From Microthyrium microscopicum (lineage: Eukaryota): a DNA stretch of 64,000 nt. The DNA lies in NCBI GenBank assembly GCA_010405405.1, contig MU004230.1, positions 3,320,627 through 3,384,626 of the forward strand. The letters run 5' to 3'. Within the stretch, counting starts at the first letter, position 1. The number at the start of each line of letters is the position of its first letter. The translations under genes were made by a program, and so were the position numbers. The notes under the pieces were generated by a model, which worked only from the letters and a program-made list of their open reading frames with translations, made no database searches and was not told the origin of the DNA. This document shows, in pieces, positions 1-64,000 of this stretch.

Positions 1-3000
1 AATACTATTAGCTACTTACTAGAATATATAATAATAATTATTAAGCTTTAACTCTAATTTTAATAAACTTTCTTAGGCTACTAGTTTATAGAAGAGTTAT
101 AGTCTTATTTAAGATAGATATAATATTAGTTAATAGGAAATAACTTAAGAAGAGTTAATAAAGTTAATTATTAGGCCGCTAGGTACTTAAGAGTAAAGGT
201 AGTAAGCCCTTTAATATCTAGACTATATCCTTCTAAGACTCTTTAATTAAGAGTAACTCTATTTTTTTCTTCGTACATAATATAGTTATCTATATCCTTA
301 TTATTAAATTTATAATAGCGCTCTAATAACTTCTTACTATTATACTTACAAAGAGGGTAGCCTTTATTAAAGTTAACTTTCTAAACTAATTACTTATTCT
401 CTCCTTATTCTTTCTTAATCTTTACTCTATTTATCTCTTTTAAAGCTCTTAAAGATATATCAATTTTTTTAGCATTATTTAAAATATAAATAGGCTAGTA
501 ATGCTCTCTCTATTTAGTACTATTTATCTAAATAAAGCTTGCCTTAGTCTTACTTATGCTTTTAAGAATTCTTCTTACTTACCTATATAATTTCTATAGT
601 CTACCTTAAAAGCGTATTAATAATATTAATACGCCCTTACTTTCTAAAAGATTTAAGTTACTAAACTTAACTAATAAGCCTATTATATTACTATCGTAAT
701 CTATATATATTTTTATCTTCTTTACTTTTAAATGTGCTCTAAAAATATCTAACTTCTCTTTACTATCTATATAGTATTAAAGGTCCTTATAGAAGGGCTC
801 TAGGTAAGATTCTTTAATTTAATATTATATTATATTAATTTATATCTAGTTATTAGTATTAAGGATTTAATTAAATCTATAACCCTTAGAGTAAATATTA
901 TTAAGATAATATATAGGACGAAATAAAGCTTATAAATCCTTAGCTACCCCTTAGTAAACTAAGAGAGTAGCTAGAAACATATAAGCTTTATTTATTTTAA
1001 GGACTTTTTAGCTAAATCCTTTTATATTAAAATGTCTTATAAAGTAGTAACTTTAACTATAGAGTAAGATCTAGAGAAAGTTATACCTATATTAACTTAT
1101 AATTTTAATCTATCTTTCGTCCTAGATAATATACTACTAAAAGGTATACTATACTAAAAGAGGGTTAAAATTAACTTATATATACTTTCCTTAGTATTTT
1201 TAAGTCTATATCTTTTAATATTAAACCCTAACTGCCTTCTAGATAAATTAAGAGAATAATTAGGATCTAATATAGCTTTAGAGGAGCTAATACCTACCTA
1301 AATTAGGATTTTTGTTAGTCTAATATTAAGTTAGTATTCTTTTTAATAATAAAAGGAAGTAGATAAATTCTTACCTATTAGTTATCTTATTACTAATATA
1401 TGTTTCTTTTACGTAAAGCATTGCCTTAATTAATAATATAGTAGGTAGAGATCTAGTACTTTATTAGTATATATATAATTAAGTCCTTAGTAGAGATATA
1501 CTATTACGTTAGATATAACTATCTTTCTAAAAAGAAGCACTATTAGCTATACTTTAATTAATATCTATAATATATACCTAAGTTTATAATTAGCTTTAAT
1601 CTATTAATATAATACTATCCTTATAGATAAAAGACTTCCTAAAAAGATAAAAGAACTAAATATATAATAAGCATCTAGGGTAGGTAAAGTAGTATACTTA
1701 CTTTACTATCCTAGGTATAGTAATAATAAGTAAAAGTAAATATATTAAAAAATAACTACTAAAATAAATAGGGATGCTAAAAGTAATCTCTACTATCTTA
1801 AAGTAGATTAGTAGATAATAGAGTAAATTTAGGACTTACCTAAAGCATAGGTTATAAGCTTAAATCTAGCAAAGGATAGCTTATAATATACTTTTTATGT
1901 TTTTATTTTTATTAGTTATAATATATAAAATATAAGCCTACTATTCTATATCCCTAGATATTCTAAATAAACCCTTAGTTTATTCTTAAAGTCACTAATC
2001 ATTACTAGGTAACGAGGTAGATAGATATATAAGCCTTATAAGTTAAAAGTTTAACTACTTAGATTTTATAACATCTTTTTATAAATAAGCATAACGATTA
2101 GTTAGTAACTACTATAGCTAGTAATATATTTTTAAATGTTAGCTAACTCTAAGCTACTCTTTTACTACTTAATTATCTAGTATTTAGATATATACTATAG
2201 TTGCTACTTCTACTTACTAGGGACTAGTACTTTTTAACTTAAAGAGAACGTTACTTAAATAAAGATATTTAGAAGTAGTTAACTAGCCTGCCTCTATATA
2301 TTAATAAACTAATAATAATGTTTATTAATATCTATTTATATTATCTAGTATATATTAATAGAAAGTATATCTTTACCTTTCTCATAATATACTACTAATT
2401 ATATATTAAGTAATAAAGTTTCTCTATTTTTTTAGAGGCTTCTATATCTATATTCTTTTAATAATAATATTTACTACTTTAGATTAATAATATATACTAA
2501 GATTTCTATCTAAGGAAAAATTAAGTATATTTAAAGTATAACTACTAGCTAATAAATAATATAGTTAAATTACCTTAATAAGGCTACCTAGAGTCCTTAC
2601 CTAATAAACTTAACCTTCTTAGAAAAGATATATACTTTATACTAAAGTAAAGAGTATAACCTCTATTATGTATTAGAGCTAACGTATTAGATATGCTTAT
2701 TAATACTAGATTAAAGTAGGATTACTTTTTGTAAATAAGAATACTTTTAGTAAAATTAAGAGCCTATAGTTTATATAGGTTAATAATTCTATAACCTACT
2801 TATACTATTTATATTATTCCTAATATAGTGCTTATGCTTCTTAAGGATATAGGGTAGCGTATAGAATTATCTCTATATATAATAATAATAAGGCTATAAT
2901 AATATTAGAAAGTCTTTAGAGAGCTTAGTTTAAATAAAAATTATAATAGAAAATTATAGTAGTTAGCTTTAGTTTTTAGGTAATCTTTCTTCTAATTGCT

Positions 3001-5930
3001 AACTTGCTAGTATTTAGTTTAGATAGTATTTAAATAATATACTAGTTTTTAACTAACTTTCCCCTATATTATAAAATATAAGCTCCTTTAATATATAGAA
3101 TGACTTAATTACTATATCTTAGACTAGAGTATAACTACTATATAAGCATAATAGGTTATATAGAACTATAGCCTTAGGAGAGTATTATTAATAAAATAAG
3201 TAAAGGAAGAATAAGATTAGACTTAAAAGGTATACTAGAATTACTTTATTATAACTAGTAAGCCTATCTATAAGATAAAATCTCTAAATAAGAAAGTAAT
3301 TAGTTATTATTAATAAGCCTACTATAGATAGTAGTCTATAATAGGCTATAACTAATAAAGGGTAGTAATATTATTTATATTCTATATATAGTGTCTCTAA
3401 ATAGTAAGTAGTTATAGTATTTAGTATAACTAAAATACTAATTAATTAATAGTTAAAAACTACTTATATTGCTATGAATTAACCTAGCGCGATGTAATAT
3501 ATTAATATAGAACGTATTAACGTTAAAGACGTTAAGACTTTTTTTTAAAAGAAAAAAATTAATATAAAAAATACCTTACTATTTTAATCTTCTCTAGAAA
3601 GCGTATTAGAGAAGGGTAACTAATAAAGTATAATAAGATATCTTTAATAATAAATACTAAAGCATAAATAGTTATAAAGATTATTATAATATTATTGCTT
3701 TAAAAGGGTCCTAATATTAATTAAGATCTACTAAGATGCCTTTGTAGCAATTTTACTAAGTATTAGTATAAATATACTACTTAATAAGCTTTATTATAGA
3801 AAGCTCTACTTACCTAAGTAATACGTAGTATTAAATAATACTACTTAGTAATAAAAAGGCTTTATAGCTATCCTAGCTAATTAATACCTATATATCTAGA
3901 AAAGTAGACTAGGTTATAGAGATAGGTTAGACTAGTAATCTCTAATCTCTACTAGTTTTAGCCGCCTTAAAGTTAAGTAATTATTAAATAGTACTTTAAA
4001 AAGTAACTATAAGTTATTCTTTTTGTTTTACTAAAATATATATATGTAATAAGTAAAATAATATCTTAATCCCTTATGTAACAAGTAAAATAATATCTTA
4101 ATCTCTTATGTAAGGTATCTCTCTACGAAAGGTAGATACTTTAATATATTCTAATAAGTTATTCGTAGAGCGCGTACTATAAGTAAAATACTAAGTATTT
4201 TACTATAAGGTATCTTACTATACGTATTCTCTTAAGTAGTCCTTAGGGAGGAATAGCATAGTAAGCTTTATAATTAATTTTACGCGCGTAGAAGTATACT
4301 ACACTAGAGAGTATAAGATTAAGAGCAGAAAGAGCCTTTTAGCTAAGAAGGCTTACTCTATAGTAGTAAGATATTATTCCTAAAGTAATACTTACTACTA
4401 GATTATTATAGCAAGACTACGTAGGTATAAAACTACTATATAGTATAAGCTTAATATTATTATAGATTCTACGTAATTTTTAACGTTACGTATTAAAATT
4501 TACTATAATTTTACCCCTTTTTTTCTATAAAAGAGCTAAAATTGCTAAGTTCCTCTACTTATCTAGCTCTTAATATAGCTATAAAGAAACTTAGTAAGAC
4601 TTAAGTGCATATATTACTTACTATATAAACTAGCTTAGCGCTACTTAGATATAATGGCTAGATTAGAGTTATAGTCTTCTTCTTACTTAATACTAAAAAA
4701 TCTTACTTTACTAAACCTTCTTTACTATAATTCTATTACCTAATCGTGTTAGTTATGCTTAATTTAATAAGGAAAGATAAACTTATATATAATTTAGCCT
4801 TATAAGATTATTATATAGTAGCACTAACTATCTTAGCGTTAATCTTATACTATTTTTTTGCTTTTTTTATATTCTTATAGGAATAGTGTTCTATAATAGT
4901 AGGCTAGCCTCTTAGATATTTAAGTATAGATATATTTTATAAAATAATTAGTATTTATAAGGAATACTTACGCCTCTAGCGTTAGTAGTTCTACTAATTA
5001 GTAAGCTAAATAGTATATATAATAGTTTAGTACGCAAGCTAAGGGATATAGGCTTACTAAAACGTAACTTTACCTTATGTAATATAAATAAAGAAGTCTA
5101 AAATACTCTATATTAATGTCTTAAAGCTTACATAATTATATTAAAAGCTAGAAATTACTTTTAGGGATATAAATTAGTAGTAGAGGAGTATTAGAAAACG
5201 TTATAGCTAAAGGAATAGAAGTTTTTAGCAACTTAGACTTACTAAAAGTTAGTAAAGTAGTTATAAGTAAAAAGAACAACGCGCTAGAATAATATTATTT
5301 AGTAAGGGATTACGCCCTCCTTGCTATTAAGATATAACGCTTAACCTAAAAGGATAATATATAAAGGAATAACTTAAGAACTTATAAAAGAAATAATACC
5401 CTAAAAGGGATATTATAGCTAAGGCTTACCTATAAGCTAATTTAGTAAGGAACTACTACTACTAAGCTTTACTAAACTTTACTATAGTTATAAATCTATA
5501 ACTTTGCTTTTATCCTTCTAAGGAAGAAGCCCTATAGTGCTTACCCTAATTAAAACCCTTGCGTAGTATTATTTTATTTATTAAAGCTATTTTAGAGGAG
5601 ATATTATAAATATAGTCTTCTTAAAGAATATTTCCTTACTAAATTTAGTAAGCTTCTCTATAAACTAATATCTTTGCTTATAATATATCTTTATAACTAT
5701 ATTAAAATTTATATATAGCTTACTATACCCTTTTATATAAGCTATAGTATTATATAAGGGTACTGCCTTACTAATAATTAGTAACTTTCTCGCTTTTAAA
5801 GATATTTTATAGTACTACGTAACTAAAAATAAATCTCCTTAAAAATACCTTCTAAAAATAGCCCTTACTAAGGGGAGTCTAGAATAAGTCTCGAAATTAT
5901 TATAAATAGGGGAATGCGTCGCTAAATTAG
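1..5930. mobile_element. AT-rich RIP-degenerated repeat/transposon relic; family not assignable
   Basis: Extreme AT content, TpA everywhere, CpA/TpG almost absent, and stops in all frames. This is the classic repeat-induced point mutation signature. Composition returns to normal at ~5.9 kb. Confidence 0.85.
4043..4113. repeat. 32-bp tandem duplication inside the RIP block
   Basis: TATGTAA(T/C)AAGTAAAATAATATCTTAATC(C/T)CT at 4043 and 4075, then a partial third TATGTAA at 4107. Confidence 0.85.
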
Positions 5931-7132
5931 AATTGTGGTTGAGATTTGGGGGTTGTAGGATTTGGTTTTGGTGTTCTCTGATGTGAACAGGTTGGCCGCT
6001 ATTACGCGTCATAACTTGTTCCCCCACCCCCACACTAAAGGGAGATGGGTGAATAATTTTTGACCCGCCATCACTTTCATGGAATCGTCCACAGACTCAC
6101 AGTCCAAGAAGACTCTATTTCCGGCCAAGATTGCTTGCGATTGCTGGCCGTCGCTGAAGAGCTTGGGCCGAAGCATCGTTTGATGAGCCACTGCCATCAG
6201 CTGCCTCAAGTTCCCGAACCCAGACCCACGTCTGCAACATCTCCTGGCTTTCGCCGGCGTCTGGGGAAGAGGTGGGAGTTTAATCAAGCGTAGATGAAGA
6301 CCTCTAATTATGGACTGCGACTGGCAGGTCCATCCATGTCCAGCCTCATCAACTGTTCGCATCAACAGTCCAGGCAGCGAAAAGCAACCACAAACCATAA
6401 GCTTGAGAAGATGTACCTGAGGCGTAGCGAAGGCCAAACAAGCTCAACTACAACGAAGATTGATCAGTAGATGTCTAATTCGCTGCAGGTCTCTCCATGA
6501 TAGGTACTGGTACTTGTGGCCGTTGCAGCTAAGTCCACGAATGAAGGCATCGGATGCCTCTCCATGCTTCAACGATCCTGTGCCTGACAAGGATGGAGGA
6601 GTGATGGCGCGTCCAAGAAACTTCACAACGCGACCCCCGCAAAAGACCTTTAGTCTGTCAGAATATGAAGACGGTCAAGGGCTTCGCCCTCCGGCCAAGG
6701 CCCAAGGCCCACAAAAGGCTTGCAAGTTTAGTCTGCCCAACGCTGCCTCTGTAATAACAATAACATGGACTTTGGGGAAAAGCATGACGATCCAGGGCCA
6801 TCTTAATTCTCAAGGTCTCCCTAGTCTGAAGAGTAGTCTCTCTTAGGGGTCGGGAAGACTTACTCCACTCGTTTGGTCTTCAGGCTGCGTTTGATGCCAT
6901 TGCTAACACTTGTCACCTGCGCCCCCACACTTTCCTCCCATCTCACGATGTCATCTTTAATATTTAAACTGCTGCTAATCCCCTTCTTTCCAAAGCATCA
7001 TTCATAACATTAGTTTCTTCATTCTACCTTTGTGCCTTGCGTTGTGGTTGTTGCTTTGCTATCCACCCTTTCAGCTTCAGCCCTCTTCAGCCTTGCTCTA
7101 CCAATTGCACACTTTCTAAACAACACTTGATC

Positions 7133-8242
7133 ATGTCACCACATCTTGACACTCCTGAATCTACTTCTCCAATGGGAAGCTACTCAATGCCATCTCAATT
7201 CACTTCATCCATGGGCCATGGCTCAGTGAGATCGCCGCTATACAGGCAATATCACGATAATTCGGAAACCAGCTCAATCAATTCCATAGACTCCCATAGT
7301 CACCGGTCAATGGTTCCAGGCATCTATGTTCCAACGGTTGCCTTTTTCGACCCGGAGACTGAAGAATTGGACCTGGACACGATATCATCCCACGCCATAA
7401 GGCTAGCAGCCGCCGGTGTACAAGGAATAGCCACCCAAGGCTCGAATGGTGAGGCGGTCCATATGACCCACCGTGAACGCAATCTCGTCACTTTTACCAC
7501 ACGCAAAGCTCTGGACCGTGCCGGACACTCAGACATGCCAATCATCGTCGGATGCGGTGCTCAATCCACAAGAGAAGCCATTGAGCTCTGTCACGACGCT
7601 CACACTGCCGGCGGCGACTTTGCGCTTGTACTCCCCCCATCTTACTACATCGGTCTGCATGCCAAGTCCACCGTTATGGAGTTCTTCCGCGACGTGGCTA
7701 CCGCCTCACCAATTCCCATCCTCATCTACAACTACCCACCTGCAGCCGGTGGCATTGATCTCAACTCAGACGCAATCATCGAGCTATCCAAGCACCCCAA
7801 CATCGCCGGCTGCAAGCTAACCTGCGGCAACACCGGAAAACTAAACCGAATAGCCGCTGCAACACGTGCAGTAACCCTCGAAGACCCTGGTTCTGGATTC
7901 ATGTGCATGGGGGGTTCAGCAGACTTCCTTCTCCAGACCCTTGTTGGAGGCGGCTCAGGCATCATTGGAGGTTTCGCCAACATTGCGCCAAAGGCATGCG
8001 TTAAGCTCGTCAATGCCTTTGAAAAGGGCAATCTCAAGGAAGCGCGCCGACTGCAAGCTATAGTCGCTCGAGGCGATTGGGCTGCGATTCAAGGCGGCAT
8101 CATTGGCACGAAAAGTGCTATGCAATCCCACTTTGGATATGGTGGTTACTGCCGCAAGCCACTTCCTCGACCCAATAAGGAGGAGACAGCGAGATGGCGT
8201 GAGGCTTTTGAGGAAACCATTGCGCTCGAACAAGCATTATAA
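7133..8242 (+). CDS. DHDPS/NAL-family class I aldolase (L-threo-3-deoxy-hexylosonate or 4-hydroxy-2-oxoglutarate aldolase-like)
   Basis: Intronless ORF with first ATG at 7133. Motifs PGIYVPTVAFF, QGSNGE, IYNYP (catalytic Tyr) and GCKLT (Schiff-base Lys). Confidence 0.9.
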   Translation: MSPHLDTPESTSPMGSYSMPSQFTSSMGHGSVRSPLYRQYHDNSETSSINSIDSHSHRSMVPGIYVPTVAFFDPETEELDLDTISSHAIRLAAAGVQGIATQGSNGEAVHMTHRERNLVTFTTRKALDRAGHSDMPIIVGCGAQSTREAIELCHDAHTAGGDFALVLPPSYYIGLHAKSTVMEFFRDVATASPIPILIYNYPPAAGGIDLNSDAIIELSKHPNIAGCKLTCGNTGKLNRIAAATRAVTLEDPGSGFMCMGGSADFLLQTLVGGGSGIIGGFANIAPKACVKLVNAFEKGNLKEARRLQAIVARGDWAAIQGGIIGTKSAMQSHFGYGGYCRKPLPRPNKEETARWREAFEETIALEQAL

Positions 8243-8774
8243 ATGCAAAACACTAATCCAAACCACTCGGTTTTTGCATTGGCGCAATGGAATTTTTGAG
8301 ACTGGAGTCCTGATTTGTTGGTTCTGCTTTCTAGTGCTTTGAAAAGGTCTTGTTCACCGGATGCGAACAACTTTTAGCAACAACCTGGCATTTACATGCA
8401 TATTTCAGAGAGGCGTCATTTTGGGACATTGTCTGTCCAATGTCTCGTAATTTTGGGAGGTATTTTTGAAATTTTCAACAGTTTGATGGGAAGACAAAAA
8501 ATTCATGGGTTCTTCACCTGAACACACCGCATTGGAAGGAGCTTTGATATCATATTTTGGGGATCTACCATGTACTTGGAAGTAACATGAATTTACATGG
8601 TGTAATTACACTTTTCAATTTTTCTTGAAGTTCATTGTGACTGTACTATTGTTTGAATGATGCCTTCAATCTGCACTCAATGATCATCATAACTCCATTA
8701 ATGTAGAATGACATATGACCAACTGTGCCTGCTTATGCACTGCCAACCAAGTAAATTCACTTATGTAATTATCC

Positions 8775-11560
8775 AAGATGACTTTGGTCAATCAGTTCGT
8801 CGGCACTGTAAGTTGGTCGATCGCCAAATTGATAGTGGCAGTTTGCACCTGTTCTACACTAATCCACCAGTTTCGAAATTGCACGTAAGGTAGCCGATTA
8901 CCTGTTAGCCAAACGGCCGTTGTGGAATTGACAGCTATCTTTGATGTGCATCGAATTGCGCACCTGATGCAACCGGAGTCGGTGATAAAATACTGCAGCG
9001 GCAAGGAATCTTGGAAAGCGGTGTGATAAGTTGGCCCAGCAAGATATCACTTTTGGCCGTCCACGCCGTCAATCACCACTTTAGATTGCAATCACTTCAT
9101 TTCCAAGCAATGTTCTTATCTTTTAAATGCGCAGCAGCTGGACTTTGGTTCTCTTATTATAGATACTAAACTTGGAATCTGTAGTTCATTTGCGGCATCT
9201 TGCGGCAAGGCTACTTTGCTTTGCCGCATATACCACAATTGGAAGGACGTCAAGTTTAGTGTCGTCTATTCTTGCTTAGAGAGGATAGTACGAAAGCCAG
9301 CAACGTAAGGCATGATTACCAGAGCAAAGATTATATCCAGGTCTGTGATTGGAGAGTTGGGGGCATGTCTTTTGCGATGTCCTGCATGTAATTTGCAAGG
9401 GCAGAATACTGGTTGGTCGATCATATCTCTCTGTAAGGAGTCACGCTAGAAGCCCCTCGTTGCTGATGTTTTGGCTGGGTAATACCTGTAAACTTGATGG
9501 TCACGATGGTCAAGTTTTTGCTAGACTACTACTTGGGCTTATATTCGCAATTGATGTTGTTGTATTGTCTGCAGTAGCGTCGGACTTTGTTTCAACGGCA
9601 CCAACGCTATGTTTTTTAGCTGATGACCTTGACCGTCTTCAACTCTCGCCGCAAAAAGCTGGGGCGCAGAGTGTGGGTCCTTGATACTGGAGAAACCCGA
9701 TCACCCAATGGCGTGGATCTGATGCGCTCGCGTCACGCTGCCATAAGGGGTCGCAAGGCTGGACGAGAGTTGACGTGGGAGGTTACCGTACCGTATGCTG
9801 GGAAAGAGATACTGTACCTTCCCTCTAATCGAAAGCGTTTGCGGCTCCAAAGATGAAGAGGAAACTTTCATATTTTATTCTTTCTCGTATTACAACCCAG
9901 TCCATTCCAGCGGGTTCCGACTGTATCAAGTGAACCGGCGATTTGGTGCGATCCAAGGTCCAGACCGTTGGCATCGTTTGCACGATTGGGATGGTGGTGT
10001 GGTGGTGTGGGATTACTCACGCCACTCTCACGCGCTGCCAAAGTGGTGACCTGAGCTCGCTTCAATGTTGCTTCTGAGAGGGCTACCGGTAACATCTAAG
10101 CGCCAAATATCGAACCTGTTTGGTACTGTACATACCCGCGAGGGATTAGGTGACCTGAGGTGTTTCGCCACAGTGCATTTACCCCTTAGTTTAGATTACG
10201 CCTGACAGCGCCATGAAAACGTTTGACAAACCCTTCCACGTGCACGTAATCAATTCAATGTTCAATAACAAGAAGCCGTTGTAGCGGCGTACTTTGTTGA
10301 GCAACGAAAGATCAGGACCCCGTGTTTGTGGGCGAGTTGACCGAGCCCCAAACCCCGAAGGGAGGGGGACTGAGCGTTCCTGAAGATAAGCTCTCTAAGC
10401 CCAGGGTAGATATGAAATCCCCTCGGAGTGAGCTTGCGAGCGTGAGAGTCACGATAGAAGGGAGAGGTGTTGCTGACCTGAAGATGGAAAGAACCCTTTC
10501 GACTTAGCGTTAAGGGGGCCAAGAGCGTTATTTACAGCCACTGAGGCGAAACACCTCAGCTCAGGTGCTACCTCCATACCCGCCGTTGGCAACGTTGGTT
10601 CTCCTTCTCGTGGGGAAGATTAGCGTGGGGCGTAAAGGTAAATTGAGTGGAGCCTCATATTCAGTGATGCAACTGATTATTCTCTCAACCTCGTTGGATA
10701 GTTCGATGTTGCTCCTTTTGCTTCTTCTACAATACTTCCTCTTTACCATGCCTGTTCACGCCTGGTTCTGCAATAATCAACATTATACGCTAGGCGGCCA
10801 ATGATATAACGCGGGTTCTTACGTGGATCGATATCTCGCAGATTGAATTGAAAGTTGAAACATGCAAGAAAAGCGCGAGCTGCAGGAGACTGCGCTTCTT
10901 CCCCCAACGACTGGCAACTGCAGAACACTCCATGTCCTATCTCTAGCTCCGCGTAAATATCAGCAGCATGCGGCCTTGGACAAATCTCTCCTCAAGGACA
11001 AGATGCAACAGGGGAGCAATGTGCTGATAGCAGATGCAGTGGGGATACGTTATTGTTACCTCTCTGTACATCAGTCGTCATGCAACTGACAGCTCAACAA
11101 GCTGTATCCCAATGTAGCTGATATATCCGTCTGTACTGCATGATCAAGCCACGTTGAAAGCCGGTGTTGGATGAGGCCCGGAGACGCGTCAAAGGATTTG
11201 CTTCTTTTGCTGACCGACTTATTATAGCCAAGGAGCTCAGGAATAATAGGCGAAAGAATTGTGAACGTGATTTCTGATTAGCTGTTCAGCAGAGCCTCAT
11301 GGAACTTATCTCTCGAGTACTCCTGATCGGCTATCAAAAACAAATACGATCCATGCTCTTAGGTAATAAGAAAGCAAGAGGCGAAGTTCGTGGGTTTAAG
11401 GTTGACTACCTGGTAGGATGAGCAAAGGGGTGAGAACTGCAATTTCCCTCCGGCGTCATCCTGTGTGGAAATCGATCATCCCATTGCCAATAGCACAATC
11501 ACATAATGCACTTGTACCTGGCCTGAACGGTAGATAAGGACGAAAGTAAGCTTCTGTTAC
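8775..11560 (+). ncRNA. Candidate ~2.8-kb highly structured non-coding RNA of unknown family; boundaries approximate
   Basis: No credible ORF. Many hand-verified helices, several with G-U pairs on the + strand: 9201-9210/9219-9228, 9640-9648/9764-9772, 9923-9931/10118-10126, 10002-10011/10016-10025, 10155-10175/10539-10559, 10259-10268/10294-10303, 11237-11244/11270-11277. GNRA-capped hairpins at 9749-9760 and 10882-10893. Confidence 0.65.
10131..10583. repeat. Long inverted repeat (10155-10175 vs 10539-10559, extendable imperfectly to 10140/10574) flanked by the 9-bp direct repeat CATACCCGC
   Basis: CTGAGGTGTTTCGCC(A/T)CAGTG inverted pair with one mismatch. CATACCCGC at 10131 and 10575. Could be a Mutator-like MITE or an RNA helix. 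Confidence 0.6.
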
Positions 11561-12031
11561 CTGTTACACACCTAGGGGCGTATATCTAATGCCGGCTCGC
11601 ATCGACCCTGAATCTCACTACATGTTAGGAAGACATTTTCTCCAGAACTATCAAGCAATTTGCTACAAGGTCAGCATTATGTTATACATGTTCACTGTAG
11701 AGAGTGTCTTACACAACAAATTCGCGTTATACATTGTCAATCTATCTCTGAGTTGTTAAACTTGACTAACGCAAAAGTCAAAACTCAAATAATCAGCGAC
11801 GCTGATCTCCTGCACGACAACTCCGGGCAAGATAGTGACTTGGTAAGTTGGTAAGAACGGTTAGATATATAAACTTGTAAGAGGCTCAATGTGTACAATG
11901 GTATTTCTAATTATATCATGGTCTGTTATCAATGATTACTGGAATTAAATAGCCCAAATAGGTTTTATGACTCTAAACAAAAACTCCCATGAATGCAATC
12001 TCCAGGCTCCGTTAATCCATTTTGATACACT

Positions 12032-14607
12032 TCAACCCAGTGTAGTTTGCATCCCAGATGTCATATCCCATGAAGTGTCGCCAAACGTCAAAGCATCAAA
12101 GGATAAATCTCCAATCTGGAGACCAAGGTCTTGAACCCCTAAATCCTCATTCAAATCAACTCGAATATCAGTCGTAGTGGATGGTAAACCATGAGCCTTT
12201 TTGAATAATTCAAGCCACTCTGTATTATCGGCGGCTGTTTGGTGCCATGCATCGTCTTCCTCATAGAGAATAAGCCGCGCCTGTCGCTGAAGCATACTGT
12301 CATTTGGAAATATTCCAAGCTGTAGTTGCTCTTTGACATAAGCACCCAGTCGTAGCGTTAAAATCTCCCAACAGGTCGATACTTTCGGAGACCTCTGAGA
12401 CAGATTGCCATTGATGTCTAGCGCGGTGGTGTCGGTGAGGAGGTAGTTGTGTCCTTCATTTGAATTGAACGCGAAGCCGGAATTGTCGAATTCCATCTGA
12501 GCTGCTGCATTCCAATCAAACAATGTGTCCATGGCTTGGTCCTCTGTAGTCGGGCCCGCAACGGCACACATTGAAATCGGCTGGTGCTCTAATCCCATAG
12601 CCATGGAGAAGTTATTTACAGCGCTGAATGGATTTAGGCTGTTGGATTCGTTGCCTATGAGGAAAGGGGGCATGGCGTTAGTTACCAGATTGGCGACCTC
12701 AGTGTCGAGGCCACGGCAGCCTTTCCAGTCTTTCATTCTGGCGCCCTCTTTGTAGTGCTTTGCGATATGATCACATCGTACTTTCCATGATGTGAACTTC
12801 TCGTTACAGAATCCGCAGCGCGATTTGATGTAGTTTGGTTCAGATTTCCAGGTCTCCATGCTTTTGATGAGTTCGCATCCATGGACTAGACGGAGGTGTT
12901 GTCGGAGGTGATCTTTTCGGTAGAATGTTCGTGCGGACATTCCTTTGCTTTCGCAAGTGTCGTGGCTGTGAGTTTCAAGATGTTCTTTTGATGGGTTTTC
13001 TTGCTCACAGTATGTGCATGTCCTGAGCCCAGTTTTGGGGTTGTTGATGACATCGCCGAGAGGAGCACATATCCACTTCTCTAAATTTAGATGAAGACTC
13101 TTCTCGTGCCGAGTCCAATCGAATTTTGTGCGAAATGTGTCGGTGCAGAAGGTGCATTGAAATGGTCTGGCTTCAGCCTGCTCTTTCCGGTTTGAGGAAG
13201 CGATGACCCTCTTCCTCCTGCGTCGGTCTTTTCGGTGGCCACTGCCATAGGAAAGAAGAGAGTTTCGTGAGCCATGAGATCGCGAAGAGCCCAATGATCG
13301 ATTTGAGTGAGAGCCACTGGAGTGACGGGAGTCGGACTTTCCAGTGCCGTGAGAAGAGATAGAGGGACATCGGTATTTGGTCTCAAGAGAAGATACAGAT
13401 GGAACACGATGAAGAAGTGAGCCTGATCCACTAGACTCCACAAGGTTATTTCTGCTATGACTTCGAGACAGGCTTGATCCCGCCGAATCAATACGGCTGT
13501 TGGCCACGGCGTGGACGATAGCCGGAATTGCGGCAGGTTCGTTTTCTGGTGGAGAGACCTTCCAACGTTCGAGAGGATCCATGATATCCCAAGTCTTTCC
13601 GTTATACACGCCTCTTTTATGTTCTGGGATGGCGATAGCCTCGCTGCCACCAGTACTGGTCGGCCATACTGGTGACCGTATACTGGGAGAGACTCCACGG
13701 ATAGATTTGCGCTTGTTTCGGCGCCGTGTGTTTGCAAACCAATTCGATACTTGGCTGGCTGATAGGCCAGTACGAGTTCCTAACTCTTCTTTCTCCTCCT
13801 CAGATGGATATGGATTGTCAGAATGGGCATCGATCCAGCCTTTCAGCGTTTTGATTGCCTCCTTTGAAAATCTGGTACCAGTGCTTCTTCGACTAGGTCT
13901 ATCATCTTCTTTCAGTTGTGGATGATCCATGGCTGATCGATCCCAACATCGCAGTGCTATGGCTCCAGTGAGCTCGCCGGAATCTTGCACAGTATCCTCA
14001 TGCACGACGTGTAATGTGTCCATGAGAACCGGGAGGTGGTTTTCTACCGTAAAAGAGCAAGGACGGAACAAGGCACTTTGGGGAGTCAGCCTAATCGCAT
14101 TGTAGTTGTTGGGTAAGTAGCACAAGGTTTGATCGATGTCATCAAGTGTCACCATGACTCTTACATGATTGATCAAATCTAAGGCTTGAAGAGGAAACTT
14201 ACCAGCAAGCCGAACATCCCGTTTGATTCTCATAGGTATACCAACACTCTAGTCCCCTGGACCGGCAATACTCGCAGGCCTTTTCTGGTAACTCATATCT
14301 TGGAATCCACTTGGCGAAGTTACCATAGTCAAGGGTTTCGGGATCTGCTGCTTCTTGGGAGATACCGAAATCATTGATAATGATTGCAGGTGTAAGGCCT
14401 CTTTGATCAGGTCAATATTTGATTGCAATTGCGTTCAGCTGGTACGTACTCTGTTGTTACAGCTAACTGCTCCGAGCCTAGGGGACCGGAAACTGGCAAA
14501 TCAAACATCTCCAGATCCCCAGGCATAACCAAATTGTTATCCGTATAACCAGCAGCTCCAAAGTCAAGGAACTCGTCCATGCCCGTGGATACAGGATACG
14601 ACTCCAT
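12032..14607 (-). CDS. Homeobox (TALE/KN-type) and C2H2 zinc-finger transcription factor
   Basis: Exons 14607-14450, 14400-14203 and 14075-12032 with GT-AG introns. N-terminal CEYCRSRGLEC...CSACCALFRPCSF cluster, homeodomain PYPSEEEK...VSNWFANTRRR, and C2H2 fingers FQCTFC...HEKSLH and KDHLRQHLRLVH. Confidence 0.9.
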
Positions 14608-15715
14608 GGCGATAGATTAGGGCGTACAAGATGTTAACGGGTAAGAAAGCAACAACACGCCCTTTTGATAACTAGTGTGTAAGAAGAAGGAGAAACTCAA
14701 TGCTTACGGAAACAGATTGATATTTACACCAAGTAGGAGACTGAGGAGTCACAGGCAGACAATTGTGTTGTAATTGGCCAATGGCTGAGTACTCCACGCC
14801 CTTTACTTGTACTTGGACAAGCACTAAACCTATAACAGGAACGACAACCTTTTTGGCCGATGAGGGGAGACGCCTTGCAGAAAATCGGCAGCTAGCCTTC
14901 CAGGTTATGATTTAAAGCGAGGCTGCGCCTATCATATGCGCAAGATTCTATTATTAAGATGCGCACCCTCGACCGCTAACTGAGAAGGTGTGGGTTGTTA
15001 GCATGTTCTAGAAGGCTCATGGAAACTTCGGAGGCTATGCTATCAGATCGACATAATAATAGCAGCAGCGGCATAGCGGCTATACGTATGGCTGCTTGGA
15101 AATATATCTACTTACCTTTATCATATTATCATTGTGGTATCAAAATCTGTTGATCTGGTAGCTCTTCCACCGATGGAACTTGTGATGAAGATGTATATGA
15201 CTGCGAGCCTGTTTGCGGCACGAATCCATGGGCTTTACAAACGACTTGATCGGTGATGCAAACTTGCATGCGTAGGAAGGTTTTGTCATCCGACGATAAG
15301 GATTTATGTAGGGAACCCGGCGCAGCTCATGATATACCATGGCGAATCGGTGTAACTCGCAGCAAAGTCGGCCAACACCTTCCCTTTTCCCCAATCTTCA
15401 ACAAGCCTGGATAGATCCGAAATAGCATAACCGACGTTTGTTGCGGGGCACACGGAGACTTTCCGCAGGATACCCCCAATTCTTTAATTTATCTTTTCAT
15501 TACCTGTTCCCCCGCAATGAGCTGTCCAATAGAATCCCTCACTTCCTCAGCTGCTCAGGTGGTTGCCGTCCAGGCGTGGCAAGTGTCTGTTTGATGCCTT
15601 GCATCCGAGTCGTTTACATCCTCCATCCTGCATATATCACTGGCTGTTTTCCTTTGTAGATCATTCGGTTTCTTTTCCTTCTCATATTATTATCCAAACG
15701 ACCTATTCTTACGAT

Positions 15716-16646
15716 ATGGCACCGCATAAGCAGGAAACTGAGCAACTCAAGGCTCTGAGCGATGGAGTTCAACCCACCTCGAAAAACGCGGCCATGGGTG
15801 GAAGCAAAAACAAAGCCATCAGCTTCCCCATGCCCCCAAAATTCGAAGACAAGCTCCAAGAACGCGACTACTTGCTAGGCAGACTAGCAGCAGCGTTTCG
15901 CATATTCGGCAAGCTTGGTTATGACGAGGGAGTCGCTGGCCATATCACGGTTCGCGATCCAGTCGAGCCAGACACCTTCTGGGTCAATCCATTCGGAGTC
16001 GCATTCTCTTTGATCAAGAAATCTGATCTTATCCGTGTCAGCGAGGCAGGGGATATCATTGAAGGAGGCGAGGTTCGACTGCTTAACACGGCAGCGTTTA
16101 TGATCCACTCGGCTATTCATCAAGCGCGTCCTGATGTTAATGCTGCTGCACACAGCCATAGCATTTATGGACGATCATTCTGTACGCTCGGTAAGGAACT
16201 GGATTGTATCACTCAGGATTCCTGCGCATTCTACGAGGTGAGTTTTGGCGATGCGGATGGATGGAGGATTGGGCGCTGACGGTGGACAGGATCATGTATT
16301 GTATGAGGATTTTAACGGAATCGTACTGCAAGAGGAAGAAGGGATCAATATCGCGAAGGCTTTGGGTCAAAAGAAGGCTGCACTTCTACAGAACCATGGT
16401 CTCTTGACTGTTGGCGGCTCGATAGAAGAAACTGTATTCTGGTTCGTCAGCTTGGAAAAATGCTGTAGAGTGCAGTTGCTCGCAGATGCCGCCGCAGCTG
16501 GAACTGGCGGAGCTACGAAAAAGATTCGACACGACGAGGCAAAGTTCACTTACAAGTCAGTGGGAACTCCTCTTGCTGGATGGTTCTCAGCAAAGCCTTT
16601 GTTTGATGTGATTGCGTTGGAGACGAAGGAGGACTATCTCCAGTAG
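15716..16646 (+). CDS. Class II aldolase/adducin-family protein (Mug14-like)
   Basis: Exons 15716-16237 and 16290-16646. Motifs EGVAGHITVRDP, HSHS and LLQNHG (Zn ligands). Confidence 0.92.
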
Positions 16647-17743
16647 AGAGACGCAATGGCAGAGATTTGCATCGCCAGGTCGGTTATCATGGGTGCTGGA
16701 CAATCTGGTTGCTCGAGTACGAAATTGTCGATTCAGCATGAGTTTGGATTGTTTGAATCTTGGATGAACAATATGTAAATATGGGATAGGGAAGGCGCGT
16801 CCTGGTACATCAATAGGGGGCGCGTTATGTAAGAGTGGATAGGGGCGAATTCTCGTCCTTTTTTTTTTCATGCATAGCAAAATCTATTCGGTACTTTGCA
16901 CTGTTTACTTTCTTCTCTATCTTCTACATTACATCAGAAGCGTTTCCAAGTCTCCAGACGGAGAAAGCTTGATGTCTGAGGCACCTCCATCTCCATCTCC
17001 ATGCTCAGATGTAGTCGTTGTGACTGCAAATCATGTTTATCAAAACCTCTATATTGGATCAGCATGAATCTTGATGTTAAACAGTTGGAGTCAAATCGCT
17101 ACTTTCGCAGCACAACAGCCGCGATCGGTCGGTGTACTGGGTAGCGTTGTAATAGAGGTTGTCGAATAGGAACCGCTTATTGCTCTACCATAAAGAATTG
17201 ATTACTGATTACTGGCCAGAAAATGATATGTTATACGGAATATGCATGAATTTGCAAGGCTTGTGTGGCCCCATGACGAGACACTTCTCCCACCATTTTC
17301 CTCCTTCGCCTTGTTCCACAGGTCCACCACTTGTACTTCCAGGTCTTGTCTACTTTTGGCATCTTTACTCTAGAGTACCATTTTCTTCTTAAGCACTGCA
17401 TCACCCGCGAACTGTCCGCTCTTCATCTTCACATCTCTTTTCACTGCGAGATAGTTCTGCGACCGATCACTGTCTACGTCACGCTGCGTCCCAAGCTTAT
17501 GCGCGCTGTCTTATTATCATGGCATAATTCATACCTCGACCTTGTTTGGAGATAAAAACCTATATCCGGTCATCTTTTTAATGCTTACTTTTCTCGCAAA
17601 CTACAAGCCCCATACGCCAGTCTTATATTAACTTACTCCATTGCTTCCGTTTGGTCGAGGATGGGCTGGCCGCAACATGCCGTATTTTGTTCTATCGCCA
17701 TTCGGCTAATCTGGGACACGACGGGCTGAAGCACAAAGCAAAC

Positions 17744-19552
17744 ATGCCTCGAACTCCAGATAAACTTTTCGTTGTCAGGTAATCGTCCATTTCCTATGTG
17801 TTACTACTCCAGGGCCTTCTTACCTCCGGTCCTCGCGCCTGGCGATCGGCTTAGAACATGCAGAGCTGGGGAGTCAGAACGAAGATTGTGCCTACTTTGC
17901 AGATTCATGTTATTCATGTCATATTTCATAACTTGAGACTTCGCTGGTGGATATGAACTAACAAATGGAATTGCAGACATGGCGCCAGGTTGGATGAAGT
18001 TAGGCGTCAACCACAAGAAGAGTTTGAATATTTCGAAGATTCTCCACTAACCATGGGAGGATGGATACAAGCTCAAACAACTGGATACCGGATTGCAAGC
18101 ATGCTATTGGACCCAAGTCTCAACTCAGATGGACGAGTGAAACGAATATTCATCCACAGCAGTCCGTTTCTGCGCTGTATACAAACCACTATTGGAATCG
18201 CAGCAGGCATATCCGGGTTTGCGCCTTCCATTGAAGTCAAGTCGAACCTACCACCACATACCGAGTCATCTTCATCCGACTTTGAGCCAGAACCGTTACC
18301 TTTCCTCCAACCTGTCGTACGTATTGAGCCATGGCTAGGAGAATGGATGACCAAGAACTATTTCCGTGTCAATCCGGAGGATTCCAAAGTTGACGCGCCT
18401 GATCCCAAGGAGGTGTTCCAATATGCTTTTACAATCATGGGCGGCATGGGCATTGATTACCTGCCGAACTGTGATGAGGGTGATTATTTGCCCCCAACGG
18501 ATCCAGCACGCGCTCCCATCTCTAAAGAGCTTCTACAAGATGCTTTTGAAGCCATGGCTAGTGAAGATGCTGCACAGGAGGTGCGGCTCAATGGCAGAAG
18601 AAACAGCCATCCTCCTCTTCCCTTATCAGATCTGATCAACGGTGGAGCTTATGACCTCCAAACTGGCATCTATCAGAATCACAGTGAATACTCTCCATAT
18701 CCGACAGATCAGATTCCAGCTGGTGTCATAGCCCACGCTCGAGACGCATGTCTAGCATTTGATTCGGAATGGAAAGGTCTCGGAGAAGGAGGCCATCTCG
18801 ATGAATCATGGGAAGTCTTTACCAATCGCATCAGCACCGGGTTTGAATCCTTAATCTCTTGGTACTTACGAAACCCTCTCGACACCGCTGAAGAGAATAT
18901 CTCACAATCTCAAGACGCACCCATATACAAAATATCCACCCATGACACTGATATCGACATGGATATACCCGATCTCGACCCCTTCGACCTCGATCCACAG
19001 GACTACGACATGGCCAAGAGCATCATGTCTGAACACCTCGCGCAAGAAAAAGAACGCCGAGACATCGACCACTGGCTCTCTCTTCTCAGTAACCTCGACA
19101 CCGCCGACACTGCGCTCTCTGCCACTGACTACACGGCCCTACAATCTGCGAAAACAGATTACGAGCTCATTGTAATTTGCGTCACCCACAATGGTGGCTG
19201 CAATGCTTTTCAATTCTCATGCTCGCAGCGGCCAGTTCTCAATGATTTTCCACAAGCGAGTCTCACGCTTGCGTACTCTTCTCAAGAGCTGGATGCGGAG
19301 CAAGGCAAGCCGTTGCTTCCACAATATAAGATTGCACTTACTGGAAATGCTGATCATTTACGCCGAAAGTCGGTGTTTAATCGTATGGTTGATTCTACCA
19401 AGCGCGAGTGGCGCGAGTCTGCTCCTGCCTTCAGCGAGCGATTTCACCGAAGGGAAGAACCGGAAGAGAAACCGCGATTGGGGCTGTGGGGTTCCGGTCA
19501 GACTACAGCGTGTGAGACCACTGCCGGGGGTGGGTTATGGCAGCCACGATGA
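17744..19552 (+). CDS. Histidine phosphatase (phosphoglycerate mutase) family protein
   Basis: Exon 17744-17778 plus exon 17977-19552. Splicing builds the catalytic motif LFVVRHGARLD. Also SSPFLRCIQT, EPWLGEW and VTHNG. Confidence 0.85.
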
Positions 19553-19895
19553 GTACTCTTTGGTGGCTCATTTCAGCAGAAAGCGACTACTCTAAACGAC
19601 AAGAATTCCTACGCTAAAGAATGCCACATTGGCCAAGACAACACGGCTTTGTGCCAAATCGCGTTCCCACATTCTCAAGCTCCCGGAGAAAAGCCACTCG
19701 GCCTATAGATTAGCCTGGAAGAACACCTTTGGCCCTTGCTTTCCATATCTTCCAATACATCGCCGCGACCTCATACATGCTGCGGAGAGCGCGAAAGTCC
19801 AAATCTGGCAATGACGCTCACGATCTAGAGGTGATGCCGCCGTGCAATGTGGGCGAACAATCACAACGAAGCTTCGAAAATAATCCGGCCCCAAT

Positions 19896-20476
19896 GTGGC
19901 GAATGGGAATGGGGCTGCCAAAAGCTCCTCTTTGAGATCGGATGTGTTTGAATCATTTCCAATACCAGAACAGGAAGTCTTCAACAGTGTCTGGATTAAG
20001 GCCCTCCGACCCTCAATGGACGCGATTGAAAAGCAGAGCCCTCACCCTCCTGCCCCCCATTTTGGAGGCAGTGACGATATCGATATAAACACTCTTCTCG
20101 CAACGGCGAACTCAATCAAAAACCTAATCCACCCGCTTGACATAGTCAGATAAGGGCCCGTTGTTGTCGATAAGAGTACCATGAGAAGAAGTACAGTCCA
20201 TATGGATGGACGCTGGGCTCCATCGAATACTCTAACGAGTGGCACGAGCCCAAATGGGCAGAACTCGTAGCCTGGCTGGAGTCAATCGCCTGCAAAATAG
20301 GCGTCGAAAGCACAGCGCGCGGACTATTGCAACCCGCAAAACACTCCGGCATCGTAGTCGAGGGAATTCAAGCGTTGCTTACTGGGAAGGTAGTACACGA
20401 TATACAGGATGAGGCTGCTGAGGTCCAATACACGTTCCTAGAAATATGCTTTATCCTAAAGGGAAGCGATAACTGA
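19896..20476 (+). pseudogene. Possible decayed gene fragments
   Basis: Two protein-like open stretches in different frames (...FNSVWIKALRPSMDAIE... and ...WHEPKWAELVAWLESIACK...FILKGSDN*), separated by stops with no good intron. Confidence 0.3.
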
Positions 20477-20747
20477 AGTGGTCACATCCGACAGACACTC
20501 TGGCAGGAGCAGTTCCATCAACTACGCCTTCTAAAGGCAGTGTAATAGCAATGTCACACAAAGTCTATCAGCCCTTTCCTATCTTTGTATGAGAAAATAT
20601 AAATTTCCGAAATCGCTCTCATCAAGCTCGATATAAAAACCGACCCAAGATCAATAATAATCTCCGCGTTCAAGACCTCGCGGTGCAAACCCCCAACTCC
20701 ATGCTCTCTAATCAAACATAAATAGGAACCTTATACCCAATGCCCAG

Positions 20748-21548
20748 CTATCCACTGGCTCTTAACCGCCTCTCCAGATCCTCCGCCACACTCTCCCGCT
20801 GCACCTCCTCATACCCCGGCGGTCTCTCACTCGGTGGCTCCACGGGTTCCTCTCTACGCTGCGGCGCGCCTACACTGACCAACGGACTTGTCGGACTTGC
20901 CTCATACGCTGGCAGCTCGTCGAGATTTACATTGCCCATGTCCACGCCCTGTTCGCCACCGGATGCCATTTGCGCCACATCTACAGCCTGCAGTAAGCGC
21001 TCCTTGATACGCTCGAATGTGCTGTGGAGATCAAATGCGCCGCCGTCTTTGAACGTCATTTTTAGTTCGAGAGCAGGCAAATGTGCGGGAATACCGCCGC
21101 CGGGCACGGGCTGTACGAGAGCGGTCCATATGTTTGCGCCGAACCAGGGGGCTTCGACGTGTGTGTCGTGGAGGTTTAGGATGGGGCATGCGAAGGATTG
21201 GAGGCGGTCGTTTGGTGTGGCGGGGAGGTAGATGACCTGTTCAGCCTTGTTAGCTTTTATATAGTATGGAGTTTAAGGGGAGGTGGCGTACGCGACGATT
21301 GGTGAGATGTACTGTGCCGCTGGTGCTGTCTGCAGAAAACGGCTCGTTGCCTGGATAGCTGGCAAGCGATTTGAGAACGAGAGATGTGCGTGGTGGAGAG
21401 GAGTAAAGATGTTGCTCGCCAGGAAGGGGTGTGAAGCCACGCGAATCGCTGGAGAGCATTACCCAACTAGGGGCAGTTAGTTGATTGCGGCGAGGCATTG
21501 CTTGGGGGAAGATATGGGTGGGTTATGGCGGACATACTTTATAGACAT
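20748..21548 (-). CDS. WW-domain-binding protein 2 (WBP2)/UPF0664-like, PH-GRAM domain plus PY motifs
   Basis: Exons 21548-21538, 21466-21292 and 21236-20748. MSINWVML start, GTVHLTNRRVIYL, FKDGGAFD, and PY-type motifs LPAY and PPGY. Confidence 0.9.
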
Positions 21549-22846
21549 GTTTGTGGTGGTTTAGGTCGGACCGAATACGAAGTGTCTGATATTGCACGTC
21601 TCGATAAAACTAGGACGCTGCTCTAGTTACAGATAGCTGTACTACGTTCTGGATATGGTGCTTGCTCCGTTGCGATTAGAGAGTAGAAGGATTGTAGTGT
21701 CGTTGTCTGAAATGTACTGCTGAATATCTTCGCGCATGCAAACCAGGCGTATATGCAACGCTAAGATGGAGGTAGTTGAGCTGTCGGAGTACGGAAGACT
21801 GAGCCGACAGCAGCTAGGAACGAATGGGCGAATGAACCGGGCCCGCGTAGCTTCTTTGCTGCAAGTAATGCTGGCCGAGAGGGACAGTTGTTCGCTAATA
21901 CCCGGGGAAGAGAGGGCGAAGGATTCTATGCTCAGCGATGTTGAAGAAATGTATGGGTGTGGAAATGTAGAAAGGAAGGGTCGTGGGGTCTGGAGGCGAC
22001 TGGAGGAAAGGCGATGATCGGCAGGACAGTTTGCAGGTGTCTGTCGATCAGATGGTATGAAAATAGAGCGTTCGAACAGGGAAGAGATCGGTATGTATTA
22101 ACATAAAGTAGCTGCGCTCGATGTCAATATGATGCTTGCTGTGTATGCATGGACTGGTGATTGAGCGTCTAGGGGGCTGGAGGAAACAAAGCGTCGACTT
22201 CAGAGGTTGCTGAAGCTGAGAGGAGATGCTTCTTCAAGCACAACTGATTCAAATAGTGTAAAAGAAGATGAAGGGCGAAGTTGAGGAGTTGAAGAACAGT
22301 CAGTAGTGGGGGGCAAGATGAGGTTCTGGCCATGAGAAATGTATCACATGTTGCGAATAACTTCAATGTTCATTCCTAAGTCGCCACGTTTTTTATCCCC
22401 TCTTGATCACAATAATGGTAATATACAGGTATATATGATTTTCACCTTACTGTATTTCTCTTGAAAATTGATAGTGCATACTCATCGTCAAAATGAAATA
22501 CCTCCATTCCAGCAGGAGCTCAATGACCCACCCCGCAAAGTGACATGCATGAGAGCAAGCTACAATATTGCTTTTTACATCAATTCGAAATCACGAAGAT
22601 AGAACGGAAATTTCAGTGCCAAATAGCATTCATTGCCAACCACTACTTACTTGTGTACCGGTAACTACCTCGCTATGCAACTATAGCAATACAAACACCA
22701 GTCCCATCCAAGCTATATGATGTGACCCGCAAGCTTGTACACAGCAAGCCATAGCAATAAACGACAGACCGATGAATGAGACCAAAACCAAGGGTATAAT
22801 ACTATACAAACCCAATCCCATCCTGAACTTTTCCATACGCATTCCT

Positions 22847-25800
22847 TTAACCTCGTCTTCCCTTGCCCAAATTCTCATCCCCATCAGACCGCACTCCCGC
22901 CGATGATCGCGGCGACCTTAATCTAGGAATCTTGCTCGGGCTCACCAAAGCTGGGCTCGGCACCACCGGACTAGCCAATGTCTTATTCCCTTCAGCGTTC
23001 GAATTGCCCGCCGGTATGCCCATGACAGTCTTAATGCCAGGCCGGCTCATCGGCAAATTCAACTTTGGCACTGGGCGACCATACTCATCTACACCAACGC
23101 TCGAGCCCGAGACCGCACGGAATGCTGCCTCACGATATGTCGCACGAGATGTTGCATGGGATGGCTGGCGGGATGGCTGGCGTGATTCCTTGCGGCGCGG
23201 ATATTCTTCCGAGGTCTTAGGGTGCGTGGACGCATGGCTATCGAATGATGGGCGCGAAGAGGCGTTTTCGTCGGCGAACGGATTTTCAGCTTCGAGAGGT
23301 TCGCCGTACACGTTAGAGAACTTCTCGTGAAGACGGGTATGGTCTGAGAAGCGCCGTTCGCGTGTATTTGGCTTTTCTCGGTGTGGAGGCGGGCTGGGTT
23401 CGCGAGGCAGACGAGAGCGGCTACGATAAAGACCGTCGTAGATGAGGTCGCCGCCAGATGACAGAGCCGAGTCGGAAGTCTGTGAGAGGAAATGCTCTGG
23501 CTCTGGACTGGAAGCGCGCATAAGAGGATGTATAAGAGATTCAGGGAGAGCAGGAGTTTCAGGGAAACTGGTATGGCGAGCTTTGAGGAATTCGCGAACT
23601 TGGCCCTGACTCTTCTCGAGTTGGCGGATGCGCATATTAAGTGCGTGGACATTGCGGTTCATGCCTCTGGATTGTTGGATTGCCGAGTCGGAGATGTGGA
23701 TTAGGCGCTCAATATCGCCTGTGAGTTTGTCCACGCTGGTGCGCATGCCGCCGAGGTCGTCGGATAGTCGCTTTTCGACGATGGTGACGGAGCTGTGGAC
23801 GCTTTTGATGTCTTTGGATGATTCTTCGCCTTGGGACTTGACGTCGCTGATGGAACTGCCTAATTCGCTAACATGGCCATCGATGCTGTCTAGTCGGCGA
23901 CGGAGATCACCAAAGTTTTTATTAAGGTGGCTGATGTTCTCATGATGTAGACGAGATAGCTCGCCAATGGTCTTGTCCGCGTCATCGTTGGATGTATCTC
24001 TGGCGGGCACACGTACGTTGACAGCTCCGGCACGCGTTGTGAACTCCCTCTGGAGGATATCTAGAACTCCACCTGAGTGACGGACTGAATTATCGGTATT
24101 TTGGCCAGAGGGACCACGTTGATAAAGCGGAGTCGGCGCAGCAGATGGGAATTGCATGTTGAATGATGCTTCCGACGCCGATGGTATGATCATATCAGGA
24201 AGTTCTCTACTCTTACTGGTACCAAAACTAGAAGAAAGCACCTGTTCCAATTCCCCGCTTCCTTGTAAGGTAGTGCTTTCGCCAGTACCTGGTCCAGTGC
24301 TCGGATTTCCGCTGGAAGTCTGATGAGACTCTGGACTGGGCTCTGGAATGTTCACAGCATAAGCCTCAGACGCCATTGGATGCGAAACGGGATAGCGCGG
24401 ATGGCGGACCAGATACAGATTGCGATCGTTCTATGTTAGCAACGTTAGCATCTTTGCTCATCGCAAATGGCATTGATGGGAATAGATGGACTTACATTGT
24501 GGCTGGGACGAATATCAAACTGCTTGAACTCTGATGCAAGACTGCCGTCAGATGGCGTGTAGAATCCAGGTTGTAAGATCTCAGGACGCGCCTGGATAGC
24601 AGCTGGCTCAATCCACAGATCGTCGTCACTATCAGGATAGATAGAGCTTGCAACAAATCGTCGCGGGGCGTTCGATTTTCGAGTACGGGCTGTAGTCTTT
24701 GGACTAACGTGTTCAGAGCCTTGATGATTCGCCGAGTGCTGATTACGCTCGCTACGACCCCATTGTCTGCGTGCTGGAACAGGAGTGATATCATAGTCAG
24801 AGTCAAACGGCTCAAAGACAGAAGTAAGCGTGGCAGCAGCAGAGTTCTGCAGTTGCGCAGACTGCTCCTTCTTCGCTCGCAACATTTCATGGCGGGGCGA
24901 GTTGACGTTGACAGTTCCTTCTTCAATGATTCCACACATCGAACTATAACTTCCCTGGTGAACAATATTGACATTATTGCGCGATTCATATTCGCCATAC
25001 TGCATGTTCGATGAAGTGCGTAAATAGTCCGAGTTGCGATCAAATTGCTGTGCTGGAGGTGGCATTGCAGCTGCTGGGCGGAGATCTGATGTAGTTCGCG
25101 GCCTACGCGGTATCTTCAATATCTCCTTCTCTGGCGGCGTCGGCGGCTTGTCATTGTTCATGTATTTGAGACTCTTGGTGCGAACAAGTCCTGGTGGACC
25201 ACTGGATGCAAAATACTCTTGCGCCTTGACAGAAGTAGTCAATGCTGATGGCTTGGTGTAGCCTTGCGAAGTGGCGGGTCGTCGAATTTCAGCAGCGGCT
25301 TGAATTGCCTCAACGGGCGGCTCGGTTGATTGAGATCGCATTGCTTCCTTGTACTCCTCACGCATGGCTTGGAGTTGTCGGCGACTAGGCGTCAATTTGC
25401 GGTGCCAACTTCCACTACGACGATCTCTCTTCTTGAGCATGTACGAATCATCGTCATCTGGAACATGAATATGCTGTGCGCCTAGAACGCGCTCTGCTTT
25501 GCTTGTGGAGCGGGAATTCTCATCCAAGCCCAGCATTTTCATGGCTTTTGGTGGTGTATCCTGTGGAATGTCGGTATCCTCCTTGCCCACCTTGTTCTTT
25601 GATCTTTTTGGAGTCATGTCAAGAGAATCGGAAGAATTATCGATAGACAGGTCGTCGTCAAACTGTGTTGTTGGACTTTCTGGAATAGGCGCACTTTTGG
25701 TACTTGTAAACTTGGATGGAAAAGTCTCTTTCTTTGGCGAACTTGGTGGTGCGAAAAATCCAAAAGCTTTGGTAGGAGATCGAGGCGATATCAGTGAGCG

Positions 25801-26474
25801 CATGCCAAAGAAGTTCTTGAGTTTAGATTTCTCAGGCTGAACATTGGTCTCTGGTTTGAGATTTGTATTAAGTACCAGAGGCTGAGGTAACTTGGCCCGC
25901 ACTTTTTTAGCTGGTGCTGAAGGCATTTGACGTGGAGCATTGTTCGAATCAGGCTCTGAATGAGGAATGCAATGAAGTGAAGTTGTTGATGATAATTGAA
26001 TGGGGTGGTGGTGCTATTGACAGATATTAGTGATTGATGTTCTGAATAGGGACAATAGGTGGATAGTGAGCTTTGTAGCATGTGAAAGGGTAAACATACC
26101 ATCAAGCCTGTAACTCCAAGCTTACGACCAATGCCGGTGAGATTAGTTGCTGAGTGCTGCTTTTCTTGTTCATCAATAATTCGATTTTGATAGAAGGCAT
26201 TGTAGACAGGAGGTGCAGCATTGCCCAGTGCCGCATGCCGTACATTTGGCAAGGCGGTAACTTCAAAATCGTCTTGATCAATATTGTAGCTTTCGAGAGT
26301 TGCATTTGATGCGTAAGCATTGGCCGAGTAGGGTTTACTCGCCGCTAGATTTTCTGACATCTGGTTATCGTTGTGGTGTCTACGTTCTGATGCTTGATGA
26401 AACTGGCGAGTGGGCGACACTGAACGACGTGGAGAAGCTGAGCGCCGAAACGGATTGCCCATAGTGGCAGGCAT
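22847..26474 (-). CDS. Uncharacterised ~1158-aa Ser/Pro-rich disordered protein with a coiled-coil segment
   Basis: Exons 26474-26100, 26013-24496 and 24430-22847 join in frame through canonical GT-AG introns with CTAAY branch sites. Heptad-like region LRRRLDSIDGHVSELGSSISDV...MRIRQLE. Confidence 0.75.
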
Positions 26475-27681
26475 CGACAACAACGTAGACTATGAACAAG
26501 TGAAAGTGCTGAAAAGAGTAGAATCGCGATGTTGCCTTGGTCAATGTGGACTTGACCTTGTGTTCTGCGGTGTGGTGAGGATATCAAAATGCGGGCAAGG
26601 AAAGTTGGTCGCAACCAAAGATTGTCTACCTCAGGAAACGAACGAGTGCCTGATTCAAAACGGGCTAAAGCTTCTGACCAGTCCAATTTAGACAATCATG
26701 AAGTTCCCAATTGCCAAGTGCAAGGTGGGCGATATGTTTTCGGTGAGGGATCGTGGTTGTCGCGGAAGCAAAGGGTTGGCCCCTCTACCAGAAGGTAAAC
26801 AAAGCTTAGCTACAAACCGTAATTTCTTCAGGAGGTGTCCTAGCCTGTCCAAGGAAATGCATCAATTCCAGTTGCAAAATTACATTCAATAGTGCTATGA
26901 TCATTGATCAGTATATCAACTGTGATGACCAAACGCCCCAGCTATGGGCAATATCATGTCCCATCACATCCATGCTCTTGAAAGTATCTGTTCGCCGCAA
27001 GTCTTTTGATGATTATGCCTATTGGCAAGAAGTCCAAGTGGTCACACATGAGCTAGTTAGTGCCGTCGGATCGCTCCAAAATCCGAATCCAGGTCCAAGA
27101 GCCATATCCAGGGCCGATGTTGATGTTGTCATAGTCTCATGAACAGCTCCTGGACGAGCATATCAAATAAAACTATGTGATATCTTGCGAAGAGGATAGT
27201 TTGATACTCACAGAAGATGCGATTAGTAGTAGTTGCACAAACGATAAAAATCCAAGAGTCCACAGCTCTTTTGTACTGATACGTCCAGTCTATTGGCCTA
27301 TGAATGAATAATACCTGTAAACACGCCGAGAAATGTAGAGGAAAAGGGACAAAGCAAAAAAAAAGTAGTCCAACGCAAACACATCGGACTATCTGTAGAT
27401 GGGAGAAGACGACCAAGGAGTCGATTGTGGACACATAGAGAGAAAAAAACACTACAAACCGATCAAGAGAATCCCGCTACTATATCGCTCTTTTCAGCAA
27501 TGAAGGTCTCCAAACTCCCCCTTATCCGTAAAACTCCTTTAGACTGCAATATGGGCCGTTCTTGTCAGGTGTTGATCCAATCGCTAGCTGATCCAATCCC
27601 GGGAGTCATAAGTATGGGATTGGCGTGCGAATGTGACGAGATTGCCTGGGTGTACTTTAAGCGGTTCGTAAAGTGTTGATT

Positions 27682-28540
<859 letters not shown>

Positions 28541-29829
28541 TCTGCTGGTATAATTTGCGACAATACGGAGCGATTCGCAGAGCTCAGATGTATGAATAAC
28601 CAGGGACGACACAGACGTCAATGACCAGCCAGGCGGTAAGAGATGGAATTGATAGGTGTAACGGTCGCGACTGAAAGCTATCCAAGCTAGACGCGATTTG
28701 CGGGACTGGTGAAGGTAGGTAGGGGCTGAGGGGTTTGCTGCGAACTCTAAAACAACACCAGGTGATTAGCCAAGCTTGCGACCCAAAGAACAATGCTCGG
28801 ATTTTACATTACAAAGCTCTAGAGCGAGCAACTACTCGGACCTCTTCTGATATTTGGCAGTGGTAGGTGGGTGGAGAGTTGATCGACAATGAGACAACGG
28901 GTTTGGCGTGGAATGGGGGGGGAGTAGTATTGATCTGAGCGGGCTGAATAGGTAGAAGGAGAAGCGGAAGGGTTAGAAAGCAAGAGGATGAAAAAGAAAA
29001 GTGGTTTAGCAATAGAAGTGAAGTCGCCCTGGGCGAGATACGGATGAGTGATTGTAGCAAAATTGAGGCACGAGTGAGGACGTTGATGAGGCAGGTGTGA
29101 GAGAGCAAGTTATGGTCAGGAACAAGCAAGAGAGCAACAGCAGTCTGCAAAGAAAGAGCGGCGGTCGCTCCTGCCTGCGCTATTGTTTCAAAGCCCATTG
29201 GGGATAGACGGTGAGAGTAGTCAGCATCTTTTCTTACAGCTATCGGCTTATGCCGGCCTAGCCTTGAAGATGTCCGACCCTAGCCGCCGTTCATCCCTTG
29301 CATAATTGGCCCAGAAGCTCTTGCATAATGTTGACAGCTTGATATCAATTATTACTGTTGCAAAGATTTGTATCAGGTCTTGTTCGGATCCTCACTTTTC
29401 CGTCGCGTCGGAATTTTGCAAGGTCTGTTAGGCATGGAGAAAAAGCTCTTATTTACGGAGGGTATAGGCATATTCTTTGAATGGTAAATGCGTCATCTTT
29501 CTTAGCCTTCTTCAATCTAATATGTCCACCTTGTTCATATCGTCCGCGAGCCTATTCATTCTTCCTACCGGCTTTCCCTGCTTGTTGCTAATGCTCAACG
29601 TGCTTCAGGATGGAGCTACTAAAGTGTATGTGAGTACAATCATTCGCGGCGTGTTCCATATCATCCTCAGCCATGCGATAACAGGGGCCATCAATTCAAG
29701 CAGTCGTCGTGCATCCAGGGATGTACTTGATGCCATCCGACCTCTCTTCACATGCTTCCGCTATACCCCTCAATATCAGCAATCTTTTGATATCGTCAAA
29801 GCTCCTCCATATCAAGGCACGGTCCAGAG

Positions 29830-31810
29830 TTATTGCGTATTCGCGTCCGTTTGTGTCGATTCCTCGCTGCGTTTGTCGCTGCCGATAACAACGCCCTTAA
29901 CTTTCTGGTCCATCTGGTCCAGTTTGTAATTCTTCATGACAAGGCTGAGAGGAATGAGCGGGATGCACACACAAACTGCAATTGTGAGCAGAATAGTCAT
30001 CGTCTCCTGGTAGGCACGAGCTATTGCATCACGTTCTGGTGTACCCATGGCCCATCCAGTGGAGGCCAAGGTCACATTGCCATAGATCGCGGCCGTTTGG
30101 TTTTGAATGCTTTCTGGTGCGTACTGCTTCAGCTTCAATGGAATGAAGTGAGACCAGACTGCTCCAGAGATTGCCGCGCCTACTGCTCCGCCGATCTCGA
30201 GAATGGTCAAAAATGCTGCTGTGGCTGCAGCGACTTGCTGATGGCTCACGGCGGCTTGCACTCCTAGCTGTGCTGGCACATTCAGCATACCTCCGCCAAT
30301 GCCAACGGCAATCTGACAACCAACTAGGGTGGCCGTGGATACACCAGTCGACCGATAACGAATCAGCAAGCCCATCCCCAAGAGGTAGATACAAGATCCT
30401 GCTGTAATGTAGTACTTGTAGTGCGCCGTGTACTTGATACAGAGAGCGATGAGAATAGAGGTAACTGTCGAGGTGAAAGTGAAGACTTGAGTAATATGGC
30501 CAGCAGCCTTGACTGACTTGCCCTGAACGATCAACAAGTAGGATGAAAAATAGGGGTAGATGGAAAGGTAAAACGCCACTATACCGAGTTAGTCAATAAA
30601 CTCAAGATTCATGGGAAGCTTACTGAAATAGAAAAAGGCAATTGCAACACCAGCAATAACGGTACGATTGTTGAACAGGTTTGGCGGGAAAAAGGCATGT
30701 GGAGCTAATTTGGAACTTCTCTCCCAGAATGGAAAAGCGACAAAGCAGACGCCTCCCATGACGAGCATTGCAATAATGCTTCCGTTTCTATAGCCATCCT
30801 TGGCTGAATTCGCAAGGGTCAAAGGGATAAGAATCAGAGCAATTGCCGCAGCTAGAAGTAGCAGCCCGAAGATGTCCAGGTCAAACCAGAGCTCCTTGGC
30901 GATTGCAAATGGAGCTTTGCCGGCGAAAGGATTAGGCGGTAGCTTTCCTTGTCGTTTAAGTTTTATTTGGAGCCTCAAAAGAACCACTGCAAGAGGTATG
31001 AATGCGACAGGAAGCACGATGGCCCAAATGCCATACCCCCATCTCCAGGTTGAACGGGTCAGTATACTCTGGGCAATATCTGGACCTACCCAGACAGTCC
31101 AAAGAAAAGGGACGTCGAAGAGGGAGGAGTACAGAGCTCGATTAAGTAGATCTGAAGTGTCTGCTACAAAGATCTGCTGGAGTATTTGTAGGCCTTGGGA
31201 GCCTGCGGAATAGAAAATCTGGGCAGCGGCATAGGTACGAACGTTATTTGACGCGGCTTGCTGGATATATCCAACGGTGAAGAGGAATATGGCAATCGAA
31301 AAAGCTTCGAATCGGCCAAAGACATCAGCGATCTTTGCCATGGGGGGCTTGATGACCGCTAGAGATGGTCAATATTTTTCATGGCGGAGCTTCATGATCA
31401 CTTACCATTGACAGTACCTTGCACAACGGTAACAGTCGCAAGTAGGGAGTGTGCCAGAAATGCACTTGTAGCAAATGGTGCCAGACTTATGGTAGTGTTT
31501 CCCTCTAACGATGTGGCATTTGCAATGGTCAACAGCCTGCAGGAGGTTAGTCAAATATCTAGCATGAAGCGGCAAATACTTGCGATGCATAGGCTATAAT
31601 CAAACCCCATTTGGTCCAGTTGCTGCTGATAGCTTCGATTTTCTTGACACCTTCCTGAGCTTCAGAGTTGGTGGAGCTGGAGCCAGGGTCCCCAGGGTCA
31701 CTGTCGGCGACGAGAGATCTGTGGTCATTTACAGACTTGTGGTCGTTGCCGGTATACACATTCTGCTCGCCACCAAGCTCTGGATCGCCGGTTGGGTTTG
31801 GTAGCTTCAT
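29830..31810 (-). CDS. Siderophore-iron transporter (SIT/ARN/MirB-like MFS)
   Basis: Exons 31810-31584, 31536-31406, 31358-30624 and 30578-29830; the first intron is GC-AG. Motifs QEGVKKIEA, KPPMAKIADVFGRFEAF, FVADTSDLLNRA, WRWGYG and GTPERDAI. Confidence 0.92.
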
Positions 31811-31935
31811 CAGAGAATAAGAATAGCAGGCCAGCGGAAAGGCAGACGTGGATGAAGAAATAGGATTATTGGGTTGATATCAGAAGAGTAGGGGACAAGG
31901 CTGGAAAGAAAGCAGTCCGGTTGGACGATGGGGAG

Positions 31936-32276
31936 ATCTTATCAATCAGAAATTCAAGTCCGAGGGTCACAGTTTCCTAGTCCACGGCCTGAAAGTTATG
32001 GTGCTCTTGTGGTGCTTGAGTAATTTGTGGAGCAGCCTGCAGGATGCGCGTCAGGTTCGCCTTGCTGGTGGGGGTTTTAAAGAGTTGGGAGGCAGCGAAG
32101 TAACGACTGGTTGACACATCATTTTGCGGCAATGACTACCAAAGTGGTATTGGATCGTTGGTATTGGCGTTGAAAGGCTACCTTGAAGGATTGGATTTGG
32201 TACACGAGCAGACGAGCTACACCAAACTAGAGGAGGATGATATTTCTCTGCCGTAATCGGAACGATCTAATCAGAT
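31936..32276 (-). promoter_or_regulatory. Putative SreA-type (iron-repressive GATA) sites in the divergent promoter
   Basis: Minus strand reads TCTGATTGATAAGAT (31936-31950) and ATCTGATTAGAT (32265-32276), close to the ATCWGATAA consensus and upstream of a siderophore transporter. Confidence 0.45.
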
Positions 32277-33039
32277 GGGTTTTCAAGCCACCAATTTTAG
32301 CGTATTCTTCTCATTTGTACCCTGCAATGCCTAGAGTTCTCCACGACTCACCATCTTCTCTTCGCTGACAGCCCGGAAGTCTTTTCCACATAGCCTAAAT
32401 GAAAGACCTCGAATCATTACTTCCGACTTTACAGAAGATCTTGTCAGCAGGTTGATTTGAATGCTTGGGAATAGATTACTCTATACATCAGGCTAGCACT
32501 TAGCGGGGTTGTTGCGACCATTCAAGACGCCATGCAGAGCCAATAAATGCAACTTTCTACCGGAAAGTGTGCTCTCGGAACTCGAATGATGATGCGATCG
32601 ATGGATTTGACAAGGATTGGTACGACGTTGCATATGCTTTCTCTCAACCATCCTACGTCTCGAGTACCAGTCAATCGACAGAGGACATTCGGGTAGCGCA
32701 CCTTGTCTGAGTTCGAATTCAACTATTAAGTTGGACATCGAACAGCCATTATCAACTTTTATATGCGAACTTTTTGAGGACGTAGACTCAGACTCCAGGT
32801 CCTTTATCATTCATGTTCAACTTTGAAAGGGTCAGCTTGTGCTTGCTGTGAGTACCTACGCAATACAGTTCTACTCATCAACTGTTCTCTCTCCATATTC
32901 CAACCAACCAATCAAATATCATGATTCAATATGATTCATTTAGTACTACTTCAGCGCACCTGAATTTCTATAAGTCTGCTGTTCTCGACCGCTATGACTT
33001 GTCTCAGTTGAGCCAATTTCACCTGCCGCACTACGCATC

Positions 33040-34428
33040 ATGACCGACTCGAATGATCTCCACGAATTCTATCTGGATGTCCTTGGACAACAGCCATTGA
33101 TGAAAATATATACACAAATCTGCTTTTGTTATGCAGTCCCGGAAAATGACTTACGAGAACAGATCCTCGATACACTGAATGCTGGGCTCCTTAAGTTGTC
33201 AACATCATTTCCCTGGATCGCTGGCCAAGTTATCAGCGATGAGCCGATTTCAGGAGAGACATTTAGTTTCAAAATCGTACCTTTGGAAAAGACTCCTCGT
33301 TTGGTTGTACGATATTTCGACGACGACAACCGAGTACCGAACTATCAGAATCTGAGAGAGGCCAATTACCCTTTCAGGATGCTTGATGAGTCTCTCATCG
33401 CTCCTAGAAACACACTACCAGGTCTCCCAGGAAGTTCCAACGAAGATATAGCACCGGTGTTGCTTCTCCAAGCCAACTTCATCACTGGTGGTTTAATTCT
33501 CACATTCGCTGCTCATCACAGTGCAATGGATATGACAGGTCAAGGGCAGATCATGACTCTCTTATCCAAGGCATGCCATAATGAGCCATTTTCCCCCGAG
33601 GACCTAGCGTCTGGCAACCTAGACCGACGCCATGCTATATCTTTCCTCGAGAATTATACACCAGGTCCAGAGATACAAGACCAAGTTCCATCTCCATCTC
33701 CAAAAACGCCCGCTGAAATCCCCAAGAGCGAAACCACACCAAATGACCCTCCAAAACTCACTTGGGCATACTTCTCCTTTCCAGCAACTTCACTATCCGA
33801 TATCAAAAAGGTAGCCTCCAGCACCATTGCCAGCCCAGCCTTCATATCAACCGACGACGCTCTTACAGCACTGATCTGGCAGTCCGTAACTCGCATACGC
33901 CAACCACGGCTCAAAACAAACGAGACATGCCGCTTTGCGCGCGCAGTCGATGTCCGCTCAGCACTAAACATCTCACCAACTTACACCGGTTTCCTACAAA
34001 ACATGACTTTCCATTCCTATCCCATCCAGAGACTCACCTCCGATCCGCTCGGCGACGTGGCCTTGAACTTCCGCGCTCGGTTGGATCCCAAGGAATTAGC
34101 ATTTCGAACTCGGGCACTGGCGACGTTCTTTAAACAGGCGGATGATAAGAGCATCGCTATCGATTTCACGGCTGGTATGGATCTGTCGAAGGATATCATG
34201 CTTAGCTCGTGGGTAAAGCCTAATTGCTATGAGTTGGATTTTGGCCTGGGCTTGGGAACGCCAGAATCGGTACGGAGACCGCAGTTTACAACGGTGGAGA
34301 GCTTGTTTTATTTGATGCCGAAGAGGCTGGATGGGGAAGTTTCTGCGGCGTTGTGTTTGAGGGAGGAGGATTTGTGGCGGTTGAAGAAGGATGAGGAGTT
34401 TATGAAATACTGTCAGTATGTTGGTTGA
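33040..34428 (+). CDS. BAHD/transferase-family acyltransferase, trichothecene 3-O-acetyltransferase (TRI101/AYT1)-like
   Basis: Intronless 462-aa ORF. LDVLGQQP start, HHSAMDMTGQ (HxxxD), STDDAL and DFGLGLGTPESVRRP (DFGWG-type motif). Confidence 0.9.
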   Translation: MTDSNDLHEFYLDVLGQQPLMKIYTQICFCYAVPENDLREQILDTLNAGLLKLSTSFPWIAGQVISDEPISGETFSFKIVPLEKTPRLVVRYFDDDNRVPNYQNLREANYPFRMLDESLIAPRNTLPGLPGSSNEDIAPVLLLQANFITGGLILTFAAHHSAMDMTGQGQIMTLLSKACHNEPFSPEDLASGNLDRRHAISFLENYTPGPEIQDQVPSPSPKTPAEIPKSETTPNDPPKLTWAYFSFPATSLSDIKKVASSTIASPAFISTDDALTALIWQSVTRIRQPRLKTNETCRFARAVDVRSALNISPTYTGFLQNMTFHSYPIQRLTSDPLGDVALNFRARLDPKELAFRTRALATFFKQADDKSIAIDFTAGMDLSKDIMLSSWVKPNCYELDFGLGLGTPESVRRPQFTTVESLFYLMPKRLDGEVSAALCLREEDLWRLKKDEEFMKYCQYVG

Positions 34429-34547
34429 CGAGTTGCTATAATTGGTATTCGAGAGCATGAGGAGACCTGTCTGTGCACGCCCTGTCTATGCTTAGGGAAG
34501 AAGGGATATGGAAATATACTTGTACATAGACACTAAAGTCAATAAGT

Positions 34548-35864
34548 TTACATTGCTTGGTTGGCCTTTGTGAAAGTCATCGCAACCATTCCCATGACTC
34601 CAGTCGCGGCATGACCGCCAGCGGACTCTCTCCTGATGCGGAATTAGTACTGAACCTACTGATCAATCTTGAGGCAGGACTTACAGAGGATGTTGTACGA
34701 GATCATACAAGATATTCATCGTCAGAGCATCTCCCTTCTTCACAGGAATGGGCCCACCGCAAACCGACATCGATGAAATGGCAAGATATTTCTTTCCATT
34801 TACCTCAGTCTCTGAGCCGGCACCACCATATCCAGCCTTTGACGTGCAGACTGGCTTTCCATTGATCGCAACATCAACAGCGACTCCACCATCTGTGAAT
34901 CATTAGTCAACGCCTACCGAGAGCAGCGTGTATAAAACTTACCATGTAGATGGCCACGCGCTGTCATAATGCTTCCATCTTCCAAAAACGTAAACTTTCC
35001 ACTAGTGGTGGTAGCGGGTCCAGTTTGCGACATCTTAATTTGCGTTCCACACTGTGTCGCCGAGATCAAAATTCCCTTGGTGTCACCACCGACTTTGCCT
35101 GGCATGTACTCGAGATCGTAGGTGATGTAGACTTGTTTATCTTCCTTGTTGTAGTTAACGAGCTGGACGTTGGCAAGGAATTTATCGCCCTTCTCAATAT
35201 GATACCCGTTGTTGGATGTGCCGTTCATGGACGTGTACATATATGGACCATCGCCAGAGTCTTCGCCTGTGCCGACAAAACCAGTGCCTACACCAAAGCT
35301 GCTAATACTGCTGGCGGGCTTGGTGGGGTTGTTGCAGACGGAGATGAATTTGGTTGTTTGTTTGGTCAAATCGGCGGTGAGGACGTGGTGGATGTATACA
35401 CCTGTGGTTGTTAGCGGTTGTATTTGTATTTGCTTCGGTGGGCTATCATACCTTTGGCTGGATCGGCCTTGACGCCGTCGGTGAACATGACGCCGACTTG
35501 TCCTCCGAGTACCGTGCAGGGTCCGGCGCTGTTGCAGAAACCTTTGGCAATGTTCAACATGTAGGTCTGGCCGGCTAGTGTTGAGTCTCCTCCCATTCCG
35601 CCCATTGAATGTCCTTCGCCATGGCCACCTGCAGCTCCTCCTTTCGAACCTCTCAATGTGTATGCTAATATACAGTCAGGCACCACTTTACTAGTGTCGC
35701 GTGGGATACTTACGACCGAATTTAGTCAATGTTCTTTGCGCTCCAGTTCGGATTCTGGGCTCCAGCTTGTCGATACCAGCAACAACTGCACCAGACTGGC
35801 GAGACTGAAGTGTAGCAGCTGAAGCCACAATTGGCAAGAGCGAAAGGATAGAAACTGTCTTCAT
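34548..35864 (-). CDS. Secreted ~371-aa protein with HH / HxH / Met motifs resembling copper type-II monooxygenase (PHM/SURNod19-like)
   Basis: Exons 35864-35714, 35664-35452, 35401-34943, 34892-34685 and 34632-34548, all in frame. Signal peptide MKTVSILSLLPIVASA, then GVYIHH, RGHLHDGG and C-terminal GVMGM. Confidence 0.75.
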
Positions 35865-36514
35865 CGTGAAAGGAGTGTATATAGTTGGTGTTAGTGAGCA
35901 GAGGTAAGAGAATCACCCAGCAGATAGTTTGCAGACGACCACTTCGATCTATATTGCTGAAAGCTTATCTTAGATCTCATATGCCTAAGCACCCACGCGC
36001 TGGAACTGGTAGATTTTGGCAGATCATGTTTCGCTGAAACGAATAACAGTTGATCGGGCCGGTCATTATTGTTGAGATTTCCATATGCGGTCCAGCTTCC
36101 GAGATATAGCAATTTAGAATGACTTGCAAAATAGATGAGATAGCGGGTTGAACCCTGGTAGACAGTTGAAATTCACAGGTCCGATGAATTAGCCGCGGCG
36201 TGGAAGAGGGTTCGCTTGTTTGATGTATATGAAGATCTCGAGGTATGATTCTTCTTGGAAACCCTACTCTCGGAATACCTAGACGTGTATCGGCATGAAG
36301 ACAACCGCACCGGGAAACAAAGTTCGGGTACATCCTCGATCGTTTTGTTAGTAAGTCGGACCGATATCCTGCGTTCAATTGTACATTATATTTGGCCTAC
36401 CAAATCCTATATCAATCCATTGTATTGGTGGATATTCTGGTCAGAATGAACTAGAAGCAGACGCATTTGCACGATGCTCATTACTCTGAAGTTGTCAATG
36501 GACCCACTGAAAGT

Positions 36515-37548
36515 TCAGATATCAGTGTCCATACCGTCCATTCCACGAGCCTTGTCGACGTCCATATCGTTGGCCCCACGACCGTTGTCAACGTCCATGA
36601 CATTAGCTCCGTGATCGTTGTCGACGTCCATATCATTAGCCTTGTCGTGAGCGGCCTGAACCAGAGCGGTATTGCTAAGCCAGTCACAAATGCGTCCTCC
36701 AACCTCACTATCGATCTGCTTGAAGTGTGGAAGAGCACTGAATCGAGTCTTCTCACCACAAGCCTTTGCCAGCTGTCCAGCCAACAAAGCATCCGCGTGG
36801 AGATCGAATGGCACTTTGCCCAACCACTCAAGGCGCATACCTCGACTATCGGACAATTGGCTCTGGCGGTCGTACCAGTTAGGCAGCGGGACAGTGCTTG
36901 GAGGGAGCTTGAGGCGCGCCTTTGTAGCAATTAGAATTGTCGATTATGTGGTAGGTGACGAAGAGCTTACATATCCTAGGATAGTTTGGAGCTTTTTTTT
37001 CTGCCAATGGAAGATGAGGAATACGTGCTGGTGCTTGTTGAACGCCTCCCGTAACTCCTGTTCGGTTCGTCGATTTTGAGCCCATAGTCCGTCGATCATG
37101 GACTCCTGGAGAACTTCTACATTCAGAGGTTTGACGATGAAGAAGGCTATGTCTGTGGATCCTATGACAGGCGGTGAGTTAGCATACTGTCAAGATCTTA
37201 CCAGATTGCGGCATATCATTTGCAATATGTGTGGGCCCAGGAAGCTAGATCAATCGCTTTTCCTTGATGGCTATTTGACTATCATAGCGCCAATGATGCC
37301 CATCAGACTACGCGGAATGGTTGACTCTTACCTTGATATTGAAAGAAGGAGGTGATTGGTGAGCGTGACCGAATGGTGCTTTCTCGAGATTGTGGAGAGC
37401 GCGATCGCCCATGGCGTCTCATGGTCGAGGTACGGGGAGATCTCTCGCGGGTTCGTGTCGCTAAGGCTTTGGATTTCTTCTTTTGTGGTCCCTCCATAGG
37501 AATGTTGCTTTTGTGCATATCCTTCAACGGTTGAGCGGAGCGAGGCAT
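36515..37548 (-). CDS. Diverged YTH-domain protein (paralog A, ~270 aa)
   Basis: Exons 37548-37332, 37161-36971 and 36919-36515. AFFIVKP...GLWAQN...LREAF...VFLIF...GY|ARL...PNWY...MRLEW...QIDSEVGGRIC follows the YTH pattern. RS-rich N-terminus and three ANxMDVD repeats at the C-terminus. Confidence 0.75.
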
Positions 37549-37742
37549 GGTAGCGAGGTGGTGGTGTCGGATGGAAGTTGAGGAGTAAAACTAATAACTT
37601 TGGTAGCAAGAAAATATCAACTTAAAGCCATTTCTGGTGACGGAGTGCTCTAGTGACTGCAAGGCAAGTGGCGACACCTCGTCGCAAAATCGATCTCAAA
37701 TCTGGGGTGGAAGGTATTGATTTGCTAGCAAGCAAAGTCAAT

Positions 37743-39191
37743 TCACCTCTTTCGTTCCCAAGCACCAACGCGGTCAGTCCAGTCCACCCTTAGGTGTTCC
37801 ACCTTATCCCATATGGTCTTTGCCAGTTCAGTGAATTCGCCCGTCTCCTTGTCTTCCTCACCCTCCAATCCCCAGTAGTCCATGTGTGTCGGAATAACGC
37901 GCTCCTTGCCCCAGCGATTGCACCCGCTTCCCCACTTGATTTTCTTTGCATTGACCTTCTCCAGCAGCTCATCAGACTCCATTGCAAGCCAAACAGGCGC
38001 AGTTGCACCTTTGTGCGCAGTATTGACGTGCCATTTGCTGCCAAAGAATCGAGCTAGGTAAAAAGCTATAAGCTGTAGGTACGTCACGATGATTGGGAGC
38101 GGCAAAATTGAAGTGAGACAAATGCCTGGGTGCGAAAGATACATGACAGGCGGGATCGTCTCCTCGTTTCGTCCAGAATGCGCACTGGAAGGCGAAGAAG
38201 TAGCATCTTTAGACGAAACGAATACCATGCTCTTCTCGATATCATCTTGACTATCATTTGTGCTTGTGGGTGTGAAGAAGTCCTGTACCCTGCTCTTAAG
38301 CTCCTCTTTTTGTGATCCAATAGCCACCAAGTCTGTAACGACCTTGCTGCTCTCGTAGGCATCTAGTGTTTTCAACCCCTGAAAGTCATCGGACTCCAGA
38401 AATCTAGCCTCTACTTGATTTGTGCTGCACCACACCACTCGACTTCGCTGCACACCGGCTAGAGGACCACGGTTGAGTAGGCTTGCGACTTCATGGACAA
38501 AGATGTAATGCCCAAAGAGATTTGCACAGAACACTTCTCCCAGTGGCGGTTCATCTCCTTTTTGTCCACCAAGGAGTTGCTGTTTCGTAGCCAGGCCCAT
38601 GGTGCTTTTCTTATACGCAGGCTTGCCTACGAGCGCTACAACGCCTTCAGTATAAAATTGTCGCCATGCACCCCACCAGTCCAGTCCACTCCAGCCACCT
38701 ATTCCAGCATTGCAAATGAGGACATCTAGACGCGGTACGCTAGCAGCAAGCGCGCGAGCGGCGGAGAAGACTGTGGGTATAGAGCATAGATCGAGAAGAA
38801 TCGGATCAATGGTTACGCGTTGAGAAAAGAGTGCTCGAGCATCTGCTGTTGGGGATGCTGGCGGTGTAGAGGGTGGCGTGTAGAAGAACAGTTGTTCCTT
38901 GATGTTGCCGGCTGCTAATGCCTCGATGTGTTGCTGCAGGGACTCGACCGTTTCAATGGCTTTAGATTGGGAACGAGTTGTAGGTATCAAATGAAGATGT
39001 TGGTTCGCGGGCCGCGTGAGAAGGAAATTCGTAATGATCCGAGTACAAATGGCATAGCCGACTCCACTGTTGAACTCAACTTAGCTTGGTAGTTGTTTAA
39101 TGTGAGTTAAAGGGCTAGCATACCTGTTAGCCCCGGTAACGAGTACATATAACGTGTCGCGATCTCCGCTATCTTTCGTTGGCGAACTCAT
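37743..39191 (-). CDS. ERG27: 3-keto-steroid reductase (SDR)
   Basis: Exons 39191-39124 and 39066-37743. VLVTGANSGVG, LDVLICNAGIG, LGEVFCANLFGHY, AYESSK (YxxxK), HPGI and KWGSG. Confidence 0.9.
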
Positions 39192-40861
39192 GTTTCTGGT
39201 CTAATGTCATATATTCATTTCCAGTTGTAAAGGTAAAGGTCAGCGTTTCTGGACGTTCTGTTCAAATGTTTGATATCTGGGGGTCAAGAAAACACGCTAC
39301 GATCAACAATTCTTGGCAATAATGCACGGCCCATGCAAGGCTGCAGCCTTATGGGTTCTAACTTCATCCGTTCAGACATGCCATGATCAGCGTAAACATC
39401 GAGGAAAGTATCTACTTAGGCAACATCTGACATGTTGGGATCGGGACAAGCAAGGTGGCAGAGCGATTTTCTTAGCATCTGGTGGTTCGTTCCGTTGATT
39501 TATCATAATTCTGAGCTTGAAAGTTTATATCGTATTGTTATCGAATATTATGGTAGCCATCGAGTGTGATGGGAGTTGGACCGCATGACCGAATGCTTTG
39601 TTAAAGCAGTAAATGAGAATTATGGGCTGTTTCCTCGGACAGTTAGTGCTCTACTACGGTATAGTTCGAGGTTACTTTGGGTATTATTCATTTTGATATG
39701 AGACTCAGAGGCTAAAATTGAAATAGAATAAATTTGAAAATCATTTGGGAGTAAAAGAAAAATAATGAGAAATGCGACAGCTTGAAAGTTAGGAAGTTGT
39801 TTCCTCTTTATATTCAGAAGCTGGGAATTTACAATAAACTTTTGGGCTCGTTTCTTGATAAATGTTATCAAAAAACATTGCTACCACTGTTGGTACTAAG
39901 TTCCCGAGCTAGCCGCATTGGGTGTTCAAATACAATACGTGGGAGTTGGCTATTCAACATAATGTGGGAGATGGCAGTGAGTGACACGAGGGCTTTATGC
40001 ATTCAACATGCTCGAACACCCAGCTCCCTCGGGGTCAGTCTATGGTCAAGATCTTCGTTGCGGTGAGAAGAAGCGTCAGCTGAACTTGCCTACATTGCTT
40101 GGACATACCGACCATAATGTGCCAGCAGTGGCTGGTGGTTCTACTCCATCTGAAAGCCTGAATAATTGCAATTGCAATAAATAAATTCTTTTTTTTTGCT
40201 TCCTAATAGCTCAAAAAAATTCGCTGAGCCTTTTCAATCCCTTCGATGCCTAATTTAAAAAGCTCATGAGCTCTTTTTGGTAGCGAAGGTAGATATGTAT
40301 CTCGTTTTCGAACTGGAGCCTTGACCTCCAAGTAGACTGTCTGGTCACAGTCGTCGAGGAAACTATGCTTCCGACCGTAGTATACTAATTTTTACACAGG
40401 ATATATCAACTCTAACCTATCAGAGCAGACATCATTGAAAAATGCACTATATTTGGATCTACACCAGGATGAGATCCTTTATTGGCAAAGGATTCAACAA
40501 AGAATCTCTTGCTACAATACTGTCATTGGATTCTTTGATCCCACGAACAGGCATTTGTGTGACTGCGCCCCTCTCAAGAGACAGGGCCCTGGTACAGGCT
40601 GCAAATTAGGCTCATGATACTGACTCTTCGCCTTGAATGTTGTGCAATGGGTCTCCGTCTGATTACGGCTCTTTCTTAAGTCGGCCTGTAAGACCATTTG
40701 CTGCAAGACGCTTGGATACCTCGTACCGCTATTCGGCGATACCGTGCGACTAGACTGCCTCAGCGCTTTGACAATACTCTAGACCTCGCCCCGCGCGCAA
40801 ACAGAGTAACCTGATTGTATGTCCCCATTATTTTCACTGAGCATCATACAAATCTCTAGCT

Positions 40862-42018
40862 ATGCGTAGCTTTACCCAAATGGCGCTTTATTTGAATGTC
40901 TTTCCCAGCCATATCTTCGCGGAGGCATCTAGCGCCGGCCTTGGACTTCAGGTCCCGCAACCAACTATGAATCAGACAGCAATCTCGCAAGGACCATGCG
41001 GTAGTCAGATAATCAATTGGCAAGATAATGCACTGGCTTGGTTCTCTGTAGGAGGCGATACTGTGTCTTTTAGCGTACAGTCATCCCAGGCGGCGGTAGA
41101 TGTAGTTGTGCGTGGAACGGTAGATGCTGTGGGAAAGAATTGGACCACAATCGCAGGGCCGCTGCGTTTGAAGCTGGATTCCAGCGGAAATACTACAGTG
41201 TGTGCTTTGGCAAATGGCACAGACAAGGGATGGATACCTGAAGGTTACGGAACGATTCAGATAATTGCTGCCACAGAAGTTGGGCTTCTATATTCGGTAT
41301 GATTCCAACCACTGTGCCCGAAACAAGTGCGAGCTGATGTGGATAGTGTGCAGCAGTAAAATTTCGGCAGGAACGCAACGACCGAATGCCTTGGCCATGT
41401 AGAGGCTCAATTTCAGATGGTTATGATGTAACTCAGGGAGAAATAGAAGCGGACTCCACGTTTACTGGCTTCCAAAATATTCCCGACAATGGCTATCAAT
41501 CAACCGGTGCCTTACTCACACCTCCAGGTATGCCAACGATCATGAGCGCTCTATCAAGCTAATGAAACCTAGATCGAAACGGTACTTTTGACCCGAGTCC
41601 CATAATAGGAAAAGCCGCGACTGGAAGAACCCTCATGATCGTATTTGCGACCGTGGGCGGCTTCGCACTTGTATTTGCGTGCCTCTGCGCCGGCTGGACA
41701 GCCTGTGTATACAGAAGAAACCGGAGAGGTCACGGTCAGCTTGATGATGTCGCTATACAACAAGGACAGGCCCTCAGAGAAGCACGAAACCCTACTACGA
41801 ACACTCCAGCTGGTGAATACTACGCTCCACAGAATAGTCAAGGCATCGAGTTTTACGCTCCGAGACTATCGCCGAGACAAGTAACGACAGCGCCGTCTGG
41901 TACAGCAGCTCAGCAAGATTCAAATGCGGCTCTTTCTGGACCGTCAAACCAAGAAAGCCCAACTCGTTTCTCGCAGTTCAACTTCTTGAGAAGATGGAAG
42001 CCGGCTCATAACTCTTGA
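40862..42018 (+). CDS. BIM1/X325 (LPMO-like) fold ectodomain fused to a transmembrane helix and cytosolic tail
   Basis: Exons 40862-41296, 41347-41527 and 41573-42018. GPCG...FSVGGDTV...RGTVD..KNWT...VC...GTIQII...GLLYSCAAVKF pattern, followed by TM segment LMIVFATVGGFALVFACLCAGWTACVY and RRNRR. Confidence 0.65.
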
Positions 42019-42982
42019 CCAATATCGCCCGTTCCCTTTAAAAACGATCCACATAAACGAACTCCATAGCTTTAGTTGTCTGGAGAAACCAATCAATGCT
42101 TGACTGGAATACCTACCTAGTTTCGGCCCATGTAGCAGGCTCACAACTGATCAAAAAACTAAATGGCGCGCTCCGATCGATTGTGGCGTCTACCATCGTA
42201 CCTAATAAGGAGTGTAGAGCATACTCTCTGATTCACACCGTCTTCGATATTTCACAACAGGCTGTTGCGGAACTCTGGAGAAATAATGTAATCGATAACA
42301 GAGCATTCCTAAAGAAAGCCACAGAAGCTGATGAGAGCACGTTACTCATCCGGTCTATTGGAAGCTTTACATTCGAAGACCAAAGTGATGCCTGTGTATA
42401 ATTGGAGGAAGCACAAGGTCTGCAAAGGTGCTTAGCTATTTGCCCTAGGGAGTATATTTACAACAGCTATGAAGTAGCTAGATTGGGTAGCCTTTTGATA
42501 ATGCACTCAATGCAATCGTGTCATAGCAAAATATCTTGGGGGGATAGGTACTGACTGGTAGAAGCAGTCAAACTCAGTGTGAAGCTTATACACGGGCTGC
42601 GCAACGCGTCCTCCGAATATATCGCTCCTCCGATGAGCTTGAGTCTTCAATCAAAGCATACAGATGCAGCTATCTTATAAGATGAGCCCCAGCATCACCA
42701 ATGGCCATGACTCTGAAGCTGTCCTCCATAACTTCATCTCATGTAGTACAAGCAGCGATGCAACCACAACCATCGCCTTCCTCAGTCCCATATCCCTAAT
42801 CCTGTAGCTGCGCCTACTGTTCCACGCCCTTCAAAGACAAAGCAGGATCATATATATCATGTTCTCCATAATTCATGCTATAAATATTGTCGTCTCGTTT
42901 CTTTCCCGTAGTCTTCGGCACATGTGCAACAAACAAATAATCAATACTTCAGGTAAGTAAAACACAAACAGCGCAATGGACT

Positions 42983-45235
42983 CTATCGTTTGGAGTATTT
43001 CTGAGCGGTGACGACTCCAGCGATGAAGATCATCACCCCTGGTAGCCCATAAAGAAGGCCGATCATGAGGAGGAAAGCGATTATAAACAAGGTATGCGCT
43101 CCTATGTTGTGTTGAGGCTCCAAAATGGTCTGTTGGCCTTCAACAACACCAGGTAACTCATCATCTAGTGAGAGCTCCTCTTCGTCGTGAGGTTGATTTC
43201 GTTCGACTGAACGATTGCGAGCATATACAGCGTCAACAAATTCAGGTCCAATGAGAATTTCGCACAGGACTTTTGTCGTCATTTGGTCCCAACTCTCTTG
43301 CTCATCAACGGCTGACTCAATGGCTGCTTCTAATTGATGTGCAACGACTTGGCCGAGCTCAATGCTCTCGGAGGACTCAAGTTCATTGATTTCATCAACA
43401 TCAGCATTGAGGATTGGAATCGCCTCAGATTCGACAAGCGGCTCCATCAAAGTTGTTCCATCCGCAGAGTCTGAAGTGCCCATGGGAACTACCGAAATAG
43501 GTTCATCAGAGTCCTGGCTGGCCATACTTGGCTGAGTAGGGTCGCCTAAGGGGACAGAAGACGACTCCTTTTCGTCTTCGGTCACTGGGCTGACTTCAGT
43601 AGTTGCTTTCGCTCCTTCGAGACCCGACACTCTATCAACCAGATGATCTCCGTAGATAAGAGCTGGAGAAGGGGTCTGCAAGAGTGGCTTCACAAGGGGC
43701 GACTCCTCTTCAATACCAAAAGCTGTGGATGTATCTGCTGCTGCCGTAGTATCTTCTGCAACAGTATATTTTGGTAACAATGAATCTTCAGTCTTCTCAA
43801 TGTTATCCACATCCTCAAAAGTAGAGACAACAGGTTCGGCTTCTGTGTCAATTTCGTGTCCGTGAGCCGAATCGGTCTCCACGTCAGTTTCTTCGTTAGG
43901 CATGACTGTAACTTTGTGGCCTAGAAGTGATTCATCATCTTTCGACGATTGCGCGGGGGTGTATAAAGATGATAACGGCGAGGTTGAGGGACTTGACTCA
44001 AAGGAGTCGACGACTGCCTCCTTCTTGGGAGGAGTTGACCAAGATGCTTCAGGGGTGTCCTGAACAAGCTCCTCTTTGTACAGCGCATCTAAACCATCGA
44101 TTGAGAAGTCATCCCCAGTATCAATGGCACTATATTCTTTTGTAACTGTCTCCTCGGCGGTTTCCGTCTCGTCAGTTCCAGAAAGGGGCTGTGGAACAGC
44201 CATTGGCTCCAAGAGGAGCGGTGGGTCGGGAAGCGAGTCGCCAACAAGGCTGTATGAGCCATAAACGGGCGCAACGGAATAAGAAGCGCTTGTTTCCTCT
44301 TCTACGTTGGAACAGTCGCTATAGTTCTCTGTTGGTTGAGTTGCGACCTGTTCTGAATATGCGAGAGTACGAGGGGACTCGACTGCTTCGTTTGATGGCT
44401 CTGAAGAGTCGGATAGAATCTCCTGAGGCTCTGGGTTACCAGCTACGTGGATCTTATCGCCATTGGAATCGGTAATGGAGACTTCTAATTTCTGCTCTCG
44501 CACCATTTGCCGCTTAGCCTTACGAGACTTGCTTTTGTCCTTGCGCATACGAGAGAACAAGGCTTGAGCCTCAGGGGCCTCAGCTTGTACTTGAACACGC
44601 GCAACGTTGGGTTTCGCTTGCTTTGCATCCTTGATGGCAGCTTTTGGGGCCTTAGTGGGCTCTGATTTAACAGCTTGTGGGGTGACAGACACTGGCTTCG
44701 CCTTAGATTCCTTCGACTTCGGTTCATTTGGGAGCTTTGGCTTTTGCGACTTCTTTGAAGAACCTAACTTCTCAAGAACTACATGCGGCTCACGGTGTTC
44801 TTGTCGGAGCTCAGCGACGTCTTTGCGCATAGGTATGACATCCTTCATAAGCTTCAAAGACGAGGTGCGAGTTTTGGATAATATCTTTGGCAATTCGTGG
44901 AAAGGCGAGCGCTGTTCTGAGTGGCGAACAGACGACTTATGTTGGCTAGTGACAGCAGCAGTGGGCTTGGCCTGCTGGGGAAGCTCTTTTTTGCCCAATG
45001 CAGCAGCATAGGATTGTTCTTTCCGATAAAAGGAGGGCTCTTCAGCGGGTGCTTTTGCAAAATCGCAGTCCATGGACTGATTAACTTCAAGTGATGGTTC
45101 TGGAGTATGACTCGGAATCATCATTTGAGGAAGATTTGGTTTTTGTTGCCCTCGGCCATTGCCACGTTTTGCAGGTTTGATGTAGTCAACCAAAGAACAA
45201 GTTGTCGATGGCGCGGTGAAATGAGTTGATTGCAT
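42983..45235 (-). CDS. Uncharacterised ~750-aa disordered protein, basic then acidic, with a C-terminal hydrophobic anchor
   Basis: Long intronless ORF with first ATG at 45235. C-terminus LFIIAFLLMIGLLYGLPGVMIFIAGVVTAQKYSKR. Confidence 0.75.
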   Translation of the reverse strand: MQSTHFTAPSTTCSLVDYIKPAKRGNGRGQQKPNLPQMMIPSHTPEPSLEVNQSMDCDFAKAPAEEPSFYRKEQSYAAALGKKELPQQAKPTAAVTSQHKSSVRHSEQRSPFHELPKILSKTRTSSLKLMKDVIPMRKDVAELRQEHREPHVVLEKLGSSKKSQKPKLPNEPKSKESKAKPVSVTPQAVKSEPTKAPKAAIKDAKQAKPNVARVQVQAEAPEAQALFSRMRKDKSKSRKAKRQMVREQKLEVSITDSNGDKIHVAGNPEPQEILSDSSEPSNEAVESPRTLAYSEQVATQPTENYSDCSNVEEETSASYSVAPVYGSYSLVGDSLPDPPLLLEPMAVPQPLSGTDETETAEETVTKEYSAIDTGDDFSIDGLDALYKEELVQDTPEASWSTPPKKEAVVDSFESSPSTSPLSSLYTPAQSSKDDESLLGHKVTVMPNEETDVETDSAHGHEIDTEAEPVVSTFEDVDNIEKTEDSLLPKYTVAEDTTAAADTSTAFGIEEESPLVKPLLQTPSPALIYGDHLVDRVSGLEGAKATTEVSPVTEDEKESSSVPLGDPTQPSMASQDSDEPISVVPMGTSDSADGTTLMEPLVESEAIPILNADVDEINELESSESIELGQVVAHQLEAAIESAVDEQESWDQMTTKVLCEILIGPEFVDAVYARNRSVERNQPHDEEELSLDDELPGVVEGQQTILEPQHNIGAHTLFIIAFLLMIGLLYGLPGVMIFIAGVVTAQKYSKR

Positions 45236-47364
45236 CTTGGAATTGCGCTGAGTAGATATAGAGACGGTGATCAACAGATTGCGAGAGAGCTGGTATCTCA
45301 GTTGGAGAATAGTTGGGAAAAGCAATCTGGTCGCGAAGAGCAACGAGGAGATGAGCTGGGAGTGGACTATCAGCAAATGTTTCTATCGCGCTAGAAGGAG
45401 TTTTGTACTAGCAATGAAAAATTGCTTGGAAAGCTGGGTCAAAAACCTGGTGCTGAGGCAGAGATGTGGTGGAGAGACAATGATGGTTGAAGACGGTGTT
45501 TCGCTGTCGGGTTTTGAGACGTGGAAAAGCTGGAGGGAAGAAAGACAGAAAATCAAACATCTCGGAAACTTAAAAGGCAGAAGACATCATCTCCAGTGAC
45601 AAGAGCGCGGCTGGTGTGCTCGAGGCATAGAGGTAGACAGCAGTGACTTTCTTTCACTTAACTTCCAGATCGGGAAAATTGAGTGCCTTTTGAACACCAC
45701 AACAAACGGTCACCTATATCCGGTGACCCTCTCTGGTAGGTGTCGGCTCTCCATAGCAATATCATTCCGTGACCGTAAACGCGACAAATGGCCGATGCGG
45801 CTAATGAATGTCCTCTCTTCGTTGCATAACTTTCAAAAGTTCTGGGACAAGATCATTTTGTAGCATATCAGCCATCTTGTCTTGAAGGCAATAGCAAAAG
45901 GCAGAGTTAAGAGCGAAAGGAATTCGATATATAACGTCTTCCATATGCTGTAATGTGGTATAAATACCTACCTAGAAGGGCAGATATACTAGCATGGCCC
46001 TGGCGTTGGCCGAGAGTAGTCAGTTTTCTAGCTTGTAATATGGCGGAGAGAAATAATAACGCAGTTTTGCACCTCTATACGACATTGGACTGTAATAAGA
46101 ACGTTCCGTTGAAGGCGATGTAGCGACAAGAAACGAGGTGCCTTTCCATCGAAGATGATGGCTTCCCTCAACGCTACTGAACAGAAGATGCTATATACCC
46201 CATGGTACTCGGTTTCGTATCTTCACTTTGGCATCTTGTTGAAAATAAAACAAAAGTATACAGAGTGGTACCGCGTAGCATATGGTAGTCATGGCGCTTA
46301 ACAGGAGCGTGCATGCATTTTGCCAACGGACTCTCATTAGTGAGAGCGGCTGATCATTCATTGGCAGTTCCTGAAGACCTCTAGAAACGTTATGTCTCCT
46401 CGAACTTGATGGCTACCGCAGTACTCGATCAGACACGAAATCTACGGGGGTCATCGAGTGCAGTGGAGCATGGATGCTTTGGCTTCCTCGATCTTTCGCC
46501 ACAGGAGGTGACTTGACGTAGAGAAATCTTATCGTGAACTAGTCTCATACACCAACTTTCCATTATTGAAACCTCTAGACCTAGGACTTGGGGCTCCCTA
46601 GTGCAGTGAGAAGTGATATGCTCAACTCAGGCTGAAAAGACAACAAAAATTTTGATCTCGATATATATCAACATCTGACCGGTAATAGCTATTCAAGCTT
46701 CAGGGAAATGGTTAAAATGAACTTCTTTTGAGTAAGGCCGTATTTGTTAATCGGACAATGATTAACATTGTTGTTTCAGGACAGTTACTTGTAACCAACA
46801 TGCGCATTGTTACTCTTCGTTAGAGCACTAGTAGCGTGCAAGAAACCAAGATATGATATGCTATAGTGGGATAGATAGTACATGTTCTACGAAAACGAGA
46901 GCTTTAGTATGACTATGAAGTCAGTATCTCAGATGTGGTTATATTGCGAGTCGTGGGTAAAGACCTGTTGTTTAGGCCAAAGTTTGGGTACAAACTTCTC
47001 GGAAAGTCAGTTGTTAGGTTGTTTTTGACATCCTACCTAGAGTCTGATCAAAGAAGCCTTGACATCAAGTCCACTTCAGGAGGTAATTGCTCTGAACGCG
47101 ATACTGCCGAGATTACTTCACATCTTTCAAATATCAGACCAAGCGCAGGCCATGGTCTCAAGCAACAATGAAGTGATTGAGTGGTTTTGCTCTATCTGCA
47201 ATTCCCTAAAGGCCTCTACAAAAAATCTGGAACTCGCGAAGCAATTCCAGATTTGTTTATACCGGTAGTAGGCCATTCTTGTAGAACCTCGAAGGTATCC
47301 AATAAAACTTACAATGTGGGTACAACAAAAGCCACATCGTGTCTTTACATAATCCGAACAAGAA

Positions 47365-48545
47365 TCATTCCTGAAAAGTACCATCCATCCACAGCATTAA
47401 GCGCTTACCCAATTCTTGTTTGACTTCATCTCCATCATGGAACTTTGCCCGATCCTTTCCTAGTGATGCTTCCAAATCTTTCATCAACATCGGAGCATGC
47501 TTGAAGCCCACAGTCTGGGTGGCGATCCATTTGATCTGGAATGCGTGACTATTTTTCCAGCCAAGGCGCGGATACCAGCTAGGCTTTCTCCACACCTTAT
47601 GGGGAGCTTCTGTCAGTTGTGCCTAGGCAGGTATAAGCAGATGGAAGGATTGTGCTATAAGTGAAAACTCACATAACCCTGAAAGCCACCGCTTCTTTTG
47701 ACGTGGAAGATGAGCACTACTTGACCTTGATAGTAATAGGCTTTTTCTAGCTCTTTCTCAAAAGCTTTGCGAGTGACCCAGCTATTTTCGTTCTGCGCTA
47801 TGCAAACAGCATCTTCGAGATAATCAGGTATTGTCATGATGAAGAAAGAGAACGGTCCTGCACGTGGGTTTAGTACTTGCCTTACTGTGGCGATAAGCGA
47901 AAGCCTCCACTCACCTTTAAGCTTGAGGGATTCCAAGAGTGTTTCACGCTGTCGAATTTGTGTTTGCCGCATGGTCTCTGGTGAGGCAGATCGTCGGCGA
48001 ATTCGTCCGGGTCCTCGTGGAGCAATAATCTTGGATCTTGCGATGCCGACTTGTGAAGATGCTGTATTAGCATGGATGAGCTGGAGATCTCGATTTTTAT
48101 CGCCATCGCTCGTTATGGATGGGTCAAGAAGTCTCAATGGAAGACTCTCGACTTGTTGACTTTGGTTAAGATCATTCAACTTTTCTTTCAAGTTTTGGAT
48201 CTTTTCTTTTTCTAGCGTAAGCTGTGTTGTATAGTATTCGATTTGTCGCGCGCAATGGTTATGATTTGCTTCGGCCTCCAATTTAGCTTCTATAAGCCCG
48301 GCTCGTCGCGCGGCGATTTCATCGCGTGGCTTTTGAACTTGATGCTTTTCCGGCTGTCTTCCGCGCCGAGTAGGCTTCTTTTGAGAATCGCGAGCGCTTG
48401 ACGATTGGATTAGTTGGACTCGATCTGGATGAACGGCCTCTGGCTTGACGCGCAGCGCAACCGTGAGACTCGTTTCGCTAGCCAATGGAGCAACGGCATC
48501 GGTTGTGATGTAATCTTGAGCGTGCTCAGAATGACGATCCGACAT
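47365..48545 (-). CDS. Diverged YTH-domain protein (paralog B, ~376 aa) with an N-terminal coiled coil
   Basis: Exons 48545-47673 and 47622-47365. SFFIMT...NSWVTR...LEKAY...VVLIFHVKRSGGFQGY|AQL...PSWY...FQIKWI...DGDEVKQELGKRL matches the YTH domain. Confidence 0.8.
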
Positions 48546-49776
48546 GTTGATGGATCAACTTCGATGTCAGTAACTTTTGAAGCAAGTGGAAATTCGAAAG
48601 TGAAGGTTGAAGTGGGAATACGACAAAGTTCAGGTCAACATCAAGAGGTGTAAAGGAACGAAGAGGCCTAAAGAGTCAAGAGGCGTAAAGTGCGGAATCA
48701 AAGTGCAATAAGCCAGCCTCGATATCTAATAGCAAGCACGTAAAGTGAAAGCGAAGGAAGATGACTTCAATTAGGAGGCAAGTGCTCGGGTTGTTCTTCT
48801 GTTCCTGCCTCAATTTGCTCAAACCCATGATTATTTGGAAGGTGCCTAGCGAGCTGCTGATAGACCGCTTCTGATTGGCTGACTGGCCATAAGGCTGAAT
48901 AAAATGCCACCATTCCTGTTTCTGACACATCTCTTTGGATACTATTATATCAAAAACAACTGCTTTATAACTGAACACTCATGAGAATTAGTTTTTGAGG
49001 CAGGCTTTTTCTCACGAGTACACCAATTATTGGTCAAATGTCAAATACTAGTAGCGAGAATGGTGTTCCCACACCATGATATAGAAGAACTTAACGCGAA
49101 CATTATTTTCTTTATGTAGCCAGTTGAGGAGTACACAAGTTCTGAACAGAGGCTAGCCCTCGGGAAGAGCAGTTGTTGTCATCGAAGTCTAGCACCAAGT
49201 TCCTGGCGATTAGATCACAAAAGCCATTCTATCTAGTCTACACGTGTGATTCAAATAGATCCCAAGACTCGGTCATCCAGTCCTTTTAGGCATGATACCT
49301 GTAGTCCCAGCCACGGGTTAGTGCCACTCTCAAGGCGTTACGAGACACCAACTCCATTTTTGCCTCAAAGAGGTATAAAGACGAAGCGAAGGGCGAGGCT
49401 CGCACAGAAGATGTTTGAAATTGTTAGCTTACACCATGAGATAAGTTTCTATGAGGCAACCTTATTGCTCTTTGAAAAAGAATATGCTTGGATTTTATAT
49501 GTCAACAGCTTTGAATACATCTGTAGCGAAGCGTTCAATTTGATTTAGTCAACATATTCTACAGTCCCAATATGGTCTCTGCAAGAACTTTGCGTACCAA
49601 GTACCTAACTCAGCTGCTTCACATCTAAGACTATCGCTTCCCCTCCTTTGCAGCTTCATAATGACAAGTAATTGGAGATAAAAATGTGTTCCAGGCTCGA
49701 GCCTCTCATGCCCTCCTCCTACAATCCGGGGGCCTGGAGGAACAAATGACTGGCGGTTCCTATGATTTGTCAAGGA

Positions 49777-49898
49777 GCTTCTGACAATTCGACATCCAGA
49801 AATATGACAAATCTGGGAAACGATACTGTCGGAAGCGTCCTGATAACAACTCGACATCCAGAAATGTAACAAGTCTGGGAAACGGTTTGTCAGAAGCG
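49777..49898. repeat. Diverged ~62-bp tandem duplication bounded by an 11-bp inverted repeat
   Basis: ACAA(T/C)TCGACATCCAGAAAT...TCTGGGAAACG...TGTC(G/A)GAAGCG at 49784 and 49846. GCTTCTGACAA (49777) pairs with TTGTCAGAAGC (49887). Confidence 0.75.
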
Positions 49899-50058
49899 CT
49901 CTCATAGACAGCAGTGTTCGTGCCGCTTGGCTCTGATTATTGTTTTGGACATATGTCGCTCAGCCTATAGCCGATTGTTGCCCGAAACCTTTGAGATATA
50001 CCGATGGAATGTTATAACGATGTATAATGATAATGGCCCCACTGGTCGCTCGGAAGTT

Positions 50059-52518
50059 TCACTTCCGTAGCAGATACGTTCCGGCAGTGAAGAAACCTAG
50101 CAGAATGACACCACCACCACCGCCTGCCATATAAGCCAATGCAGTTGCGGCTGCAGCCCCGAGGTATGGGTGATTTGAGGCTGCAGGAACCTCATTCGGA
50201 CTATCCGACTCATTGGACTCATCAAAAAGAGCTTTATTTTGCTCTTCAAGTCCATTGGTGTGCAGCACGGCGGGTGTCTCGTTGGCCGGGCGTGGGTTTT
50301 GCGCTGGCACAGTAATATTCTGGCGGGAAGTGGTAGCTGCAGAGACTTCTGGGAAGCATATTGTGCAGTTTATTCCACAATACAGATCATGGTCTGGGTT
50401 CACATCAGCGACTTCAGCTTGTCCATTACCAGTTTGAGCGCGAGGAACCTGTGCAGCTCCTGTCGCTGCGTTTGAAGAAGGTCGAGTTACTGGCAGCATT
50501 TGGGCCATAGCCTCCCCACCTCCAACTGCCGCGGGTTGTTTAGAAGTAATACCGTCCTTGGTCGGAGCTTTATATTCCGACAGGGTGCCTGTAGTAGGTA
50601 ATGAAGCTGGGACGGGGCCTGACAAAGTAGGCTCGATGGCTTGAATCACGGTATTATCATCATGAGTAAATTTATCCGGCATCTCCAGCTGACGATCTTG
50701 GTCGCTTTCCGCCTCGGTTTGCGGATTCATCTTCTCTTCTTCTTGTGGATATGGGGCCTTTTGATCGTTACCACTCAAAGTATTGACGTCTGCTTGCGCA
50801 ATGGTCATGTCTGGGCTGACTGCTTCAACAATGTCGACAGCCGCGTCCGGTTGAACGTTCATACCAACAAATGAAGCCGATGGCCGCAGGGTATGGAAAG
50901 TATTTGAGGGTATAGGATATACAGGGCTCGATGGAGTGAAAAGCTTTAGCAATTCTTGAGCCTGCGGAGATATAACAACGGCATTGATAAGTTGGGGAGA
51001 GTCGCTAGTGGGGGTGGCAGTATTGCTCTCCAAGGTAATAATTTCTTCCATAATGTAAGAAGGGAAAGGGTCAATCAAGCAGGGTGGCTCCATAGCGGGA
51101 AGAATCTGGGAGATAGACGATAGCAGCTTTGGCGAGTATTCCAAGGCCTTCTTCTCATCTTGTTCTTCTACAACCATGATATGGTCCGCGTCCTTGCTTG
51201 ATTCGACATCTGCGTTACTTAGACCTTCTGATAGAGTCTCTGGAAAGTAGTAGTTGAAGTTGCTACGGTTCATGCTATGATAAAACTTCTAGTCTTCATA
51301 GCTATGAGCTTTTCCTTCCTGACAGAAGTGACAATCTGGTGAGGGGTTCTCAAACTCAATGATGCATCCAAGCTTTTCATTCACGCCCAAATCATGAGAG
51401 GTATATGGAAATCCACAAGCATGGCATCTAGCTACAGCGCCAGACGAGGAAAATACAACCGCATGGACGGACTTGGAACGTTTCCGAAAGGCCGGTCGCT
51501 TCAACTCGTGGCTGCCATGGCCGAGAGATAGAGTGGTATGTGAGGAGTCCTCGGAGAGCAACGAGCACTCCGAGGGAGTCTCGTCAGTGGTTACCGAGCT
51601 ACTCGATTCTCGAGACTTTCGGCGATTCTCGCGTTGGCGCTCTCGTTTTTTATGTCCACGTTTGAAGCTTTTCTGCTCAGTAGCGATTTCTTGATTTGAA
51701 ATCTGGCTATCCACAGTCGGAGCTGAAGCAGCTGGAACTTCCAAGACCGGCTCTGAATGCGACGCATCTTGCGACGTGGAAAGTTCTAGCAGTGGCTGGG
51801 AAAGGTTACCGCGGCCAGTATTGTCACAATTCGAAGCAAGACCATCATTCTTGTGCTGATCTGACTGGACGGGAGAACCAGTGGCTGAAGGCTTTGAAGA
51901 TTGTGAATCTTGGGGGGCAGCCTTACTAGAAGCTCTATCCAAGCGACCTCGATCAGTTTTGCGTAGCTTCCGAGTAGATCGAGGCTTATGTGCTTCTGAA
52001 GACTCAACATTATCTGACGTGCTGGCAGGTGATGCCCACCGAGAAGATTGCAGGCCATCAGAAGGAGTTGGAGTTGGATCTGCAGCCCATCTAGAAGTTG
52101 CAAGTCCACCCAGCTTAGAGAAGACTTTTGGAGATGACTTAGCAATTGGCGAAGGAGCGGTACCACCGAGCAAATCAGTCTCTGAGAGATCCTCGCGCTG
52201 AGGCTGGGGTATCGCTTTAGGTGGCTGCACTAAGTGCAGTATGCTTGTGCCAGGAGCAAAGCGTGAGTTTGAAGCGCGCGGAGGACGTGAAGCTTCAGCT
52301 TGTTCGTCTTTGAGCGATGGAGCTTTTGCTCCCACTGGCACTCGCAGCAAGTCCATCAAGGCCGGGCAAGGGGCGAAAGAAGAATGTGCAAGTGGCTGAG
52401 AAGGCAGAGCCACGTCGGAATGTGCAACTCGATAGGTATCGACTGCCTCGTCCATTTCAACAGCTCGGCAGCCATTCAAATCCAGAGAGTAGTAGTCGAC
52501 GGTATTTTGAGGAGCCAT
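50059..52518 (-). CDS. Uncharacterised 819-codon disordered, tail-anchored protein interrupted by one in-frame TAG at 51289-51291 (edited/readthrough gene or pseudogene)
   Basis: The ORFs 51289-52518 and 50059-51273 share a frame and are joined by GAC TAG AAG TTT TAT CAT AGC ATG. CxxC pairs are present, and the C-terminus is hydrophobic (YLGAAAATALAYMAGGGGGVILLGFFTAGTYLLRK). Confidence 0.7.
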
Positions 52519-53429
52519 TTTAGAAACACGCGTTGCAAAAGTTGCTCTGAGATATCTAGTTAGCGTGCTGAAAGACAGCCTAGCTCGTGGTAATGGGGTT
52601 CTTACCAGGGTGTAACAGATGGAGCGATATGAAAAGAAGTTGAGCGTAGTTTGTGGAAGATAGACGATGAAGTGCTTTGATAGAGAAAATCCAGACAGAA
52701 GGAGAAGAGTTGTTGTGGTGTGCAAGCAGAGAATATGGAAGATGGAGGGAACTGGGTAGGAAAGAAGTCGAGGAAGATGAAAACAATGAGGAGAGGCTAT
52801 ATACTTTAGGATCCAGTGCCCAGTGACTGGCCATCAACAAGCTTGGAGAACTCGATGACCAGGTTACTGTTCAAAAGTGAAAGTGCTATCTACCTATATA
52901 GGAGGTCGATTTGAGGTGCGAGCGGTCAGTGACAGAACCACGCGCAGAAAAGCGACACCAAAACAATCAACATCATCGCGGCTGGAATGGCGCGTCCAGC
53001 ATCTCCAGCGCAGCGCATTCATTCCTTAGTAAGAGTGACCTCGAGCTATTCGGAAGGGTTTAAGTATGGCATCGCCAGATTTGAGCCAGTATGAAGCGGA
53101 GATGACTTCAAGATTGATATAGCAAGGCCCTTTATGTAGCAATGGAGAGAAGTGCGCCTGGGCCGAGCGATATATTCTTGTACTAGTCATTAGCCACAAA
53201 CCATAATTCGAAAAGGGGTGTAGTTGCGAATAGAATAACATCATGGAGGTCGAACCCTCCATACCTTAGCCTGGATCCATTATCTTACGAATATCACAAG
53301 AGTTATACAGATGTTGTGCCAACTGTGTCATTGCATTATCTAATCTATACAAGTGGCAATAGTCAAATCCAGCAAACAGCTAATCAATATCCAAAACAAA
53401 CATGACCACAACATTCATTCCCAGTCTGA

Positions 53430-56429
53430 TCAAGAGGAGAAGTAATTAGCCACAGCCTTGGGTATATTGCGCGGCGACTTCCACAATGCCACGCCCACAG
53501 CAACTATAAGGGCAGCTCCGCCGACGGCCCAAAGAACATTGCGACGGTCTGGCTCTTGCTTCATATCAGATCGCTCAGTTTTTGAAGCCTCCTTGGGGAA
53601 CGATTTGCGACCGACTGTCTTCTTCACCATATGGTTTTCAGGGGTAGAAAGCTTCGATGAGCTGCTCGTGCTGTCCTTGTCAGATGAGTCACAAGGAAGT
53701 TGATTATCTTCTGGGAAAGCGACCTGGAACAATTTGACCTCTGCTTCCTTCTTGGCAGTAGTGGAGGATGGCTCTTCAGCAAGATCGGTTATCTGCTGCT
53801 TTTGGGGCTTATCGAGCTGTGCCTGTGTATCCGGTTCCATAACAGGCGTCTTGATCGTAACACGGCTTGAAGGCTCAAACTGAGCGATTGTAAGCTTATG
53901 GCTAATATGAAGTTGACCTTGGGCAATATGCTCAAATAACTTGCCTTGATCGTCTGCAAGCTCTGGAGAAACATCGATTGCTTCAAGAGTGGAGGGTATT
54001 TGTGCCGCAGGATCATCTAAGGATGCATCGGTGCTGTTGGGAAGATCTGTGTACAGTTCGATGTTTGACTGCTCTACGAAAGTAGTCGAAAGTAGAGTTT
54101 CGTTGGAATCGGCACCAGGTTCGACAAGAGGTTCTGGTAGTTTTACATCCGAGGATTCGACGGTATTACTCAAAGAGGCGCCATTTTCAACGATTAGCTC
54201 TGGTTCTTGCGAAGCAGAATCGATTGGCTTGTTGGAGACTATCTTGGACTCTACGCTGGGCTCGGGTGCTTCGGTTGACTCAACATCCATTGGCTCATTG
54301 CTATCGTCATAGGCTGTAACAGAGGAATCTGGACCTTCGCTAGATGAAGAACCAAGAGACTCAACATTGCTGCTGAGTGGGGACCCATCGTAAGAGAAGT
54401 TAGCAATCGGAGTTTCAACAACTGGAGCATCAGCCATTGGAGCATCCATCAATGGAGCGTCAACAATCGGAGCATCAACAGCTGGAGTCTCAACAATTGG
54501 AGATTCAACCTTCGAAAATTCAAGATCCGGAGCATCAGCATCTGGCATGGGCTCATCCTCAATGAGTACGACTGGCTCATGGTCCGAATCATCCAGAGAA
54601 ACCTCCAGAGAAACCAAATCTGGCACACAATCGTCTTCGTAGTCGTGCTCAATAGAAGCAACCACGTCCTCCTCTGAGACGCCCATTTCGCCATTATCAT
54701 TGTACTCGGTGTAAGCGGTTTTTTCGGTCAAGGCCTCTGTAGATTCTGCTCCAGTAGTAGCTTCGCCTACAGTCACAGATTCGACGACTTTTTCAGCTGC
54801 CTCCTTTGCGAGTCGAGCTGCTCGCTTCATCTTCCAAGCCTCAATGACGGCCTGCTTCTCGGCCTTTACTCGCTCAAGGCGTTCCTTTTCGAGTGATTCA
54901 AAATCCCACGAAGTTTTCTTGATATAGGCGCGGACATCGGCTTCTAATTCCGCGGCTTTCTGGTCATTTGATGTTTCCTTGACAGCTTGAGACCCTTCGA
55001 CAACTTGAGACACGTGCGCCGCTATCGACGCTTCGACATCTTCAGTCTCTCCAATTACCTCAGGCTCTCCCGAAGCCTGAGGCTTATCAGCAATTTGAGC
55101 CTCTTCAACTGTCATCGGCTCTTCAACAACTTGCTCGGTAGCCGGCGAAGATGGTGCTTCTGGCTCCTTTTGTTTTTCTTTGTCCTGGCGAACTTCATTC
55201 TTTGTCATGTCGTCTTCGACTTCCTTGGTAGCTTTGGAAGCCTGCTTTTGCTGGCGCTTAGTACGCTTTTTTGATGATTTTGAAACGGCTTTCGACCACT
55301 CCTCGGAGACGGATTCAAGCGAAACCTCCTGGGATATCTCATCATTTTGAGCAGGCGACTCAGAGACGGGGAGTGTCGACGAAACCTCTTCGACTGGAGT
55401 GTTAATGGCAATTGGTTGCGCAGAAACTGCCTCATTGTTGACAACAGGGGCTGGATCGACGACACATTTGTCAATCTCAGGGGTGTCAACAGTAGGATTA
55501 TCGGTGTTGGGGGTATCGACAACAGCGTTGATGTCCGAAGACAATTCAGCATCAGCAGATGCAGCCGCCTTAACACCATCGTTCCTTACCAGAGCCTTCT
55601 TTAAAAGATTGTCCTGATATTTGAAAGCCTTCAACGGCTTCGCCCCCCGACAATCATCACAAGTCCAAGCCTTCAAAGGTTCCACAGCAAGCTCCAGCAA
55701 CGTACGTGTTTTCATGCCTGCACAATGCAAGCCTTTATGAAAAGCGCGCTCACACTTCTGGCACTGGACAAAGACCAACTTTCCCCACTGCTGACCGTCA
55801 CAAGCGGCGCAGAGCTCACTGTCCAGATCGGCACGATAGTAGGGGTCGTGCTTTTCTGCCTCTTCCTGATGCTGGCGAACAAGTTTTGATAGGGAATCTG
55901 GCTTTGGCGGCTCATATGAAGCTTCACGGACTTGGGCTTCATATTGGACTCGCATGGCGTCGGGCATGAACGCTGGATTGAGATGAGTGATATTGGAGTA
56001 ACAGGTTTGCTCATGGTGGATTGGTAGAGGCGTTTCTTGAGATTTGATGGCCTTGGGCGAAACTTGTACTTGAGGAGCTTTGTTTGAGCGCCAGGTCAGC
56101 TCGGGGGTGATGGACTTTTGAAGTGATTTTTGAGGAACTTCTTCATCTTCAATGTCGTCTGCCCAATCAATATTGGTTGAGGACAACGAAAGTTTGGCAG
56201 CGGGCTTAGAAGCCTTCGCGGGCTGGGTGTTGATTTTCTTGGTCTTCTTGTTCCGCGCATATGGATTTATTGAAGCGCTATCAGAGGAATGGTTTTCGGC
56301 TGATTGTGATGGGACTGGAGACTCAGCTCGAGTCTCAACAGGAAGGCCTTTGGCGCCGAGAGTGACAGTAGCGGCAGCTTGGGCGCGCTTGGCCTGGCGG
56401 CGAGCACGAGTCTTTTGGTTGGAACCCAT
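53430..56429 (-). CDS. 999-aa acidic disordered protein with a PHD finger and a C-terminal transmembrane helix
   Basis: C4HC3 pattern CAAC...FVQCQKCERAFHKGLHC...WTCDDC. C-terminal RRNVLWAVGGAALIVAVGVALWK. Confidence 0.8.
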   Translation of the reverse strand: MGSNQKTRARRQAKRAQAAATVTLGAKGLPVETRAESPVPSQSAENHSSDSASINPYARNKKTKKINTQPAKASKPAAKLSLSSTNIDWADDIEDEEVPQKSLQKSITPELTWRSNKAPQVQVSPKAIKSQETPLPIHHEQTCYSNITHLNPAFMPDAMRVQYEAQVREASYEPPKPDSLSKLVRQHQEEAEKHDPYYRADLDSELCAACDGQQWGKLVFVQCQKCERAFHKGLHCAGMKTRTLLELAVEPLKAWTCDDCRGAKPLKAFKYQDNLLKKALVRNDGVKAAASADAELSSDINAVVDTPNTDNPTVDTPEIDKCVVDPAPVVNNEAVSAQPIAINTPVEEVSSTLPVSESPAQNDEISQEVSLESVSEEWSKAVSKSSKKRTKRQQKQASKATKEVEDDMTKNEVRQDKEKQKEPEAPSSPATEQVVEEPMTVEEAQIADKPQASGEPEVIGETEDVEASIAAHVSQVVEGSQAVKETSNDQKAAELEADVRAYIKKTSWDFESLEKERLERVKAEKQAVIEAWKMKRAARLAKEAAEKVVESVTVGEATTGAESTEALTEKTAYTEYNDNGEMGVSEEDVVASIEHDYEDDCVPDLVSLEVSLDDSDHEPVVLIEDEPMPDADAPDLEFSKVESPIVETPAVDAPIVDAPLMDAPMADAPVVETPIANFSYDGSPLSSNVESLGSSSSEGPDSSVTAYDDSNEPMDVESTEAPEPSVESKIVSNKPIDSASQEPELIVENGASLSNTVESSDVKLPEPLVEPGADSNETLLSTTFVEQSNIELYTDLPNSTDASLDDPAAQIPSTLEAIDVSPELADDQGKLFEHIAQGQLHISHKLTIAQFEPSSRVTIKTPVMEPDTQAQLDKPQKQQITDLAEEPSSTTAKKEAEVKLFQVAFPEDNQLPCDSSDKDSTSSSSKLSTPENHMVKKTVGRKSFPKEASKTERSDMKQEPDRRNVLWAVGGAALIVAVGVALWKSPRNIPKAVANYFSS

Positions 56430-57665
56430 TGTGTAGCGAGAAATGACTGTGAGCCGTTAGTATATAGCCGAGAAATGGTATATAATGAAACTTACAAGGT
56501 GGTAAAGAGCTTTGTGGTGTTGATGCGATCTGGATTGTTAAGAAAGGCAGGATTGGAATTGTGGACAACTTTGATAGTCAGGGGAAATGGTGGAGGGAAA
56601 CTGCGAAGAAGAGGGAGAGAGCTGTCAAAACCAGCAGGAGACTAAGTAAGATTCTCCAGGCCAGTCAATGACAGGTGAAGTCTCGTTGAAGTGAAAGTAT
56701 TTGAGGTTTTCGGGTCATTGAGGTGATGGTAGCGTCACTCGCTCGAGATATATGCACCTCATCGCAGCTCGTAGACAAAATATTAGGTGGACCATATAAT
56801 CCACGGCGATGATACTTGTGATATCCAAAGACGTGAAGGTGGCTAGATACAGTTGAAAGTATCCAAATGCACTTGTAGGTCATCCACGTGAGTACTTTGG
56901 AGACAAGTAGGAAGTCACTCCAAGTACAAAGAAAGCAGTTGTCCTCGACAGTGCTTCCACCTGAAGATGATCATTGAAGGGTGCTGGTTTGCCCAGTCCA
57001 GTATACCAGTGAGAATGGTTCGGAAGCCGGAAATGATACTGTCTTGTAGTATAGATCCGCGAGGTCGCAATGCTTCTATAAAAGAGTCGACTCTTGCGTT
57101 GACGCTGTCGGATGGCAGATCATGATTGAATCCAATGACAGAATCGTGTTATCGTAACGAAAAATCATAGTCAGTCAATTCCATACGCTGATAAATGTCT
57201 GTCGTTGTAAATCGCGTCAATAGTCAACTAAAATCAGCCTGTCAAAATCCACACGAGGCGCATATACCTGTTGCATGTCCGATATCTCACAGTGTCTTCG
57301 AGAAAGACGACCATAGAGACGCCGGACTGTATGGCGCGTTCAGTGCCGACCTAGACAGTGACTGTCGAGTCCTGTGATATCATCACAATGGAGTACCCGC
57401 CAGTCTTTGAGAGAAATCACAAATTCTTGCGCGTTTCAATCCCTAGATCATCAGTCATCCCTCAAACGTACCATCATGCTACACCCATAGAGGTAAATAG
57501 ACTACATTGAATAATACATGAATGAAGAATATGATACATGCTAAAACTTCGACATGTCTTGATAGTCCGCTTCCTAACGCCAGCGCTCCCATATATATTG
57601 TTATCCCAATTCAACTACGCGCAAATATTGTACAGCTATGAAGACAACGAGAAGGCTGGAGGTCG

Positions 57666-58083
57666 CTACATCGCGTTCGGCCAGGATAGAAATCTAAGCT
57701 CTGGGTTGCCCAACGCCTTATTGAAAGATGAAGATGCGTTGATTGAGTTTGGCCATGATAGGAATGATAACTCTGGATTTCCAAGGCTTGCGGATCGACT
57801 GGAAAGTGATGGCGATGCGGTAGAGGATGTGGAGGAGGAGTTTGTCCAGTTCACTAGAGATTTGTTAGTGCCAGTATGAAAAAGCAGTTGCTGCATTCTT
57901 ACAGAATGAAAGTTCAGGATTCCCACTTCCAAAGCTCACAGAATGGAAATGAACCCCCGAAATCTGACCCGCAAGAATCGGACGCGCAGTGGAAGCTACG
58001 ATACTACCAACAGTCGGCTTGAAGCTCTCAGGCGCCGGCGAAGCATAGTACGCGCTCTGGACGTTTTGAAAAGGTGGCGCCAT
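57666..58083 (-). CDS. Small 122-aa protein with three GNPEL(S/R)FLxWxN repeats
   Basis: Exons 58083-57903 and 57853-57666. The intron GTAAGA...CTAAC...TAG (57902-57854) falls inside repeat 1, and removing it restores GNPELSFLNWTN to match repeats 2 and 3. Confidence 0.75.
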
Positions 58084-59001
58084 TGTGTCTCGATCGCTAG
58101 AATACCGAATGCTTTCTATGTGATGATGGATGATGGGAGTTATGAGGTTGGGAGAAAAAGGTTTCGCGATGAGATGAGTCGTAGTTGCGACAGGTGGCTT
58201 TTAATATGTTGCACGGCCGTTTATATTGCTTTACCCCGGTATCATACATAAAGTACTATGTATAGAGAACAGCCGCGGACTAGGCCCGCCGAATTATAGG
58301 CGGGTTTGACTTTTTGGCGCAAGGGGCGCCTTGATTGTTTCTGCACTCTCATACATTTTCGATTCAGGGGTAAGGCAGAGAGGTAGAGGAAGGCTGAATA
58401 GGGACAGTTTGTGTATGAGGCTGAAGCCGCTCTTTTTACCACAACTCCTTATCTTAAGTAGCGCTATATAAGTAGAAGAAACTGAAGCAGTAGTAAATAT
58501 CAGAAAAGAAGTTTGATCTCATGATTCAAAAGAGATAAAGTCCAGAATACATCCGGCGTAAAATGTCGGCATTCTTACTCTCTGATTGGTCAGATTATGC
58601 TGGTACTCTTAGATCAACTTAGCTTCAAGCATTTGCATGTGAATATTGCTAGATGTTGAGAACAAAAGCAAACGAAATCCAAAAGAATGATTCCATGCGT
58701 TGGAAAGAGCTGCAACATGAGTCATTCTTACATTTCAAGCGTTGGTTTACAAGCTCGTTAGCAGAAACATAAATGGTTATTGATACATAGTACTGTACAT
58801 TTTATACTTTCCAAAAAGATTCAGACAGGGGTAGTTTGACGACGCGCGCTAGTCGGCTATATAACCAATCAAACACGCCATAATGCCTGACTTAGAATCA
58901 GTGCAAATCAAAAGGCCAAGCTAAACCACCTGGGGAAAATATATTCTTCGATGAACTCAAGGCTTGCAATGAACGAGACTTAGAGTGCCAGCGATGACGT
59001 G

Positions 59002-59089
59002 AAAAGCAAATAGTTTTGGGGAGTATAAGCATATTGGTAGAAAAAAGCAAACAGTTTTGGGGAGTATAAGAATATTGGTAGAAAAAAGC
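59002..59089. repeat. 41-bp tandem direct repeat (two copies plus a partial)
   Basis: AAAAGCAAA(T/C)AGTTTTGGGGAGTATAAG(C/A)ATATTGGTAGAA at 59002 and 59043. Confidence 0.9.
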
Positions 59090-60258
59090 GCTATGTATGG
59101 TAGTGGGAAAAGAGGCTCTTAGGGAGACGGTAGTGCAGCTTGAGGCAACAGTATCCCACCAAGAGCCCCACCATTCACCAACAGCCTAATAGGATCGCGC
59201 CTGCCCATGTTGACTACTGCACTCTGCAAGAGCTCATCGTGCCTTCCTTTTCTGTATGATATAGTTGGTAGCTGCTGCCATCCAAAAATCGACACTTTCA
59301 TCTCACTTGCTTCAAAAGTCGACGCTGAACTTCAAGTTGCTTCAAATTGCCTCAAGTTGCTCTCATCAAACTCCCTCAACAGTGTCAACACCACAGAACA
59401 GCAACGTCACCAGCAGCAACGTCACCCTCCTCAATTTTGGGCGGGTCGCAAAGCAAATCCTTACCATTTTGTTCCGTTAGCCTAGGCCTGTCAACCTGTC
59501 TACTACTTGGCTGCTAGCTGTTCTTTAAATCCAAGACTCAGTACTCTTACAGCCAAAGCTTGTCCTTGAACCTCCAACCAATTCGATTCGCACCTTACCG
59601 CTTTGGGTCTCTCCCACTCTTCAACTTCTACTCCCACCAAACCTTTGAACGACTATCTCCATCATACTCTGCCCATTTATTTCGCTACCTCCCTCTCAAG
59701 TCTGTCCCTCGCCTGGAAGTGTAGAGCGCAATCCCCTCTTCTCAACCAAATTTACCGCTCCTCGGGACCCTTCTGGCAACGGTCAGCGCGCTATTCTCTA
59801 TACAGGCTCGCGCTAGTGATTCGCCCACTATTGCTCTTTCTGCCTTGTTGTTACCCCCGGGATTCTTGATTCTTCAATTTTTACAGCAGTTTGCTCTGGC
59901 ATTTCTTGGGCTTTGAGTTCGCGCTGCCAAACTCTCTCCCGTCCTTTGCTGTCATTGCTTGCGTTGTTGGATCGCCCGATTGCTTTGCGCATTCCCAGCT
60001 GCATGCTTCCGGTGAGCCTGGCTGGCTATTTTCAACCTTCCGCCTAATACACGGCCAAGCCTATTGATATTCTGCTTGAATGCGCAAAACCCCAGAGGCC
60101 TTCTCAAGTTCAGAGCTTTTCTAAGGTCGGCCATCTCAAAGTACTACATTACGAGTTGACTATGCTCGCATAATTCCACCTCTCAACAAAGCCTGATGGG
60201 CCCGGCCTGAAATCCGTCCCCCATAACAGCTATTCCTGATTTAATTTTTAGTCCCCAG

Positions 60259-63200
60259 ATGGCCGACTCTGCTCAGGACTTCCAGCCTATGGATTTATCC
60301 ATTCCATCTAATCCCAATCCGCACACTCCCGATTCTCGTGCTCCTAGCTCCGCCCCATCACCACTTACCCGTGGTTCTTGTTCTGGTGATGAGGCTGACC
60401 AGTCTCATTCGCACAAGCAAAAACGACCGCGTTTAGATAGCGGCAGCATTGCTGTGCGTAGTCTCTCCGCGGACACCGTGCTCTCACCTTCTGCAAAGGA
60501 CTCTGACGTTGTCATGTTCCATCCACAGAGCGGCGATTCTGTACCACCTCCACCGGCCTCTCAGACCACAGGACCCAACAAGAATCACATAACCATTCTT
60601 TTCAAAAGTTCCTCTCAGAAATCTTCCACTGGAGCTACCGAGAACGATGATTTGGTTTCAAACTCACCGACGGACACTCGAAATGATATGCCGGGTCGTC
60701 CATCCACTCCATCTGCCATGATATCGGACGACATTGTTCCCTCCAAATTAGATCCAATCTCTGATGGAAACTCCGATACCACAATTCACAGCGCCCACGC
60801 TTCGACAGCGACACCCAAAACTCCCCCACCATCAGCTGGATCATATCTGAGTAATCTAATCCCTGGTTCGAGTTCAAGCGTCCCGATCGAGATTGAGGAC
60901 TTGGAGGATATTTCAAACGGCATGGATGCAATCGAGACAATAGAGGTGGAAGAAGACGACCTGATTGAAAGATACATGAACGAAATGCCATATCTGAGAA
61001 CAGACCACAAGCCTGAGTCACTGGCACGAAGCATCGCGAAACACCTTGATATCCCGGACATTGACAAGGACATAATCAACAGCTTCAGCAATTGGCTAGA
61101 GCTTCAAGATACGGATTTCAAGCAGCACAAGCGTCACTGGACGGACCTTTACCAGGACAATTATCTCATTTGGGAGCAGGTTGCTTGCATCCTCTCCAAG
61201 CTTTATCACCGAAAGTAAGTTGATTTATTGAACCATACTGAGTAACTACTGATCAGAACAGAGACTTTGGATCCAACATCGACACTGAATCACTGCCTCT
61301 AAAAGCACAGCAGCTTGTTTACTATCATCTCAAGATGGTGGGGCGTATGGTTGTCATGGACATCGAGTTCCTATCCACGTCTTCTGTTCTACACTATCCC
61401 CCGATCTCCTGCCTACATCTCGCGGCACTAAAATCTCTATTTGAGCCTCAAAACAACTTTCGAACACTCTTGAGCACAGTTTACAACCTGCCCTTTGACA
61501 AATATGAGCATGAGATAGCAGAAGAGTTCCTCATGGGCGATTGCGGCTTGCGGTACCTACCCACTCTCTTTCACATGCTACTTCAACAAGTGTCAACCAA
61601 TTTTGACCATGTTTCAATGAACATGGTTATAACTCCAATTCTTGGAATAATTTCTCTGACACTAAACATTGCTTTCAATGGAGACCATGCGTTGAGCACC
61701 AGACTTGCCCAGAACAAGTCTGATTGCATTCGCGTCGTGCATCAAGTATTCCGCGAATTGGACCGACGCTTAGACGAGAATCTCAATCAGCAAAACGATC
61801 CTTTGGCGACCGATTTTCGACGAGAGTCTCTTCCGATCATCGCAAACCTTCTACGTTTTGTAATGACTCACGACAAACAGTTGGCAGCTGAGCTGTTTAA
61901 ACATCTTGTTGGGTCAACAGACCTGATCGACGCTGCAGACTATCCGGCAGTTGCAGTAATGGCTTGGAAACTCAAGCTGATGAAGAAATACATCAAAAAT
62001 GGACGAATGGATCTGAGAGTCCTCGGAGCTGATACCATGGCACAAGATCTGGTCAATTTTTTTAATGAACATAAACCAGACAATAGTCCGATACGGACCC
62101 AGAATATCCCTCCAGCATTTCAGTGCATTGCTGCCATTCTTGTGGCTGAAAAGGTTGTTGACTATATCGTCAGTGTATCCTCTCACCCTCAGATTGTCTC
62201 GCGATCCAATAACATAATCGGGTTCCTTGTTGTAACCAACAATTTTACCAAAGAGAAATCGGACCTCATTTGGAACACTCTCGTCACCAGCAAGGATCCT
62301 CGAATGACTGTCACACTAATGGTAGCGCTCTGCAACGTCGTCAAGCAGCTTGCCAACGATGAGGAGACTTTGTATCTTTGTAAAAAGATGCTAGATCAGC
62401 CCATCCCGGTCATTGGTGTACCAGAGGCATCCCATCTAATCGCACAAACCATTGATCATGGCAGAAACACGGCAAATGACTCTGATTCTGACAGTGAAGC
62501 TCGACTGACACTGATGTTGTTGGCCATCAGCTTGATGCGCCAGTGTGCTCAATATACCATGCCCAATGGCCCAATAATCCAAATCCAAGATGCCGCTTTT
62601 GTGGTATTGAGAGGTCTCGCTGGCTCATCGTCGCCTGGAATACGACAACAGGTGTACAAGGAGTGTGTTGCTCAGTTTTGCGATCCGAGCAAGGAAGCCA
62701 CATCTATGCAAGCAATCTCTACAATCCTAAAGCTCAACGACGAAGACCTCGAATATGTCACTCAAGATCTTCAAGTAACACAGCTTGCAATGGACTCTTT
62801 TTCCAGACAAGTTGGAGAATGGAAAAGCTCATTGAACACTTTCCACGAGGCCAACATTCAGGACCAACTTGAGCGCCGTCTAGAATTGATACTTCACTTG
62901 TTCATCCTCAAGCCGGATTCTGTATCACCTACTGTGATTGACAGGTTTTGGGATAGTCTAGTGGGAAAAGATGCTGTCAGCGCCCCAGCTCGAGATTTTG
63001 CTTGGCGATGTCTGGAGAATACAGTCTTTCGGATGCCGCAATCAACAAAGTCTAATTTCTTGGATCTTTTGTACGAAAAATACATTCCTCGGGTCGAGCC
63101 CACATTTTACGTCAGTTCGTTTCTCAACTTTGCAGAGAAGATCGCCCTGTACAAGTTGAAGGCATTTGAGGCGGATGTCAGCGAGTTCACCCAAGTCCTT

Positions 63201-64000
63201 ACTTTGCCAGGGATCCAAATGATTTGGCAGATCATATTACAAACACCAGAACACGTTGGCCTTGAGAAGGCAATAAGATGTCTGACCGTGTTCCTCTTGG
63301 ACAAGCAACATATAGAGCACATCTCGGGTCGAAGTTTGGACGAAAACTATACTTTGCTCATAGCTCAATGCATCGAAACGATGAGAAATGCGTATCTAAG
63401 CACTCGAAAACAGCAGAAAGACAATGAGAAAATACGAGACAGTATGGACATTGCCGTCTCTGATGTACAGAATGCAAAGCACGATCCTTTGGAGTTGCCA
63501 AACCAAGGAATAACGACCTTCGTCCGAACTGCCAGTTTCTTGACGAGTCTGCTCAACTTCATACGCAACCAGCCAGACCTTTGTTCTCCTCCAAACGTTA
63601 GGCCTACCATTACGCCTACCAAAGAAGACGTGCACGAAGTAGAGTCTCCAAAAAATGCCCACCTAGCGACTAGCGAGGTTCTGCCTCAGACGGATCTGAA
63701 AATTGCGTATGAAGTACACAAAGAGAAAGGCGACTTGATGAACCAGTGGCTCATTGTTCGCGATCTTCTCACATGCAAAGAACTACACCAGTTCGTTACT
63801 AGAGTGTCTGGCCTACAGAACTTTCGACTCATCTGGGGTGGGAGAAGAGTTTCGTTGATGGAGACTCCCATGCTATCGCTACGCGATTTTGGGGCTTCAC
63901 TCAAAGGACGGATGCTGATTTTGGAAGATCGCTCTACCAACAGCAGTACCAGTTATGTCCCCGATTCTTTGCCGCAAGCCAACAGCCATTTTGAGAGAGA
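60259..64000 (+). CDS. USP34-like ubiquitin C-terminal hydrolase, N-terminal part (runs off the window)
   Basis: Exon 60259-61214, intron 61215-61261, then a frame that appears open to the window end. KRPRLDSGS..RSLSAD, GRMDLRVLGADTMAQDLV and SHPQIVSRSNNIIGFLVVT resemble fungal USP34 homologs. The catalytic domain is not in the window. Confidence 0.75.

Follow-up and report, generated by a model that had tools for sequence, protein, structure and literature searches.

A candidate for conditional A-to-I stop correction in a long orphan gene of the Dothideomycete Microthyrium microscopicum

The closest described counterparts of the locus analysed here are the PSC genes of Fusarium graminearum and Neurospora crassa, which are edited by Tad2-Tad3-Ame1 and include PUK1, AMD1, FgRID and FgAMA1; the accessible part of the Fusarium study counts 71 such genes (PMC10776026). 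The same study reports that disorder is over-represented among the proteins of the Fusarium PSC genes and that the stops of these genes frequently go back to codons other than Trp; it also describes single species of other classes that carry a stop at the corresponding position, their editing status being left undecided (PMC10776026). A second system is OLD-ZAO, comprising zao-1 and zao-2 of N. crassa and CHE1 of F. graminearum, and the OLD enzymes display, in the available sections of the source, the same preference for a hairpin and for U at -1 (PMC12754623). The third is that of Pyronema confluens (Pezizomycetes), a precedent for a proposed independent origin of A-to-I editing outside the Sordariomycetes, linked to the duplication of a gene of the machinery (PMC11087585). 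As far as the accessible parts of two papers go, mRNA editing in fungi was shown in Sordariomycetes and in Pyronema, Aspergillus and Botrytis have yielded none, and fungi with pseudothecia are listed as untested (PMC11156358, PMC7306014). No report of editing in Dothideomycetes, Microthyrium or Venturia was found in the literature searched, outside which subscription papers mostly lie and which includes parts of PMC13199489 and PMC7306014.

The window, i.e. the whole stretch of 64,000 nucleotides of Microthyrium microscopicum that was analysed (GCA_010405405.1, contig MU004230.1, positions 3,320,627 to 3,384,626), carries on its minus strand a single-exon frame, which runs from an ATG at 52518 through 409 codons to a TAG at 51291-51289, and from there through another 409 codons to a TGA at 50061-50059 (Table 1). 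The sequence confirms the original prediction that a single TAG splits an otherwise intact 819-codon gene with 409 codons on each side; the minus-strand context GAA GAC TAG AAG TTT TAT CAT AGC ATG AAC is as claimed, and the stop lies just behind the CHAC...CHFC cluster, 11 codons past CHFC. The host, which was said to be of interest if it stood outside the Sordariomycetes, is indeed a Dothideomycete, and those relatives of a neighbouring enzyme that carry a name belong to the Dothideomycetes, Trichodelitschia and Tothia coming first.

Like the PSC genes, the split gene has one in-frame UAG interrupting a frame that is otherwise intact, with U at -1, purines at +1, +3 and +4, and the A in a hairpin loop, which is here a predicted one; it encodes a disordered hypothetical protein and is represented by two models in the automatic annotation. 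On every feature that DNA can test it appears to match a PSC gene. It differs in that its host is a Dothideomycete and its editing is deduced from DNA, in that no ortholog was found and the paralog has Asp at the site, and in that the RID-like genes of this genome are uninterrupted in their methylase matches and two TAD3 genes are present. Features in common with OLD-ZAO are a UAG that lies within a hairpin loop and is preceded by U (-1), a region rich in Cys and His, and OTT_1508-like deaminases encoded in the genome. Unlike in OLD-ZAO, no OLD-like gene was found on contig C1, no C2H2 fingers follow the stop, no Pfam family is matched, and the protein ends in a hydrophobic tail rather than in a DNA-binding domain. 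Compared with Pyronema, whose duplicate is Ame1 and whose editing was shown by RNA, it is TAD3 that is duplicated here, and editing is a deduction.

Table 1. Coordinates of the split gene, its elements and its long neighbours in the window.
Feature	Position in window	Strand	Remarks
In-frame TAG (codon 410)	51289..51291	-	candidate editable A at 51290; bases -2 C, -1 U, +1 G, +2 A, +3 A, +4 G
N-terminal half, 409 codons	51292..52518	-	mostly disorder-type composition; basic stretch near residues 283-305
C-terminal half, 409 codons and TGA	50059..51288	-	in-frame ATGs at 51273 and 51177
Cys/His-rich motif CxxC..H..C..DCHxC..H..ED*KFYHxM (* = stop), residues 364-416	51271..51429	-	common to one paralog only; interrupted by the stop
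16-pair RNA hairpin, A of UAG at apex (predicted)	51270..51307	-	RNA folding, -13.3 kcal/mol, z -2.46
Weak in-frame intron candidate GTGAAT...TAG, 96 nt	51289..51384	-	ends at the TAG; judged unlikely
Apolar Gly/Ala-rich C-terminal tail, then Arg-Lys	50068..50166	-	possible but weak tail anchor; KD19 maximum 1.52
Upstream neighbour, 999 aa, single exon	53430..56429	-	PHD-like finger below Pfam cut-off; C-terminal hydrophobic anchor
Downstream long ORF, 750 aa	42983..45235	-	C-terminal hydrophobic anchor

The TAG is a real genomic stop between two intact coding halves. The check for a sequencing error came out in its favour, the contigs of runs X1 and X4 reading the same letters across the stop: X1 covers the entire stretch in one contig with 0 differences, and X4 covers 50400-52600 at a depth of about 1085, likewise with 0 differences and without any variant letter on record. 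Both runs may be the source of this DNA, so that they rule out an error and are uninformative on other strains. Runs X5 and X6, each with a small share, are identical where present, the stop lying outside their coverage. None of the runs recorded as RNA covers the stretch, and the single contig guessed to derive from RNA ends before the site, which carries no information on expression. With a codon model trained on 102 long ORFs, these two halves among them, the log-likelihood ratio per codon in frame is 0.071 and 0.107 for the halves and 0.081 for the 37 codons past the stop, as compared with -0.113 for the leader; both halves and the 37 post-stop codons display their coding signal in this frame alone.

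The public annotation gives the halves as two separate single-exon genes, the first encoding a 409-aa protein (P0006) and the second a 372-aa protein that starts at 51177 (P0249). This would suit a functional split, with a soluble N-half and a C-half made separately, either from a promoter inside the gene or after ribosomes re-initiate at an ATG 18 or 114 bases past the stop. In-frame ATGs do follow soon after the stop, a second TAG-split gene described below has an ATG directly behind its TAG, and for Neurospora zao-1 an internal start site that yields a C-terminal form is described (PMC12754623). Several features of the locus nevertheless make such a split improbable: the motif shared with the paralog crosses the stop, the 37 codons that precede the annotated ATG look coding, the two halves leave no room for an intergenic region, and the position of the stop at a hairpin apex would be left unexplained.

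The statement that no intron signals remove the stop stands in part. One weak candidate of 96 nt does exist, and its signals are rare in this genome: the donor GTGAAT is found in 0/51 de-novo introns, and CTCAY, the candidate's sole branch-like word, in 1/37. Its removal would yield an anchored protein of 787 aa without half of the Cys/His motif, and FgBUD14, where splicing and editing meet at one stop, offers a precedent in the accessible part of the report (PMC11156358). The GT...TAG span is present, as such an intron would demand; its rare donor and branch word, the loss of 32 residues of which 12 are identical to the paralog, and a predicted hairpin that buries the acceptor region make splicing at this site very unlikely.

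In RNA folding, the A of the UAG falls in the loop of a hairpin at all eight window sizes from 31 to 201 nt; in the 201-nt context it is unpaired with P 1.0, and the C-G, A-U and G-U pairs are predicted with P 0.96-0.98. When the two inner pairs are opened, a 7-nt loop C-U-A-G-A-A-G results with the A third of seven, which we take to be the register of tRNA A34, and the loop presumably resembles that of tRNA-Ser(AGA); ARAGORN recognised no tRNA among 60 loci of this genome. The open and coding-like frame past the stop would also suit ribosomes that read through a leaky UAG, the RNA staying unedited. The stop is nevertheless inside the hairpin rather than upstream of it, and UAG-AAG-UUU mismatches what we take to be the leaky contexts, CAR-YYA and C at +4; readthrough is thus the explanation to which we give least credence. 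The U at -1 and the purines at +1 and +3 that had been pointed out are present, and altogether five of the six Fusarium-preferred positions are matched (-2 C/U, -1 U, and A/G at +1, +3 and +4), +2 being A, which is slightly depleted, and not G. The three free flanking positions are shared by 481-500 of 4000 random TAG sites. A hairpin loop together with these flanking bases characterises fungal A-to-I sites in the accessible parts of three reports (PMC9600606, PMC11156358, PMC11169179).

How often such a structure would arise was estimated from null models on 919 kb of this genome (about 2.5%). Among natural TAG triplets within coding frames, 66/1749 reach this energy with the A in the loop, and 1/47 of the terminal TAGs do so. 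Simulated one-step nonsense codons reach the hairpin in 93, 122 and 173 of 4000 cases at three window sizes, i.e. 2-4%, and simulated nonsense sites inside this gene reach the threshold in 6-8 of 115 cases (5-7%). Adding the A34 register, a criterion that is post hoc for this site, lowers these counts to 9/1749 for natural triplets, 0/47 for terminal TAGs, 7, 11 and 14 of 4000 (0.2-0.4%) for simulated codons and 1/115 inside the gene. The site itself was first picked without regard to structure, and the loop-and-energy result is therefore independent of the discovery. When the 18 flanking codons were reshuffled synonymously with the protein held fixed, 7/2000 shuffles reached the energy of the hairpin, so that it is the codon choices that build the stem.

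The possibility of a recent pseudogenisation, raised at the outset, has proved to be a strong rival in the form of a plain nonsense mutation: a single step, e.g. from a Glu codon in view of the paralog's Asp, in a dispensable orphan gene of the isolate or species, with a hairpin that pre-existed, arose by chance or by template switching, or raised the mutability of its loop. The left arm of this hairpin is itself a palindrome, which suits an origin by template switching. The Asp of the paralog at this site, the other stop-broken genes within the 919-kb sample, and the simulated frequencies of a comparable hairpin, both genome-wide and in this gene, likewise speak for a recent mutation. On the other side, the C-half would have to be young and the stop to date from within about 2-3% neutral divergence, as the C-half stays open with a probability of 0.10 at 2% neutral divergence and of 0.02 at 3% under an assumed indel rate; the synonymous test also argues against it, and RIP is excluded as the source. 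We consider a recent nonsense mutation quite plausible, at somewhat less than even odds.

A RIP-type origin of the TAG, which had been suggested as well, is unsupported, since the gene is single-copy and has composite RIP indices of -0.9 and -0.6. A RIP-inactivated pseudogene, which would be a repeated sequence with raised TpA/ApT and depleted CpA+TpG, was rejected on these values, as against +1.5 at positions 1-6000 of the window, and on the presence of only one diverged paralog. Positions 1-6000 form an AT-rich block (GC 0.22-0.26) that is strongly RIP-marked (composite index 1.5); the genome is thus subject to RIP, and a sexual cycle is implied.

No Pfam family was matched in the split gene. 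Its sole homolog is a paralog located about 68 kb away (G000:C1:3301080-3303782; L002:460-3162), which is open for 900 codons without interruption; both are long, disorder-rich and end in a hydrophobic segment. The public model of the paralog (935 aa) has its end spliced differently and loses part of the hydrophobic tail. Between gene and paralog, 19 of the 46 motif columns before the stop and 4 of the 6 after it are identical. The paralog codon aligned to the stop is GAT (Asp), two steps from TAG, so that Trp would not restore the aligned residue; a weaker hairpin encloses the aligned codon in the paralog too. The conserved Cys and His suggest that the motif may bind metal. An AlphaFold model of the motif was unusable, with a mean pLDDT of 36.9.

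Searches for orthologs gave a consistent picture: none of 547 candidates scored in a word search with residues 320-470, a profile search of 1.84 billion representatives returned four matches, namely two proteins of the own genome and two unrelated repeat proteins, metagenome scans for the motif pattern confirmed 0/113 and 0/28 matches, and an Atlas search with the paralog motif gave no usable match. The C-terminal membrane anchor that had been compared with those of both neighbouring long ORFs is there as a hydrophobic tail, weaker than theirs: the best 19-residue Kyte-Doolittle mean is 1.52, as against 2.26 and 2.41 for the neighbours, the paralog falling in the same range of 2.26-2.41. No homology to these two neighbours was detectable (phmmer E 0.02 or worse). 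Regions 42983-45235, 50059-52518 and 53430-56429 form a cluster of three long single-exon orphans with disorder-type composition, basic stretches and hydrophobic C-terminal tails, with no detectable mutual homology; a YTH-domain gene sits between the split gene and the downstream long ORF.

The explanation we favour, with a probability of about 0.5, is that of one 819-codon gene held off by its UAG and conditionally corrected by A-to-I editing. It is partly supported by the A at the tip of the hairpin, the outcome of the synonymous reshuffling, a comparable site in another gene and the presence of two TAD3 copies. The preferred flanking bases, the five OTT_1508-like deaminases and the sexual cycle implied by RIP also speak for it; the Asp of the paralog, the ortholog searches without a match, the uninterrupted methylase matches, the kinase TAGs resolved as splice sites and the ordinary tails of TAG-ended ORFs speak against it. 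A deaminase acting on hairpin loops would edit the A at 51290, so that UAG becomes UIG and would be read as Trp, most likely during fruiting-body formation. The best candidate for the enzyme would be the Tad2-Tad3 complex, perhaps with the second, diverged TAD3, and an OLD-type deaminase would be the alternative. The unedited message would give a truncated, probably inactive product, and the edited one a protein in which the Cys/His motif is complete and which also has the long disordered C-half ending in the hydrophobic tail; the outcome would be an on/off gate on a lineage-specific, probably membrane-tethered protein. The switch between soluble and anchored forms that had been proposed is weakly supported, as the short form loses FYHxM, the last conserved residues of the sole conserved motif, and an on/off gate fits better. 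This on/off behaviour is suggested by the short product lacking the end of the motif and by the truncated forms in Fusarium, which displayed no function in the study (PMC10776026). The message of the short form would carry a 3' UTR of more than 1.2 kb and would be a likely target of decay.

A second TAG-split gene, 139 kb away (G000:C1:3231717-3233771), consists of 318 codons, a TAG (3232671) and 365 codons; it matches no Pfam family, is single copy, and neither of its natural halves, as delimited, is present in the protein collection. Its A (G000:C1:3232672) lies in a predicted hairpin of -14.7 kcal/mol in the same register, with a U-U-A-G-A core, and the core Y-U-A-G-A is common to both genes. 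By the natural-TAG null this hairpin is reached in 6/1749 cases, but 394/2000 synonymous shuffles reach it too, so that it is largely explained by the amino acids and constitutes weaker support.

In the 919 kb there are 71 cases of two neighbouring frames in the same phase, both 100 codons or longer (27 split by TGA, 25 by TAA and 19 by TAG). Besides this gene, nine of them were read in detail; going by the listing, the others were judged to be ordinary gene ends, introns or antisense shadows. The sample also holds stop-broken genes without such hairpins. From their motifs we take these to be a helicase-like gene with two TAGs (G000:C2:1091415 and 1092465), a JmjC-like gene with one TAG (C2:1052013), a coiled-coil repeat gene with TAG-CAA (C2:1097854) and a HET-like gene with TAA (C1:3246089). 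None of the four TAGs of the JmjC-like, helicase-like (two) and repeat genes is in the A34 register, and one of the four is in a loop. The in-frame tails behind TAG-ended ORFs do not exceed in length those behind TAA- or TGA-ended ones (67 vs 167 ORFs, p = 0.36), in a test for which 234 of 560 ORFs passed the coding filter and the split gene itself did not.

The four DNA-methylase genes, RID-like ones included, have no stop within their methylase matches; we take L036 (C3), which is a single open frame of 710 codons, and L038 (C6) to be RID-like methyltransferases, and the others to be DIM-2-like and a larger one. A search for ANAPC4_WD40 (AMA1-like) gave 14 short matches with no stop inside them. 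Of the internal TAGs in 12 kinase loci, the three that could be resolved proved to be 3' splice sites, and an intron accounts for the split pair in the window at 29830-31368 (TAA). Stop editing on the scale of Fusarium is thus not indicated, but about 2.5% of the genome contains two well-framed sites.

The presence of TAD2 and TAD3 is by itself universal, both being needed for tRNA editing. To our knowledge TAD3 is usually single-copy; this genome contains two TAD3-like genes, at G000:C3:2068142-2069698 (L123) and G000:C5:1209622-1210683 (L124), which are 31% identical over the aligned span and both have yeast Tad3 as their top match among solved structures. The C3 copy is diverged, with long insertions that include a basic stretch. 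The search for TAD2-like genes gave a single one (C2:4371106 region, L126), named from motifs and not from a database match.

Three DUF726 genes were found, at G000:C7:56177-57214 (L011), C1:947325-948422 (L013) and C1:951738-952798 (L012, L014); in L013 a Gly replaces the nucleophile Ser. Genes of the Ame1 family number two, as in many Dothideomycetes, the species appearing twice in the ortholog table (PMC11087585 Supplementary Data 6). In Fusarium, Ame1 carries a derived MV in place of the ancestral KN, according to the accessible text, and the Ame1-Tad3 link is reported as a Sordariomycetes innovation (PMC11087585). At the putative MV500-501 site, placed by its residue distance from the catalytic triad with no Fusarium sequence aligned, L011 has Leu-Val, its closest relatives have Met-Ala, and the other Ame1-family gene has Arg-Thr; in the 117 of 120 homologs that were parsed, the first residue at this putative site is Lys in 89 and Met or Leu in 16, Leu-Val occurs in 2 and Lys-Asn in 0. 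No solved Ame1 structure was found. The OTT_1508-like (OLD-like) deaminases number five (L041-L045) and are distributed over C4, C7, C14 and C15; none adjoins the split gene, and 0/5 are on contig C1. Two of them, L042 and L044, lie within about 3 kb of kinase-domain matches.

More tentatively, and on balance doubtfully, Microthyrium might possess its own, independently evolved A-to-I mRNA editing in the Dothideomycetes, in which a duplicated, diverged TAD3 would let the tRNA deaminase act on mRNA hairpins resembling an anticodon arm and several lineage-specific genes, the split gene included, would be gated by UAG correction. We regard the split gene as a genuine, well-framed candidate for an established mechanism, in a fungal class new to it. 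The locus pins the question to one base (T>C at window position 51290), with a further site at G000:C1:3232672 and the second TAD3 as the candidate for a dedicated subunit. Were stop correction to hold, a further origin of such editing would be likely and public gene models in the group would be wrongly split; otherwise the TAG would simply be a nonsense allele of recent date in an orphan gene.

Elsewhere in the window, a single-exon gene similar to trichothecene 3-O-acetyltransferases (32998-34428) adjoins an intron-split MFS transporter gene (29830-31368). At 22847-26013 on the minus strand, two long coding-like frames of 522 and 527 codons, which lie 14 bases apart and in different frames, are probably one intron-containing gene.
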